From the NCBI RefSeq assembly GCF_050920415.1, contig NZ_CP169309.1: DNA of 64,000 nt; one strand, written 5' to 3'. The notes beneath the pieces were generated by a model. It worked only from the letters and a program-made list of their open reading frames with translations, ran no database searches and was not told the origin of the DNA. Positions within the stretch are counted from its first letter, which is position 1. The number at the start of each line of letters is the position of its first letter. The position numbers were made by a program, and so were the translations under genes. The stretch comes from Escherichia coli (GTDB lineage Bacteria > Pseudomonadota > Gammaproteobacteria > Enterobacterales > Enterobacteriaceae). Shown piece after piece: positions 1 to 64,000 of the stretch.

Positions 1-41
1 TCGACGGCGGCTTAAGTATGCCGCGCTTCTGAGGCTGAATC

Positions 42-884
42 ATGAGAGATCTGTTACAACGCCCGGATTTATTCAGTATCAATACTGCGACACTGGGCTA
101 TAAAACGCCGCTACCTGCCATTATTGATGCCTGCGCCGCACGCGGTATTGGCGCGATTGCCCCCTGGCGCAGGGAGTTGCAGGGTGAAGATCTCCAGCAA
201 ATCGCCCGCCAGCTTGCTGCCAGTAACATGAGCGTTTCCGGTTTGTGTCGTAGCACCTATTACACCGCGCCGACGCTGACGGAACGCAAACTGGCGATTG
301 ATGATAACCGCCGGGCGCTGGACGACGCCGCTGTACTGAACGCCGCCTGTTATATGCAGGTGGTTGGCGGTCTGCCAATGGGAACAAAAGATCTGTACGA
401 AGCACGGGAACAGGTGAAACAAGGGATTCGCCAGTTGCTGCCACATTCGAAAGAGGTCGGCGTGCCAATTGCACTGGAGCCACTGCACCCGATGACTGCT
501 GCCGATCGTTCTTGTCTGTGCACATTACGTCAGGCGCTGGACTGGTGTGATGAACTCGATCCCGATGGCGAATTTGGCCTCGGCGTGGCGGTAGATGTCT
601 ACCATGTCTGGTGGGACCCGGATCTCGCCAGTCAGATCCTGCGTGCCGGAAAACGCATCCTCGCGTTTCATGTTTCCGACTGGCTGGTGCCAACCACCGA
701 TTTAGTCAATGATCGGGGAATGCCGGGAGATGGCGTCATTAATATTCCCTCTATTCGTCGGCTGGTTGAAAACGCCGGATTTAATGGCGCTATTGAACTG
801 GAAATATTCTCGCCGTACTGGTGGCAGAAAGATATTAACAGCACGCTGGATATTAGCGTCGATCGCATCGCGCATTATTGCTAA
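42..884 (+). CDS. sugar-phosphate isomerase/epimerase-like TIM-barrel protein (xylose-isomerase-like fold), 280 aa
   Basis: ORF 42-884 with GAGG 7 nt upstream of ATG. Motifs such as AFHVSDW and IELEIFSP fit the xylose-isomerase-like TIM barrel family. In-frame stop at 30-32 excludes a longer N-terminus. First gene of a tightly packed plus-strand operon. Confidence 0.7.
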   Translation: MRDLLQRPDLFSINTATLGYKTPLPAIIDACAARGIGAIAPWRRELQGEDLQQIARQLAASNMSVSGLCRSTYYTAPTLTERKLAIDDNRRALDDAAVLNAACYMQVVGGLPMGTKDLYEAREQVKQGIRQLLPHSKEVGVPIALEPLHPMTAADRSCLCTLRQALDWCDELDPDGEFGLGVAVDVYHVWWDPDLASQILRAGKRILAFHVSDWLVPTTDLVNDRGMPGDGVINIPSIRRLVENAGFNGAIELEIFSPYWWQKDINSTLDISVDRIAHYC

Positions 885-893
885 GGAATGATC

Positions 894-1670
894 ATGAGTG
901 ACCAACCCGTTCTGTTCAGCAGAGCGGCGGCTTCCTGCCGCCTGACATTGAACCGTGAAGATAAATGTCATGCTATTAATGAAGAAATGATCGAATCTCT
1001 CGACCATTATTTAAATGAAATTGAAAACGACACCACATTACGATTAGTCGAATTAACGGCAACCGGCGATAAATTCTTTTGTGCGGGCGGCGATATTAAA
1101 TCGTGGTCAGCCTATTCGCCATTAGATATGGGCAGAAAATGGATTAAACGCGGCAATGACGTTTTTAATCGCCTGCGCAATTTACCTCAATTAACGGTTG
1201 CGAATCTCAACGGTCATACTATCGGCGGTGGTATTGAACTTGCCTTGTGCTGCGATATTCGTATTGCCCGCCCCAGTGCGAAATTCTCTAATCCGGAAGT
1301 AATGCTCGGCATGGTGCCTGGCTGGATGGGCATTGAACGCGTGCTTAATCAGGTCGGTCCGGTGGTCGGTCGCCAGATGCTGATGCTGGGTAAACGCCTG
1401 ACGGCGCAGGAAGCTCAGGCGGCGAATTTAATTGATGAAGTGGTAGAAAAAGAACAGGTGGAAAGCTGGATGGCGAATCAGTTAGCGCAGCTGGAAAAAT
1501 GCGGTCCGGTGGCGCTCGCACATATCAAGCAACTGATTCTGGCTCTAGAAAATAAACATGCTGATTACCCGCACCAGTTACTGGCTGGATTAATGTCCGC
1601 CACTCAGGATTGCCAGCAGGCGACGCGCGCATTTGCCGAAAAAAGTAGCGTGAGCTTCCAAAATCAATAA
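894..1670 (+). CDS. enoyl-CoA hydratase/isomerase (crotonase) family protein, about 258 aa
   Basis: Crotonase-fold motifs FCAGGDIKSW and GHTIGGGIELALCCDIRIA. AAGGA at 883-887 sits 6 nt before the ATG at 894; the ORF-track start at 888 would leave no spacer. Confidence 0.72.
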   Translation: MSDQPVLFSRAAASCRLTLNREDKCHAINEEMIESLDHYLNEIENDTTLRLVELTATGDKFFCAGGDIKSWSAYSPLDMGRKWIKRGNDVFNRLRNLPQLTVANLNGHTIGGGIELALCCDIRIARPSAKFSNPEVMLGMVPGWMGIERVLNQVGPVVGRQMLMLGKRLTAQEAQAANLIDEVVEKEQVESWMANQLAQLEKCGPVALAHIKQLILALENKHADYPHQLLAGLMSATQDCQQATRAFAEKSSVSFQNQ

Positions 1671-1679
1671 GGAAATTGT

Positions 1680-3221
1680 ATGCGTAAGATAACAACCGCC
1701 GAGACACTGGCGGCGCAAATTCAGGACGGCGCAACCATTGCCATTAGCGGTAATGGCGGCGGCATGGTGGAAGCGGACCATATTCTGGCTGCTATTGAAG
1801 CGCGTTTCCTGCAAACCGGACACCCGCGCGATCTGACATTAATCCACTCGCTGGGCATTGGCGATCGCGACTGCAAAGGCACTAACCGCTTCGCTCATGC
1901 AGATATGCTCAAACGCATCATTGCCGGACATTTTACCTGGTCGCCCAAGATGCAGGATCTGGTGAAAAACAATGCTATTGAAGCCTACTGCTTCCCTGGT
2001 GGCGTAATTCAGGCACTGCTGCGGGAGATCGGTGCCGGACGTCCAGGGCTTTTTACCCACGTTGGACTGGGATCGTTTGTTGATCCGCGCAACGGCGGCG
2101 GTAAGTCGAACGCCAGCACCACTGAGGATCTGGTAGAACTGATTGAAATCGACGGTGAAACCAAACTTCGTTATCGCCCTTTCAAAGTGGATTACGCGAT
2201 TTTGCGTGGCACTTATGCTGATCCGCGTGGCAACGTCAGCCTCGAAGAAGAGGCGATTGATATGGATAGCTATTCCATGGCGCTGGCAGCACACAACAGC
2301 GGCGGCAAAGTGTTCGTACAGGTGCGCGATGTGCTGGAAGCTGGTGCCATTGAACCACGCCGGGTCAAATTACCGGGCATTCTGGTTGATGGCATCGTTG
2401 AACACCGCGAACAACCACAAACCTATCTTGGCGGTTACGATCTGACCATTAGCGGTCAGCATCGCCGTCTAAGTTCTAACGACGCAATTGAACTGGTTAG
2501 TCATCCGGTGCGCCGCCTGATTGCCCGTCGGGCAGCACGCGAACTGGTAGCTGGCGCTTCAACCAACTTTGGCTTTGGCATTCCCGGCGGCATTCCTGGG
2601 GTTGCACTGCGCGAAGGCGTGCCTTATCAAAGTTTATGGCTGAGCGTCGAGCAAGGCGTGCATAACGGTATGATGCTGGATGATGCTCTGTTCGGCTGCG
2701 CCCGTAACGCCGATGCCATTATTCCATCACTCGATCAATTCGAATTCTACAGTGGCGGAGGGATCGATATCACCTTCCTCGGCATGGGAGAGATGGATCA
2801 GCATGGTAACGTCAACGTCTCCCATCTCAATGGCAATCTCATTGGCCCCGGCGGATTTCTCGAAATTGCGCAAAACGCCCGTAAAGTGGTGTTCTGTGGC
2901 ACGTTCGACGCCAAAGGTAGCAAGATTGATGTAACACCAGATGGCTTGCATATCGCCCAGTCAGGTCAAATCCCTAAACTGGTTACCCAGGTGGAAAAAA
3001 TCACTTTTAGCGCCGCCTACGCACAGCAAAGCGGTCAGGAAGTGTTGTATATCACTGAACGTGCAGTATTCCAGTTAACGGCAGAAGGCGTTGAATTAAT
3101 TGAAATCGCGCCGGGTGTGGAGATTGAACGCGACATTCTGCCGCATATGGCTTTCCGTCCAATTATCAATCAGCCACGCCTGATGGAAAGTAGCCTGTTT
3201 ACGCCGATGGAGGATGCATGA
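1680..3221 (+). CDS. CoA-transferase (family I, acetyl-CoA hydrolase/transferase-like), 513 aa
   Basis: ORF with TAAGGA 6 nt upstream. Size and Gly-rich N-terminal region (ISGNGGGM) resemble YdiF-type acyl-CoA:acetate CoA-transferases. Family call from memory, not searched. Confidence 0.6.
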   Translation: MRKITTAETLAAQIQDGATIAISGNGGGMVEADHILAAIEARFLQTGHPRDLTLIHSLGIGDRDCKGTNRFAHADMLKRIIAGHFTWSPKMQDLVKNNAIEAYCFPGGVIQALLREIGAGRPGLFTHVGLGSFVDPRNGGGKSNASTTEDLVELIEIDGETKLRYRPFKVDYAILRGTYADPRGNVSLEEEAIDMDSYSMALAAHNSGGKVFVQVRDVLEAGAIEPRRVKLPGILVDGIVEHREQPQTYLGGYDLTISGQHRRLSSNDAIELVSHPVRRLIARRAARELVAGASTNFGFGIPGGIPGVALREGVPYQSLWLSVEQGVHNGMMLDDALFGCARNADAIIPSLDQFEFYSGGGIDITFLGMGEMDQHGNVNVSHLNGNLIGPGGFLEIAQNARKVVFCGTFDAKGSKIDVTPDGLHIAQSGQIPKLVTQVEKITFSAAYAQQSGQEVLYITERAVFQLTAEGVELIEIAPGVEIERDILPHMAFRPIINQPRLMESSLFTPMEDA

Positions 3222-5299
3222 GTCAGCTTGATGACACCCTCCTTGATGCGCTGACGCACGTCACTTTCCCGAAGGGTTTTGTGTCAGCAGAGCCAGCGTC
3301 AATTGTCACGGTTGAAGATGTCGATTACCCGATCTGGCAAGTTGATGCGCTAGTCGTTGGTAGCGGCGCGGCAGGGCTGCGCGCAGCGGTTGAACTTAAG
3401 CGCCGCCAGCAAAATGTGCTGATCGCCACCGCCGGGTTATATATGGGGACATCGGCATGTTCTGGTTCCGATAAACAGACGCTGTTTACCGCCGCTACCG
3501 CGGGCAACGGCGATAACTTCGCTAAACTGGCGGAAGCACTGGCGAGCGGTGGGGCGATGGATCACGACACCGCTTATGTCGAAGCGGTAGGTTCTCTGCA
3601 CACTCTTGGCGGGTTGCAATATCTTGGTCTGGAATTACCGGAAGATCGCTATGGCGCAATTCTTCGTTATCAAACCGACCATGACGAAGCCGGGCGAGCA
3701 ACCTCGTGTGGGCCGCGTACTTCTCGCCTAATGGTGAAAGTATTGCTGGAGGAAGTGCAGCGTCTTGCCATACCACTACTGACCAGTGCAACGGTGATTA
3801 AGCTCCTGCATCAGCACGGAGAGAATGGCGAAGATCGCGTTGCGGGGGCTATTCTCGCAACCGGTTCCCGCGCCTATAACCCTTGGGGGCTGGCTATTGT
3901 GACGGCGCCCAATGTGGTACTGGCAACGGGCGGACCGGGCGAGCTTTATCGCGACAGTGTTTATCCACATAAATGCTTCGGCTCGCTGGGGCTGGCGCTG
4001 GAAGAAGGTCTGACGCTAACCAATCTGACCGAAAGCCAGTTTGGTATAGGCACGCCGCGCAGCACGTTTCCGTGGAATTTGTCCGGCACCTATGTACAGG
4101 TGATCCCATATATCTATTCCGTGGATGCCGGGGGCAACGAGTATAACTTCCTCGCAGATTACTATCGCACCACCCAGGAGCTGGCTTCAAACATCTTCCG
4201 TAAAGGCTATCAGTGGCCGTTTCACGCCACACGAGTGATGGATTTTGGCTCCAGCTTGTTAGATATGGCAGTAGCGCAAGAGCAGCAATCAGGGCGTCAG
4301 GTATTTATGGATTTCAATCGCAATCCTGAACCTGTGCCGGGTGACCTGCCGTTCTCATTAGATCGACTGGACGACGACGTTCGCGCGTATCTGGAAAATA
4401 ACGACGCTCTGGCACCATCGCCCATCGAACGACTGCAACGAATGAATCCGCTGTCTATCTCGCTGTATAAGATGCACGGTTACGATCTCACCACGCAGCC
4501 ATTGCAGTTTGCCATGAATAATCAGCATATGAATGGCGGCATTGAAGTGGATATCTGGGGGCAAACCTCCCTGTCCGGCTGTTTCGCCGTGGGGGAAGTT
4601 GCTGGCACACACGGCGTCACTCGCCCTGGTGGTGCGGCATTGAATGCCGGGCAGGTTTTTGCTGTTCGTCTGGCACGTTTTATTGGTTGCACGCAAAAGC
4701 GGTCCGTTGAGGATGATGTCGCGCAGCTAGTAGCCTCACCTCTGCATACAATCAGAGAAGTTATCGCTCAGGCACTGGCAAACGAGAACGGAATGACGCT
4801 GGCAACGGTAAAAGAAAAAATCCAGGCGCGAATGTCTGATTACGCGGGATTTATTTGCCATGCTGATAAAGTTCGTCACGCCGCCCGTGACGCCATGCTG
4901 TTAAATGAATTTGCGCAGCAACATGGTCTAACTATCAACCACGCCGGTGAAATTGCCGAGCTATTTATGTGGCGGCATATGGCATTAACATCCGCTGCGG
5001 TGTTAAGCCAGCTATCACATTATATTGATGCTGGCGGTGGTAGTCGTGGAGCGCGGATGATTATTGATCCACAAGGAGAATATCTTCCACAAACTCGTCG
5101 CGGCGCAATCGAAGATTGGCGTTTTCGCTCTGAACAAGCTGAAGATAAAAATCACAGACTAACTCTCTCCTTTTCACAAGGTTTATTTATTAATGAAATT
5201 AAGTTCTTGAGAAACTTACCGCATATTAAAGGTATTTACTTTGAGAAGAATTGGCCTGATTTTCTTAACGGAACAATTTATCAGACACGGCATGAATAA
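3218..5299 (+). CDS. FAD-dependent oxidoreductase, fumarate-reductase/succinate-dehydrogenase flavoprotein-like fold, 693 aa
   Basis: Start overlaps the upstream stop (ATGA) with GGAGGA RBS. Dinucleotide-binding motif VVGSGAAGLRAAVEL near the N-terminus and an ATGGPGELY segment typical of FAD-binding-2 enzymes. No signal peptide; the last ~250 aa are not recognisable. Confidence 0.62.
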   Translation: MSQLDDTLLDALTHVTFPKGFVSAEPASIVTVEDVDYPIWQVDALVVGSGAAGLRAAVELKRRQQNVLIATAGLYMGTSACSGSDKQTLFTAATAGNGDNFAKLAEALASGGAMDHDTAYVEAVGSLHTLGGLQYLGLELPEDRYGAILRYQTDHDEAGRATSCGPRTSRLMVKVLLEEVQRLAIPLLTSATVIKLLHQHGENGEDRVAGAILATGSRAYNPWGLAIVTAPNVVLATGGPGELYRDSVYPHKCFGSLGLALEEGLTLTNLTESQFGIGTPRSTFPWNLSGTYVQVIPYIYSVDAGGNEYNFLADYYRTTQELASNIFRKGYQWPFHATRVMDFGSSLLDMAVAQEQQSGRQVFMDFNRNPEPVPGDLPFSLDRLDDDVRAYLENNDALAPSPIERLQRMNPLSISLYKMHGYDLTTQPLQFAMNNQHMNGGIEVDIWGQTSLSGCFAVGEVAGTHGVTRPGGAALNAGQVFAVRLARFIGCTQKRSVEDDVAQLVASPLHTIREVIAQALANENGMTLATVKEKIQARMSDYAGFICHADKVRHAARDAMLLNEFAQQHGLTINHAGEIAELFMWRHMALTSAAVLSQLSHYIDAGGGSRGARMIIDPQGEYLPQTRRGAIEDWRFRSEQAEDKNHRLTLSFSQGLFINEIKFLRNLPHIKGIYFEKNWPDFLNGTIYQTRHE

Positions 5300-5319
5300 T
5301 ATTGCAAAGGTTAATCACT

Positions 5320-5796
5320 ATGCGAAATATAATCAGATCTATTAATTCATTGCTTTCCACATTGAACATTACCATTTTGGCAATTATTGTGATGTGCGTT
5401 ACATGGCAAGTAGTAGCACGATTTATCTTTAAAAGCCCCAGCATTTTTACAGATGAACTTAGTCGTTTACTATTTATTTGTCTTGGACTTTTTGGTGGTG
5501 CTTATACTGCCGGACAAAACCGACATCTGGCCATTGATCTTCTGCCAATGATGCTAAAAGGAAAATCCCGACGTTATTTATTCTTATGTATTCAGGCCAT
5601 TGTTATTCTTTTTGCCTCTATCATTATGGTTTATGGTGGCGGGTTATTAACACTGGACACATTTGATTCAGGGCAAACTTCTCCGGCTTTAGGCTGGCAG
5701 ATGGGATATATTTACATGAGCATTCCAATAAGTGGCATCCTTATTATTATATACACCATAGATACAGTTTTAACCGAACTTAAACAACCACTCTAA
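5320..5796 (+). CDS. TRAP transporter small permease (DctQ-like), about 158 aa
   Basis: Small hydrophobic multi-TM protein immediately upstream of DctM-like and DctP-like genes. ATG at 5320 with AAAGG 9 nt upstream is preferred over the TTG at 5302. AT-rich coding sequence. Confidence 0.6.
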   Translation: MRNIIRSINSLLSTLNITILAIIVMCVTWQVVARFIFKSPSIFTDELSRLLFICLGLFGGAYTAGQNRHLAIDLLPMMLKGKSRRYLFLCIQAIVILFASIIMVYGGGLLTLDTFDSGQTSPALGWQMGYIYMSIPISGILIIIYTIDTVLTELKQPL

Positions 5797-5818
5797 AATA
5801 AGTAGGGATGGAGAAAAC

Positions 5819-7120
5819 ATGGATTACTGGTTACCGATCATTGTGTTATTTGGTGCTTTCTTTTTTATGTTGGCATTAGGTGTTCCTATTGTCTATGCTA
5901 TTGGTTTATCAACACTGGCATCAATTACTACACAACTCGATTTCAACTCAGCGTTAAGTGTGGTTTCCCAAAAGTTAGCCTCCGGGTTAGATAGTTTTAC
6001 GTTGTTGGCAATCCCATTTTTTATTTTGTCTGGCAACATTATGAATCACGGAGGAATAGCGCGACGATTAATCAACTTTGCCCGAATTCTCGGCGGTCGT
6101 CTGCCAGGCTCACTTGCCCACTGTAATATTCTTGCCAATATGCTGTTCGGGGCAATTTCTGGTTCAGCCGTGGCTTCGGCGGCTGCGATGGGCGGCGTCA
6201 TGCATCCGCAACAGGTTAAAGAGGGCTACGACCCGGCATTCAGTACTGCAGTTAACGTTGCCTCTGCCCCGACGGGTTTGCTTATTCCACCCAGTAATAC
6301 GTTAATCGTCTATTCACTGGTCAGTGGTGGTACTTCTATTGCCGCACTGTTCCTGGCAGGATATGTCCCGGGAATTTTATTGGGCCTGGCGCTGATGACT
6401 GTGGCTGGTATTATCGCGGTACGCCGGGGTTATCCAAAACCAGAACGTCCGACTTTGCGCCAGGCTGGAGTGGCAATATGGATGGCGATCCCCAGTATTT
6501 TCCTGATTGTATTAATTATGGGTGGTGTACTAAGCGGTATTTTTACCCCGACAGAAGCATCTGCAATTGCGGTAATTTATACCCTTTTCCTTGCACTGGT
6601 TCTTTATCGTGAAATATCAGTTAAAGATTTACCTAAGATATTTCTGGAGTCCGTCATTACCACTGCAATTGTCTTGTTGTTAATTGGTTCTTCAATGGGA
6701 ATGTCATGGGCAATGTCAAACGCTGACGTTCCCTTCCTGATTCTCGATTTGCTTAACACTATTTCTGACAATCCAATAATCATCCTGCTTATTATCAATA
6801 TTATCCTGTTGATTATCGGCACATTTATGGATATGACACCGGCAGTACTGATTTTTACGCCGATATTTTTACCCGTTGTCACCGAACTGGGTATGGACCC
6901 GATTCACTTTGGTATTGTCATGGTACTGAACATGTGTATCGGTATTTGTACTCCGCCTGTAGGCAGTGTGTTATTTGTCGGTTGTAGTGTATCTAAATTA
7001 CCGATTAATAAAATTATCAAACCTATGCTGCCATTCTATGCCGTGATGGTATTGGTGCTGGCAATGGTTACCTATATTCCGCAAATCAGTATGGCATTGC
7101 CAAGAGCACTGGGCTACTGA
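5819..7120 (+). CDS. TRAP transporter large permease (DctM-like), 433 aa
   Basis: 433-aa polytopic membrane protein with the size and hydrophobicity pattern of DctM-family permeases. GGATGGAG RBS; positioned between Q-like and P-like genes. Confidence 0.7.
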   Translation: MDYWLPIIVLFGAFFFMLALGVPIVYAIGLSTLASITTQLDFNSALSVVSQKLASGLDSFTLLAIPFFILSGNIMNHGGIARRLINFARILGGRLPGSLAHCNILANMLFGAISGSAVASAAAMGGVMHPQQVKEGYDPAFSTAVNVASAPTGLLIPPSNTLIVYSLVSGGTSIAALFLAGYVPGILLGLALMTVAGIIAVRRGYPKPERPTLRQAGVAIWMAIPSIFLIVLIMGGVLSGIFTPTEASAIAVIYTLFLALVLYREISVKDLPKIFLESVITTAIVLLLIGSSMGMSWAMSNADVPFLILDLLNTISDNPIIILLIINIILLIIGTFMDMTPAVLIFTPIFLPVVTELGMDPIHFGIVMVLNMCIGICTPPVGSVLFVGCSVSKLPINKIIKPMLPFYAVMVLVLAMVTYIPQISMALPRALGY

Positions 7121-7172
7121 TATGCATTAACTGGCGGCACCTGCCGCCATATTTATTAGAAAAGGAACATCT

Positions 7173-8144
7173 ATGAAAATAAAAGTATCCGCTGGCATTA
7201 TCGGTGCTGTTCTTATGCTATCCGCAAGCCAGTCCTGGGCAGTAACATTAAAACTTAGCCATAATCAGGATAAATCTCATCCTGTTCATAAAGCGATGGA
7301 GTTCTTTGCGAAAAAGAGCAAAGAGTACTCTAACGGTGATATTACTATTCGTATTTATCCAAATGGAACATTGGGTACTCAACGAGAAACAATGGAGCTG
7401 ATTCGTTCTGGTGCTATTCCGCTGGTAAAAACCAATGCGGCGGAGATGGAAGCCTTCGAGAGTTCGTATAAAATATTTAGCCTGCCTTATTTGTTCCGCG
7501 ATCGTGATCATTATTATCAGGTCATGCAAGGCGATATCGGAAGGAAAATCCTCGACTCAACGAAAAGCAAAGGTTATTTCGGGCTGACTTTCTATGATGG
7601 AGGCGCCCGCAGTTTCTACGGTAATAAACCGGTACTGAAACCAGACGATCTGAAAGGCATGAAAGTCCGTGTCCAGCCAAGTCCTGGCGCAGTTGAAATG
7701 ATCAAAGTCATGGGCGGTAACCCGACGCCACTGGATTACGGCGAGCTGTATACGGCCTTACAGCAGGGCGTGGTCGATATGGCAGAAAACAGCGTGATGG
7801 CACTGACCACTATGCGTCACGGTGAAGTGGCAAAATCCTTTAGCCTTGATGAGCACACCATGGTGCCCGATGTGGTTCTGATGAGTAATGCTGCATTTGA
7901 TAAACTCAGCCCTGAAAATCAGGCAGTTATATTAAAAGCAGCGAAAGAATCGATGAGTTACATGAAGGAGTTATGGAGCGAGCAAGAGAAACAAGAATTT
8001 GCAAAACTGGATAAAATGGGCGTAAAAGTCTACCCGGTTGATAAAGCACCGTTTATCGAGAAAGTACAACCGATGTACGCAAACTTCGCTAAAGATAACC
8101 CTGCCCTTGCCCCAATGCTGGCTGATATTCAGGCGGCTAAGTAA
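7173..8144 (+). CDS. TRAP transporter periplasmic substrate-binding protein (DctP-like), 323 aa
   Basis: N-terminal signal peptide (MKIKVSAGIIGAVLMLSASQSWA), size typical of DctP-family binding proteins, AAAGGA RBS. Last gene of the operon, convergent with rplI. Confidence 0.7.
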   Translation: MKIKVSAGIIGAVLMLSASQSWAVTLKLSHNQDKSHPVHKAMEFFAKKSKEYSNGDITIRIYPNGTLGTQRETMELIRSGAIPLVKTNAAEMEAFESSYKIFSLPYLFRDRDHYYQVMQGDIGRKILDSTKSKGYFGLTFYDGGARSFYGNKPVLKPDDLKGMKVRVQPSPGAVEMIKVMGGNPTPLDYGELYTALQQGVVDMAENSVMALTTMRHGEVAKSFSLDEHTMVPDVVLMSNAAFDKLSPENQAVILKAAKESMSYMKELWSEQEKQEFAKLDKMGVKVYPVDKAPFIEKVQPMYANFAKDNPALAPMLADIQAAK

Positions 8145-8201
8145 TTACCTTCATGGGGCTGCTTATTGTGGCCCTTATCGATATCAGCAAGTGCTCGCTA
8201 T

Positions 8202-8236
8202 AAAAGCAAAACGCCGACCAATGGTCGGCGTTTTTA
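8202..8236. terminator. bidirectional rho-independent terminator between the TRAP operon and rplI
   Basis: Perfect 8-bp stem CGCCGACC/GGTCGGCG (8212-8219 and 8223-8230), flanked by an A-run at 8202-8211 and TTTTT at 8231-8235. Confidence 0.8.
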
Positions 8237-8255
8237 CGTCTCGTTGAATAACGAA

Positions 8256-8717
<462 letters not shown>

Positions 8718-8746
8718 TCAAAGTCGTATTAATGGACCGTGACCGA

Positions 8747-9293
<547 letters not shown>

Positions 9294-9299
9294 CAGAAA

Positions 9300-9713
<414 letters not shown>

Positions 9714-10022
9714 TTATTCAGCCTCCTGTCTGGGTCAGCCGAATCCCGGGGAGGCAAGGAACGTGTTAAAGGTCGGCTGAAAAATGACGCGTTATAGTAC
9801 TGACATACCCCGTTAAACTCAAGGCCAGCCGACAAATAAATCTCATCTTTCACCAAATCGTACTAACACGCTGATTTGAAGTTCATCACACTTCATCATG
9901 GTGTTTTTTTGAACAACTGCATCAGAAATGGTCACCATCAACTTCTTTATCATTGATTAAAATTAAATCAGAAGATCACCACAAGAGGAGAGCACACAAA
10001 GTCAGCCGTCGAGGAGGTATCT

Positions 10023-10298
10023 ATGTTCAGCCGTGTTTTAGCCCTTCTGGCTGTGCTTTTGCTAAGTGCAAATACATGGGCAGCCATTGAAATTAATAAC
10101 CACCAGGCCAGAAATATGGACGATGTGCAAAGCTTAGGCGTGATTTATATCAATCATAATTTCGCCACTGAAAGCGAAGCGCGTCAGGCATTAAATGAAG
10201 AGACAAATGCGCAGGGCGCAACGTACTACCACGTGATTCTGATGCGGGAACCGGGGAGTAACGGCAACATGCACGCCAGCGCGGATATTTATCGCTAG
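10023..10298 (+). CDS. yjfY: DUF1471-family small secreted protein YjfY
   Basis: 91-aa ORF with signal peptide (MFSRVLALLAVLLLSANTWA); GAGGAGG RBS; K-12 position between rpsF and ulaF. Confidence 0.9.
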   Translation: MFSRVLALLAVLLLSANTWAAIEINNHQARNMDDVQSLGVIYINHNFATESEARQALNEETNAQGATYYHVILMREPGSNGNMHASADIYR

Positions 10299-10338
10299 CA
10301 CCAGGTATAACCAACGAAACATTGCCATAGTTTGCTTT

Positions 10339-10363
10339 GCCCCCTTCTCAGGGGGCTTTTTTT
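10339..10363 (+). terminator. rho-independent terminator of yjfY
   Basis: Stem GCCCCC/GGGGGC (10339-10344 and 10351-10356) with a 6-nt loop, followed by TTTTTTT at 10357-10363. Confidence 0.8.
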
Positions 10364-10426
10364 GAAAAACGGCTGCGGACTTAGACCAGTTATCTCCCGA
10401 AGAAGGAAATTTCCGCAGCGCGTGTT

Positions 10427-11113
10427 TTACTTCTGCCCGTAATAGGCGTTAGGACCGTGCTTACGCATGAAGTGTTTATTCATGAGATAGCTGTCGATGT
10501 GATTCAGTTGTGGGTTAATGCCGCGGGCAATCCACGCCATTTTCGCCACTTCTTCCATCACCACCGCGTTATGCACCGCATCGTGAGCATCTTTCCCCCA
10601 GGCGAACGGCCCGTGCTGATACACCACAATTCCCGGCGTATGCAGCGGCTCGGCGTCACCCAGCGTTTCGATAATCACTTTGCCTGTGTTTAGCTCGTAT
10701 TCCCCCTGCACTTCTTCTTCACTTAACCCACGCGTACACGGGATATCGCCAAAGAAGTAGTCAGCATGCGTGGTGCCTAATGCCGGGATCGCCAGCCCCG
10801 CTTGCGCCCATGCGGTGGCATGCGTGGAATGGGTATGGACAATGCCGCCAAGCGACGGATAACGACGGTAGAGTTCAAGATGCGTCGCAGTGTCGGAAGA
10901 CGGACGATACTCCCCTTCCACCACCTTGCCGCTAATATCAACCACCACCATATCGTCTGCTTTCATGGTTTCGTAGGCGACACCGCTGGGCTTGATCACC
11001 ACCAGCCCGCGTTCGCGGTCAATGGCGCTGACGTTACCCCAGGTAAAGGTCACCAGCCCGTAACGCGGCAGATCCATGTTGGCTTCAAATACCTGCTGTT
11101 TCAGCTTTTGCAT
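10427..11113 (-). CDS. ulaF: L-ribulose-5-phosphate 4-epimerase UlaF
   Basis: 228-aa translation [36 protein letters not shown]...; last gene of the ulaABCDEF operon. Confidence 0.95.
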
Positions 11114-11967
11114 TATGCCGCCTCCACCATGCCTGCTTTAGCCATGCGCGCTTTCACCCAATCACGCGCTTTCGCCACTTCTGCCGCCGGGTCTTCCGCC
11201 GTTTCGCTCCACATCTCAATCAGGTACGGCCCGCAATAGCCACTCTGTTTGAGCGTTTCAAAGCAACGTTCGAAATCCACCACACCCTCGCCAAACGGCA
11301 CGTTTTTGAAGACGCCTGGTTTAGTGTCTTTCACATGCACCGCGACGATATGCCCGATTCCGGCCTGCAATTCCATCTGCACGTCGTTGTCCCACGCCGA
11401 CAAGTTGCCGATATCCGGGTAGAGCTGGAACCACGGGTTGTTAAGATAGTGCGCGTAACCCAGCGCCTTGCTGATGGAGTTCATCAACGGGTAATCCATG
11501 ATCTCCATTGCCAGCGTCACCTGCGCGCGGCTCGCCATCTCAACGCTCTCTTTCAGGCCGTCACGGAAACGACGACGCGTTTCGTTATTGGCTTCCTGAT
11601 AGTAAACGTCGTAGCCCGCCAGTTGGATCACGCGAATACCGACATCCTGGGCGAACTGGATAGCTTTTCGCATAATCTCAAGCCCCTGCGCCCGCACTGC
11701 GTCATCTTCGCTGCCCAGCGGGAAACGACGATGAGCAGAAAGGCACATGGATGGTACGCGCACGCCGGTTTCAACAATCGCGTTCACCAGCGCCAGACGC
11801 TGCTCGCGGCTCCAGTCAAGGCGCGAGAGGCGATCGTCCGTTTCATCTACCGACATCTCGACAAAATCGAAGCCTAACGTTTTTGCCAGTTGCAGCCGTT
11901 CCAGCCAGCACTCCCCGGCGGGGAGCGCTTTTTCGTAGATGCCAAGCGGGATTTGTTTGGACAACAT
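11113..11967 (-). CDS. ulaE: L-ribulose-5-phosphate 3-epimerase UlaE
   Basis: 284-aa translation [44 protein letters not shown]...; stop shares one nucleotide with the ulaF start. Confidence 0.95.
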
Positions 11968-11976
11968 ATCCGCTCC

Positions 11977-12627
11977 TTAGCCCCACAGTTCGGCGATGGA
12001 ACGTTTGAACTGACGCGCGGCTTCAACCGGAGAGGCGGCATCACGGATACTACGCCCAGCGATAAACACATGAATCGGAATGCCTTTGAACAGCGGCAGG
12101 TCTTCCAGCGCCAGGCCACCGGTGACGGTGACTTTGAAGCCCATATCGGAAAGACGTTTGATCGCGGTGATATCCGCTTCGCCCCACGCCACGCCTGCGG
12201 CCTGCGCGTCACGGCTGCGGTGATAAACCACCTGCTGGATACCTGCGTCGCGCCACTGCTGCGCCTGTTCCCAGGTCCAGTAACCGGTCAGTTCGATCTG
12301 CACGTCGCCATTAAACTCTTTTGCCACGTCCAGCGCGCCTTTGGCGGTGTTGATATCTGCACAGCAAATTACGGTCACCCAGTCAGCGTTGGCTTCAAAG
12401 CACATACGAGAAAGGATTTTTCCGGCATCGGCGATTTTGGCGTCTGCCAGCACGATTTTGTGCGGATAAAGCGCTTTCAGATCGCGAACCGCACGCACAC
12501 CTTCGCCCACGCACAGAATGGTGCCCACTTCGATAATGTCGACTTCTTCGGCAATCAGGCGAGTAGTTTCGTAGGCGCTAGCCATAGTCTGGTTGTCCAG
12601 CGCGACTTGCAACATCGGTAATGACAT
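11977..12627 (-). CDS. ulaD: 3-keto-L-gulonate-6-phosphate decarboxylase UlaD
   Basis: 216-aa product starting [13 protein letters not shown]... at the ATG at 12627 (AAGGAA RBS); the longer ORF-track start at 12780 has no RBS support. Confidence 0.93.
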
Positions 12628-12640
12628 TTTCAATTCCTTC

Positions 12641-13105
12641 TTAAGCAGCCGCGTTGGTGCGGTCAATGAGATCCAGGATTTCCTGCTCGGTACGGCAGGC
12701 GCGTAAACGGTCGAAATTCTCTTCATCTTCAAACAGGTTGACGATCTGCATGATGCCCACTTCCTGATGCGTGTTGGCATCGACCGCCGCCATCGTGATG
12801 AGGATATCCACCGGGTCGTTATCTTCGTGGTTGAACTCCAGCGGCTTTTTCAGCGTCACCAGCGCAAAACCGGTTTTCTTAACGCCCTCTTCCGGGCGAC
12901 CATGCGGCATTGCCAGGCCCGGTGCGAGCACAAAGTACGGACCGTGCTGTTCAACCGCATCCAGAATCGCCTGGTAGTAACGCGGCTCTACCACATCTGC
13001 CGCCACCAGCAGGTCAACGCCGATTTTCACTGCGTCCTGCCATGTCTCAGCTTCAGCCTGCAGACGGATAGATTTATTCTCCGCCAGCGAATCACGTAAT
13101 TTCAT
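12641..13105 (-). CDS. ulaC: ascorbate-specific PTS EIIA component UlaC
   Basis: 154-aa translation [29 protein letters not shown]... Confidence 0.94.
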
Positions 13106-13114
13106 AGGGCGCCC

Positions 13115-13420
13115 TTACTTCACGTCCTGCGGGAAATGTTCTTTGATCACTTCCAGCAGTTTCGGGCCAAAGTCAGCAGGAGAGAGCATGTTGCGCACGC
13201 CAACGACATATTTGTTGCCGGTCACGGTGATCTCGCCCGCGATGTGCGTAGAAGCGATGATGATATCCGCGCCGCTCAACTCGCTTTTGTATTCACCAAC
13301 CGCGCAGCTGTTTACCGTATGGTCGATGTTCGACTGGGTTAAAAACTGGTCCACTTTCATTTTCATGATCATGGAACTGCCTTGTCCGTTACCACACACA
13401 GCCAGAATACGTACGGTCAT
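13115..13420 (-). CDS. ulaB: ascorbate-specific PTS EIIB component UlaB
   Basis: 101-aa product starting [16 protein letters not shown]... at the ATG at 13420 with AAGGAG RBS. Confidence 0.93.
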
Positions 13421-13435
13421 AATCAAAACTCCTTA

Positions 13436-15187
<1,752 letters not shown>

Positions 15188-16252
15188 ATGAGTAAAGTGA
15201 AAAGTATCACCCGTGAATCCTGGATCCTGAGCACTTTCCCGGAGTGGGGTAGCTGGCTGAATGAAGAAATTGAACAAGAACAGGTAGCTCCTGGCACATT
15301 CGCGATGTGGTGGCTAGGCTGTACCGGGATCTGGCTGAAATCTGAAGGTGGCACCAACGTTTGCGTCGATTTCTGGTGTGGTACTGGCAAACAAAGTCAC
15401 GGTAACCCACTAATGAAACAGGGTCACCAGATGCAGCGCATGGCTGGCGTGAAAAAACTGCAACCGAACCTGCGTACCACCCCATTTGTTCTTGATCCGT
15501 TTGCGATTCGCCAGATCGACGCGGTACTGGCAACTCACGATCACAACGATCATATCGACGTCAACGTCGCTGCTGCCGTGATGCAGAACTGCGCTGATGA
15601 CGTGCCATTTATCGGGCCGAAAACCTGCGTGGATTTGTGGATTGGCTGGGGTGTGCCGAAAGAACGTTGCATCGTGGTCAAACCGGGCGATGTCGTTAAA
15701 GTGAAAGACATTGAAATTCATGCCCTTGACGCGTTTGACCGTACTGCACTGATCACTTTGCCTGCCGATCAAAAAGCGGCTGGCGTACTGCCAGACGGCA
15801 TGGACGATCGCGCGGTAAACTACCTGTTCAAAACGCCGGGCGGTACCCTGTATCACAGTGGCGATTCCCACTACTCTAACTACTATGCGAAGCACGGTAA
15901 CGAGCATCAGATCGACGTGGCATTAGGTTCATACGGTGAAAACCCACGTGGTATCACCGACAAAATGACCAGTGCTGATATCCTGCGTATGGCAGAAGCG
16001 CTGAATACAAAAGTGGTTATCCCGTTCCACCATGATATCTGGTCAAACTTCCAGGCCGATCCGCAAGAGATCCGCGTACTGTGGGAGATGAAAAAAGATC
16101 GCCTGAAGTATGGCTTCAAGCCGTTTATCTGGCAGGTCGGTGGCAAATTTACCTGGCCGCTGGATAAAGACAACTTCGAGTACCACTATCCACGCGGTTT
16201 TGACGATTGCTTCACCATTGAACCGGATCTGCCGTTCAAGTCGTTCCTGTAA
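15188..16252 (+). CDS. ulaG: L-ascorbate-6-phosphate lactonase UlaG (metallo-beta-lactamase fold)
   Basis: 354-aa product [23 protein letters not shown]... with HDHNDH metal-binding motif; start taken at the ATG at 15188 (AAGG 9 nt upstream) rather than 15182. Confidence 0.94.
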
Positions 16253-16265
16253 TCTGTCGTTTATA

Positions 16266-16297
16266 CCGGATGGCGTGGAGAAGTTCGCGCTATCCGG
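16266..16297. repeat. REP-like hairpin between ulaG and ulaR
   Basis: Imperfect inverted repeat CCGGATGGCG ... CGCTATCCGG resembling a REP palindromic unit. Confidence 0.35.
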
Positions 16298-16359
16298 CGT
16301 AGTATTTCCTGGCTATTTCAAATATCATCTAAAAAAATCAAATTTTATCGGAATAGCTC

Positions 16360-17115
16360 ATGACTGAAGCACAAAGACATCAAATTCTCCTGGAAATGCT
16401 CGCACAATTGGGCTTTGTGACCGTTGAGAAAGTCGTTGAGCGTCTGGGAATTTCGCCTGCTACCGCTCGACGCGATATCAATAAACTTGACGAAAGCGGC
16501 AAACTGAAAAAAGTGCGCAATGGCGCAGAAGCCATTACCCAGCAGCGCCCACGCTGGACGCCGATGAATCTGCATCAGGCGCAGAACCATGATGAAAAAG
16601 TACGTATCGCTAAAGCAGCCTCGCAGCTGGTTAATCCGGGCGAAAGCGTCGTCATCAACTGCGGTTCCACCGCGTTTCTGCTTGGGCGGGAAATGTGTGG
16701 CAAGCCAGTGCAAATCATTACTAATTATCTACCGCTGGCGAATTACCTGATCGATCAGGAGCATGACAGCGTGATTATCATGGGCGGCCAATACAACAAA
16801 AGCCAGTCCATCACCTTAAGTCCACAGGGCAGCGAAAACAGTCTCTATGCCGGGCACTGGATGTTTACCAGCGGCAAAGGACTGACCGCAGAAGGGTTGT
16901 ATAAAACCGATATGCTGACGGCAATGGCAGAGCAGAAGATGTTGAGCGTGGTAGGGAAACTGGTGGTACTGGTTGATAGCAGTAAGATCGGCGAACGTGC
17001 GGGGATGCTCTTTAGTCGTTCAGATCAAATCGATATGCTGATCACCGGCAAAAATGCTAACCCGGAAATCCTGCAACAACTGGAAGCGCAAGGGGTCAGC
17101 ATTCTGCGTGTTTAA
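16360..17115 (+). CDS. ulaR: DeoR-family transcriptional repressor UlaR
   Basis: 251-aa translation [49 protein letters not shown]... with an N-terminal HTH. Confidence 0.95.
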
Positions 17116-17861
17116 AGATGCTGGCGGAAAAATGTCACGGCGGTCTCTAACGCCTCGGGCGTAATGCGGTGACGCACGCCTGGCTGCCATGAACAGGTTA
17201 GCTGTTTATCCCGTCCCACCTCGCTTAAGGCCTGCTGCAAACGTAGTGATTCGTCGGCGGGGACGACATCATCGTCAAGGCCATGCCATAAGAGCAGAGG
17301 TCTGTTTCCCAACTCTTCCAGGTGGTTTGTCGCTTCCCACTCTGCCAGTGGCGCGATAATGTTATTAAATTCGTTCTGCTGTCCTGTCGTTTCAGATATC
17401 AGCGGTGGAAACAGTGAACGGGCGAGTGATGTAAAATAGCCCGATCCCATCATGCTGGCGGTACATTTCACCGTGGGGTAGCGAGCGGTAATTCCCAGAG
17501 CCGTCATCGCGCCCATCGATGCACCACCGATTGCCAGACGGTCATCAAGCAGCCAGTTTTCTTCAGCTACTGCCGCACGTAAAGTAATGAATTCCTGCAT
17601 ACTTTGTAGCAAGATTTGCCAAAATTGATTTAACCGCCGCGCTGCGTCGCCCCTAAAACGGCTACCGTGATCGGGCGCATCCGGCATGATCACCCGCAAA
17701 CCAGCCTGCGCCAGCGCAACGGCAAAATAGCTATACACCAGACTGGACGAAGTAAAGCCGTGATAAAAAATCACGCACGGTAACGGGGTATCTTTTTGCC
17801 CGACAGGATAAGCATGAAGAACGGGAATATCTGCCAGCACGCGCGAGTCTATTTCAATCAT
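17112..17861 (-). CDS. yjfP: alpha/beta-hydrolase esterase YjfP
   Basis: 249-aa translation [39 protein letters not shown]...; 3' end overlaps ulaR by 4 nt, convergent. Confidence 0.92.
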
Positions 17862-18042
17862 CTGTCTCTCCTTTTTGTCTGGTATGACATGAAGAAATCC
17901 TTAGCACAAGTTTCTGCTGGCGGTATTAGTTCATAATGTTGAGATGTGGGTTACGCTTTCATCACGTTTTCATTCGAAAATCGCGTACCAGGTAACAATT
18001 CGGGAACATTCCCCCAAAGTTAAATTAATAAGGCACTACACT

Positions 18043-18372
18043 ATGGTTAGCAGGAAACGTAATAGCGTTATTTACCGGTTTGCCAGTTTATTATTGGTGT
18101 TGATGTTAAGTGCCTGTAGCGCACTGCAAGGTACGCCACAGCCAGCACCGCCAGTAACGGACCATCCGCAAGAGATTCGCCGCGACCAGACGCAAGGGTT
18201 ACAGCGAATAGGTAGCGTAAGCACGATGGTTCGGGGTTCTCCGGATGACGCATTAGCAGAAATCAGAGCGAAAGCTGTCGCTGCAAAAGCTGATTATTAC
18301 GTTGTCGTCATGGTGGACGAAACCATCGTGACAGGACAGTGGTATTCACAAGCCATTTTGTACCGTAAATAA
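18043..18372 (+). CDS. bsmA: biofilm stress and motility lipoprotein BsmA (YjfO), DUF1471 family
   Basis: 109-aa product MVSRKRNSVIYRFASLLLVLMLSACSALQG... with a lipobox (LSAC); start at the ATG at 18043 rather than the ORF-track 17944. Confidence 0.9.
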   Translation: MVSRKRNSVIYRFASLLLVLMLSACSALQGTPQPAPPVTDHPQEIRRDQTQGLQRIGSVSTMVRGSPDDALAEIRAKAVAAKADYYVVVMVDETIVTGQWYSQAILYRK

Positions 18373-18520
18373 ATCAGACAACTTACATAGTCAGCTTTAC
18401 ATTGCTTTGCGTCCCTATGCGTTTACCTGTGCACAATAAATTACCAGCTGGAAGCTCGGGCGTTTATTACCGCGATGGAATGCCCTGCAACATGTGGGGA
18501 AACGAAAAATGGAGCTGACG

Positions 18521-18796
18521 ATGAAACAATTACTTGCCTCACCCTCGCTGCAATTAGTGACTTATCCTGCGAGCACCACGGCACAGTCTGCAGAATTCGC
18601 CAGTGCTGACTGCGTAACGGGCCTGAATGAAATAGGTCAGATCTCGGTTAGCAATATTTCAGGGGATCCGCAGGACGTGGAACGTATCGTGGCGTTAAAG
18701 GCCGATGAACAAGGTGCATCATGGTACCGCATTATTACCATGTACGAAGACCAGCAGCCTGATAACTGGCGCGTACAGGCGATCCTGTATGCGTGA
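18521..18796 (+). CDS. yjfN: DUF1471-family protein YjfN
   Basis: 91-aa product MKQLLASPSLQLVTYPASTTAQSAEFASADCVTG... with GGAG 6 nt upstream of the ATG at 18521. Confidence 0.9.
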   Translation: MKQLLASPSLQLVTYPASTTAQSAEFASADCVTGLNEIGQISVSNISGDPQDVERIVALKADEQGASWYRIITMYEDQQPDNWRVQAILYA

Positions 18797-18821
18797 GTGT
18801 CATCTACAGCAAATGAACAAT

Positions 18822-18852
18822 GCCGGATGCGGCACCTGTGCCTTATCCGGCC
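18822..18852. repeat. REP element
   Basis: GCCGGATGCGGCACCTGTGCCTTATCCGGCC matches the canonical E. coli REP palindromic unit; lies between yjfN and aidB. Confidence 0.75.
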
Positions 18853-18945
18853 AACAGTTCCTGAAATTTCATTGTGTTAGTTGATAACACGTAATGCTGC
18901 TGTTGCCATTATAAGACGCGCTAGCATCACATCTGGCTGACTCGT

Positions 18946-20571
18946 TTATAAACATACTCCCCCCGTCGCCCGCAGCAATAAATCATTCTGGATCTGCTCT
19001 GACAACCGCACGCCGCCGCGCGTATCAAACATCATCTGACACCACGCCTGCGCCATTGGCGGAGAGGCATATTTCAACATTTGCGCGCCGCAACCCAGCA
19101 GGAATAGCTGACGAGTAATCTCTCGCCCCATTTCTTCAGCTGGCTTACGCAGTTGCTGCTGCAAACGACGAACCGCGCGATCAAAATAGCGATCCTGTCC
19201 TTTCACTTCCACAAATGCTTCTGTCAGCAAATCGTATACCCCAGCCTGCTTATTGAGAACGCGCAGCACATCGAGGCACATAATATTGCCAGAACCTTCC
19301 CAGATGCTGTTCACTGGCATTTCCCGATAAAGTCGCGGTAGTTCGCTCTCTTCGCAATAGCCAATACCGCCCAGCACCTCCATCGCTTCAGCCACAAACG
19401 GAATGCCACGTTTGCAGATAACAAATTTCGCCGCAGGCGTAAATAAGCGCGCCCACAGGGCTTCTTTGGCATCGGCACGCCGATCCCACGCTCGCGCAAG
19501 ACGAAACAGCAACGCTGTTTGCCCTTCAAGTTGGAGCGCCATGCGGCTTAAGACATGACGCATCAAAGGCTGTTGGATCAATGGATTACCAAAAACATGG
19601 CGTTGATGGGCATGATAAATCGCCAGCGAAAATGCACGGCGCATCATGGCATGGCTACCCAGGGCGCAATCAAAACGCGTCATCCCACCCATTTTCAGGA
19701 TCAGACGAACTCCTTCCCCTTCCTGCCCCAACAACCAGCCAATGGCATCCTGAAACTCCACTTCGCAGCTGGCGTTAGAGCGATTACCCAGCTTATCTTT
19801 CAGCCGCTCGAGGCGAATCGCGTTGCGTTGCCCGTCAGGCAAAAAGCGCGGCACAAAAAAGCAGGACAAACCGCCCGTAGTCTGCGCCAGCACCAGATGC
19901 GCATCGCTTTGCGGCACCGAGAAAAACCATTTATGCCCCACCAGCCGATAAGAGCCATCGTCCAGACGCTCTGCGCGGGTAGTGTTGCTCATCACATCGG
20001 AACCGCCCTGCTTTTCCGTCATGCCCATGCCAATCAACAAACCGCGTTTTTGCCCACCTGGCAATAAGTGGGAATCGTAGCGATCGCTCAACAGCGGCGT
20101 GGTCCAGTCCTGAAACGGCGCGGGTAACATCTGTAACAGCAATGGCGTGGCGGCAAAGGTCATGGTTATCGGACATAACGACCCTGCCTCAACCTGTGCG
20201 TGCAACATAAAACGCGCCGCGCGCGCCACAAATGCGCCGGAGCGAGCGTCTTCTTCCCAGGCAAGATTGTGCACCCGATTGGTACATAGCGCCTGCATCA
20301 GCAAGTGCCAGGCGGGGTGAAAACGCACATCGTCCAGACGGCGTCCTTGCGCATCGTAGCGCAATAATTCAGGCGGATTCACATTCGCCAGCCGCCCCAG
20401 TTCAAGAGATTCAGCCGTTCCTAACTGCTGACCAATACTGGCGAGAAAATCGCTATCCCAGCCAGCACCTTCACGCGTTACCGCTTCGCAGAGCGCGCCA
20501 TCAGACAGGTATAAGTTGCTGTTATTTAATGGTATAGGTTGATTAAAAACGGTGTGAGTTTGCCAGTGCAC
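18946..20571 (-). CDS. aidB: adaptive-response protein AidB (acyl-CoA dehydrogenase family)
   Basis: 541-aa product starting (GTG) MHWQTHTVFNQPIPLNNSNLYLSDGAL...; GTG at 20571 with GGAGGGAG RBS 7 nt upstream; the ORF-track TTG/ATG extension is rejected. Confidence 0.93.
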   Translation of the reverse strand: MHWQTHTVFNQPIPLNNSNLYLSDGALCEAVTREGAGWDSDFLASIGQQLGTAESLELGRLANVNPPELLRYDAQGRRLDDVRFHPAWHLLMQALCTNRVHNLAWEEDARSGAFVARAARFMLHAQVEAGSLCPITMTFAATPLLLQMLPAPFQDWTTPLLSDRYDSHLLPGGQKRGLLIGMGMTEKQGGSDVMSNTTRAERLDDGSYRLVGHKWFFSVPQSDAHLVLAQTTGGLSCFFVPRFLPDGQRNAIRLERLKDKLGNRSNASCEVEFQDAIGWLLGQEGEGVRLILKMGGMTRFDCALGSHAMMRRAFSLAIYHAHQRHVFGNPLIQQPLMRHVLSRMALQLEGQTALLFRLARAWDRRADAKEALWARLFTPAAKFVICKRGIPFVAEAMEVLGGIGYCEESELPRLYREMPVNSIWEGSGNIMCLDVLRVLNKQAGVYDLLTEAFVEVKGQDRYFDRAVRRLQQQLRKPAEEMGREITRQLFLLGCGAQMLKYASPPMAQAWCQMMFDTRGGVRLSEQIQNDLLLRATGGVCL

Positions 20572-20588
20572 TGTGTCTCCCTCCATCA

Positions 20589-20620
20589 ATGGCAGTCACC
20601 CTTAGTATGGTCACTGCCAT
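20589..20620 (-). promoter_or_regulatory. 12-bp near-perfect inverted repeat in the aidB upstream region
   Basis: ATGGCAGTCACC (20589-20600) and GGTCACTGCCAT (20609-20620) form an 11/12 inverted repeat with an 8-bp spacer, about 20-50 nt upstream of the aidB start. Candidate operator or 5'-UTR hairpin. Confidence 0.4.
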
Positions 20621-20654
20621 GGATTCCTGACAGAAAGAGATTGCTAAAACATTC

Positions 20655-21818
20655 TTACCCAGCAATGTAATGCGGAACGAAACGTGAGGTGTCTTTGGTG
20701 ATCAGCGTGTTATCTTCACGGATTCCCATTCCGCACGCTTCATCATCGACAATCCAGCTACCGATGAGTGTGTAGCTATCGCCAAATCGCGGCAGAGGTT
20801 GAAACGCCTGATAGATCATCGGTTCATCGGCGTAATCACCCTCAGCGTGGTCAACGACGTTATTCTGACCGTCGAAAATGGTGACGTTTCCGCCTTCGCG
20901 TGAGTAGATCGGTTTACGCACATAGCTTTCGCCAGCGGCAATCTGCGGTTTTTCGCCATCAAACCAGGATGCAAGTAGGTTAGGATGACCAGGAAAGAAG
21001 CGCCAAAGCAGCGGCATTAACCCTTTGTTGCTCAAGATACTTTTCCATAACGGCTCCACCCATTGCTCGCGGCGCTTGCGCAGCAGAGGACCGTTATCGT
21101 CACGCATCATCCATTCCAGCGGATACAGCTTAAATGCACGCTGGATGACATTATCATCAAGATCGGTCAGTACACCGCCGACGCCCAAACCGAGATCTTC
21201 AATGTAGATAAACCGTGACTCCTGCCCAGCCTGCTGAGCGCAGTCCTGCAAGTACAGCACAGTACTCCTGTCTTCGTCGGTATCCTGACAACAGCAGAAA
21301 TAAAACGGTTCCCGACTGTAAAGCTCGCTAAAACGCGAAATCAGGCGTTCCTGAATGGCATTGTACTGATCGGCATCACGCGGAATAATGCCGCTACGCC
21401 GCGCATCTTCCAGCCACAGCCACTGGAAATAAGCCGATTCATACAACGAGGTTGGCGTATCGGCGTTGTACTCCAGCAGCTTCACCGGCGCATTGCCACA
21501 CCAGGCAAAATCCATCCGACCATACAGCGAAGGATCGCGTGCGCGCCAGCTTTCAGCGATCACATCCCAGTACAGCGGGGGGATCGCCAGTTGCGTCAGG
21601 ATTTCTTCGTCTTGAACCGCACGATCCACCACCTCAAGGCACATCTGATGCAGTTCCGCAGTTGGTTTTTCGATCTGCTCTTCTATCTGACGCAGAGTAA
21701 AGCGGTAAGCCCGACTCTCATCCCAATAGATTTCATTGTCGATGATATGAAAGTCGAAACCGTTGTCGGCGGCGATCTGGTCCAGATCCCGTCGTACAGG
21801 AACGTTGTGTCTCAGCAT
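20655..21818 (-). CDS. yjfC: glutathionylspermidine-synthase-like ATP-grasp protein YjfC
   Basis: 387-aa translation MLRHNVPVRRDLDQIAADNGFDFHIIDNEIYWDESRAYRF...; last gene of the yjfI-yjfC operon. Confidence 0.92.
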   Translation of the reverse strand: MLRHNVPVRRDLDQIAADNGFDFHIIDNEIYWDESRAYRFTLRQIEEQIEKPTAELHQMCLEVVDRAVQDEEILTQLAIPPLYWDVIAESWRARDPSLYGRMDFAWCGNAPVKLLEYNADTPTSLYESAYFQWLWLEDARRSGIIPRDADQYNAIQERLISRFSELYSREPFYFCCCQDTDEDRSTVLYLQDCAQQAGQESRFIYIEDLGLGVGGVLTDLDDNVIQRAFKLYPLEWMMRDDNGPLLRKRREQWVEPLWKSILSNKGLMPLLWRFFPGHPNLLASWFDGEKPQIAAGESYVRKPIYSREGGNVTIFDGQNNVVDHAEGDYADEPMIYQAFQPLPRFGDSYTLIGSWIVDDEACGMGIREDNTLITKDTSRFVPHYIAG

Positions 21819-21820
21819 GA

Positions 21821-22459
21821 TTAGCCTCCCCAGTGCCCACGGGCGCTGGAAGAACGACCATAGCCGCCGCGAGAAACAGTTGACGCTTTTCTGGTGGTAA
21901 AGCCGCCCGAGGAGTAAGACTCTTTTTTGCCAGAACCGGAGCGCCAGGAGTAATCACCGGAAGTATTGCGCCAGACGGGGCGGGAAGCAAATGAGGATCC
22001 ACCGCTGTTATAAACGAACGGCTCATCGCGATCTTTACGAATAACCCGGCTTAATAAAAATCCAGAAATGACCGGGATCCAACTCTGTTCAACATTGTCG
22101 TAGTAGCAATTTTCGTACTTAGACTGACAATTCTGCTGAGTCATATTCTTCGGAACATCGGCATAAAATGCCGCTTTGGCATTGTTCCAGCCATGAGCAC
22201 AGATATCTGAATTATTACCGTCATCAATACAATCCTGCACTGTCGAGTAAAACGTTCCGTCACCGTCGTTATCGACATCACCACTATCGCCACAACCTTT
22301 CAATACAAAAAAAGCTGCACCGCCCATTAGCGCCAACGTTAAGTATTTTTGTGCGTAGCGATTGCGTCGCGGCTCAAAAGGATTATTAGGTCTTCCAATG
22401 CGACTGATCGCTCCGTGACCAATTTTACTGTTATTTCTTGATTTGCGTTTTCTGGCCAT
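21821..22459 (-). CDS. yjfM: DUF1190-family protein YjfM
   Basis: 212-aa ORF, Gly/Ser-rich C-terminal half; 2-nt gap to yjfC. Confidence 0.9.
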   Translation of the reverse strand: MARKRKSRNNSKIGHGAISRIGRPNNPFEPRRNRYAQKYLTLALMGGAAFFVLKGCGDSGDVDNDGDGTFYSTVQDCIDDGNNSDICAHGWNNAKAAFYADVPKNMTQQNCQSKYENCYYDNVEQSWIPVISGFLLSRVIRKDRDEPFVYNSGGSSFASRPVWRNTSGDYSWRSGSGKKESYSSGGFTTRKASTVSRGGYGRSSSARGHWGG

Positions 22460-22468
22460 GATCGTCCA

Positions 22469-22867
22469 TTACCATGTCATACAAGCTGCGTTAAAAATAC
22501 CGCCAGCCAGCGCGGCGGTTCCCATAAACATTCCTGCTGCGGTATTGTGATTAATAATTTTTTCGCTTAATGCTGGCATATAAAGTCTGACGCCAGCAAA
22601 AACGAGTAACTGAATCACCAGTGCGATCCCGCCCCAGGCAAAATAATCCGGAATACTCACCGCATTGATTGCCGCACTAGATAATGGGATCACGTAACCC
22701 AACAATGTACCACTGAACGCCAGTGCCGCCGCGGTATTATTGTTTTTAATTAACTGCCATTCGTTGTGCGGTGTAATTTTGGAGTAGATAAACAGAAAAA
22801 TAATCACCATAGCCACGCCAATAAAAAAATAGGCGCTAAAGGCAAGAAGTGAATCCAGTATATGCAT
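22469..22867 (-). CDS. yjfL: DUF350-family inner-membrane protein YjfL
   Basis: 132-aa hydrophobic ORF MHILDSLLAFSAYFFIGVAMVIIFLFIYSKITPHNEW... Confidence 0.9.
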   Translation of the reverse strand: MHILDSLLAFSAYFFIGVAMVIIFLFIYSKITPHNEWQLIKNNNTAAALAFSGTLLGYVIPLSSAAINAVSIPDYFAWGGIALVIQLLVFAGVRLYMPALSEKIINHNTAAGMFMGTAALAGGIFNAACMTW

Positions 22868-22884
22868 CGTAAACGTCCTTGTAA

Positions 22885-23544
22885 TTAACCAATAATATGA
22901 AGTGATGTCAGTGGGATATCAACACCCAGTGCGCGCGAAAATAACCACTCCGGCTCGCCGAGATCGTTAAAAGATTCCTCACCATTTAACAGCAAATATT
23001 CACAGGTATCTTCGGTCACCTGCCGTTCATAGCCCATGGTAAAATTATGCACTTCCCATTTGGCGTGGTTTTGATTTTCAACTTTTTCCAGCATATAGAC
23101 GGGTTCGATATTCCCCGGTTCTTCGCTGTTAAAAAATCGCTGCCAGCGTTTTTCCTGCCAGTTTAATGTCATTGCCCCCATCGCTTTGGCGTTGATCGCT
23201 TCGCGCCAGTGGCTCTCTTTGCTGATACCGTAGCTCTCTTCATAGACAAAGAGCTTTATATCATCAATGTCATCAATATCTTCGCCGCCGGTGGTATTGA
23301 TTTGCAGAAATTCATCGCCCGAAGTGTAGTAGCGGAAAATCTGACTACCGCCGCCCAGATCGATGTGGCTGACAGCGGCTACCGTAAATTCTTCACCCGG
23401 CAGCGCAATCAGCAATTCATCTTCCAGCAAACGAAACGCTAACGTGTCGAGCGTAAAGCCGCTATTGAGATGAAGTCCCAGCGGGCCACGTGCGGTTACA
23501 GGTTTATCATCCTTACCAAACAGACGCTTGAAAAAACTTGTCAT
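22885..23544 (-). CDS. yjfK: DUF2491-family protein YjfK
   Basis: 219-aa translation MTSFFKRLFGKDDKPVTARGPLGLHLNSGF...; start ATG overlaps the stop of the upstream channel-like gene (ATGA) with GAGGGAAG RBS. Confidence 0.9.
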   Translation of the reverse strand: MTSFFKRLFGKDDKPVTARGPLGLHLNSGFTLDTLAFRLLEDELLIALPGEEFTVAAVSHIDLGGGSQIFRYYTSGDEFLQINTTGGEDIDDIDDIKLFVYEESYGISKESHWREAINAKAMGAMTLNWQEKRWQRFFNSEEPGNIEPVYMLEKVENQNHAKWEVHNFTMGYERQVTEDTCEYLLLNGEESFNDLGEPEWLFSRALGVDIPLTSLHIIG

Positions 23545-24611
23545 ATGCTTCCCTCAATGTCCTGCCATACCACTTCTTCAGCCAAAATACGGTTATTGCC
23601 AATAAGATGCAGCCACATACCGCCTTTAACTTCCGTTGCAATGACTGGATTCAGTTCCATTCCCCTACCATTTTTACAACTGCTTATTCCCAGGACGGTG
23701 GCATCATGATGAAGTTTCATATAATGCATCAATGCGCCATAACGCATCGAGGTAACCCGTTCAGGAATCGGTAAAACAAACCCCGTATCCCCCAGCATTG
23801 GATTCATAATCGATGCCACTGATTGAGATGAACCGGGATCTTGTATTGAACGGGAAAGTTGTTCTGCTGAAATATTTCGCACTATTTCAATACGTTGACA
23901 ATGAACCTCTAATAAACGAGCGTAGCGTTCATCTTCCAGATAAGCGACGATATGGCATCTTTCAGGAATAAAATCCGCCAGGGATAGTGCGGTCGTGAAC
24001 GTCTGCTCATCTGTTTGCGAAAAGATGATGACACTTTGGCAATTTGCCAGTCCCATGCGGGTATGTTCATGCGGATCATTAAAATTACTAATACGAATGA
24101 AATCGACCCAATTATTTCCAGGCATCGGATGTTGAATATCATCCCGCTCACACAAAAGTACCCGGCCAAATGCTCTTCGGGAATCAAACAACAATAATGA
24201 AATCATCTTTTCAGTCTGATGCCCGCGCCATCCAATGACCAGCATATGGTTGCGCAAATTGCTGTAGTCGCCCATTCCCGTCATTCCTTTCGCCAATATG
24301 TCTTGCACTAATGCAATGACTTTTCCCATTAAAGCGCCAAATAAACCAACACTCACAGGAATCTGCCAGAGCGCTGTGAACAGACGTCCCCCAACCGTTT
24401 GGGGTGTGATATCACCAAACCCCAGCGTTGATCCCACAACCGAGCAGTAATAAATAAAATTACTCAGTTGACCTACCAACGCCTCTTCATGCAACGCAGT
24501 TAACACCAGATAACAAAACAGATACTGTCCTGTAAATAATCCAGTCAATGCCGGCCAGGTAAGCCTGGAAAGGTGACGTCGGCAGGTTTTAATGATCCAG
24601 GAGAAGAACAT
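23541..24611 (-). CDS. putative 2-TM potassium-channel-like protein with a C-terminal RCK/TrkA-N-like domain, 356 aa; not in the K-12 gene order as I recall it
   Basis: Uninterrupted 1071-nt ORF between yjfJ and yjfK. Contains TM1 (residues ~21-45), a pore helix and K+-selectivity-filter-like TLGFGD (residues 62-67, nt 24411-24428), TM2 (~74-100), then a Rossmann-like HMLVIGWRGHQ... segment. Start overlaps the yjfJ stop (TAATG) and stop overlaps the yjfK start (ATGA). Appears AT-richer than its neighbours. Confidence 0.75.
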   Translation of the reverse strand: MFFSWIIKTCRRHLSRLTWPALTGLFTGQYLFCYLVLTALHEEALVGQLSNFIYYCSVVGSTLGFGDITPQTVGGRLFTALWQIPVSVGLFGALMGKVIALVQDILAKGMTGMGDYSNLRNHMLVIGWRGHQTEKMISLLLFDSRRAFGRVLLCERDDIQHPMPGNNWVDFIRISNFNDPHEHTRMGLANCQSVIIFSQTDEQTFTTALSLADFIPERCHIVAYLEDERYARLLEVHCQRIEIVRNISAEQLSRSIQDPGSSQSVASIMNPMLGDTGFVLPIPERVTSMRYGALMHYMKLHHDATVLGISSCKNGRGMELNPVIATEVKGGMWLHLIGNNRILAEEVVWQDIEGSI

Positions 24612-25309
24612 TACTCGCCCTGTTGGCGTTGCAGTCTTGCTAATACATCCTGGGCGCTACTTTTGTTGCTACCGCCAATTCCGGCTTCCGCCAGTTTTTC
24701 ATCAAGATCGCGACCATCTGCCACTTTTTCCAGCTGTGCGGCAGCATCCAGGCGAGCTTGACGTTCGGCCTGACGCGTTTGCAGACGCTTTAAGGATTCT
24801 GCCGCTGTCGAAACGCTGGAAGATGCGCCAACAGTAGAGGTCGTTACGGCCTGTTGTGCACGCTGCATGGCTTCAGTAGCTTTAACGACTTCCATTTGTT
24901 GCTCAAATTGAGCGATACGCTGTGCTGTCGCTGTAACCGCTTTTTCCACACCATCGCGAGAGACCTCCAGATTCGACAACACTTGCTCTTCAGCGGTAAT
25001 GAGATTCTCAAGACGGGCGATTTCTTCAGCAACTTCGTTAATCAACGACGGATTAACATTCTTGCTTAACGCTTCCAGCGCGCGAGCTTCCAGACTGGCT
25101 TTACGCTCACGTAAATCTTTCAGTTTATCGTTGCTCAATTTCACTCTTGCCAGTAGATCGACACGTGATTTACCGGCCTTATCCAGTTCTGCTTTGGCAT
25201 CGCGTATATGCTGTTCAAGCATTCTAACGCCCTGTGCTTCTTCAATGGATTCTTCCGCTTGCGAGATCACCGATTTACCCAGCGTAAATAAAGTTTTTAA
25301 AATTCCCAT
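24611..25309 (-). CDS. yjfJ: PspA/IM30-family protein YjfJ
   Basis: 232-aa coiled-coil-rich translation MGILKTLFTLGKSVISQAEESIEEAQGVRMLEQHIRDAKAELD... characteristic of the PspA/Vipp1 family. Confidence 0.93.
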   Translation of the reverse strand: MGILKTLFTLGKSVISQAEESIEEAQGVRMLEQHIRDAKAELDKAGKSRVDLLARVKLSNDKLKDLRERKASLEARALEALSKNVNPSLINEVAEEIARLENLITAEEQVLSNLEVSRDGVEKAVTATAQRIAQFEQQMEVVKATEAMQRAQQAVTTSTVGASSSVSTAAESLKRLQTRQAERQARLDAAAQLEKVADGRDLDEKLAEAGIGGSNKSSAQDVLARLQRQQGE

Positions 25310-25327
25310 AAATACCTGTCCTTGTAA

Positions 25328-25729
25328 TTAGTGTGAATATTCTTCTGTAATTTCAGCAAGATCCAAAGCGTTATCTACCAGCGTGGTTATTTCCAGCAGG
25401 ATATCTTCAAGAGAAGATTTAAGCGATAACGCCCCGAAAACAATGTAATACTCTTCCTCTTGCACGCTGGAGATCCCTACCGATGACAACGGCATCATCT
25501 TCTGATTTCTTAATAAGAAGGTATTAAATTCATCTGGATTGCTGATACTACTTACCGGACAAATAAAGGTTTCGATAATCATTTGGCGGGAAGTAAAAAG
25601 AATATTGATTTGCAAATCGCCATAATCATTCATTTTAATAATTAATGCGTTTTCATTATTTGTTATATCAATATTTTGTTCAGGTACAGTTTGCAGCGCC
25701 GTCGCCAGCGCCAACGGATTCCATGTCAT
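25328..25729 (-). CDS. yjfI: DUF2170-family protein YjfI
   Basis: 133-aa ORF MTWNPLALATALQTVPEQNIDITNNENALIIK...; first gene of the yjfI-yjfC operon, with an AT-rich promoter region upstream (25730-25808). Confidence 0.9.
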   Translation of the reverse strand: MTWNPLALATALQTVPEQNIDITNNENALIIKMNDYGDLQINILFTSRQMIIETFICPVSSISNPDEFNTFLLRNQKMMPLSSVGISSVQEEEYYIVFGALSLKSSLEDILLEITTLVDNALDLAEITEEYSH

Positions 25730-25808
25730 ATATTATTCCATATAAATTAAGTTTAAATATTAATAAAATGAATATTTGTAGTACGTAATTATCTTACCAG
25801 CTATAGAC

Positions 25809-25840
25809 AAAAAAAAACCATCCAAATATGGATGGTTTTT
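25809..25840 (-). terminator. rho-independent terminator downstream of rlmB (bidirectional form)
   Basis: Stem CCATCCA/TGGATGG (25818-25824 and 25829-25835), with a 9-nt A-run on one side (25809-25817) and TTTTT on the other (25836-25840). Confidence 0.8.
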
Positions 25841-25855
25841 CATAATTCAGAGAAA

Positions 25856-26587
25856 TTAGCTACGCTGGCGTACCGCTTCAAATAAGCAAATGCCTGTCGC
25901 CACAGAAACGTTCAGCGAAGAAACACTTCCTGCCATTGGGATGCTGATCAACTCATCGCAATGTTCACGGGTCAGGCGACGCATGCCTTCACCTTCTGCG
26001 CCCATCACCAGTGCCAGCCGTCCGGTCATTTTGCTCTGATAGAGCGTATGATCCGCCTCTCCTGCCGTACCGACGATCCAAATATTCTCTTCCTGCAACA
26101 TACGCATGGTGCGCGCCAGGTTAGTCACCCGAATCAGCGGAACGCTTTCTGCCGCGCCGCAGGCCACTTTTTTCGCCGTGGCGTTGAGCTGTGCGGAGCG
26201 ATCTTTCGGCACAATCACCGCATGAACGCCAGCGGCGTCCGCGCTGCGCAGGCACGCGCCGAGGTTGTGCGGATCGGTCACACCGTCGAGGATCAGCAGG
26301 AACGGTTGATCGAGCGAAGCGATCAGATCCGGCAGATCGTTTTCCTGATACTGACGTCCTGGCTTCACACGGGCGATAATGCCCTGATGCACGGCACCGT
26401 CGCTTTTCTCGTCGAGATATTGGCGGTTTGCCAGCTGGATAACCACGCCCTGGGACTCAAGGGCGTGAATCAGCGGCAACAGACGTTTATCTTCACGGCC
26501 TTTTAAAATAAAGACTTCCTGAAAACGTTCAGGGGCGCGCTCCAGCAGGGCCTGCACTGCGTGGATGCCGTAAATCATTTCACTCAT
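25856..26587 (-). CDS. rlmB: 23S rRNA (guanosine2251-2'-O)-methyltransferase RlmB
   Basis: 243-aa SpoU/TrmH-family translation [44 protein letters not shown]... Confidence 0.95.
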
Positions 26588-26611
26588 TAATGTACTCGTT
26601 GTTTACGTTTT

Positions 26612-26640
26612 GCCTGATGCGCTACGCTTATCAGGCCTAC
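26612..26640. repeat. REP element (first copy of a BIME-like pair)
   Basis: GCCTGATGCGCTACGCTTATCAGGCCTAC, in the rnr-rlmB intergenic region. Confidence 0.7.
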
Positions 26641-26675
26641 ATGATCCCTGCAATGTATTGAATTTGCGTGATTAT

Positions 26676-26710
26676 GTAGGCCGGATAAGGCGTTCACGCC
26701 GCATCCGGCA
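26676..26710. repeat. REP element (second, inverted copy)
   Basis: GTAGGCCGGATAAGGCGTTCACGCCGCATCCGGCA, inverted relative to the first copy. Confidence 0.7.
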
Positions 26711-26767
26711 TGAACAAAGCGCATTTTGTCAGCAATCTGACCCTCTTCTGTTTGAAGGGGGTAATGA

Positions 26768-29209
26768 TCACTCTGCCACTTTTTTCTTCGCCGCACGCTT
26801 CGCTTTAGTTGCAGCGGCTATTTTCTGCGTTTTCGCCGATGGCTTTTTCGCTTTTCTCGCGTCTTTCTTCGCCGCTTTCGGCTTCGGTTTTTTCTCGCCA
26901 CGGAAGGCGCTGTCTGGCTCAAAGTTTACCTTTTTACCGACCTGGCGACGCTTGCCACCTTTTTTACCTGCATCGCCTTTTTTCGCTTTCTCGCGCGCGG
27001 TTTTACCGACGTTGCGCGGTGCGCGTTCGCTGGAGATCAGGCTAAAGTCGATTTTGCGCTCGTCCATATTAACCGCTTCGACGCGCACTTCCACGCGATC
27101 GCCCAGGCGATAAGTCTGGCCGCTGGATTCACCCATCAGGCGTTGTCCTACCTGGTCAAAGCGATAGTAGTCATTGTCCAGAGAAGAGACATGGACCAGA
27201 CCATCGATGAACAAGTCATCCAGGCGAACAAAGAAGCCAAAACCAGTGACGCTGGAAATCACGCCTTTAAAGACGTTACCTACCTGGTCGAGCATGAAGT
27301 CACACTTCAGCCAGTCAGCCACATCGCGCGTTGCTTCGTCGGCACGACGTTCCGCCATCGAACAGTGCTGACCCAGTTGCAGCATTTCTTCCATCGAATA
27401 ATGGTAGCCGCCGGTTTCAGTGGTGTTGCCCTGATGCCCCTGCTCTTTCGCCAGCAGATACTTAATGGCGCGGTGTAGCGTCAGATCAGGATAACGACGA
27501 ATCGGCGAAGTAAAGTGCGCATAGGACTGCAATGCCAGACCGAAGTGACCGCGGTTTTCCGGATCGTAAATCGCTTGTTTCATCGAGCGCAACAGCATGG
27601 TTTGCAGCATTTCTGCGTCAGGACGGTCAGCAACCGATTCCAGCAGTTCCGCGTAGTCACGCGGTTCCGGCTTGTTACCGCCAGGCAATTCCAGCCCCAG
27701 TTCCGCCAGCACTGAACGGAAAGAGGTTATCGCTTCAGTGCTCGGCTTGTCGTGAATACGGAACAGTGCCGGTTCTTTGGCCTTCTCAACGAAACGCGCC
27801 GCCGAGATATTCGCCAGAATCATGCACTCTTCAATTAACTTGTGTGCGTCGTTACGCTGGGTCTGTTCGATACGCTCAATACGGCGTTCAGCGTTGAAAA
27901 TGAACTTCGCTTCTTCGCTCTCAAACGAGATCCCGCCGCGTTCTTCACGGGCTTTATCCAGCACTTTATAGAGGTTATGCAGCTCTTCGAGGTGCTTAAC
28001 CAGCGGGGAGTACTGCTCGCGCAGATCCTGATCGCCCTGCAGAATATGCCAGACTTTGGTGTAGGTCAGACGCGCGTGAGAGCTCATCACCGCTTCATAG
28101 AATTTGTAGCCCGTCAGGCGACCTTTCGACGAAATGGTCATCTCACACACCATACACAGGCGGTCTACCTGCGGGTTGAGCGAGCACAGGCCGTTAGAGA
28201 GCACTTCCGGCAGCATCGGGATAACCTGCGAAGGGAAGTACACCGACGTGCCACGGTTACGCGCTTCCCTGTCCAGCGGCGTTGGCGGACGCACATAGTA
28301 GCTGACGTCGGCAATCGCGACCCATAAACGCCAGCCGCCGCCGCGTTTTTTCTCGCAGTAAACTGCATCGTCAAAGTCACGGGCGTCTTCGCCATCAATG
28401 GTGACCAGCGGTAAATCGCGCAGATCGACACGGCCAGCTTTCGCCTCTTCCGGCACTTCTTCTTTCAGCCCGGCAACCTGTTGCTCAACAGCCTGCGGCC
28501 AGATGTACGGAATTTCATGGGTACGCAGGGCGATATCAACCGCCATGCCGGTGCCCATATTATCGCCCAGCACTTCGACGATTTTACCCACTGCTTTGGT
28601 ACGGCGAGTCGGGCGTTGGGTCAGTTCAACCACCACCACAAAGCCCATCCGCGCGCCCATGATCTGATCGGGCGGGATTAAGATATCGAAGCTCAAACGA
28701 CTGTCGTCAGGAACCACAAAGCCGACACCCGCTTCGGTAAAGTAGCGACCAACAATCTGGCTGGTTTTTGGCACCAGTACGCGGACAATACGCGCTTCAC
28801 GGCGGCCTTTACGGTCAGCGCCCAGCGGCTGCGCCAGCACCTGATCGCCATGAATGCATGTTTTCATCTGCTCGCTGGAGAGATACAAATCATCTTTACG
28901 TCCTTCAACCCGCAGAAAGCCGTAGCCATCACGGTGGCCAATAACGGTACCTTTCACCAGGTCGAGGCGTTCCGGCAGCGCATAGCACTGACGGCGAGTA
29001 AAGACCAGTTGACCATCGCGCTCCATCGCGCGCAGGCGGCGACGCAGGCCTTCAAGCTGCTCTTCGCCTTCAATGTGCAGTTCTACCGCCAGCTCATCAC
29101 GGCTGGCCGGTTTTTCACGTTTGGTTAAATGTTCGAGGATAAATTCCCGACTAGGGATGGGATTCGCGTATTTTTCAGCTTCGCGTTCCTGGAAAGGATC
29201 TTGTGACAT
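26768..29209 (-). CDS. rnr: ribonuclease R
   Basis: 813-aa product starting [23 protein letters not shown]... at the ATG at 29209 (GGAGG RBS), with a Lys-rich basic C-terminal tail. The ORF-track start at 29251 would overlap nsrR and is rejected. Confidence 0.95.
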
Positions 29210-29247
29210 CTCGGTTCCTCCGTTGTCATCTCTGATGAAGATTTTCG

Positions 29248-29673
29248 TCACTCCACCAGCAATAATTTATAAAGCGGTTGATTCTCTTCAACCAAATCGG
29301 CAAGCGTGTAGTTATCCAGTTCCGTAAGAAAACTTTGCACGGCCTTAGAAAGTGCCTGTTTCAACCGACAGGCAGGTGTAATGTGGCAAAACTCACTGCT
29401 GCAATTCACCAGCGATAAGGGCTCCAGCTCGCGCACCACATCACCAATACGTATCGCACTCGCCGGTTTACCCAGACGAATGCCGCCATTTTTTCCACGA
29501 ACAGCAGTCACGTAGCCGGCACGACTAAGTTGATTGATTATTTTGACCATATGATTACGGGAGACGCCGTAGACGTCAGTCACTTCAGAAATACTGGTCA
29601 TCCGCCCTTCTGGCAATGACGCCATGTAGATCAGCGCACGTAATCCGTAATCAGTGAAACTCGTTAACTGCAC
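29248..29673 (-). CDS. nsrR: nitric-oxide-sensing Rrf2-family repressor NsrR
   Basis: 141-aa translation [60 protein letters not shown]... Confidence 0.95.
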
Positions 29674-29877
29674 ATCAACCTCAAAAGGGAAAGCGGGAAA
29701 AAATACATTTATATTGATGATAAACCAGCCACAAGCTGTGTCGCTAATTTATTTCAGTTCGGGGAAGGAAAAAAGCGAGGATTTAACACTGTGTCGGATA
29801 GCATAATGGCTAACCCGACACAGCAATGTATCACACTGTTAGCCCGGCAGGCAAAATATCTGCCAGGCGTACCAGAA

Positions 29878-31179
<1,302 letters not shown>

Positions 31180-31279
31180 TCAAAATCACCGTTTGCTTAA
31201 AAATGGATTCTACCATCGCTTTTTCAGAGTTACAGCACTTTTTGCACTCAAAAATGACCTCGATCAGTCTGTTTTTTGT

Positions 31280-31477
31280 TCAGCCAATCGTTTTCCTCAA
31301 CATGTAGTAGACCACAACGCCCGCAACCACAAGTCCACCGCCAAAACGACGTAAAATATTATCGGGCAAATTGGTCATCGCAGCGATCATCTTCTTCCAT
31401 GCCTTCGGGTAAAGCATCGGCCCTAAACCTTCCAGCACCAAAACCAGGGCAAGCGCCAGCCAGATTGTCGAATTCAT
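31280..31477 (-). CDS. yjeT: DUF2065-family small membrane protein YjeT
   Basis: 65-aa hydrophobic ORF MNSTIWLALALVLVLEGLGPMLYPKAWKKMIAAM... Confidence 0.88.
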   Translation of the reverse strand: MNSTIWLALALVLVLEGLGPMLYPKAWKKMIAAMTNLPDNILRRFGGGLVVAGVVVYYMLRKTIG

Positions 31478-31558
31478 TCATTATCCTTATAGAAAAAGAA
31501 AACCACCGACATCCCTGAGGATGCGGTGGCTTTATTGACCTGTACCGCAGTCGTTATA

Positions 31559-32563
31559 TTAACGCGTTGCGGAAGTCGGCGTCTTCATGTAGCGGAAGAA
31601 ATCGCTGTCCGGGCTCATGACCATCACGTCCTGATTGCCGGAGAAGCTGTTCTCATAAGCACGCAGGCTACGGATGAATGCGTAGAAGTCCGGATCTTTA
31701 CTGAATGCATCAGCAAACAGTTTAGCTGCTTCTGCATCGCCTTCACCACGCATGATGCGGCCCTGACGCTCAGCTTCTGCCAACGTTCTGGTCACTTCAT
31801 AGTCGGCAGTCGCGCGCAGTTTTTCCGCTTCTTCCTGACCTTGTGAACGGTGACGACGTGCTACCGCTTCACGCTCGGCGCGCATACGGTTGTAGATCGC
31901 TTCAGACACCTCGGTCGGCAGGTTGATCTGCTTGATACGCACATCGACAACTTCAATACCCAGCGCCGCCATACTGTTCGGGTTGATGACCGGTACTTTA
32001 CCCTTCGTCTCAGCCGTTACGCGCTCTGCCGCTTCGGCAATGGCGTTATCTGCCGCCGGGGTAGTAACTTCATCTTCTGTACCCGCAGAACCGGAGTTCA
32101 GCGCGTCACGTACTTCCAGGGTCAGACGACCACGAGAATCGGTGACGATGTCTTTCACATCCAGACGACCAATTTCAGAACGCAGACGGTCAGAGAACTT
32201 ACGTTTCAACAGCACTTCCGCTTGCGAAATGTCGCCACCGCCCGTTGCCAGGTAGTAACGGCTAAAATCACTGATGCGCCATTTGATGTAAGAGTCGACG
32301 ATCAGGTCTTTCTTCTCTTTAGTCACAAAGCGGTCGGCCTGGTTGTCCATGGTCTGAATACGTGCATCAAGCATTTTCACCGTTTCAATGAACGGTATCT
32401 TGAAATGCAGACCCGGCTCATAAACCAGAGGTTTGTTGTCATCGTCACGCAGTACCTTACCAAAACGCAGCGTAATACCGCGCTCACCTTCTTTGACGAC
32501 AAAGACAGACATGTAAAGCACTACCAGCACGATGATGATAATCGCGATAACTGACTTACGCAT
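31559..32563 (-). CDS. hflC: FtsH protease modulator HflC
   Basis: 334-aa SPFH-domain protein MRKSVIAIIIIVLVVLYMSVFVVKEGERGITLRFGKVLRDD... Confidence 0.96.
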   Translation of the reverse strand: MRKSVIAIIIIVLVVLYMSVFVVKEGERGITLRFGKVLRDDDNKPLVYEPGLHFKIPFIETVKMLDARIQTMDNQADRFVTKEKKDLIVDSYIKWRISDFSRYYLATGGGDISQAEVLLKRKFSDRLRSEIGRLDVKDIVTDSRGRLTLEVRDALNSGSAGTEDEVTTPAADNAIAEAAERVTAETKGKVPVINPNSMAALGIEVVDVRIKQINLPTEVSEAIYNRMRAEREAVARRHRSQGQEEAEKLRATADYEVTRTLAEAERQGRIMRGEGDAEAAKLFADAFSKDPDFYAFIRSLRAYENSFSGNQDVMVMSPDSDFFRYMKTPTSATR

Positions 32564-32565
32564 CG

Positions 32566-33825
32566 TTATTCCCCCTGACGCTGGTAGTCGTTACGCTGCG
32601 CGTTAGCGCGGCGTTGGTCCATAATATCGCCCTGACTGGTGGACGACGTGTTGCTTGCACCACTGGTTGTGGAGGAAGAGGCTGGCGGCAGACGCAGCAG
32701 ATTGCTGGCACCGTTATCGCTCTTCGCCGCAGGGGCATTGCCACCTTTCAGCATCTGGTCTAACGGCAGAACCATCAGGTTGCCACCTTTATCGTTAACC
32801 AGCACTTTGCGGGTGTTGCCCAACACTTTTTCCATCGTCTCGATATACAGACGCTCGCGGGTAATTTCCGGCGCAGCTTTATATTCCGGCAGAAGTTTAG
32901 CAAAGCGTGCCACTTCACCCTGGGCTTCCAGGATAGTCTGAGCCTTGTACGCACGCGCCTCTTCGAGGATACGTTGCGCCTGACCGTTCGCACGCGGCTG
33001 AACTTCGTTGGTATACGCTTCTGCTTCACGAATGTATTGCTGTTCGTTTTCACGCGCGGCAATCGCATCGTCAAACGCCGCTTTTACTTCTTCCGGCGGA
33101 CGAGCTGCCTGGAAGTTGACGTCCAGCAGAGTGATACCCATGTCATACGGACGAATCGTCTCTTCCAGTTCGCGCTGAGTATCGCTACGAATCACGGTAC
33201 GACCTTCCGTCAGAATGCGGTCCATGGTGTATTTACCGATAACCCCACGCAGGGCGCTGTCGGTAGCCTGACGCAGGCTGTCATCCGGACTGGTCACGCT
33301 ATACAGATATTTTTCCGGATTGGTGACGCGGTACTGTACGTTCATCTCAACGCGCACCACGTTTTCGTCCGACGTCAGCATCACACCGGAAGCAGCCAGT
33401 TCACGCACGGCTTCCACGTTCACCGGTTTGACTTCGTCGATAAACGTCGGTTTCCAGTTCAGACCCGGCTCAACCAGATGGCTGAATTTACCAAAGCGTG
33501 TTACCACGCCGCGTTCGGCTTCTTTAATGGTGTAGAAACCACTGGCCGCCCAAATAATGACAATCGCTGCCGCTGCGATGGTAACGACACGACCGCCAAG
33601 CTGCGGGCGCGGGCCTTGCGATGAATTACCACCGCCAGATCCGGTGCCTTTACCGCCGCCCAGACCACCGAGCTTTTTGCTCAGTTTGCGGAAGATATCA
33701 TCTAAATCAGGTGGCCCTTGATCGCGACCGCCTTTGTTTCCATTTCCCTCAGAGTTGCCGCCAGGTTTGCTGCTTCCCCACGGGTCGCGGTCTTGTCCGT
33801 TATTACCGGGCTGATTCCACGCCAT
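32566..33825 (-). CDS. hflK: FtsH protease modulator HflK
   Basis: 419-aa SPFH-domain protein with a Gly-rich N-terminus; 2-nt gap to hflC. Confidence 0.96.
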   Translation of the reverse strand: MAWNQPGNNGQDRDPWGSSKPGGNSEGNGNKGGRDQGPPDLDDIFRKLSKKLGGLGGGKGTGSGGGNSSQGPRPQLGGRVVTIAAAAIVIIWAASGFYTIKEAERGVVTRFGKFSHLVEPGLNWKPTFIDEVKPVNVEAVRELAASGVMLTSDENVVRVEMNVQYRVTNPEKYLYSVTSPDDSLRQATDSALRGVIGKYTMDRILTEGRTVIRSDTQRELEETIRPYDMGITLLDVNFQAARPPEEVKAAFDDAIAARENEQQYIREAEAYTNEVQPRANGQAQRILEEARAYKAQTILEAQGEVARFAKLLPEYKAAPEITRERLYIETMEKVLGNTRKVLVNDKGGNLMVLPLDQMLKGGNAPAAKSDNGASNLLRLPPASSSTTSGASNTSSTSQGDIMDQRRANAQRNDYQRQGE

Positions 33826-33910
33826 GTTTGTGCTCCATATTTGTTATGCGGTGATCCCTGTTGTCTTTCGACGCCAGAGGATATGACTCCACGCTTCAGA
33901 CGCTACGCCG

Positions 33911-35191
33911 TTAGATCAAGTAATCGATCAACGCCGGTTCTTGTTTGCAGAGGCGACGCCAGTCAACGATCGGCATACGAACTTGCAGACTTACGCTGCC
34001 GTCCTCCTCCATCCACTCTTTTTCTATTGCCTGAAGCTGATAAAAACGACTTCTCAGACGCCCTTCCTGCGGCGGCAGACGCAATGTATGCTGCGCCACC
34101 TCGCCGGAAAGACGCTCCGTCAAAGCCTGAAAAAGCTGTGGTATCCCCGCTCCGGTCTGCGCAGAAAGCCAGACACGGATCGGTTTGTTCTCTTCGTCCC
34201 GATCAATACGCGGTTCAAAATCTTCCAGCATATCGATCTTGTTCATCACCAGCAGGGTTGGGATCTCGTGAGCATCGATCTCTTCAAGAACCGTATTCAC
34301 CGCTTCGATGTTTTCTTGTACTCGCACATCTGCCGCGTCAATGACGTGCAGCAGCAATGTGGCTTGCCGCGTCTCTTGTAACGTGGCTTTAAATGCCGCC
34401 ACCAGATCGTGCGGCAGGTGGCGAATAAACCCTACGGTATCTGCCAGCACGGTTTCACCGACATCCGCGACGTCAATACGCCGCAACGTCGGGTCGAGGG
34501 TGGCAAACAACTGGTCTGCCGCATAGACCCGCGCTTCGGTGATGCGATTGAAAAGGGTAGATTTACCGGCGTTGGTATATCCCACCAGCGAAACAGTAGG
34601 AACGTCGGCTTTGATACGCGATTGCCGCCCCTGCTCACGCTGTTTTTCAACTCTTTCCAGGCGCGACTGTATCTGCACGATGCGATTACGCAACAAACGA
34701 CGGTCGGTTTCGAGCTGGGTTTCACCCGGACCACGCAAACCGATCCCGCCTTTCTGTCTTTCAAGGTGGGTCCAGCCACGCACCAGGCGCGTAGCCAGAT
34801 GGCGCAACTGCGCCAGCTCAACCTGCAACTTACCCTCATGGGTACGCGCACGTTGGGCGAAAATATCTAAAATAAGGCCGGTGCGGTCGATAACACGACA
34901 CTCGCACAAACGCTCCAGGTTACGCTCTTGCGCCGGGCTCAGGGCATGGTCAAAAAGAACGACCGAAGCACCCGTCGCTTTGACAGCTTCCGCAATTTCA
35001 ACTGCTTTACCTTCACCTACAAAATACTTTGGGTGCGGCGCTTTACGGCTACCGGTAATCACCTGCAATGCTTCGACACCGGCGGAAGAGACCAGAGATT
35101 CAAACTCCTGGAGGTCTTCCATATCTTTGTCTTGCGTAAAATAGATGTGTACCAGTACCGCCTGCTCACCAGCATCATAACGGTCAAACAA
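33911..35191 (-). CDS. hflX: ribosome-associated GTPase HflX
   Basis: 426-aa translation with G-domain motifs ([21 protein letters not shown]). Confidence 0.96.
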
Positions 35192-35267
35192 GCGTATAAC
35201 CCTCTAAATAGATCAGCGGGGAACGCAGGATCGCTGGCTCCCCGTGTAAAAAAAACAGCATGAAACC

Positions 35268-35588
<321 letters not shown>

Positions 35589-35661
35589 TTATATGCTTAT
35601 TTGTACTTTGAACCTTTCGATTCTGAAAAAATTGCGCACGATACGTCTCAATTGTACACAT

Positions 35662-36612
35662 TCAGCCTGCGATAGCACCAACAACCTGTAATACTTCGTC
35701 ACGCGCCTGTTCTGGTTTTTCACTGTCAAGCCAGTGAACCCCTTCCCAACCACGCAGCCAGGTTATCTGCCGCTTCGCCAACTGTCTCGTGGCGCAAACA
35801 CCTCGATAAACCATTTCATCGTATGAGATTTCGCCTTCAAGGTAAGACCACATCTGGCGATAACCCACACAACGAATGGAAGGCAAGTCCGTATGCAAAT
35901 CTCCTCGGGCAAAAAGCGCCCGGACTTCTGCTTCAAAACCTGAAGCCAACATCTGATGAAAACGCTGCTCAATTCGTTGATGGAGCAGTTCACGGCTCGC
36001 CGGGGCGATGGCGAACTGATGCACCTGATACGGTAGAGCGTCTCCTGACGTTTGCGTCAGTTCCGTTAAAGTTTTACCCGAAATGAAAAAAACTTCCAGT
36101 GCCCGGGAAAGCCTTTGTGGATCATTTGGATGAATCCTTGCTGCCGCAACCGGATCTACCTCCTGAAGTTGACGATGCAATGACTCCCAACCTTGCTCTG
36201 CCGCCTGTTGCTCAATTCTGGCCCGTACTTCGGGGTCTGCCGACGGTAGCGGCGACAACCCTTCCAGCAATGCCTTGAAATACAACATCGTACCGCCCAC
36301 TAATAGTGGGATCCGCCCCGCCGCGGTGATATCGGCCATTTCCGCCAGCGCATCGCGGCGAAAATCAGCGGCCGAATAAGCCTGCGACGGATCGCGAATA
36401 TCCAGCAATCGGTGCGGCGCGGCGAGTAACTCTTCAGCGTTCGGCTTCGCCGTCCCGATATCCATCCCTTTGTAAATAAGGGCAGAATCAACGCTTATCA
36501 ACTCTACTGGTAAAATTTTACGCAGCTCAATGGCTAACGCCGTTTTACCGGAGGCCGTCGGCCCCATCAAAAAAATCGCCTTAGGCAGGCTCGCCTTACT
36601 GATATCACTCAT
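35662..36612 (-). CDS. miaA: tRNA dimethylallyltransferase MiaA
   Basis: 316-aa translation with P-loop GPTASGKT; the 3' part of the gene is known to carry hfq promoters, not individually resolved here. Confidence 0.96.
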
Positions 36613-38452
36613 CTTTCAGGGCTTTTATCGCCGGATGTAAATCAACAGATTGTAACAGCCCACCCGGCGGCGTTTTCACAAGTTGCGGACATAACCGTTC
36701 CACGTCCGCCAGCAGGGTGATGGCCTGTGCCATTGACCACTGCGCATGTTCGCTCATCAGATTTCGTGCAATCCACTGCGCAATATTGCCAGGTTCGAAT
36801 ACGGACTGCTTCGCCAGGTAGCCTATCAGTTCAGGAATCAAGATTTGTAAATTTTGTTGGCGTAAGGGTAAAGGCACGGCCCTGATGGTCACATACTGTG
36901 CATCGGACTGGAAATCAATACCCAATTCCGCCAGGGCAGACTGCGCTTTTTCTAATGCCGATTTTTCTTCGCCAGAAACTTTTAGCCGCAACGGAATAAG
37001 CAACGGCTGGGCGCAAACTGGCGTTTCACCCGGCGTCAACTGCGCCTGACGCAGCCAACGTTCTGCCACTGGCAGGGCTAAAAGTGAAATGTTGCCGTCG
37101 CGCTCCAGCAACGCACAGTCGGAATGGACGATAGTCAGTACCCGACCAAAACTCTGACTGTTCGCCGCAAGCGCTGGCTCCTGCGGTTCAGGTGCTTTTG
37201 GTTTTTGCATCGGCGCAGGCGTTTGCAAAAGCTGGCGATACACTTCACCTTGCTGTTTCTGGTAGCCTGGCTGCGCATTTGGCCAGGGGGCAGCCGGACG
37301 ACTGCCTGAGGCGGGCGCAGGAGTGTAGCGCGGAGCTACTGGCTCACGAACTGCCGGTTCAGCAAAATGATTGCGCCCCGCCGCCACGCGGTTTTCCGGG
37401 ATGGCGCGCGGTGCGGGTTGTGGTTCATCGTCCAGCGGTAGCGGCGTTTCCAGTTGCTGTTGTAGCACGCTCAGCACGCCCTGATAGATAAAGTCATGCA
37501 CCAGACGCGACTGATGGAAACGCACTTCGTGTTTGGCAGGGTGCACGTTGACGTCCACCTGATGTGGGTCGATCTCCAGATACAGCACAAATGCCGGTTG
37601 CTGATCGGCCCCCAGTTTGTCTTCACAGGCCTGGCGGATCGCGTGATTGATCAGGCGATCGCGCATCATGCGACCATTCACGTAGCAATACTGAATTTCT
37701 GCCAGTGTGGGCGTGGTGTGGTTTGGATCTGCCACCCAACCGCGCAGCGTGAGATCGCCGTGCTGCCATTCAATCGCCAGCGCATGTTCGAGAAAAGCGG
37801 TGCCGCAAATCGCGCCTAAACGCCGTTCTTTTTGCCCGCCTTCCGGCACTGCGCGGTACTGGCGAACTATTTTGCCGTTATGCGACAGATTGATAGTGAC
37901 GTCGAAACGCGCCAGCGCAATGCGGCGGATGATTTCATCAATATGGTTAAATTCGGTTTTCTCGGTACGCAGGAATTTGCGCCGCGCCGGGGTATTGTAG
38001 AACAGATCCAGCACTTCCAGCGTCGTTCCCACCGGATGCGCCGCCGGTTTAACCGTCACGTCCATATCGCGCCCTTCGGCATACGCTTGCCATGCCTCCT
38101 GCTGCTCTGCGGTGCGCGAAGTGAGCGTCAGACGGGAAACTGAACTGATACTCGCCAGCGCCTCACCGCGGAACCCCAGGCTGATAATAGCTTCGAGATC
38201 GTCCAGAGAGGCGATCTTACTGGTAGCATGACGCGCCAGCGCCAGCGCCAGTTCATCTTTTTTGATACCGCAGCCGTTATCACGAATGCGGATAAGTTTC
38301 GCCCCACCGCGTTCGATATCAATATCAATACGCGTCGCACCCGCATCGAGGCTGTTTTCCACCAGTTCTTTGACTACCGACGCAGGTCGCTCGACCACCT
38401 CACCTGCGGCAATCTGGTTCGCCAGTTGTGGCGGTAAGACCTGAATTGGCAT
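36605..38452 (-). CDS. mutL: DNA mismatch repair protein MutL
   Basis: 615-aa product starting [39 protein letters not shown]... at the ATG at 38452; 3' end overlaps miaA by 8 nt. Confidence 0.96.
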
Positions 38453-38461
38453 CAATCATCC

Positions 38462-39799
38462 TTAGTTTGGCAGCGTGCGATCTGGCGTCGTCACCGTGCT
38501 GGCCGTTTGTGCCGTTGCCCCCTGCGGCGCAGATTGCATCGGATGCGCAAGGAAATAATTGCGCAGGCCTTTGTAAATGGCTTCTGCCAGCTGTTGTTGG
38601 TAATCGTCGCTCGCCAGCAAACGTTCTTCGCTGTTGTTGCTGATAAAACCGGTTTCGACCAGTACTGATGGGATATCCGGCGAACGCAGAACGCCAAGGC
38701 TGGCATGTTCTGGTCGACGTTTATGAATTTCGCCGATGCGTTGCAACTGACTGATCATACTGGTCGCCACATCATACCCTACCCGCTGGGAATGACCGAA
38801 CTGTAAATCCAGCACCGCCTGGCTTAAATAGGGGTCAGACTGACTGTTCGCCAGCACATCGCCCGCTCCGCCCAGCAGCTCCGACTGTTTCTCATGCTGC
38901 TCCAGCCAGCTGGCCATTTCGCTGTTGGCGCGACGGTTAGAGAGCACCCATACGGAAGCGCCAGTCGCACTGCGGTTCGGTGCGGCATCAGCGTGAATCG
39001 AGACGAGGAAATTGGCGTTTTGCTTACGTGCCACATCGCTGCGCCCCATTACCGAGATAAAGTAATCCCCGTCACGGGTTAAAACGCCCTTAAACATCGG
39101 ATCATCATTGAGTAAAGTACGCAATTTACGTGCGATGGCGATGGTGACATTTTTCTCCCGCGTACCACCAGGGCCGATAGCGCCAGGATCCTGACCGCCG
39201 TGTCCGGCATCAATAGCGATGATAATTTTATCGCCTGTGTTAGCCGTCGCGCGCGCTGCCGGACGCGTTACCGTATTACTGCTGATAACACCCGTAGTGC
39301 GGTTACTTTCCGTTTTAAACGGATTGCGCGCCGGTTCGCTGACGCGCGGTGCGACAACCGCAGGCGTTTCAACGCGCTTCGCAACCACTGGCGGCGGTGG
39401 AGGCGGTGGCGGCGCATCAGCGTTAATCGTAAAGACGACAGTGTAATTGCTACCATTCTGCCGCTTCACCGCTTCGGTTTTACCGTTTTCGGTGAGATCG
39501 ACCACCAGCCGTAGCGTTTGTGCATCTTTAGGCGTTCCAGAGCGAATCGCCTTCACCAGATTATTACCGCTGAACAACAACGGTAGCCCCTGAATCACGC
39601 CCGTTTGTTTGATATCGAGCGCCACGGTGCGTTTGTTTTGATGGCTAAACGCGTAATCAGGATCGCCAGTAAAACTCAATGTTATTCGCGCCTGTTGATT
39701 ACCGTTAGAAACCTGAATATCAGAGAGCGTAGCGGCGCCAGCCTGCGCGCACAGCAGCAGCAACGTCGCTACCAACCAATTTCTGATGCGATACATCAT
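38462..39799 (-). CDS. amiB: N-acetylmuramoyl-L-alanine amidase AmiB
   Basis: 445-aa product starting [29 protein letters not shown]... (signal peptide), with an eight-proline run at residues 130-137 (nt 39389-39412). Confidence 0.95.
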
Positions 39800-39817
39800 C
39801 CCGCCACCTTTCAAAGG

Positions 39818-41796
<1,979 letters not shown>

Positions 41797-41798
<2 letters not shown>

Positions 41799-42936
41799 GT
41801 CAGAGCCCCTCGATCTCAATCAGTTAGCGCAAAAAATTAAACAGTGGGGGCTGGAACTGGGCTTTCAGCAGGTAGGTATTACCGATACCGATCTCAGCGC
41901 GTCCGAGCCCAAACTGCAAGCATGGCTGGACAAACAATACCACGGCGAAATGGACTGGATGGCGCGTCACGGTATGCTGCGCGCTCGCCCCCATGAGTTA
42001 TTGCCTGGTACGCTGCGCGTCATCAGCGTGCGGATGAATTACCTTCCTGCTAACGCCGCATTTGCCAGCACGCTGAAAAACCCCAAACTCGGCTATGTAA
42101 GTCGTTATGCGTTGGGCCGTGACTATCACAAACTTCTGCGCAACCGACTCAAAAAGCTGGGCGAGATGATTCAGCAACATTGTGTTTCGCTGAATTTTAG
42201 ACCGTTTGTCGATTCTGCGCCTATTCTCGAGCGCCCGTTAGCTGAAAAAGCAGGTCTTGGCTGGACAGGTAAGCACTCACTTATCCTCAATCGCGAGGCC
42301 GGTTCGTTCTTCTTTTTAGGTGAATTACTGGTCGATATTCCGCTGCCCGTGGATCAACCGGTCGAGGAAGGATGCGGTAAATGCGTGGCCTGTATGACGA
42401 TTTGCCCGACCGGCGCCATCGTCGAGCCATATACCGTCGATGCTCGCCGCTGTATCTCTTATCTCACCATTGAACTGGAAGGGGCGATCCCGGAAGAGCT
42501 GCGTCCATTGATGGGAAACCGTATTTACGGTTGCGATGACTGCCAGCTTATCTGCCCGTGGAATCGCTATTCGCAACTCACTAAAGAAGACGATTTCAGC
42601 CCGCGCAAACCACTACACGCACCGGAACTCATTGAGTTATTCGCCTGGAGTGAAGAGAAGTTTTTAAAAGTCACGGAAGGTTCGGCGATTCGCCGTATAG
42701 GTCACCTGCGTTGGCTGCGTAATATCGCCGTGGCATTAGGCAATGCCCCCTGGGATAAAACGATTTTGACAGCGCTGGAAAGTCGTAAAGGTGAGCACCC
42801 ACTTCTTGATGAGCACATAGCGTGGGCGATTGCGCAGCAAATCGAGAGGCGAAATGCGTGCGTCGTAGAGGTACAACTACCGAAAAAACAGCGTCTGGTT
42901 CGGGTGATTGAAAAAGGGTTACCGCGTGACGCCTGA
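41797..42936 (+). CDS. queG: epoxyqueuosine reductase QueG
   Basis: 379-aa product starting MSEPLDLNQLAQKIKQWGLELGF... with 4Fe-4S Cys motifs (CGKCVACMTICP, CDDCQLICPWN); ATG at 41797 is divergent from nnr and overlaps its start codon. Confidence 0.93.
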
Positions 42937-43205
42937 TTCATCCACAGCTTGTGAATAAAAATAAAAACGCATTGCAATTCAAGGCGAATAAAATCGTCAA
43001 GTGATCGACTCGACAAAACGAGATCTTAATTTTCAACCTATATATCAATAAGTTAAAAAAATACTATTCACCGTGCGAAGTTTCTTTGAAATTAAGATTA
43101 CGACATGAGGCTGTGGATAACTCTGTTTACAAGAGTTTGTCAGAGACAACAAAAACCAGCAATAACGCATCGCGTCGCTGTGGATATTTTATTGAGAGAA
43201 GAATT

Positions 43206-43281
<76 letters not shown>

Positions 43282-43316
43282 TTGGGTGGTCTGTGCTTTG
43301 CAGCACTTTCAAATTT

Positions 43317-43392
<76 letters not shown>

Positions 43393-43449
43393 GTACTGCT
43401 TAATTTTGCTTTCGTAATTTTCGCATTTCTGCGTCGTTACGGGAGGCGC

Positions 43450-43477
43450 ATTATACGAGAAATCTTTCCCTCTGCAA
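43450..43477 (-). promoter_or_regulatory. candidate sigma70 promoter of the tRNA-Gly operon
   Basis: On the minus strand, TTGCAG (43472-43477), a 16-nt spacer, then a perfect TATAAT (43450-43455) followed by a GC-rich discriminator (GCGCCTCCC); an A/T tract lies upstream. Confidence 0.55.
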
Positions 43478-43602
43478 CCCCCCTAAAAAAATTTTTTTGA
43501 GTTTTTATCTCAAGTGCTGAAATTATCAGCAAGACGTTCAATTTAGCGTCAAAATCACGCCGCCGCAAGTGGATTCCGGCGCTTACGTGACCAGGAAAAA
43601 TT

Positions 43603-44148
43603 TTACAGCTTGATAAAATGCTCGCGGTAGTAAGCCAGTTCTGCCACCGACTCACGGATATCATCCATCGCCTGATGCGTCCCCTGCTTGGTAAAGCCGT
43701 CAAGAATTTCCGGCTTCCAGCGGCGCGCCAGCTCTTTCAGTGTGCTGACATCCAGATAACGGTAGTGGAAGTAGGCTTCCAGCTCCGGCATGTATTTAAA
43801 CAGGAAGCGACGATCCTGGCCGATGCTGTTACCGCAAATCGGCGATTTTCCCGCAGGCACCCACTGTTTTAAGAATTCGAGCGTTGCCAGTTCAGCTTCA
43901 CGATCGCCCATTGTGCTCGCTTTCACGCGCTCCACCAGCCCGCTGGCGGTATGGGTGCGCACGTTCCAGTCATCCATCAGCGCCAGCTGTTCATCAGACT
44001 GGTGTACTGCAATGGTCGGCCCTTCTGCCAGAATATTCAGGTTGGCATCGGTCACCAGCGTGGCAATCTCAATAATGCGATCGCGCTCGGGATCCAGACC
44101 GGTCATCTCAAGATCGATCCAAATCAGGTTGTTTTCATTGGCACTCAT
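43603..44148 (-). CDS. orn: oligoribonuclease
   Basis: 181-aa product starting [29 protein letters not shown]... at the ATG at 44148; the ORF-track extension is rejected. Confidence 0.95.
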
Positions 44149-44242
44149 GCTATTTTCCACCCATTCACAGTGACTATATTGATCCACAATTGCGTGTATC
44201 ATAGATGTTTTGCCCATCAGGGGCGACCAGGAGTCAGTACGA

Positions 44243-45295
44243 TTGAGTAAAAATAAACTCTCCAAAGGCCAGCAGCGCCGCGTGAACGCCAATCACCAGC
44301 GTCGTCTTAAAACGTCTAAGGAGAAGCCCGACTACGACGACAATCTGTTTGGCGAGCCTGATGAAGGTATCGTCATCAGCCGCTTTGGTATGCACGCTGA
44401 TGTGGAATCCGCCGATGGCGACGTTCACCGCTGCAATATTCGCCGTACCATCCGTTCGCTGGTGACCGGCGATCGCGTAGTCTGGCGTCCGGGTAAACCG
44501 GCGGCAGAAGGCGTAAATGTCAAAGGGATCGTGGAAGCGGTGCATGAGCGCACCTCAGTGTTGACGCGCCCGGATTTCTACGACGGTGTGAAACCCATTG
44601 CTGCCAACATCGACCAGATTGTCATTGTCTCCGCGATTTTGCCGGAGCTGTCGCTCAATATTATCGACCGTTACCTGGTGGCCTGCGAAACCTTGCAGAT
44701 TGAGCCGATTATTGTGCTCAACAAGATAGACCTGCTGGACGACGAAGGCATGGAATTCGTCAACGAGCAGATGGATATCTACCGCAATATCGGTTATCGC
44801 GTATTGATGGTTTCCAGCCATACTCAGGATGGACTGAAACCGCTGGAAGAGGCGTTGACCGGGCGCATCAGTATTTTTGCCGGGCAGTCTGGCGTCGGCA
44901 AATCCAGCCTGCTGAACGCGTTGCTGGGGCTGCAAAAAGAGATCCTGACCAACGACGTCTCGGATAACTCGGGGCTTGGTCAGCACACCACGACTGCCGC
45001 GCGGCTGTATCACTTCCCGCACGGCGGTGATGTGATTGATTCCCCAGGTGTGCGTGAGTTTGGTCTCTGGCATCTGGAACCGGAACAAATTACTCGGGGT
45101 TTTGTCGAATTCCATGACTACTTAGGTCTGTGTAAATATCGCGATTGCAAACACGATACCGATCCGGGCTGCGCTATCCGGGAAGCAGTTGAGGAAGGGA
45201 AAATCGCGGAAACCCGTTTCGAAAACTATCACCGTATTCTGGAAAGCATGGCGCAGGTAAAAACGCGTAAAAACTTTTCTGATACGGATGACTGA
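44243..45295 (+). CDS. rsgA: small-subunit ribosome biogenesis GTPase RsgA
   Basis: 350-aa product (TTG start) [23 protein letters not shown]... with CCAGGAG RBS upstream of the TTG at 44243; Walker [10 protein letters not shown]. Confidence 0.92.
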
Positions 45296-45338
45296 CAATT
45301 AAGCTAACCGTCGTTAGAATCGTCCCCTTTTTTTCAGG

Positions 45339-45358
45339 ATCCGGCATGTAGGCCGGAT
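45339..45358. repeat. REP-like palindrome between rsgA and psd
   Basis: ATCCGGCATGTAGGCCGGAT, a near-perfect palindrome with the CCGGATC-type ends of REP units. Confidence 0.45.
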
Positions 45359-45391
45359 CAGGAACGACAAAACAATGGCCTGGAGGCTACC

Positions 45392-46360
45392 TTGTTAAAT
45401 TCATTTAAACTTTCGCTACAGTACATTCTGCCGAAATTATGGCTTACTCGCCTGGCGGGTTGGGGCGCAAGCAAGCGGGCAGGATGGCTGACAAAACTGG
45501 TTATCGATCTGTTCGTTAAATACTACAAGGTCGACATGAAAGAGGCGCAAAAGCCGGACACCGCCAGCTACCGCACCTTTAACGAATTCTTTGTCCGTCC
45601 GCTGCGTGACGAAGTACGCCCAATCGATACCGATCCTAATGTACTGGTCATGCCTGCCGATGGCGTTATCAGCCAGTTAGGTAAAATCGAAGAAGATAAA
45701 ATCCTGCAAGCTAAAGGCCACAACTACAGCCTCGAAGCTCTGCTGGCAGGGAACTATCTGATGGCGGATCTTTTCCGTAACGGTACGTTTGTGACCACTT
45801 ACCTCTCTCCGCGTGACTACCACCGCGTGCACATGCCGTGCAACGGTATTCTGCGTGAGATGATCTATGTGCCGGGCGATCTCTTCTCCGTTAACCATCT
45901 CACCGCTCAGAACGTGCCGAATCTGTTTGCCCGTAACGAACGCGTGATCTGCCTGTTCGATACCGAATTTGGCACGATGGCGCAGATTCTGGTCGGGGCG
46001 ACGATTGTTGGCAGCATTGAAACTGTCTGGGCGGGCACCATTACGCCGCCGCGCGAAGGCATCATCAAGCGCTGGACCTGGCCTGCCGGAGAAAACGACG
46101 GTTCAGTGGCGCTGCTGAAAGGCCAGGAAATGGGTCGCTTTAAACTCGGCTCTACCGTTATCAACCTGTTTGCACCGGGTAAAGTTAATCTGGTTGAGCA
46201 ACTGGAAAGCCTGTCTGTCACGAAAATTGGTCAGCCGCTGGCAGTATCTACCGAAACCTTTGTTGCGCCAGACGCAGAACCTGCCCCGCTTCCTGCCGAA
46301 GAGATCGAGGCAGAACACGACGCCAGCCCATTGGTTGACGACAAAAAAGACCAGGTCTAA
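45392..46360 (+). CDS. psd: phosphatidylserine decarboxylase proenzyme
   Basis: 322-aa product [32 protein letters not shown]...; apparent TTG start at 45392 with TGGAGG RBS. Confidence 0.94.
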
Positions 46361-46381
46361 TCCATCAAAGGAAACGCTGAC

Positions 46382-49300
46382 GTGCGCCTGATTATCACTT
46401 TTCTGATGGCCTGGTGCCTCAGTTGGGGGGCGTACGCCGCGACGGCCCCCGATAGTAAACAAATCACCCAGGAACTGGAGCAGGCAAAAGCGGCGAAACC
46501 CGCGCAGCCGGAAGTCGTAGAGGCACTCCAGTCCGCCTTAAATGCGCTTGAGGAACGAAAAGGTTCCCTTGAGCGCATCAAGCAATATCAAGAAGTCATT
46601 GATAATTACCCGAAACTTTCCGCTACTCTGCGCGCGCAATTAAACAACATGCGTGACGAGCCGCGCAGCGTATCGCCGGGAATGTCTACCGACGCGCTGA
46701 ATCAGGAAATTCTCCAGGTCAGCAGCCAGTTGCTGGATAAGAGCCGTCAGGCCCAGCAGGAACAGGAACGTGCCCGCGAGATTGCCGATTCGCTGAATCA
46801 ATTACCGCAACAGCAAACCGACGCTCGCCGTCAGTTGAATGAAATCGAGCGGCGGCTGGGAACACTTACCGGCAATACCCCGCTTAATCAGGCACAAAAT
46901 TTCGCGTTGCAATCTGACTCTGCACGACTGAAGGCGCTCGTTGATGAACTGGAATTGGCGCAGCTGTCTGCCAATAACCGCCAGGAATTAGCGCGTTTAC
47001 GCTCAGAGCTGGCGGAAAAAGAGAGCCAGCAGCTGGATGCATATTTGCAGGCCTTGCGTAATCAGTTGAACAGCCAACGTCAGCTTGAGGCGGAGCGGGC
47101 GCTGGAAAGCACCGAACTTCTGGCGGAAAACAGTGCCGATTTGCCGAAAGATATCGTCGCGCAATTCAAAATTAACCGCGAGCTGTCGGCGGCGTTGAAT
47201 CAACAGGCGCAGCGGATGGATCTCGTTGCCTCGCAACAGCGTCAGGCTGCCAGCCAGACGTTACAGGTCCGGCAGGCGTTGAATACGCTGCGTGAACAAT
47301 CACAATGGCTGGGATCGTCCAACCTACTCGGTGAAGCGTTGCGGGCGCAGGTGGCACGGCTGCCGGAAATGCCAAAACCACAACAGCTTGATACCGAAAT
47401 GGCGCAGTTGCGTGTGCAACGGTTACGTTATGAGGATCTGCTCAATAAACAGCCGCTGCTACGGCAAATCCATCAGGCAGACGGTCAGCCGCTGACCGCC
47501 GAGCAAAACCGTATTCTGGAAGCACAGCTACGCACTCAGCGTGAGTTGCTGAACTCATTGTTGCAGGGTGGTGACACGTTACTGCTGGAGCTGACCAAGT
47601 TGAAAGTCTCCAACGGGCAACTGGAAGATGCGCTGAAAGAAGTGAATGAAGCGACGCACCGCTACCTGTTCTGGACTTCTGACGTGCGCCCGATGACCAT
47701 CGCCTGGCCGCTGGAGATCGCTCAGGATCTGCGTCGTCTCATTTCGCTGGACACCTTCAGTCAGTTGGGCAAAGCCAGCGTAATGATGCTGACCAGCAAA
47801 GAGACGATTTTGCCGCTGTTTGGCGCGTTGATTCTGGTCGGTTGCAGTATTTACTCACGCCGCTATTTCACCCGTTTTCTTGAACGTTCGGCGGCGAAAG
47901 TCGGCAAAGTGACTCAGGATCACTTCTGGCTGACGTTGCGCACCCTTTTCTGGTCGATTCTCGTCGCATCACCGCTACCGGTGCTGTGGATGACGCTGGG
48001 TTACGGCTTGCGCGAGGCGTGGCCTTATCCGCTGGCGGTCGCAATTGGTGATGGCGTAACGGCCACCGTACCGCTGCTGTGGGTAGTGATGATTTGCGCC
48101 ACCTTTGCCCGTCCGAACGGCTTGTTTATCGCTCATTTCGGCTGGCCACGCGAACGGGTTTCCCGGGGGATGCGTTACTACCTGATGAGCATCGGGCTTA
48201 TTGTGCCGCTGATTATGGCGCTGATGATGTTCGATAACCTCGACGACCGTGAATTCTCCGGTTCGCTGGGACGGCTTTGTTTTATCCTCATTTGCGGTGC
48301 GCTGGCGGTGGTCACCCTCAGCCTGAAAAAGGCCGGCATTCCGTTGTATCTCAACAAAGAAGGCAGCGGCGACAACATTACCAACCATATGCTGTGGAAC
48401 ATGATGATTGGCGCGCCGTTGGTTGCCATTCTGGCGTCGGCGGTGGGTTATCTGGCAACGGCGCAGGCGCTGTTAGCGAGGCTTGAAACCTCGGTTGCCA
48501 TCTGGTTCCTGCTACTGGTGGTTTATCACGTTATCCGCCGCTGGATGCTGATCCAACGCCGCAGGCTGGCGTTTGACCGGGCGAAGCATCGCCGGGCAGA
48601 GATGTTAGCGCAGCGTGCGCGTGGCGAAGAGGAAGCGCATCATCACAGTAGCCCGGAAGGGGCAATTGAAGTCGATGAAAGTGAAGTCGATCTCGATGCC
48701 ATCAGTGCACAATCCTTGCGGCTGGTGCGCTCAATCCTGATGTTGATCGCCCTACTTTCAGTCATTGTGCTGTGGTCAGAAATCCATTCCGCTTTCGGCT
48801 TCCTCGAAAATATTTCGCTGTGGGATGTCACTTCCACGGTACAGGGCGTGGAAAGCCTGGAGCCGATTACCCTCGGTGCGGTGCTAATTGCCATTCTGGT
48901 GTTTATCATCACCACGCAGCTGGTGCGCAACCTGCCCGCGCTGCTGGAACTGGCGATTTTGCAGCACCTCGATTTAACGCCGGGTACCGGCTACGCCATC
49001 ACCACCATCACCAAATATCTATTGATGCTGATTGGCGGGCTGGTAGGTTTCTCGATGATTGGTATTGAGTGGTCGAAATTACAGTGGCTGGTCGCCGCGC
49101 TCGGTGTTGGTCTGGGCTTTGGTTTGCAGGAAATTTTCGCCAACTTTATCTCTGGCCTGATCATCCTGTTCGAAAAACCGATTCGCATTGGCGATACGGT
49201 GACGATCCGCGATCTCACCGGTAGTGTGACGAAAATTAACACCCGCGCCACCACCATCAGCGACTGGGACCGCAAAGAAATTATCGTGCCGAACAAGGCG

Positions 49301-49705
49301 TTTATTACCGAGCAGTTTATCAACTGGTCGCTCTCTGACTCGGTCACGCGCGTGGTGTTGACGATTCCGGCCCCTGCCGATGCCAACAGTGAAGAAGTGA
49401 CGGAAATCCTGCTCACCGCAGCGCGTCGCTGCTCGCTGGTGATCGACAACCCGGCGCCGGAAGTCTTCCTGGTGGATCTGCAGCAGGGGATTCAGATTTT
49501 CGAGCTGCGTATTTACGCCGCTGAGATGGGTCACCGTATGCCGCTACGCCATGAGATCCACCAGCTGATTCTGGCTGGCTTCCACGCCCACGGTATCGAT
49601 ATGCCATTCCCGCCCTTCCAGATGCGTCTGGAAAGCCTCAACGGTAAACAAACGGGGAGAACATTAACTTCTGCGGGCAAAGGTCGTCAGGCAGGAAGTT
49701 TGTAA
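46382..49705 (+). CDS. mscM: miniconductance mechanosensitive channel MscM (YjeP)
   Basis: 1107-aa product with signal peptide, long Gln-rich coiled-coil periplasmic region, multi-TM domain and MscS-like C-terminal domain; GTG start at 46382 with AAGGA RBS. Confidence 0.94.
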   Translation: MRLIITFLMAWCLSWGAYAATAPDSKQITQELEQAKAAKPAQPEVVEALQSALNALEERKGSLERIKQYQEVIDNYPKLSATLRAQLNNMRDEPRSVSPGMSTDALNQEILQVSSQLLDKSRQAQQEQERAREIADSLNQLPQQQTDARRQLNEIERRLGTLTGNTPLNQAQNFALQSDSARLKALVDELELAQLSANNRQELARLRSELAEKESQQLDAYLQALRNQLNSQRQLEAERALESTELLAENSADLPKDIVAQFKINRELSAALNQQAQRMDLVASQQRQAASQTLQVRQALNTLREQSQWLGSSNLLGEALRAQVARLPEMPKPQQLDTEMAQLRVQRLRYEDLLNKQPLLRQIHQADGQPLTAEQNRILEAQLRTQRELLNSLLQGGDTLLLELTKLKVSNGQLEDALKEVNEATHRYLFWTSDVRPMTIAWPLEIAQDLRRLISLDTFSQLGKASVMMLTSKETILPLFGALILVGCSIYSRRYFTRFLERSAAKVGKVTQDHFWLTLRTLFWSILVASPLPVLWMTLGYGLREAWPYPLAVAIGDGVTATVPLLWVVMICATFARPNGLFIAHFGWPRERVSRGMRYYLMSIGLIVPLIMALMMFDNLDDREFSGSLGRLCFILICGALAVVTLSLKKAGIPLYLNKEGSGDNITNHMLWNMMIGAPLVAILASAVGYLATAQALLARLETSVAIWFLLLVVYHVIRRWMLIQRRRLAFDRAKHRRAEMLAQRARGEEEAHHHSSPEGAIEVDESEVDLDAISAQSLRLVRSILMLIALLSVIVLWSEIHSAFGFLENISLWDVTSTVQGVESLEPITLGAVLIAILVFIITTQLVRNLPALLELAILQHLDLTPGTGYAITTITKYLLMLIGGLVGFSMIGIEWSKLQWLVAALGVGLGFGLQEIFANFISGLIILFEKPIRIGDTVTIRDLTGSVTKINTRATTISDWDRKEIIVPNKAFITEQFINWSLSDSVTRVVLTIPAPADANSEEVTEILLTAARRCSLVIDNPAPEVFLVDLQQGIQIFELRIYAAEMGHRMPLRHEIHQLILAGFHAHGIDMPFPPFQMRLESLNGKQTGRTLTSAGKGRQAGSL

Positions 49706-49735
49706 GGTCTTTGTGGCCGGATGAACCCATCCGGC

Positions 49736-50050
49736 TCACAAGCAAAACTGATAGCGCAGAAAAAACTGCCACAACCAGTAGCCGAAAATAGCCAGGGCGG
49801 TGGCGTACATAAACCAGCCGCGTTTTTTTCGCCACAAAGCGAACCAGAGAAAAGGGAAAAAGAGCGGTAACGTCATTATCACACCGACATCGCGAGTATC
49901 GTCATCTTCGAGATACATCAAAACATCACAGACGTTGTTAATCCCGCGTCCATCAATCATCCACTCTTTGTCCAGCGCGGAGGTAATGGTTATCCAGAGG
50001 AACGCCACAATGAACCAGATGCAGCACAAGACAAACATGCGCGCACTCAT
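49736..50050 (-). CDS. yjeO: inner-membrane protein YjeO
   Basis: 104-aa hydrophobic ORF MSARMFVLCCIWFIVAFLWITITSALDKEWMIDGRG... Confidence 0.88.
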   Translation of the reverse strand: MSARMFVLCCIWFIVAFLWITITSALDKEWMIDGRGINNVCDVLMYLEDDDTRDVGVIMTLPLFFPFLWFALWRKKRGWFMYATALAIFGYWLWQFFLRYQFCL

Positions 50051-50147
50051 GAGATAATCGGTCGCTTAATTTCGCTATAGCGCATACGAAATCCCGCTAA
50101 TTCCCTGTCATTGCGCCCTATCGTCAGGCAGACGATAGGGCATCGGG

Positions 50148-51650
50148 TTATTCCACCGCCCACTGCGGATTTTTTGCCACTCTGCTGCAATAGTTCTGGT
50201 AAATCGCCATCGCTAACAGCGAGAAGAAGACAGGGCCGCCAATCATCCACAATGTGCTGTCCCAGTCTCCGGCTTCAACCACAGGTTGAATGATGGTGAA
50301 GACGTTCGCAAATGTCACCACCAGTACGACAACCACTGTCGCAATCATTGCCGACATATGTGTTTTGAAAATCACAAACGGTCTGTCGAGATCCTGACGT
50401 GCTTTAAAGAACGGGAAAGCCAGTGCAAGGAACAGGTAAGGAAGCGTCATAGACACGTTCGCCATCAGCGTTAGCTTGTTAAAGAATGCCGATGCGGTGC
50501 CACCACCAAACGAAACCAGCAGGATGAAGACAGTAACCAACCCGCACTGCATCCACATGGCGATAGACGGCATGCCCATCGCATTCAGCCGCGTCATCGG
50601 TTCCGGCCACAACGCTTTCGGCGTCCCCTGGATGATAGCTTTCAACGGTGAATAGCAAAGCGTAAAGAACGCGCCAGTGTAAGCGAGGAACATCGAAAGC
50701 CCGGTAATACGCGCAAACCATACACCCAGCGACAATGACGCTTCAGGTGACAAATGCAGTGCGTTACCCAGCGTCAACCCGAGGCTCTTCATCAGCACAT
50801 AGGTAATATTGCCAAGGTTAACGGAACCATTACTTAATACCTGCTGCCAGTTTGTGCTGACGCCCCATAAAAATATTGCCAGCGAATAACCGATTGAAAT
50901 AACAATAGCGGCAAAAACAATACCTTTGGCAAAGTTCTTTTCTGGATTTTCCGTTTTATCGACCAGACCACCAACCGCTTCAATTCCGCCATAGGCAAAA
51001 ATAGCAAATACCACAAACGATAGCATTGCCAGACCGGACTGATAACCTGGATTCGGTGATGTCAGGAAATTAATATCCTGCGCGAAATGCCCACCATTTA
51101 ATAACAAAATAGTAATGCTTACTAACAGCAATACTAAATTAAGACACATTACTGCAATACCGCCCACCGCAGTAATACGGGCAATTTTATTAATCCCTTT
51201 TGAAGCAACGACGGTGACCAGAATCATCCATGCCACTGCCAGCAGACCAACCACCTGCGTAGGTTCCAGTCCGGCAATACGCCAGTGCTGGGTCATGTCG
51301 CTACCGTAGAGAAATGTTGAGAACGGTACCCAAACTTTCGCGGAGGTGCTCACCATCCAGATGATATAAGAGGAAAACCACATAAACGTACCAATGAAGG
51401 CAAAACGTGGTCCGACACTATTATTCATCCAGGAATAGATACCGCCTTCTTCTTTGCGATACGCAGCGCCCATTTCAGCCATCATTAAGGCGAATGGAAT
51501 AAAGAATAACAATGCAGAAAATATATAAAAGGGAATCGCACTATAACCCATTAAGTAATAAGCCGATGGGCTATTGGCAAATCCAAATACAGAAGTAAAG
51601 ATCATCAATATGAGCCCTATCAGACTCATCTTTTTTATCGTGTGAGGCAT
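50148..51650 (-). CDS. yjeM: APC-family amino-acid transporter YjeM
   Basis: 500-aa polytopic membrane protein starting MPHTIKKMSLIGLILMIFTSVFGF... at the ATG at 51650. Confidence 0.93.
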   Translation of the reverse strand: MPHTIKKMSLIGLILMIFTSVFGFANSPSAYYLMGYSAIPFYIFSALLFFIPFALMMAEMGAAYRKEEGGIYSWMNNSVGPRFAFIGTFMWFSSYIIWMVSTSAKVWVPFSTFLYGSDMTQHWRIAGLEPTQVVGLLAVAWMILVTVVASKGINKIARITAVGGIAVMCLNLVLLLVSITILLLNGGHFAQDINFLTSPNPGYQSGLAMLSFVVFAIFAYGGIEAVGGLVDKTENPEKNFAKGIVFAAIVISIGYSLAIFLWGVSTNWQQVLSNGSVNLGNITYVLMKSLGLTLGNALHLSPEASLSLGVWFARITGLSMFLAYTGAFFTLCYSPLKAIIQGTPKALWPEPMTRLNAMGMPSIAMWMQCGLVTVFILLVSFGGGTASAFFNKLTLMANVSMTLPYLFLALAFPFFKARQDLDRPFVIFKTHMSAMIATVVVVLVVTFANVFTIIQPVVEAGDWDSTLWMIGGPVFFSLLAMAIYQNYCSRVAKNPQWAVE

Positions 51651-51869
51651 GAAACCATCCTTCATTTCAGCGCGTGTCTAAAACGCGCCCACTGAACTGC
51701 ACTACCCTATCATTGAGTGGGCAGCGTAAAAACCAATACAGAATTGATACCTGGATGATATCAAATATCCAGTCTTAAATTGTGGCCTTTAGCGGAAAAA
51801 TGAAAACATATGCTACAGAATGGCGCTCATCACGCCATTCTTCGCGGTTAATTCAGTAATTTTTCAGAA

Positions 51870-52847
51870 TTATGCCCGGTCAACGCTAAAGGCGATGACT
51901 TCAGCCAGTGTCTCCGCACCCAGCGCCAACATCACCAGACGATCAACGCCTAATGCCACGCCGGAACAGTCAGGCATACCGACTTTCAAGGCTTCAATAA
52001 GATTCTCGTCAATGGGGTGCTGCGGCAAACCGCGCGCCGCGCGCTTACGGTTATCTTGTTCAAAACGTTGTTGCTGCTCACGGGCATCCGTCAATTCATG
52101 GAAACCATTCGCCAGCTCAATACCTTTATAATAAACCTCAAAGCGTTCAGCGACCCGATGATCTTCGGTACTGATTTGCGCCAGTGATGCCTGGCTGGCC
52201 GGAAAGTGGTACACAAAGGTCGGTTTTTCTTTGCCAATATTTGGCTCTACGCCAAAGGTAAACAGCAGTTGTAGCAGCGTGTCGCGGTCTTCTTCGGTAT
52301 CGGCAACGTTGCTCAAATCCAGTTTCGCTGCCACTTCCCGCAGTTGCGTTTTGTCGGCAGAGAGCGGGTCAATTTCCAGATAACGCAAGAAAGCTTGTTG
52401 ATAAGAAAGACTTTCTGCTGCCGGGCAGTCCAGCACCTGTTGCAAGAGATCGTCCACCTCGTTCATCAACCGGTACATATCATAGTGCGGTCGATACCAC
52501 TCAAGCATAGTGAACTCAGGGTTGTGATAACGCCCCATCTCTTCATTACGGAAGCTGCGGCACAGCTGGAATACCGGCCCACAACCGGCAACCAGCAGGC
52601 GTTTCATGTGGTATTCCGGGCTGGTCATTAACCAGAGATTCATCCCCTGCGAATGCCCGGGGCCAACGAAACGCGTCTCAAACGGGACCAAATGAATATC
52701 GGTTACCGTCGCCTGGCTCATACAAGGCGTCTCCACCTCCAGCACTCCACGATCGGCAAAGAAACGACGGATCTCCGCCATAATCGCCGCGCGTTTTAAT
52801 AAGTTAGGAATGGATGCGCTCGGCTGCCAGGATGCCGTTTCGCTCAT
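51870..52847 (-). CDS. epmA: EF-P lysine-34 lysyltransferase EpmA (PoxA)
   Basis: 325-aa class-II LysRS-like product starting [41 protein letters not shown]... at the ATG at 52847. Confidence 0.94.
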
Positions 52848-53025
52848 AGTTAAATCTCCATTTTTTGACAAGGGCACGAAGTCTACTCGCAACGCGGCGG
52901 CAAGACAAATTTTACGCAGGTATCAATCAACGGTGGGCGGTGACTAAAAAAAGCACGATCTGATGGTTTAGTAATTAAATTAATCATCTTCAGTGATAAT
53001 TTAGCCCTCTTGCGCACTAAAAAAA

Positions 53026-53039
53026 TCGATCTCGTCAAA
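53026..53039 (+). promoter_or_regulatory. FNR binding site of the frdABCD promoter
   Basis: TCGATCTCGTCAAA matches the FNR consensus TTGAT-N4-ATCAA and is centred about 41 bp upstream of the predicted start site; a -10-like TATACT lies at 53061-53066. Confidence 0.7.
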
Positions 53040-53171
53040 TTTCAGACTTATCCATCAGACTATACTGTTGTACCTATAAAGGAGCAGTGGAATAGCGTTC
53101 GCAGACCGTAACTTTCAGGCACTTACCCTGAAGTACGGGGCTGTGGGATAAAAACAATCTGGAGGAATGTC

Positions 53172-54972
53172 GTGCAAACCTTTCAAGCCGATCTTGCCAT
53201 TGTAGGCGCCGGTGGCGCGGGATTACGTGCTGCAATTGCTGCCGCGCAGGCAAATCCAAATGCAAAAATCGCACTAATCTCAAAAGTATACCCTATGCGT
53301 AGCCATACCGTTGCTGCAGAAGGGGGCTCCGCCGCTGTCGCGCAGGATCATGACAGCTTCGAATATCACTTTCACGATACAGTAGCGGGTGGCGACTGGT
53401 TGTGTGAGCAGGATGTCGTGGATTATTTCGTCCACCACTGCCCAACCGAAATGACCCAACTGGAACTGTGGGGATGCCCATGGAGCCGTCGCCCGGATGG
53501 TAGCGTCAACGTACGTCGCTTCGGCGGCATGAAAATCGAGCGTACCTGGTTCGCCGCCGATAAGACCGGCTTCCATATGCTGCACACGCTGTTCCAGACC
53601 TCTCTGCAATTCCCGCAGATCCAGCGTTTTGACGAACATTTCGTGCTGGATATTCTGGTTGATGATGGTCATGTTCGCGGCCTGGTAGCAATGAACATGA
53701 TGGAAGGCACGCTGGTGCAGATCCGTGCTAACGCGGTCGTTATGGCTACCGGCGGTGCAGGTCGCGTTTATCGTTACAACACCAACGGCGGCATCGTTAC
53801 CGGTGACGGTATGGGTATGGCGCTAAGCCACGGCGTTCCGCTGCGTGACATGGAATTCGTTCAATATCACCCAACTGGTCTGCCAGGTTCCGGTATCCTG
53901 ATGACCGAAGGCTGCCGCGGTGAAGGCGGTATTCTGGTCAACAAAAATGGCTACCGTTATCTGCAAGATTACGGCATGGGTCCGGAAACTCCACTGGGCG
54001 AGCCGAAAAACAAATATATGGAACTGGGTCCACGCGACAAAGTTTCTCAGGCCTTCTGGCACGAATGGCGTAAAGGCAACACCATCTCCACACCGCGTGG
54101 CGATGTGGTTTATCTCGACCTGCGTCACCTCGGCGAGAAAAAACTGCATGAACGTCTGCCGTTCATCTGCGAACTGGCGAAAGCGTACGTTGGCGTCGAT
54201 CCGGTTAAAGAACCGATTCCAGTACGTCCGACCGCACACTACACCATGGGCGGTATCGAAACCGATCAGAACTGTGAAACCCGCATTAAAGGTCTGTTCG
54301 CCGTGGGTGAATGTTCCTCTGTTGGTCTGCACGGCGCAAACCGTCTGGGCTCCAACTCCCTGGCGGAACTGGTGGTCTTCGGTCGTCTGGCCGGTGAACA
54401 AGCGACAGAACGTGCAGCAACTGCCGGTAATGGCAACGAAGCGGCAATTGAAGCGCAGGCAGCTGGCGTTGAACAACGTCTGAAAGATCTGGTTAACCAG
54501 GATGGCGGCGAAAACTGGGCGAAGATCCGCGACGAAATGGGCCTGGCAATGGAAGAAGGTTGCGGTATCTACCGTACGCCGGAACTGATGCAGAAAACCA
54601 TCGACAAGCTGGCTGAGCTACAGGAACGCTTCAAGCGCGTGCGCATCACCGACACCTCCAGCGTGTTCAACACCGACCTGCTCTACACCATTGAACTGGG
54701 CCACGGTCTGAACGTTGCTGAATGTATGGCGCACTCTGCAATGGCACGTAAAGAGTCTCGCGGCGCGCACCAGCGCCTGGACGAAGGTTGCACCGAGCGT
54801 GACGACGTCAACTTCCTCAAACACACCCTCGCCTTCCGCGATGCTGATGGCACTACTCGCCTGGAGTACAGCGACGTGAAGATTACTACGCTGCCGCCAG
54901 CTAAACGCGTTTACGGTGGCGAAGCGGATGCAGCCGATAAGGCGGAAGCAGCCAATAAGAAGGAGAAGGCGA

Positions 54973-54980
<8 letters not shown>
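53172..54980 (+). CDS. frdA: fumarate reductase flavoprotein subunit
   Basis: 602-aa product (GTG start, GGAGGA RBS) [29 protein letters not shown]... Confidence 0.97.
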
Positions 54981-56113
<1,133 letters not shown>

Positions 56114-56123
56114 GGAGCCTGAG

Positions 56124-57679
<1,556 letters not shown>

Positions 57680-57690
57680 AATTTCATCGG

Positions 57691-57713
57691 GTCCGAATTT
57701 TCGGACATTTTTC
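57691..57713 (+). terminator. rho-independent terminator of ampC
   Basis: Stem GTCCGA/TCGGAC with a 4-nt loop (57691-57706), followed by ATTTTT. Confidence 0.75.
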
Positions 57714-57768
57714 TCCGCTTTTCCTTGCTGTCATCTACACTTAGAAAAAAACCAGTAAGGAAACATTT

Positions 57769-58302
57769 ATGCGCCTGCTCCCTCTCGTTGCCGCAGCGAC
57801 AGCTGCATTCCTGGTCGTTGCCTGCAGTTCTCCTACGCCGCCGCGTGGCGTGACAGTAGTGAATAATTTCGACGCCAAACGTTATCTCGGTACCTGGTAT
57901 GAGATTGCCCGTTTTGATCACCGCTTTGAACGTGGACTGGAAAAAGTCACCGCAACATACAGTCTGCGGGATGATGGCGGCCTGAATGTCATTAATAAAG
58001 GCTATAATCCTGACAGAGAAATGTGGCAGCAGAGTGAAGGGAAAGCGTACTTTACCGGCGCACCAACTCGCGCTGCGCTGAAAGTGTCATTCTTTGGTCC
58101 TTTCTATGGCGGTTATAACGTTATTGCACTCGATCGGGAATACCGCCATGCGCTGGTTTGCGGCCCGGACCGCGACTACCTGTGGATACTCTCCCGCACG
58201 CCAACCATTTCTGACGAAGTGAAACAGGAAATGCTGGCAGTCGCGACCCGGGAAGGGTTTGATGTCAGTAAGTTTATTTGGGTACAGCAGCCCGGTAGTT
58301 AG
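57769..58302 (+). CDS. blc: outer-membrane lipocalin Blc
   Basis: 177-aa ORF with lipoprotein signal peptide (LVVACSS lipobox) [35 protein letters not shown]... Confidence 0.95.
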
Positions 58303-58616
58303 TGAGTGCTGAGTTTCAGACCAATAATCCCCAATACGATTAACGCCAGGCTCGCCAGGCGCATCGGGTTAGCGGACTCACCGAGCAGCACAATACCGGT
58401 GATGGCCGCGCCGACTGCGCCAATACCCGTCCACACGGCATAAGCTGTCCCTACTGGTAACGATTTCATCGCCCAGGCAAGTAGCGCCATACTGACAATC
58501 ATCGCCGTCACGGTAATAACACTTGGCGTCAAACGACTAAAGCCGTGGGTATATTTCAGGCCAACGGCCCATACCACTTCCAGCAGGCCAGCAATAACTA
58601 AGATAATCCAGGACAT
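58299..58616 (-). CDS. gdx: SMR-family guanidinium exporter Gdx (SugE)
   Basis: 105-aa product starting [26 protein letters not shown]... at the ATG at 58616 (GGAG RBS); convergent 4-nt overlap with blc. The ORF-track N-terminal extension is actually the riboswitch leader. Confidence 0.94.
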
Positions 58617-58634
58617 ATCAGGCTCCGGAGAATT

Positions 58635-58677
58635 GGGGCCGTCCCCGGTGAAAAGAGGCGTTTGCAGGTCGTCCTGC
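58635..58677 (-). promoter_or_regulatory. guanidine-II riboswitch (mini-ykkC motif) in the gdx leader
   Basis: Two tandem hairpins with ACGR loops on the minus-strand RNA: GCAGG-ACGA-CCUGC (58664-58677) and GGGG-ACGG-CCCC (58635-58646), separated by 17 nt and sitting just upstream of the gdx RBS. Confidence 0.8.
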
Positions 58678-58748
58678 AAAGCTGATGGTTGAACGGGTAT
58701 TTTGCCAGGTGGCAGGGGAATTTCAACTATTACCTTAGTGACTATCGC

Positions 58749-58783
58749 AAAAAAACAAACGGCACGACACAGCTGTCGTACCG
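58749..58783 (-). terminator. rho-independent terminator downstream of ecnB
   Basis: Stem CGGCACGACA/TGTCGTACCG with one mismatch (58760-58769 and 58774-58783), followed on the minus strand by a U-run (plus-strand A-run 58749-58756). Confidence 0.7.
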
Positions 58784-58790
58784 TTATTGC

Positions 58791-58937
58791 TTATTGCTGT
58801 GCTTTTGTTGCTGCACCAGAAATCGCGTTACCGCCATCAGAGATATCTTCACCAACGCCACGCGTGGTGTTGCAGGCAGTTAATACTGTTGAAAGCACCA
58901 GAACAGAAAAGATCGCTGCAATTGTCTTCTTCACCAT
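58791..58937 (-). CDS. ecnB: entericidin B (bacteriolytic small lipoprotein)
   Basis: Hand-translated 48-aa [51 protein letters not shown] with lipobox LTAC; absent from the ORF track (shorter than its cutoff). Confidence 0.9.
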
Positions 58938-59047
58938 AACGTCTTCCTTTTAGGTAATGTTATTTATGTTTGCCTATAGCAAATTAATAATAGACAACAT
59001 CGCCAAAAATGATGGAAATCTGATGATTTTTCGGAAGAGAAGAAAAA

Positions 59048-59173
59048 TTAGCTGGCAGCGCGGGAGATGGAGTTGCCGAGATGTTTGATATCTTCGCCGA
59101 AACCGCGAGCGGTGTTACAGCCCGTGAGCAGCGTGCTGGCAAGCAAAACAAGAACGATAAGGCGTTTCATCAT
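59048..59173 (-). CDS. ecnA: entericidin A (antidote small lipoprotein)
   Basis: Hand-translated 41-aa [44 protein letters not shown] with lipobox LTGC; absent from the ORF track. Confidence 0.9.
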
Positions 59174-59228
59174 CTCTGACCAGAATAAGTGAGTGATGGT
59201 GCAGCCAACAGGCCGCACCAAAACCGCA

Positions 59229-59795
59229 TTACTTCACGCGAGAGACGTATTCACCAGAGCGGGTATCCACTTTGATGACTTCGCCGATCTGCACGAACAG
59301 CGGAACTTTAACCACAGCGCCAGTAGACAGGGTAGCCGGTTTGCCGCCAGTACCTGCGGTATCCCCTTTCAGGCCTGGATCGGTATCAACGATTTCCAGT
59401 TCAACAAAGTTCGGCGGAGTAACGGAGATCGGCTGACCATTCCACAGAGTTACGATACACTCTGCCTGATCCAGCAACCATTTAGCGTTGTCGCCAATTG
59501 CTTTTGCATCAGCAGACAGTTGCTCGAAAGTTTCGTTGTTCATGAAGTGCCAGAACTCACCGTCGTTGTACAGGTAAGTCAGGTTCATATCGACAACATC
59601 AGCGCCTTCAGCGGAATCAGTAGATTTGAAGGTTTTTTCTACGCGAGTACCGGTCAGCAGACGACGCAGTTTAACGCGAGCAAATGCCTGGCCTTTACCC
59701 GGTTTTACGAATTCACTCGCTTCAACCGCGTAAGGTTCGCCGTCTAACATGATTTTAAGACCAGCACGAAAATCGTTGCTATAGTACGTTGCCAT
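59229..59795 (-). CDS. efp: elongation factor P
   Basis: 188-aa translation [46 protein letters not shown]... (Lys34 modification site in KPGKGQA). Confidence 0.97.
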
Positions 59796-59836
59796 AAGGC
59801 CCTCTGAAATTTGTTAATTGGTAGCTAAGCCACAAA

Positions 59837-60865
59837 ATGGCGCATATTGTAACCCTAAATACCCCATCCAGAGAAGATTGGTTAACGCAACTTGCCGATG
59901 TTGTGACCGATCCTGATGAACTTCTGCGTCTTTTGAATATAGACGCGGACGAAAAACTGTTGGCCGGACGCAGCGCCAAAAAGCTGTTTGCCCTGCGTGT
60001 TCCCCGCTCATTTATCGATCGCATGGAGAAAGGCAATCCGGACGATCCACTTTTGCGTCAGGTACTTACCTCGCAAGATGAGTTTGTCGTCGCGCCCGGA
60101 TTCTCCACCGACCCGCTGGAAGAACAGCACAGCGTAGTGCCTGGTTTGTTGCATAAATACCACAACCGGGCGCTATTGCTGGTCAAAGGCGGCTGTGCGG
60201 TAAATTGCCGTTATTGCTTTCGTCGCCATTTCCCGTATGCCGAAAATCAGGGCAACAAGCGAAACTGGCAGACGGCACTTGAGTATGTTGCAGCGCATCC
60301 GGAACTGGACGAGATGATTTTCTCCGGCGGCGATCCGCTGATGGCGAAAGATCACGAGCTGGACTGGTTGCTCACACAACTGGAAGCCATCCCGCATATC
60401 AAACGTCTGCGGATTCACAGCCGTCTGCCGATTGTGATCCCGGCACGCATCACAGATGCGCTGGTCGAACGCTTTTCACATTCTACGCTGCAAATCTTGC
60501 TGGTGAATCACATCAACCATGCCAATGAGGTAGATGAAACATTCCGCCAGGCGATGGCTAAGTTGCGCCGGGTAGGCGTTACTTTGCTGAACCAGAGCGT
60601 TCTGTTACGTGGTGTGAACGATAACGCACAAACGCTGGCAAACCTGAGTAATGCGTTGTTCGATGCGGGCGTGATGCCGTATTACCTGCATGTGCTCGAT
60701 AAAGTACAGGGCGCGGCGCATTTTATGGTGAGTGATGACGAAGCACGGCAGATTATGCGTGAGCTGCTGACGCTGGTATCTGGATATATGGTGCCGAAAC
60801 TGGCGCGCGAGATTGGCGGCGAACCCAGCAAAACGCCGCTGGATCTCCAGCTACCCCAGCAGTAA
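59837..60865 (+). CDS. epmB: EF-P beta-lysylation enzyme EpmB (lysine 2,3-aminomutase-like radical SAM protein)
   Basis: 342-aa translation with radical-SAM CxxxCxxC motif (CAVNCRYCFRRH); divergent from efp. Confidence 0.95.
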   Translation: MAHIVTLNTPSREDWLTQLADVVTDPDELLRLLNIDADEKLLAGRSAKKLFALRVPRSFIDRMEKGNPDDPLLRQVLTSQDEFVVAPGFSTDPLEEQHSVVPGLLHKYHNRALLLVKGGCAVNCRYCFRRHFPYAENQGNKRNWQTALEYVAAHPELDEMIFSGGDPLMAKDHELDWLLTQLEAIPHIKRLRIHSRLPIVIPARITDALVERFSHSTLQILLVNHINHANEVDETFRQAMAKLRRVGVTLLNQSVLLRGVNDNAQTLANLSNALFDAGVMPYYLHVLDKVQGAAHFMVSDDEARQIMRELLTLVSGYMVPKLAREIGGEPSKTPLDLQLPQQ

Positions 60866-61099
60866 CTGATTAAACAGGGAAGTTTAATCTTTGCACGTTG
60901 CATAACCTTTAATTATTCATATACATTGCTGTTATTACTTTTTATATAACCAACACCAATAATTAACCTTTCTTTTCTGTTTATATAGAGTGAGCACGGC
61001 TATTTATGTTATTTTAACAACTATTACTACCAAGCCCATTTATCTGGCTTATAAATTAAAATTAATTATTTAATTGAGAAATGGTTAGGGAGAACCTAC

Positions 61100-61969
61100 A
61101 TGGCCATAAGCATCAAGGGTGTTAATACCGGTGTTATTCGCAAGAGTAATAATTTCATTGCACTGGCGCTGAAAATTAAAGAGCCTCGCAATAAAGAATC
61201 GTTGTTCTTTCTGTCTGTCATGGAACTGCGCGACCTGCTGATTGCGCTGGAAAGCCGTCTGCATCAAAAGCATAAACTGGATGCTGCAGCACGCCTTCAG
61301 TATGAGCAAGCTCGCGATAAAGTCATTAAGAAAATGGCAGAAAATATCCCAGAAATTCTGGTTGATGAGCTTAAAAATGCCGATATTAATCGTCGAGTTA
61401 ACACGCTGGAACTTACCGATAATCAGGGTGAAAATCTTACCTTCGTATTAACGCTACATGACGGTAGCAAATGTGAGTTAGTCATCAATGAGTTGCAGAT
61501 TGAAATGCTGGCGCGAGCAATCATTCATGCAATTAATAATGCGGAAATGCGTGAACTGGCATTACGTATTACCTCACTGTTAGATTTCCTGCCGTTATAC
61601 GACGTTGACTGCCAGGACAATGGCAATCTGGAATATGACACCTATTCCCAACCAGAATGGAAACATAACTTGTTCAACCATTATCTGGCAGTGCTTTATC
61701 GCTTTAAAGATGAAAATGGCAAAGAGCAATTTAGCGGCGCGGTGGTGAAAACGCGTGAAGCAACGCCGGGTAAAGAAGTGGAGGCGATCACTCGCCGAAT
61801 GCTTGATTTCAGCCCTAGACTGAAAAAACTCGCGGGTGTGCCATGTCAGGTCTATGTTCGCACCGTAGCGGCAAATAACACCCAACCGCTAACCCAGGAT
61901 CAATGCTTACGCGCGCTGCATCACTTACGTGTTCAGTCCATCAGCAAAAGTGCACCACAAGCGAAATAA
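61100..61969 (+). CDS. yjeJ: uncharacterized protein YjeJ
   Basis: 289-aa ORF MAISIKGVNTGVIRKSNNFIALALKIKEPRNKESLFF...; AT-rich gene preceded by a very AT-rich 234-bp intergenic region. Confidence 0.88.
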   Translation: MAISIKGVNTGVIRKSNNFIALALKIKEPRNKESLFFLSVMELRDLLIALESRLHQKHKLDAAARLQYEQARDKVIKKMAENIPEILVDELKNADINRRVNTLELTDNQGENLTFVLTLHDGSKCELVINELQIEMLARAIIHAINNAEMRELALRITSLLDFLPLYDVDCQDNGNLEYDTYSQPEWKHNLFNHYLAVLYRFKDENGKEQFSGAVVKTREATPGKEVEAITRRMLDFSPRLKKLAGVPCQVYVRTVAANNTQPLTQDQCLRALHHLRVQSISKSAPQAK

Positions 61970-62018
61970 TCTCATCTTTGCTAATGCGAGGCTGGAGTCA
62001 TCCAGCCTCTGAATCACA

Positions 62019-62372
62019 TCAATTCGGGCACTTATATACCTGGCCGATAATCTGGCTATCCGTCGGGACAAAACTGGACAACATTCCCTGCGACGGGCTG
62101 CTGATACCATAAATCACGTTACCACCCATTGCCGCTGCCTGGTTGCGCAGATCGTTTGCCGCACCACGCATAGAACCGCCTTCTTCACCGTGTTGCCCGG
62201 AAAGCCAGTTACTTTGCTTACCTGTCGCAGTACCAATCAACTGGCACTCTGCGCCTGGCTGCTCGTCCACAATGCGTACACTCTGACCGGCAGCACTCAA
62301 TTCGTTGCTGGAGCTACAACCCGCCATCAGTAGCGCGGCACCGACAATCCCTGCTAAGTATTTTACGTGCAT
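62019..62372 (-). CDS. yjeI: lipoprotein YjeI (DUF4156)
   Basis: 117-aa product starting MHVKYLAGIVGAALLMAGCSSSN... (lipobox LMAGC) at the ATG at 62372. Confidence 0.9.
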   Translation of the reverse strand: MHVKYLAGIVGAALLMAGCSSSNELSAAGQSVRIVDEQPGAECQLIGTATGKQSNWLSGQHGEEGGSMRGAANDLRNQAAAMGGNVIYGISSPSQGMLSSFVPTDSQIIGQVYKCPN

Positions 62373-62446
62373 GTTATTCCCCATAATCAATGAGCTGGAC
62401 GCCACTCGCGTCGTCCGTGTCTGAATCTTATACTAGAAAGATGACC

Positions 62447-62480
62447 AAAAGAAAAACCCCCAGACATTTCTGCCCGGGGG
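62447..62480 (-). terminator. rho-independent terminator of the groES-groEL operon
   Basis: GC-rich hairpin (CCCCCAG ... CTG-CCC-GGGGG, 62457-62480) followed on the minus strand by a U-rich tract (plus-strand AAAAGAAAAA, 62447-62456), directly after the groL stop codon. Confidence 0.75.
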
Positions 62481-62509
62481 TTTGTTTATTTCTGCGAGGT
62501 GCAGGGCAA

Positions 62510-64000
<1,491 letters not shown>

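Follow-up and report, generated by a model that had tools for sequence, protein, structure and literature searches.

In the Escherichia coli chromosome, the gene yjeJ and the intergenic region upstream of it form an AT-rich patch between epmB and yjeI, and the question is where this patch came from and what the gene might do for its host. A preliminary description took yjeJ to be an old, horizontally acquired gene that is silenced by H-NS. We have analysed the locus within a window of 64 kb, i.e., the whole stretch of DNA under study, which is from an E. coli other than K-12, at the epmB–yjeI locus is identical to strain MFDS1022581, and whose orientation we take to be opposite to that of the MG1655 map. 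The features of the locus are collected in Table 1.

Table 1 Features of the epmB–yjeI locus in the 64-kb window, with positions counted from its first nucleotide.
Feature	Position	Strand	Remarks
efp	59229-59795	-	From the ORF list
epmB, EF-P beta-lysylation radical-SAM enzyme	59837-60865	+	Left edge of the slot; GC 0.532, normal; ORF and annotation
AT-rich epmB-yjeJ spacer, 234 bp	60866-61099	+	Holds the yjeJ promoter and 5'UTR; GC 28.2%
TTAACC-17-TAGAGT, predicted sigma-70 'constitutive promoter'	60963-60991	+	PMC3946193 Table 2 and sequence
Block TTATGTTATTTTAAC	61003-61018	+	Conserved across genera; extended -10 with TG at 61007-61008 and TATTTT at 61010-61015
AT tract and ribosome-binding block	61048-61099	+	Highly conserved
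Block AATTATTTAAT	~61063-61076	+	Conserved in the 14-species alignment
Ribosome-binding block ATGGTTAGGGAGAACC	61081-61096	+	SD GGGAG at 61088-61092; conserved across genera
yjeJ	61100-61969	+	289 aa, soluble, pI 8.6, PF15922; GC 0.448
GC-rich hairpin GAGGCTGGA-GTCA-TCCAGCCTC	61988-62009		Stable fold, z-score -3.1
yjeI, DUF4156 lipoprotein	62019-62372	-	Right edge of the slot; GC 0.542, normal
groL	from 62510	-	From the ORF list

The GC content of the patch clearly departs from the window average of 51.4% in the sliding-window calculation. The spacer had been described as extremely AT-rich with long A/T tracts, and this is borne out with exact coordinates: only 0.06% of all 234-bp windows in the 64 kb are as AT-rich, the window-wide minimum for this length (0.274) starts at 60861, five bases upstream of the spacer, and among the many A/T runs one extends over 27 nt (61049–61075). 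It is also true, as had been proposed, that yjeJ is AT-richer than both neighbours (44.8% GC vs 53–54% in the flanks), with a GC3 of 0.452 vs 0.589 in epmB. By itself, yjeJ lies at the 8th percentile of the 870-bp windows, while the whole 1104-bp patch lies at the 1.6th percentile. Overall, the composition of the spacer is extreme though not unique, and yjeJ is only moderately AT-rich. An Rfam scan of 58.5–62.6 kb gave no match in the patch, and the repeat search returned only repeats at chance level. Three or four spacers in total elsewhere in the window are similarly AT-rich, among them those near 5145, 14950 (ulaA/ulaG) and 25594 (yjfI/rlmB).

The identity of yjeJ is given both by the RefSeq annotation of the identical strain and by Pfam, where PF15922 is the sole family matched (E 1e-173; 576.6 bits against a cut-off of 27; profile positions 1–283 of 283). 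Scans of the protein with NCBIfam, PADLOC and PHROGs yielded nothing useful. The yjeJ segment is found at no less than 80% coverage in 5381 of the 5426 complete E. coli genomes, i.e., yjeJ is a core gene in this species. In comparisons with K-12, O157, the cryptic Escherichia clades, E. albertii and Citrobacter, the dN/dS values range from 0.04 to 0.17, which indicates that the gene is under purifying selection and is not decaying junk. At the same time, dN of yjeJ is 3.5–5 times that of epmB (0.165 vs 0.045 for Citrobacter, and 0.336 vs 0.066 for S. diarizonae), and its dS is higher too. The S. diarizonae copy is a pseudogene: its start codon ATG has become ATA, and its reading frame stops after 97 codons.

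We have then scanned one genome per species using an alignment of eight YjeJ sequences, and recovered 45 loci. Wherever a recovered locus extends into the flanks (40 or more loci from at least 12 genera), the gene order is efp<- epmB-> yjeJ-> <-yjeI <-groL. A solitary yjeJ occurs in Escherichia, Citrobacter, Pseudocitrobacter, Kluyvera, Superficieibacter, Trabulsiella, Intestinirhabdus, Yokenella, Kosakonia, Phytobacter and Pluralibacter, and the order is also shown in Salmonella arizonae and diarizonae. The family as a whole is tiny, with 341 clusters at 90% identity among 5.8 billion proteins and 99 representative clusters among 1.84 billion, and the members with a named source all come from Enterobacterales, except those in obviously contaminated assemblies. 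This restricted phylogenetic distribution is in line with the preliminary description, which had named it as a check.

Compared with their E. coli counterparts, the proteins of other genera show 40–76% identity for YjeJ, but 83–94% for EpmB, 73–93% for YjeI, 93–99% for Efp and 91–99% for GroL. In most genera the tract upstream of yjeJ has a GC content of 18–30%, and yjeJ lies 6–12 GC points below epmB. On the other hand, the yjeJ genes of Kluyvera and Pluralibacter have the composition of their flanks, and in a few distant loci the epmB–yjeJ spacer is short and GC-rich. The AT-richness is therefore not intrinsic to the YjeJ protein. The slot between epmB and yjeI carries further insertions in some lineages, namely an MCP gene in Kosakonia/Phytobacter, an ORF of 572 aa in C. 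youngae and REP elements in K-12.

A low-GC island of ~11 kb lies between epmB and yjeI in four Klebsiella species, namely K. oxytoca, K. variicola, K. pneumoniae and K. quasipneumoniae. On it lie an OmpR-type regulator gene, the four genes of a chaperone-usher fimbrial operon, one or two genes for peptides of 100–122 aa, and the genes for an HlyD-type membrane-fusion protein (MFP), a C39-peptidase ABC exporter (PCAT) and, in the last place, YjeJ. The map reads efp<- epmB-> regulator<- fimbrial subunit, chaperone, usher, adhesin-> peptide-> MFP-> PCAT-> YjeJ-> <-yjeI <-groL <-groS, and is seen completely in the loci of the K. oxytoca complex, K. variicola and K. pneumoniae that were reached by the peptide search. 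With epmB on the left and yjeI–groL on the right, this is exactly the slot that yjeJ occupies in E. coli. The island of K. oxytoca is 11.3 kb long with 45.4% GC, against 53–55% in its flanks, and that of K. quasipneumoniae has 24–48% GC, against 54–61% in its flanks; the left end of the latter locus translates to the C-terminus of EpmB.

More distant homologues of YjeJ, which are full-length with 24–39% identity, extend this picture. Searching with YjeJ led to seven chromosomal contexts (Raoultella, K. pneumoniae, Kosakonia radicincitans, K. quasipneumoniae, two metagenomic contigs and Budvicia diplopodorum), and in all of them yjeJ lies 9–30 bp downstream of a Peptidase_C39 plus ABC exporter gene, which is itself preceded by the HlyD-type MFP gene and a chaperone-usher fimbrial operon. 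When the loci reached independently from the peptide are included, PCAT is followed by YjeJ in 13 of 13 exporter-linked chromosomal loci, representing 11 distinct contexts. Each of the seven clusters reached from YjeJ contains one or two small ORFs of 95–122 aa upstream of the MFP gene, with the exception of K. quasipneumoniae, where they are downstream of yjeJ. In Kosakonia radicincitans the eight-gene module, with yjeJ as its last gene, sits between unrelated genes, and in Budvicia the same eight-gene module, again ending with yjeJ, has yet other neighbours. Since the module is found at other loci in these two organisms, yjeJ travels with it.

The peptides from Klebsiella, Raoultella, Kosakonia and Budvicia begin with MKxL(T/S)xxEMxxxSG(G/A), a double-glycine leader. 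After this leader come YSW..., a hydrophobic body with a glycine zipper and, at the end, a conserved ...DGTFxPW. Their Pfam scores (MccV, E 0.004–0.03; Bacteriocin_IIc, E 0.014) all stay just below the gathering scores, and no NCBIfam model is matched. A search with the peptide returned 75 clusters in Klebsiella species, Leclercia and Budvicia, some of them named 'colicin V', and none of these clusters is in Escherichia. Judging from these features, the peptide of the relatives is a candidate microcin-type peptide with putative antibacterial activity.

Homologues of yjeJ are also carried by plasmids. Serratia plasmids of 38–47 kb have full-length solitary genes near parA-like, hha, hns and topoisomerase genes, while E. 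coli plasmids of ~30 kb have a 163-aa homologue of the N-terminal half directly after parF/parG. In a distance tree (neighbour joining, midpoint-rooted, without support values), all the solitary epmB-linked YjeJ proteins form one clade, which is nested among the exporter-linked ones.

Based on the above analyses, we consider it likely that an old, AT-rich and horizontally mobile island has left the patch, i.e., yjeJ with its promoter, as a remnant of its right-hand end. In the ancestor of the group including Escherichia, Citrobacter and Kluyvera, ~10 kb would have been lost in one ancient event, which removed the other genes and kept the last one, yjeJ. With tblastn, no trace of the peptide, the MFP or PCAT is found in the 64-kb window or in any orphan locus, and with blastn no similarity at the DNA level could be detected between the E. 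coli spacer and the Klebsiella island; the deletion is thus deduced from position and phylogeny. The earlier proposal of an old horizontal acquisition gains from the position of yjeJ as orthologue of the last island gene, from the module at other loci and from the homologues on plasmids. In Klebsiella, Kosakonia and Budvicia this island is AT-rich and relocatable, which also speaks for acquisition. Forrest et al. list yjeJ with an AT content of 55% and as 'horizontally acquired: no' (PMC8894471).

This classification would suit a different history, in which Enterobacteriaceae had yjeJ from the start as a solitary core gene, its AT-richness stems from low expression together with an AT-rich regulatory region, and Klebsiella later inserted the fimbria/exporter island upstream of it, followed by a secondary operon fusion. 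The perfect synteny of the solitary gene in at least 12 genera and its core status in E. coli agree with such a history, and so does the fact that the epmB–yjeI slot is a hot spot of insertion. However, a later insertion fits less well than a single loss with the relocated modules and with the tree: Kosakonia radicincitans and Budvicia have the whole module, yjeJ included, at unrelated loci, and the exporter-linked YjeJ proteins are paraphyletic to the orphan clade. Besides, the short distance between PCAT and yjeJ is kept across very divergent copies, and the base composition of yjeJ departs from that of its host in nearly every lineage, within the island too. We therefore regard the ancestral solitary gene as an unlikely starting point. 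Still far less probable is that the low GC content is a chance fluctuation without biological meaning. Although yjeJ alone is not exceptional among windows of its length, the spacer sits at the GC minimum of the window, the AT-rich upstream tract and the low GC of yjeJ recur at the orthologous loci of most genera, and conservation in one part of the AT tract is far above that of synonymous sites; these observations together effectively refute the reading by chance.

If yjeJ was left behind by the loss of an island, it would have been retained with a promoter of its own, probably an extended -10 element, and with a strongly conserved AT-rich leader. We have aligned the upstream regions of 14 genera or species and found three conserved blocks (Table 1). 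In K-12, genomic SELEX has placed an RpoD-holoenzyme peak in the spacer in vitro, with TTAACC-17-TAGAGT as the predicted promoter beneath it (PMC3946193). In our alignment this element is conserved only within Escherichia, so the extended -10 (TGtTATTTT, 61007–61015) is favoured as the main yjeJ promoter, from which we infer a transcription start near 61022. A scan for consensus promoters and terminators gave no match on the + strand of the spacer, and the 5'UTR or leader of yjeJ shows no stable or unusual RNA structure (fold z -0.5).

Within Escherichia, 39.5% of the sites are variable in the 5' half of the spacer and 23.8% in the 3' half, compared with 47.9% of the third codon positions of yjeJ. 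For the last 52 nt of the spacer (61048–61099), this proportion drops to 9.6%, and the same 52 nt are 98% identical to E. albertii, while the coding sequence of yjeJ is 86% identical. Judged by these values, the 5' half changes at a nearly neutral rate, and the 3' half is constrained as a regulatory region under selection.

Published K-12 data show that H-NS lowers the yjeJ mRNA about 5-fold without abolishing expression. In a delta-hns strain compared with the wild type, yjeJ has a log2FC of +2.32 (logCPM 6.48, P 8.65e-9; Forrest et al. 2022, PMC8894471, Supplementary Data 2), whereas the neighbours are unaffected (epmB, log2FC -0.20; yjeI, +0.61 with P 0.067; PMC8894471), and that table also gives positive values for the classic H-NS targets hdeAB, gadE, bglG and csgD (PMC8894471). 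The occupancy by H-NS that the preliminary description had called for is found in the source data of Fig 1b of that study, where yjeJ of E. coli K-12 is listed under 'H-NS bound' (PMC8894471). On the contrary side, the epmB–yjeJ spacer is unmarked in the genomic-SELEX map of H-NS by Shimada with 987 sites (PMC3946193), and our scan for the H-NS motif TCGATAAATT, allowing up to two mismatches, gave no match inside the spacer. It could also be that the derepression in delta-hns is partly indirect.

A fair summary of the published K-12 data is that yjeJ is H-NS-bound and repressed ~5-fold, yet not silent. The word 'silenced' in the preliminary description is hence too strong, though binding and repression stand: the gene is transcribed at a logCPM of 6.5, its protein has been detected by proteomics in LB (PMC9508795), and the sigma-70 holoenzyme binds the spacer in vitro. 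In addition, yjeJ has been cited as Nac-regulated and goes down in prolonged nitrogen starvation (PMC7417836).

As an H-NS-repressed AT-rich locus, yjeJ is a case of ordinary xenogeneic silencing, for which the binding and expression data have already been published. It shares with the bgl, hde/gad and csg loci and with cryptic fimbrial operons the AT-richness, the place in the H-NS-bound list and the derepression in delta-hns, as well as a probable foreign-island ancestry and a promoter bound by RNA polymerase alone. It differs from them in the modest degree of repression, in its measurable expression, and in being a core and syntenic gene under purifying selection. Moreover, the body of the gene is only 55% AT, and the spacer carries most of the signal.

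Turning to the protein, AlphaFold2 with a 26-sequence alignment gave a confident model of YjeJ with a pLDDT of 92.7 and a pTM of 0.88, which was used instead of the poor single-sequence model (pLDDT 46). The model consists of three beta-sheet-plus-helix units joined by helices, and its fold bears a weak resemblance to PUR/Whirly-like proteins. Foldseek with this model found nothing significant in PDB or among viral structures, the family profile matched no solved structure among the PDB sequences, and HHalign detected no internal sequence repeats. YjeJ has no transmembrane segment, the maximal Kyte-Doolittle hydropathy over 19 residues being 1.25. The residues conserved throughout the family are mostly aromatic or lysine (Y167, Y179, W187, F192 and K217), in the pattern DFLPLYD...WK...G...K. 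A phage origin and a role as an anti-phage defence system were both dropped, as there is no PHROG, PADLOC or viral fold signal.

The module of Klebsiella, Kosakonia and Budvicia can be compared with the clusters of class II microcins (MccV with cvaC-cvi-cvaA-cvaB; MccL, MccN and MccPDI) and with the glycine-zipper Cdz system of Caulobacter. It has the double-glycine leader and the Gly-rich hydrophobic body of the peptide, the HlyD-type MFP and the C39-peptidase ABC exporter, and in this four-gene unit YjeJ takes the place that is usual for the immunity gene. The differences are that the peptides of the relatives remain below the Pfam thresholds, that the exporter clusters show no evident conserved ORF for a small membrane immunity protein, and that the module is fused to a chaperone-usher fimbrial operon. 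In the E. coli window the peptide and export genes are absent, so the patch is not itself a microcin cluster.

From these contexts, one tentative suggestion is that YjeJ may serve the peptide-export module as a self-protection or accessory factor, kept as an orphan in non-producers. No other conserved partner gene without an export function was found in the module, and the lack of an evident small membrane immunity ORF points in the same direction; such a role would also explain why purifying selection goes along with fast divergence. The gene indeed resembles the orphan immunity genes of bacteriocins and toxins in being a lone gene from what would be a toxin-export cluster, which diverges quickly under purifying selection and is widespread without the toxin, and its homologue lies inside the export operon, directly downstream of the PCAT gene in every cluster examined. 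On the other hand, YjeJ differs from these in its size of ~290 aa and in its soluble, possibly PUR/Whirly-like fold, and an immunity function is purely deduced. Against such a function are the missing transmembrane segment, unlike known microcin immunity proteins, and the plasmid homologues next to par, hns and hha genes, which are without any exporter.

These plasmid neighbourhoods, the fold resemblance and the basic charge would instead suit a nucleic-acid binder, acting as a regulator or nucleoid accessory of AT-rich mobile DNA, with the chromosomal copy kept for a regulatory role. We hold this to be about as likely as the self-protection role, and both as tentative. YjeJ has no sequence homology to the PUR/Whirly families, and the Foldseek scores are non-significant. 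Next to the single-stranded nucleic-acid binders with PUR-alpha/Whirly folds, nucleic-acid binding by YjeJ is hypothetical. A bolder and rather improbable extension of the self-protection idea is that YjeJ represents a new kind of soluble immunity or detoxifying-chaperone protein, PUR/Whirly-like in its fold, against exported glycine-zipper peptides, and that its H-NS-tuned orphan shields E. coli, Citrobacter and many other enterics. The peptides would in that case be exported by Klebsiella, Raoultella, Kosakonia, Leclercia and Budvicia through a dedicated C39-ABC system coupled to fimbriae, and E. coli, Citrobacter and others would have kept yjeJ for tens of millions of years against the peptides of their competitors.

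The link of the YjeJ family to the island of fimbria, double-glycine peptide and PCAT, as well as the reading of the E. coli locus as its remnant, appears to be undescribed. A literature search found no paper linking yjeJ or PF15922 with microcins, and the leader motif of the peptide is absent from the searchable text. With yjeJ as the positional orthologue of the last island gene, an uncharacterised core gene of E. coli gains a concrete evolutionary and functional context, and its label of 'function unknown' becomes open to cheap experiments. In addition, a widespread uncharacterised peptide family in Klebsiella is brought to notice.

Finally, the space between the convergent genes yjeJ and yjeI holds a GC-rich hairpin without a U-tract (Table 1). 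It is probably a 3'-end or terminator element shared by the two genes. K-12 and O157 have kept the hairpin, and there it is directly followed by inserted REP elements.

The interval between epmB and yjeI is an insertion hot spot. In Phytobacter, we have observed an insert between yjeJ and yjeI of a size equal to that of the chemotaxis-gene insert in Kosakonia sp. S29, and an ORF unrelated to this insert occurs in Citrobacter youngae on the other side of yjeJ. The coordinates are collected in the table.

Features within and around yjeJ and in the related loci (plain numbers, window; L-numbers, comparison loci from other genomes or plasmids, with their own coordinates after the colon)
Feature	Location	Strand	Context
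K-12-like REP/BIME elements	L001:1667-2060 and L001:2931-3132		both sides of yjeJ
Corresponding insertion points in the window	60865/60866 and about 62010
RpoH peak region, window equivalent	about 61100-61969
Sigma-70-like site	61708-61680	-	inside yjeJ; consensus scan
163-aa YjeJ-like gene	L058:7001-7492		E. coli plasmid pLAU-OXA4, NZ_CP045281
Double-glycine peptide loci	L051:692-1492, L061:8001-8369, L053:11077-12567, and relatives
Methyl-accepting chemotaxis protein gene			between yjeJ and yjeI; Kosakonia sp. S29
Kosakonia/Phytobacter yjeJ-yjeI inserts	L036:6968-8686, L038, L047
572-aa ORF	L010:4060-5778		between epmB and yjeJ; Citrobacter youngae

In K-12-like strains, REP/BIME-type palindromic elements flank yjeJ on both sides, and the window is without them. 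The upstream insert (~160 bp) lies directly 3' of the epmB stop codon and shows an imperfect direct repeat of ~28 bp at its edges; the downstream one (~153 bp) lies 3' of the hairpin between yjeJ and yjeI. O157 has the downstream REP/BIME insert only. In a previous study, yjeJ/epmB has been described as a frequent site of ampC amplicon junctions (PMC12625342).

In Salmonella, yjeJ is decaying. The copy in S. enterica subsp. diarizonae (L030:6001-6840) has ATA as its start codon and a stop after 97 codons, and that of subsp. arizonae (L042) is alignable over the 3' two-thirds only. For subsp. enterica, no yjeJ match was found in the species scan, which covers one genome per species.

We have also found relatives of YjeJ on plasmids. 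A 163-aa protein, present on pLAU-OXA4 and on about 8 similar plasmids of 29-35 kb, resembles the N-terminal half of YjeJ (21% identity, E 4e-6), with a sub-threshold match to Pfam YjeJ; its gene starts 27 bp past the partition genes, a parF-like ATPase gene and parG. Full-length YjeJ is encoded on Serratia plasmids, near hha, hns and topoisomerase genes.

The double-glycine peptides form an apparently uncharacterised family of 95-122 aa, in which a double-glycine leader precedes a glycine-zipper body (YSW...DGTFxPW). They are common in Klebsiella species, Leclercia, Raoultella, Kosakonia and Budvicia, always alongside their own membrane-fusion protein (MFP) and C39-peptidase ABC exporter and a chaperone-usher fimbrial operon. 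One peptide copy is interrupted by an insertion in K. quasipneumoniae, and the MFP gene of the peptide cluster is broken in one K. pneumoniae genome.

In K-12, a genomic-SELEX peak of RpoH (sigma-32) holoenzyme has been described inside yjeJ at K-12 coordinate 4371850 (PMC5493296). Intragenic or antisense promoters, which are typical of AT-rich genes, may account for this peak and for the minus-strand sigma-70-like site.

Low GC is likewise seen in the operon region yjfI-yjfJ-(potassium-channel gene)-yjfK-yjfL-yjfM-yjfC (21900-26400), where values fall to 37.6% and a spacer at about 25594 has 27.8%. In an excerpt of the 'H-NS bound' column of Forrest et al., the entries next after yjeJ are yjeM and yjfI/J/K/L, and all of these genes show derepression in the delta-hns strain (PMC8894471). 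The window thus holds several such patches, that of yjeJ among them. Within 1-8026, a block adjoining rplI that looks like a strain-variable metabolic island, GC reaches its window-wide minimum for 870-bp stretches (35.6%, at about 5158); the annotation of the identical strain gives here a sugar-phosphate isomerase, an enoyl-CoA hydratase, a CoA-transferase, a FAD oxidoreductase and a TRAP transporter. A known element, the guanidine-II (mini-ykkC) riboswitch, is found at 58634-58680 (-) with 50.4 bits against an Rfam gathering score of 32. It lies at the 5' end of ORF 58299-58679 on the same strand, an ORF that is presumably gdx/sugE by the K-12 map.

Finally, enterobacterial yjeJ loci occur on contigs labelled Bacillus coahuilensis m4-4, Bacteroidales MAG and Chryseobacterium sp. 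18061 (L003, L018, L045). These are almost certainly assembly contamination; the yjeJ loci of L003 and L018 show 96-97% identity to E. coli.

What the first reader, a model, noticed from the sequence alone, without database searches (positions are those of the whole stretch)
61988..62009. 9-bp hairpin between convergent yjeJ and yjeI
GAGGCTGGA and TCCAGCCTC form a perfect 9-bp stem with a 4-nt loop in the 49-bp gap between the convergent genes. There is no clear U-tract on either side. It is a candidate bidirectional terminator or RNA stability element.
Basis: seen in the sequence. Interest (0 to 1): 0.2.

Follow-up and report, generated by a model that had tools for sequence, protein, structure and literature searches.

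The report
Protective RNA hairpin after yjeI/yjeJ
The hairpin is real and conserved across Escherichia, and most likely it is an ordinary stem-loop that protects the end of the yjeI (and perhaps yjeJ) mRNA from degradation rather than a true terminator; in most E. coli a mobile repeat (BIME) sits right next to it, and this strain has lost that repeat.

Summary
GAGGCTGGA-gtca-TCCAGCCTC lies at 61988-62009, in the 49-bp gap between convergent yjeJ(+) and yjeI(-). Its folding energy is -18/-17 kcal/mol, and neither strand has a U-tract.

- **Conservation:** it is single-copy, present in 5422 of 5426 complete E. coli genomes and in four other Escherichia species-level genomes. The inner 8 pairs never vary, while the loop and the 5' flank do.
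- **Published K-12 data:** two published 3'-end maps place the yjeI mRNA 3' end 4-5 nt past this hairpin. One of them also reports a Rho-dependent termination region about 480 nt further on.
- **Best reading:** the hairpin blocks 3'-to-5' exonucleases on Rho-terminated transcripts, a known class (Dar & Sorek 2018). It is not a bidirectional intrinsic terminator. A role on the yjeJ strand is untested.
about 65% of E. coli and all other Escherichia checked carry a ~150-bp BIME-1 (two inverted REPs) just after the hairpin, flanked by a second copy of its right arm. The window's 49-bp spacer (18 genomes) is a derived precise deletion between those repeats. A deletion of the same kind gave the roughly 1,850 genomes with a B2-like short allele.

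This is an ordinary feature of low interest.

The parts
61988..62009 (.). Perfect 9-bp / 4-nt-loop hairpin. Left arm 61988-61996, loop 61997-62000, right arm 62001-62009. It folds on both strands.
   Evidence: Single copy per genome and present in 5422/5426 complete E. coli genomes. The inner 8 pairs are invariant in 11 distinct alleles from five Escherichia lineages.
61984..61985 (-). Predicted steady-state 3' end of yjeI-sense RNA, 4-5 nt past the stem. Transferred by homology from K-12.
   Evidence: MG1655 Term-seq 3' ends at 4373350(+) and 4373349(+) in PMC7815308 Supplementary file 1. TRS terminus at 4373350/51, 'Distant primary yjeI', in PMC10687069. Coordinates were mapped through L001. 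This is inferred for the window strain.
62019..62372 (-). yjeI (DUF4156 lipoprotein) CDS. Its stop codon UGA (62021-62019) lies 9 nt upstream of the hairpin on the - strand.
   Evidence: RefSeq annotation of the identical strain 2013C-4282.
61100..61969 (+). yjeJ CDS. Its stop codon UAA (61967-61969) lies 18 nt upstream of the hairpin on the + strand.
62001..62009 (.). Deletion junction. In K-12-like, O157-like and all non-coli Escherichia alleles, a 143-153-bp BIME-1 block follows this arm: REP y, a ~36-nt linker, inverted REP z1, and flanking motifs. In most of these alleles a second copy of (C)CATCCAGCCTC follows the block. In the window the two copies are collapsed into one.
   Evidence: Allele counts.
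61688..61787 (-). C-rich, G-poor stretch (C/G = 2.1) 200-300 nt downstream of the hairpin on the yjeI-sense strand, antisense to yjeJ. It is a candidate Rho loading (rut) region.
   Evidence: The K-12 Rho termination region at 4373829(+) lies about 480 nt past the hairpin. This is inferred and not tested in this strain.
62454..62483 (-). Canonical groSL intrinsic terminator (13-pair stem plus T-tract), upstream of yjeI. This is context: it shows what a true terminator looks like at this locus and implies that yjeI is mostly transcribed on its own.
   Evidence: TRS 'Primary groL' terminus at 4372733.

Best explanation
The hairpin is a 3'-end-protecting stem-loop for transcripts that are terminated by Rho further downstream.

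On the - strand, yjeI mRNA is translated to its UGA codon, and the hairpin follows 9 nt later. RNA polymerase reads through the hairpin into untranslated RNA antisense to yjeJ. Rho loads there, with a candidate C-rich tract 200-300 nt downstream, and terminates a few hundred nt on. PNPase and RNase II then trim the tail back until the -17 kcal/mol stem stops them, which leaves a stable 3' end 4-5 nt past the stem.

Because the DNA is a perfect palindrome, the same structure forms 18 nt after the yjeJ stop on the + strand. It would protect yjeJ mRNA in the same way, and the RNA antisense to yjeI downstream is C-rich (C/G 1.3-1.7).

Shown: the structure, its conservation, the K-12 3' end on the yjeI strand, and the K-12 Rho region downstream. 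Inferred: trimming by exonucleases, transfer of these results to this BIME-less strain, and any role on the yjeJ strand.

At the DNA level, the window carries a derived allele. An ancestral BIME-1 sat next to the hairpin, flanked by direct repeats of its right arm, and was precisely deleted.
For: - **Structure:** a stable perfect stem with no U-tract.
- **3' end in K-12:** it maps 4-5 nt past the stem in two growth conditions in Term-seq and again in the TRS analysis. I checked that the 3' end is nucleotide 51 of the listed 61-mer, using the ecnB and frdD terminators in the same table.
- **Rho:** a Rho termination region lies at 4373829(+), with Rho score 5.9 and p = 1.8e-20. Reads were 193/48 upstream/downstream without bicyclomycin and 112/165 with it.
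- **Fit to a known class:** Dar & Sorek 2018 (PMC6061677) found that the 3' ends of Rho-dependent E. coli transcripts sit immediately downstream of stable stem-loops lacking U-tracts. These are produced by PNPase/RNase II trimming, and only 24% of them are REPs.
- **K-12 3' UTR fold:** folding the 191-nt stretch from the yjeI stop codon to the mapped 3' end puts this stem-loop at the very 3' end, distal to the REP hairpins. It is therefore the first barrier met by a 3'-to-5' exonuclease.
- **Conservation:** 0 of 16 inner stem positions vary, against 11 of 22 positions in the loop and 5' flank (Fisher p = 0.0007). This holds across 11 alleles. There is one compensatory G-C to A-U change at the outer pair. 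The hairpin is present in 5422/5426 genomes.
- **Composition:** C/G = 2.1 at 200-300 nt downstream on the - strand.
Against: - All transcript data come from K-12, which has the BIME-1 and an 8-bp stem with a C·C mismatch at the outer pair. Nothing was measured in a strain with the short allele.
- No 3' end is reported on the yjeJ strand.
- Covariation is not significant (90 of 500 shuffles reach it). The invariance could reflect sequence selection, or palindrome self-correction, rather than RNA structure.
- The first 200 nt downstream on the - strand are G-rich (C/G 0.6-0.7), which is not ideal for Rho loading.
- The Rho region coordinate is only the best-scoring point within 800-nt windows.
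- Exonuclease dependence of this particular end was not tested.
Confidence: 0.7

Rival explanations
1. The hairpin is a weak, non-canonical intrinsic terminator. It acts in both directions without a U-tract, possibly helped by NusA/NusG pausing or by head-on collisions between converging polymerases.
For: The hairpin has the energy and geometry of terminator stems. It sits between convergent genes, where bidirectional terminators are common. The K-12 3' end is close to the stem. Dar & Sorek note that low-U hairpins may be inefficient intrinsic terminators backed up by Rho.
Against: Each 8-nt tail has only 2 U, and there is no A-tract upstream. The consensus scan does not call it. The mapped end is 4-5 nt past the stem, whereas the ecnB and frdD terminators in the same table end 7-8 nt past the stem, inside a U-tract. 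Strong Rho-dependent read-through downstream shows that polymerase passes the hairpin.
Confidence: 0.15
2. The hairpin has no RNA function. It is a by-product or landing site of BIME-1 insertion and excision: a palindrome created or kept by DNA-level processes such as hairpin-targeted insertion, slipped-strand repair or intrastrand templating.
For: The right arm is duplicated on the far side of the BIME-1 in all long alleles. The spacer is a hotspot for repeats: BIME, IS621, and ERIC in Citrobacter. Other BIME-1 copies also abut hairpins. Covariation is not significant.
Against: The hairpin exists in both long and short alleles, so it is not an excision scar. It stays invariant while the distal repeat copy decays to TCCAATCTC, TCCAGCTTC or TCCAATATC and while the loop and flank diverge. 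A stable RNA 3' end maps to it. Other BIME-1 loci show no flanking direct repeats.
Confidence: 0.1
3. The 22-bp perfect palindrome is a DNA binding site for a dimeric protein, or a cruciform-forming site, rather than an RNA element.
For: It has perfect dyad symmetry, and the stem sequence is invariant rather than covarying.
Against: It lies between two gene 3' ends with no promoter to regulate. The centre (loop) varies in sequence and in length, 4 to 6 nt, which would change half-site spacing. It is single-copy with no related sites. The RNA 3' end explains it without a protein.
Confidence: 0.03

Closest known systems
[quoted passage not shown] 2012)
   Same: A stable stem-loop energetically like a terminator, with no U-rich tail. 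The steady-state 3' end is immediately downstream, and Rho-dependent termination lies further downstream. The element is not a REP.
   Different: This instance is a perfect palindrome shared by two convergent genes, so one DNA element could serve both mRNAs. Exonuclease dependence has not been measured for it. The evidence comes from the K-12 allele, which also carries a BIME-1 upstream in the same 3' UTR.
Canonical and bidirectional intrinsic terminators (hairpin plus U-tract, with an A-tract on the other side; Ju et al. 2019)
   Same: A GC-rich hairpin between convergent genes that folds on both strands.
   Different: It has no U-tract or A-tract. The 3' end is closer to the stem, and there is Rho-dependent read-through beyond it.
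REP/BIME elements acting as mRNA 3' stabilisers (Newbury et al. 1987; own knowledge). BIME-1 is defined as y, long linker L, z1 (Ton-Hoang et al. 2012, PMC3333891)
   Same: An extragenic palindrome at a gene's 3' end that blocks exonucleases. In most strains it is physically adjacent to a genuine BIME-1.
   Different: The hairpin has no sequence similarity to REP and no GTAG/CTAC foot. It is single-copy per genome. In the window the BIME-1 itself is absent.
Whole BIME-1 excision polymorphisms among E. coli isolates (Bachellier et al. 1997, Genetics 145:551; recalled from the abstract, paper not held)
   Same: A presence/absence polymorphism of a complete BIME-1 in an intergenic region, with IS elements targeting the REP in some strains.
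   Different: Here the excision endpoints are defined: 9-12-bp direct repeats made from a hairpin arm. I could not check whether this locus was among those studied.

Membership tests
Canonical intrinsic (Rho-independent) terminator | GC-rich stem-loop of about 5-14 bp with a short loop | tested here: met
   9-bp perfect stem, 6 G-C pairs, 4-nt loop, -18.1/-17.2 kcal/mol.
Canonical intrinsic (Rho-independent) terminator | 7-8-nt U-rich tract immediately 3' of the stem (and an A-tract 5' of it if bidirectional) | tested here: not met
   The tails are UGAAUCAC and GCAUUAGC, each with 2 U in 8 nt. The scan requires at least 5 T in 8 and does not call the site.
Canonical intrinsic (Rho-independent) terminator | Transcription stops at the site independently of Rho | tested here: not met
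   Published K-12 DirectRNA-seq with and without bicyclomycin shows a Rho termination region about 480 nt downstream on the same strand (Rho score 5.9, p = 1.8e-20). Polymerase therefore passes the hairpin. No in vitro test was possible.
Protective 3' stem-loop of Rho-terminated transcripts (Dar & Sorek 2018) | Stable stem-loop not followed by a U-rich sequence | tested here: met
   The class definition was read.
Protective 3' stem-loop of Rho-terminated transcripts (Dar & Sorek 2018) | Precise steady-state RNA 3' end immediately downstream of the stem | tested here: met
   For the yjeI-sense strand in K-12: 4373349/50(+), 4-5 nt past the stem, in Term-seq and in TRS. Not measured in the window's strain or on the yjeJ strand.
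Protective 3' stem-loop of Rho-terminated transcripts (Dar & Sorek 2018) | Rho-dependent termination and a C>G (rut-like) sequence downstream | tested here: inconclusive
   A Rho region is present downstream in K-12. C/G = 2.1 only at 200-300 nt downstream, and the first 200 nt are G-rich.
Protective 3' stem-loop of Rho-terminated transcripts (Dar & Sorek 2018) | Longer 3' tails accumulate in pnp / rnb mutants | not testable with these tools
   The supplementary tables of PMC6061677 are not held.
REP / BIME repeat family | Sequence match to a REP consensus with a GTAG/CTAC foot, in many dispersed copies per genome | tested here: not met
   The hairpin occurs at a median of 1 place per genome, highest 2, and once in the window even with 3 mismatches allowed. 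By contrast, the adjacent K-12 insertion matches a median of 30 places per genome and has the y and z1 REPs.
Any curated RNA family (Rfam 15) | Covariance-model hit at or near the gathering score | tested here: not met
   No hit overlaps 61988-62009, even at E up to 10.

The most novel reading that the evidence does not exclude
The hairpin's foot is a specific insertion and excision site for BIME-1. In this reading, the ancestral BIME-1 integrated at the 3' foot of a pre-existing mRNA-end hairpin and duplicated 8-12 bp of its right arm, a target-site-duplication-like footprint not expected from RAYT/IS200-type transposition. That duplication now drives recurrent precise loss of the element, at least twice in E. 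coli. If BIME-1 copies generally land beside terminator-type hairpins (4 of the 5 copies I looked at abut one), this would point to a hairpin-guided mobilisation mechanism for BIMEs.
Probability: 0.1. Interest if true: 0.4.

Novelty: new member of a known kind. Interest (0 to 1): 0.13.

Why it matters
The practical value is small. The finding assigns a concrete role to a conserved intergenic palindrome and corrects the label 'bidirectional terminator' to 'exonuclease-blocking 3' stem-loop of Rho-terminated mRNAs'.

It also shows that the yjeI 3' UTR differs about tenfold in length between E. coli lineages: roughly 35 nt expected in short-allele strains against 190 nt in K-12. Both end at the same hairpin. 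That makes a natural pair for testing whether a BIME-1 in a 3' UTR affects mRNA stability or translation.

In the short allele the hairpin lies only 9 nt from the yjeI stop codon. This is within the distance at which REP hairpins were reported to interfere with translation termination (Liang, Rudd & Deutscher 2015, Mol Cell; own knowledge, not checked here).

The defined direct repeats give a clean example of recurrent precise BIME loss.

Tried and rejected
- **Rfam:** a scan of 60800-62700 at E up to 10 found nothing at the hairpin, only weak chance hits around the groSL terminator.
- **Consensus terminator scan:** it does not call the site.
- **Dispersed repeat family:** rejected, because the hairpin is single-copy.
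- **Covariation test:** uninformative. Eight of 9 pairs never vary, and the one compensatory change is not significant.
- **Excision scar:** rejected, because the hairpin is present intact beside the BIME in long alleles.
- **General BIME-1 target-site duplication:** not supported. Three other BIME-1 loci and the window's own BIME-1 at 26610-26730 show no flanking direct repeats.
- **Literature that gave nothing:**
  - the TERMITe supplements have no yjeI/yjeJ entry;
  - the supplements of Dar & Sorek 2018 and Choe 2022 are not held;
  - Ju et al. 2019 and Bachellier et al. 1997 are not held;
  - Liang et al. 2015 was not found;
  - papers mentioning yjeJ were not relevant to its 3' end.
- **EPEC (short-allele) termini:** I looked for yjeI in the stored TRS tables. 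It appears only twice, both in rows with K-12 coordinates, and the large tables were cut when stored.

Full report
**Locus and observation**

The window is E. coli. Over 61900-62100 it is 100% identical to strain 2013C-4282. The local gene order is epmB(+), yjeJ(+) at 61100-61969, yjeI(-) at 62019-62372, and groL(-).

The reported hairpin is exactly as described. GAGGCTGGA / GTCA / TCCAGCCTC lies at 61988-62009 inside the 49-bp convergent spacer. It folds at -18.1 kcal/mol on the + strand and -17.2 kcal/mol on the - strand, with z-scores near -4.5.

Neither strand has a U-tract: each tail has 2 U in 8 nt. The consensus scan does not call the site as a terminator, although it does find the groSL terminator 450 bp away. 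No Rfam family matches.

Perfect hairpins of at least 9 bp are several-fold enriched in this window over shuffles, with 11 entries at 6 loci against a mean of 1.7. Chance would put about 0.001 of them in a 49-bp gap.

A 201-nt query matches most E. coli genomes in two pieces about 150 bp apart. K-12-like genomes carry 153 extra bases immediately after the right arm:

- a flanking motif (CTGATAACGTGATCGTTGGTCAT);
- REP y (GCCGGATGCGGCGTAAACGCCTTATCCGGCCTAC);
- a ~36-nt linker;
- inverted REP z1 (GTAGGCCTGATAAGCGAAGCGCATCAGGC);
- a second flanking motif.

This is the BIME-1 architecture as defined in PMC3333891. The unit is a genuine dispersed repeat, with a median of 30 matching places per genome. 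Another copy lies in the window at 26610-26730.

In the long alleles the BIME-1 is followed by a second copy of the hairpin's right arm. This forms a 9-12-bp direct repeat, (C)CATCCAGCCTC.

A 46-nt probe gives the allele counts:

| Allele | Genomes |
|---|---|
| Window's exact short allele | 18 |
| Hairpin contiguous with yjeI in a divergent, B2-like short allele | about 1,854 |
| Long-allele left junction | about 3,534 |

Of the long-allele genomes, 2,995 have the intact K-12-type BIME. About 560 have the locus split by a further insertion. In the two such genomes I opened, the insertion is IS621.

**Direction of change**

Every non-coli Escherichia representative has the long form with both repeat copies: E. 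albertii, E. whittamii, Escherichia sp. E1V33, Escherichia sp. MOD1-EC7003 and the divergent 'E. coli' E69. In some of them the distal copy has decayed, to TCCAATCTC, TCCAGCTTC or TCCAATATC.

The long form is therefore ancestral in the genus. The short forms are precise deletions between the direct repeats.

The window's short allele shares its 5' flank (TCTCATCTTTGCTAATGC) with K-12 and O157 long alleles. The B2-like short allele shares its flank (TCTCATCTGTTTTACTAC) with the E1V33 and E. whittamii long alleles. The most parsimonious reading is at least two independent deletions.

The deletion also restores a perfect ninth pair. K-12 has G·G on the + strand, which is C·C on the yjeI-sense RNA. 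O157-type alleles have lost the distal repeat through a separate 10-bp deletion.

Citrobacter species have no such hairpin. Instead they have REPs, one overlapping the yjeJ stop, and sometimes an ERIC element in the same spacer. An Enterobacter genome has an unrelated hairpin there.

**Is the hairpin itself under constraint?**

It is single-copy and present in 5422 of 5426 complete genomes.

Among 11 distinct alleles from five Escherichia lineages, the 16 inner stem positions never vary. In contrast, 8 of 18 positions in the 5' flank and 3 of 4 loop positions do vary, and the loop length ranges from 4 to 6 nt. Fisher's test gives p = 0.0007, uncorrected for phylogeny.

The outer pair shows G-C, G·G, A·C and one compensatory A-U (MOD1-EC7003). 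This single event is not significant, since 90 of 500 shuffles reach it. The data support constraint on the stem but cannot by themselves separate RNA structure from sequence constraint.

**Transcript evidence (published, K-12)**

Supplementary file 1 of Adams et al. 2021 (PMC7815308) lists Term-seq 3' ends at MG1655 4373350(+) and 4373349(+), found on two of the file's growth-condition tabs. The scores are 1472 and 1228. The listed sequence is ...TTTCAGGCTGGATGGCTCCAGCCTCGCA[T]TAGCAAAGAT.

The table gives 61-mers. I checked against the ecnB and frdD terminators in the same table that the 3' end is nucleotide 51. Those ends then fall 7-8 nt past their stems, inside the U-tracts.

The yjeI-sense RNA therefore ends 4-5 nt past this hairpin, which corresponds to window 61985/61984 on the - strand (mapping through L001). 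The authors' pipeline labelled the end 'antisense yjeJ'.

The TRS study (PMC10687069) lists a terminus at 4373350/4373351(+) as 'Distant primary' for yjeI, with a 190-nt 3' UTR.

Supplementary file 2 of Adams et al. reports a Rho termination region at 4373829(+), about 480 nt further downstream and antisense to yjeJ. The Rho score is 5.9 and p = 1.8e-20. Read counts were 193 to 48 without bicyclomycin and 112 to 165 with it.

Folding the 191-nt stretch from the K-12 yjeI stop codon to the mapped 3' end places this stem-loop at the extreme 3' end, distal to the two REP hairpins. No 3' end is listed on the yjeJ-sense strand in either study.

**Mechanism**

These facts fit the class defined by Dar & Sorek 2018 (PMC6061677). 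In E. coli, Rho-dependent transcripts have precise steady-state 3' ends immediately downstream of stable stem-loops that lack U-tracts. Termination is diffuse and lies downstream, and PNPase and RNase II trim back to the stem. Only 24% of such stems are REPs.

For this locus I infer the following sequence:

1. Polymerase reads through the hairpin into untranslated RNA antisense to yjeJ.
2. Rho loads there. A C/G = 2.1 tract lies 200-300 nt downstream, at window 61688-61787.
3. Rho terminates a few hundred nt further on.
4. Exonucleases trim back to the hairpin.

The palindrome would give the same protection to yjeJ mRNA on the other strand, where the RNA antisense to yjeI is C-rich (C/G 1.3-1.7). 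That role is untested.

In the window's strain the yjeI 3' UTR would be only about 35 nt, with the hairpin 9 nt from the stop codon. This differs from K-12, and it may matter for translation termination (Liang et al. 2015; own knowledge, unchecked).

**Rivals**

- **Weak U-less intrinsic terminator.** This cannot be excluded without in vitro transcription. It is disfavoured by the tail sequence, by the position of the 3' end and by the Rho-dependent read-through.
- **DNA-level by-product of BIME dynamics.** This is disfavoured because the hairpin persists unchanged in both alleles while the distal repeat decays, and because a stable RNA end maps to it.
- **Protein-binding palindrome.** This is unlikely, given the variable centre and the position between two gene 3' ends.

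**Verdict**

The hairpin is a stability and 3'-end-defining element, not a bidirectional intrinsic terminator.

It is an ordinary new instance of a known class. Its K-12 3' end is already present in published tables, though it has not been discussed there. The added value is the evolutionary context: a BIME-1 was lost by deletion between repeats of the hairpin arm.

Interest is low, at about 0.13. The most novel reading that remains open is that BIME-1 insertion is guided to hairpin feet and duplicates the target. I give that about 10%.

Noticed in passing
L030 (E. coli E2865) 2157-3380; L009 (UTAK-2) from 750: An IS621 (IS110-family) copy is inserted in the z1 REP of the yjeJ-yjeI BIME-1. The junctions are GTAG|ATACTG...ATACAAG|GCCTGAT, which is the element's canonical REP target (reverse complement of ATCAGGCCTAC) with the AG/CT core at both ends (target identity is from my own knowledge). 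Roughly 560 of 5,425 complete genomes have this locus split by an insertion. I opened only two of them.
   Followed up: partly
window 26610-26790 (- strand); L032; L033: Other BIME-1 copies also sit directly next to terminator-like hairpins. In the window the hairpin is CCCCCTTCaaacaGAAGAGGG. In L033 it is the tsx terminator AAATGCCGGATcttgtATCCGGCATTT, and in L032 it is the livF-side hairpin AAGGAGTCttttGACTCCTT. None of these loci shows flanking direct repeats.
   Followed up: partly
L015, L017, L021 (Citrobacter spp.), about 3400-3480: In several Citrobacter species the same yjeJ-yjeI spacer holds an ERIC/IRU-type element (core CCCCAGGAGCATAGATAACTATGTGACTGGGG) in addition to REPs, and the yjeJ stop codon lies inside a REP. 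The spacer is a recurrent landing site for palindromic repeats.
   Followed up: no
L029 (E. coli HH97) about 1830-2010: In this assembly the hairpin's right half and the whole BIME-1 are replaced by a ~190-nt run consisting almost entirely of C. This is almost certainly an assembly or polishing artefact at a structured repeat.
   Followed up: no
L010 (NZ_ABFU01000112.1, 'Bacillus coahuilensis'); L023 (DAAV01000145.1, 'Bacteroidales MAG'): Contigs filed under unrelated organisms carry K-12-type yjeJ-BIME-yjeI sequence at 96-97% protein identity. They are likely E. coli contamination in those assemblies.
   Followed up: no
window 56503-56523: The perfect 9-bp GC hairpin CGGCCCGCC-tat-GGCGGGCCG followed by a T-tract is the frd operon terminator. 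Its Term-seq 3' end (MG1655 4378960, - strand) is in the same published table, and I used it as a positive control for reading that table.
   Followed up: yes
L006, L007 (O157:H7 and O100:H21 alleles), about 560-575: These long alleles lack the distal copy of the hairpin arm, through a 10-bp deletion (CAGCCTCTGG) between TCAC microhomologies. They can no longer lose the BIME-1 by the same repeat-mediated deletion.
   Followed up: no
L008 (E. coli ML35) vs L014 (E. albertii): The ML35 spacer allele (6-nt loop, truncated REP y, distal repeat TCCAGCTTC) is identical to the E. albertii allele rather than to other E. coli alleles. This suggests introgression or a deep shared polymorphism at this locus.
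   Followed up: no
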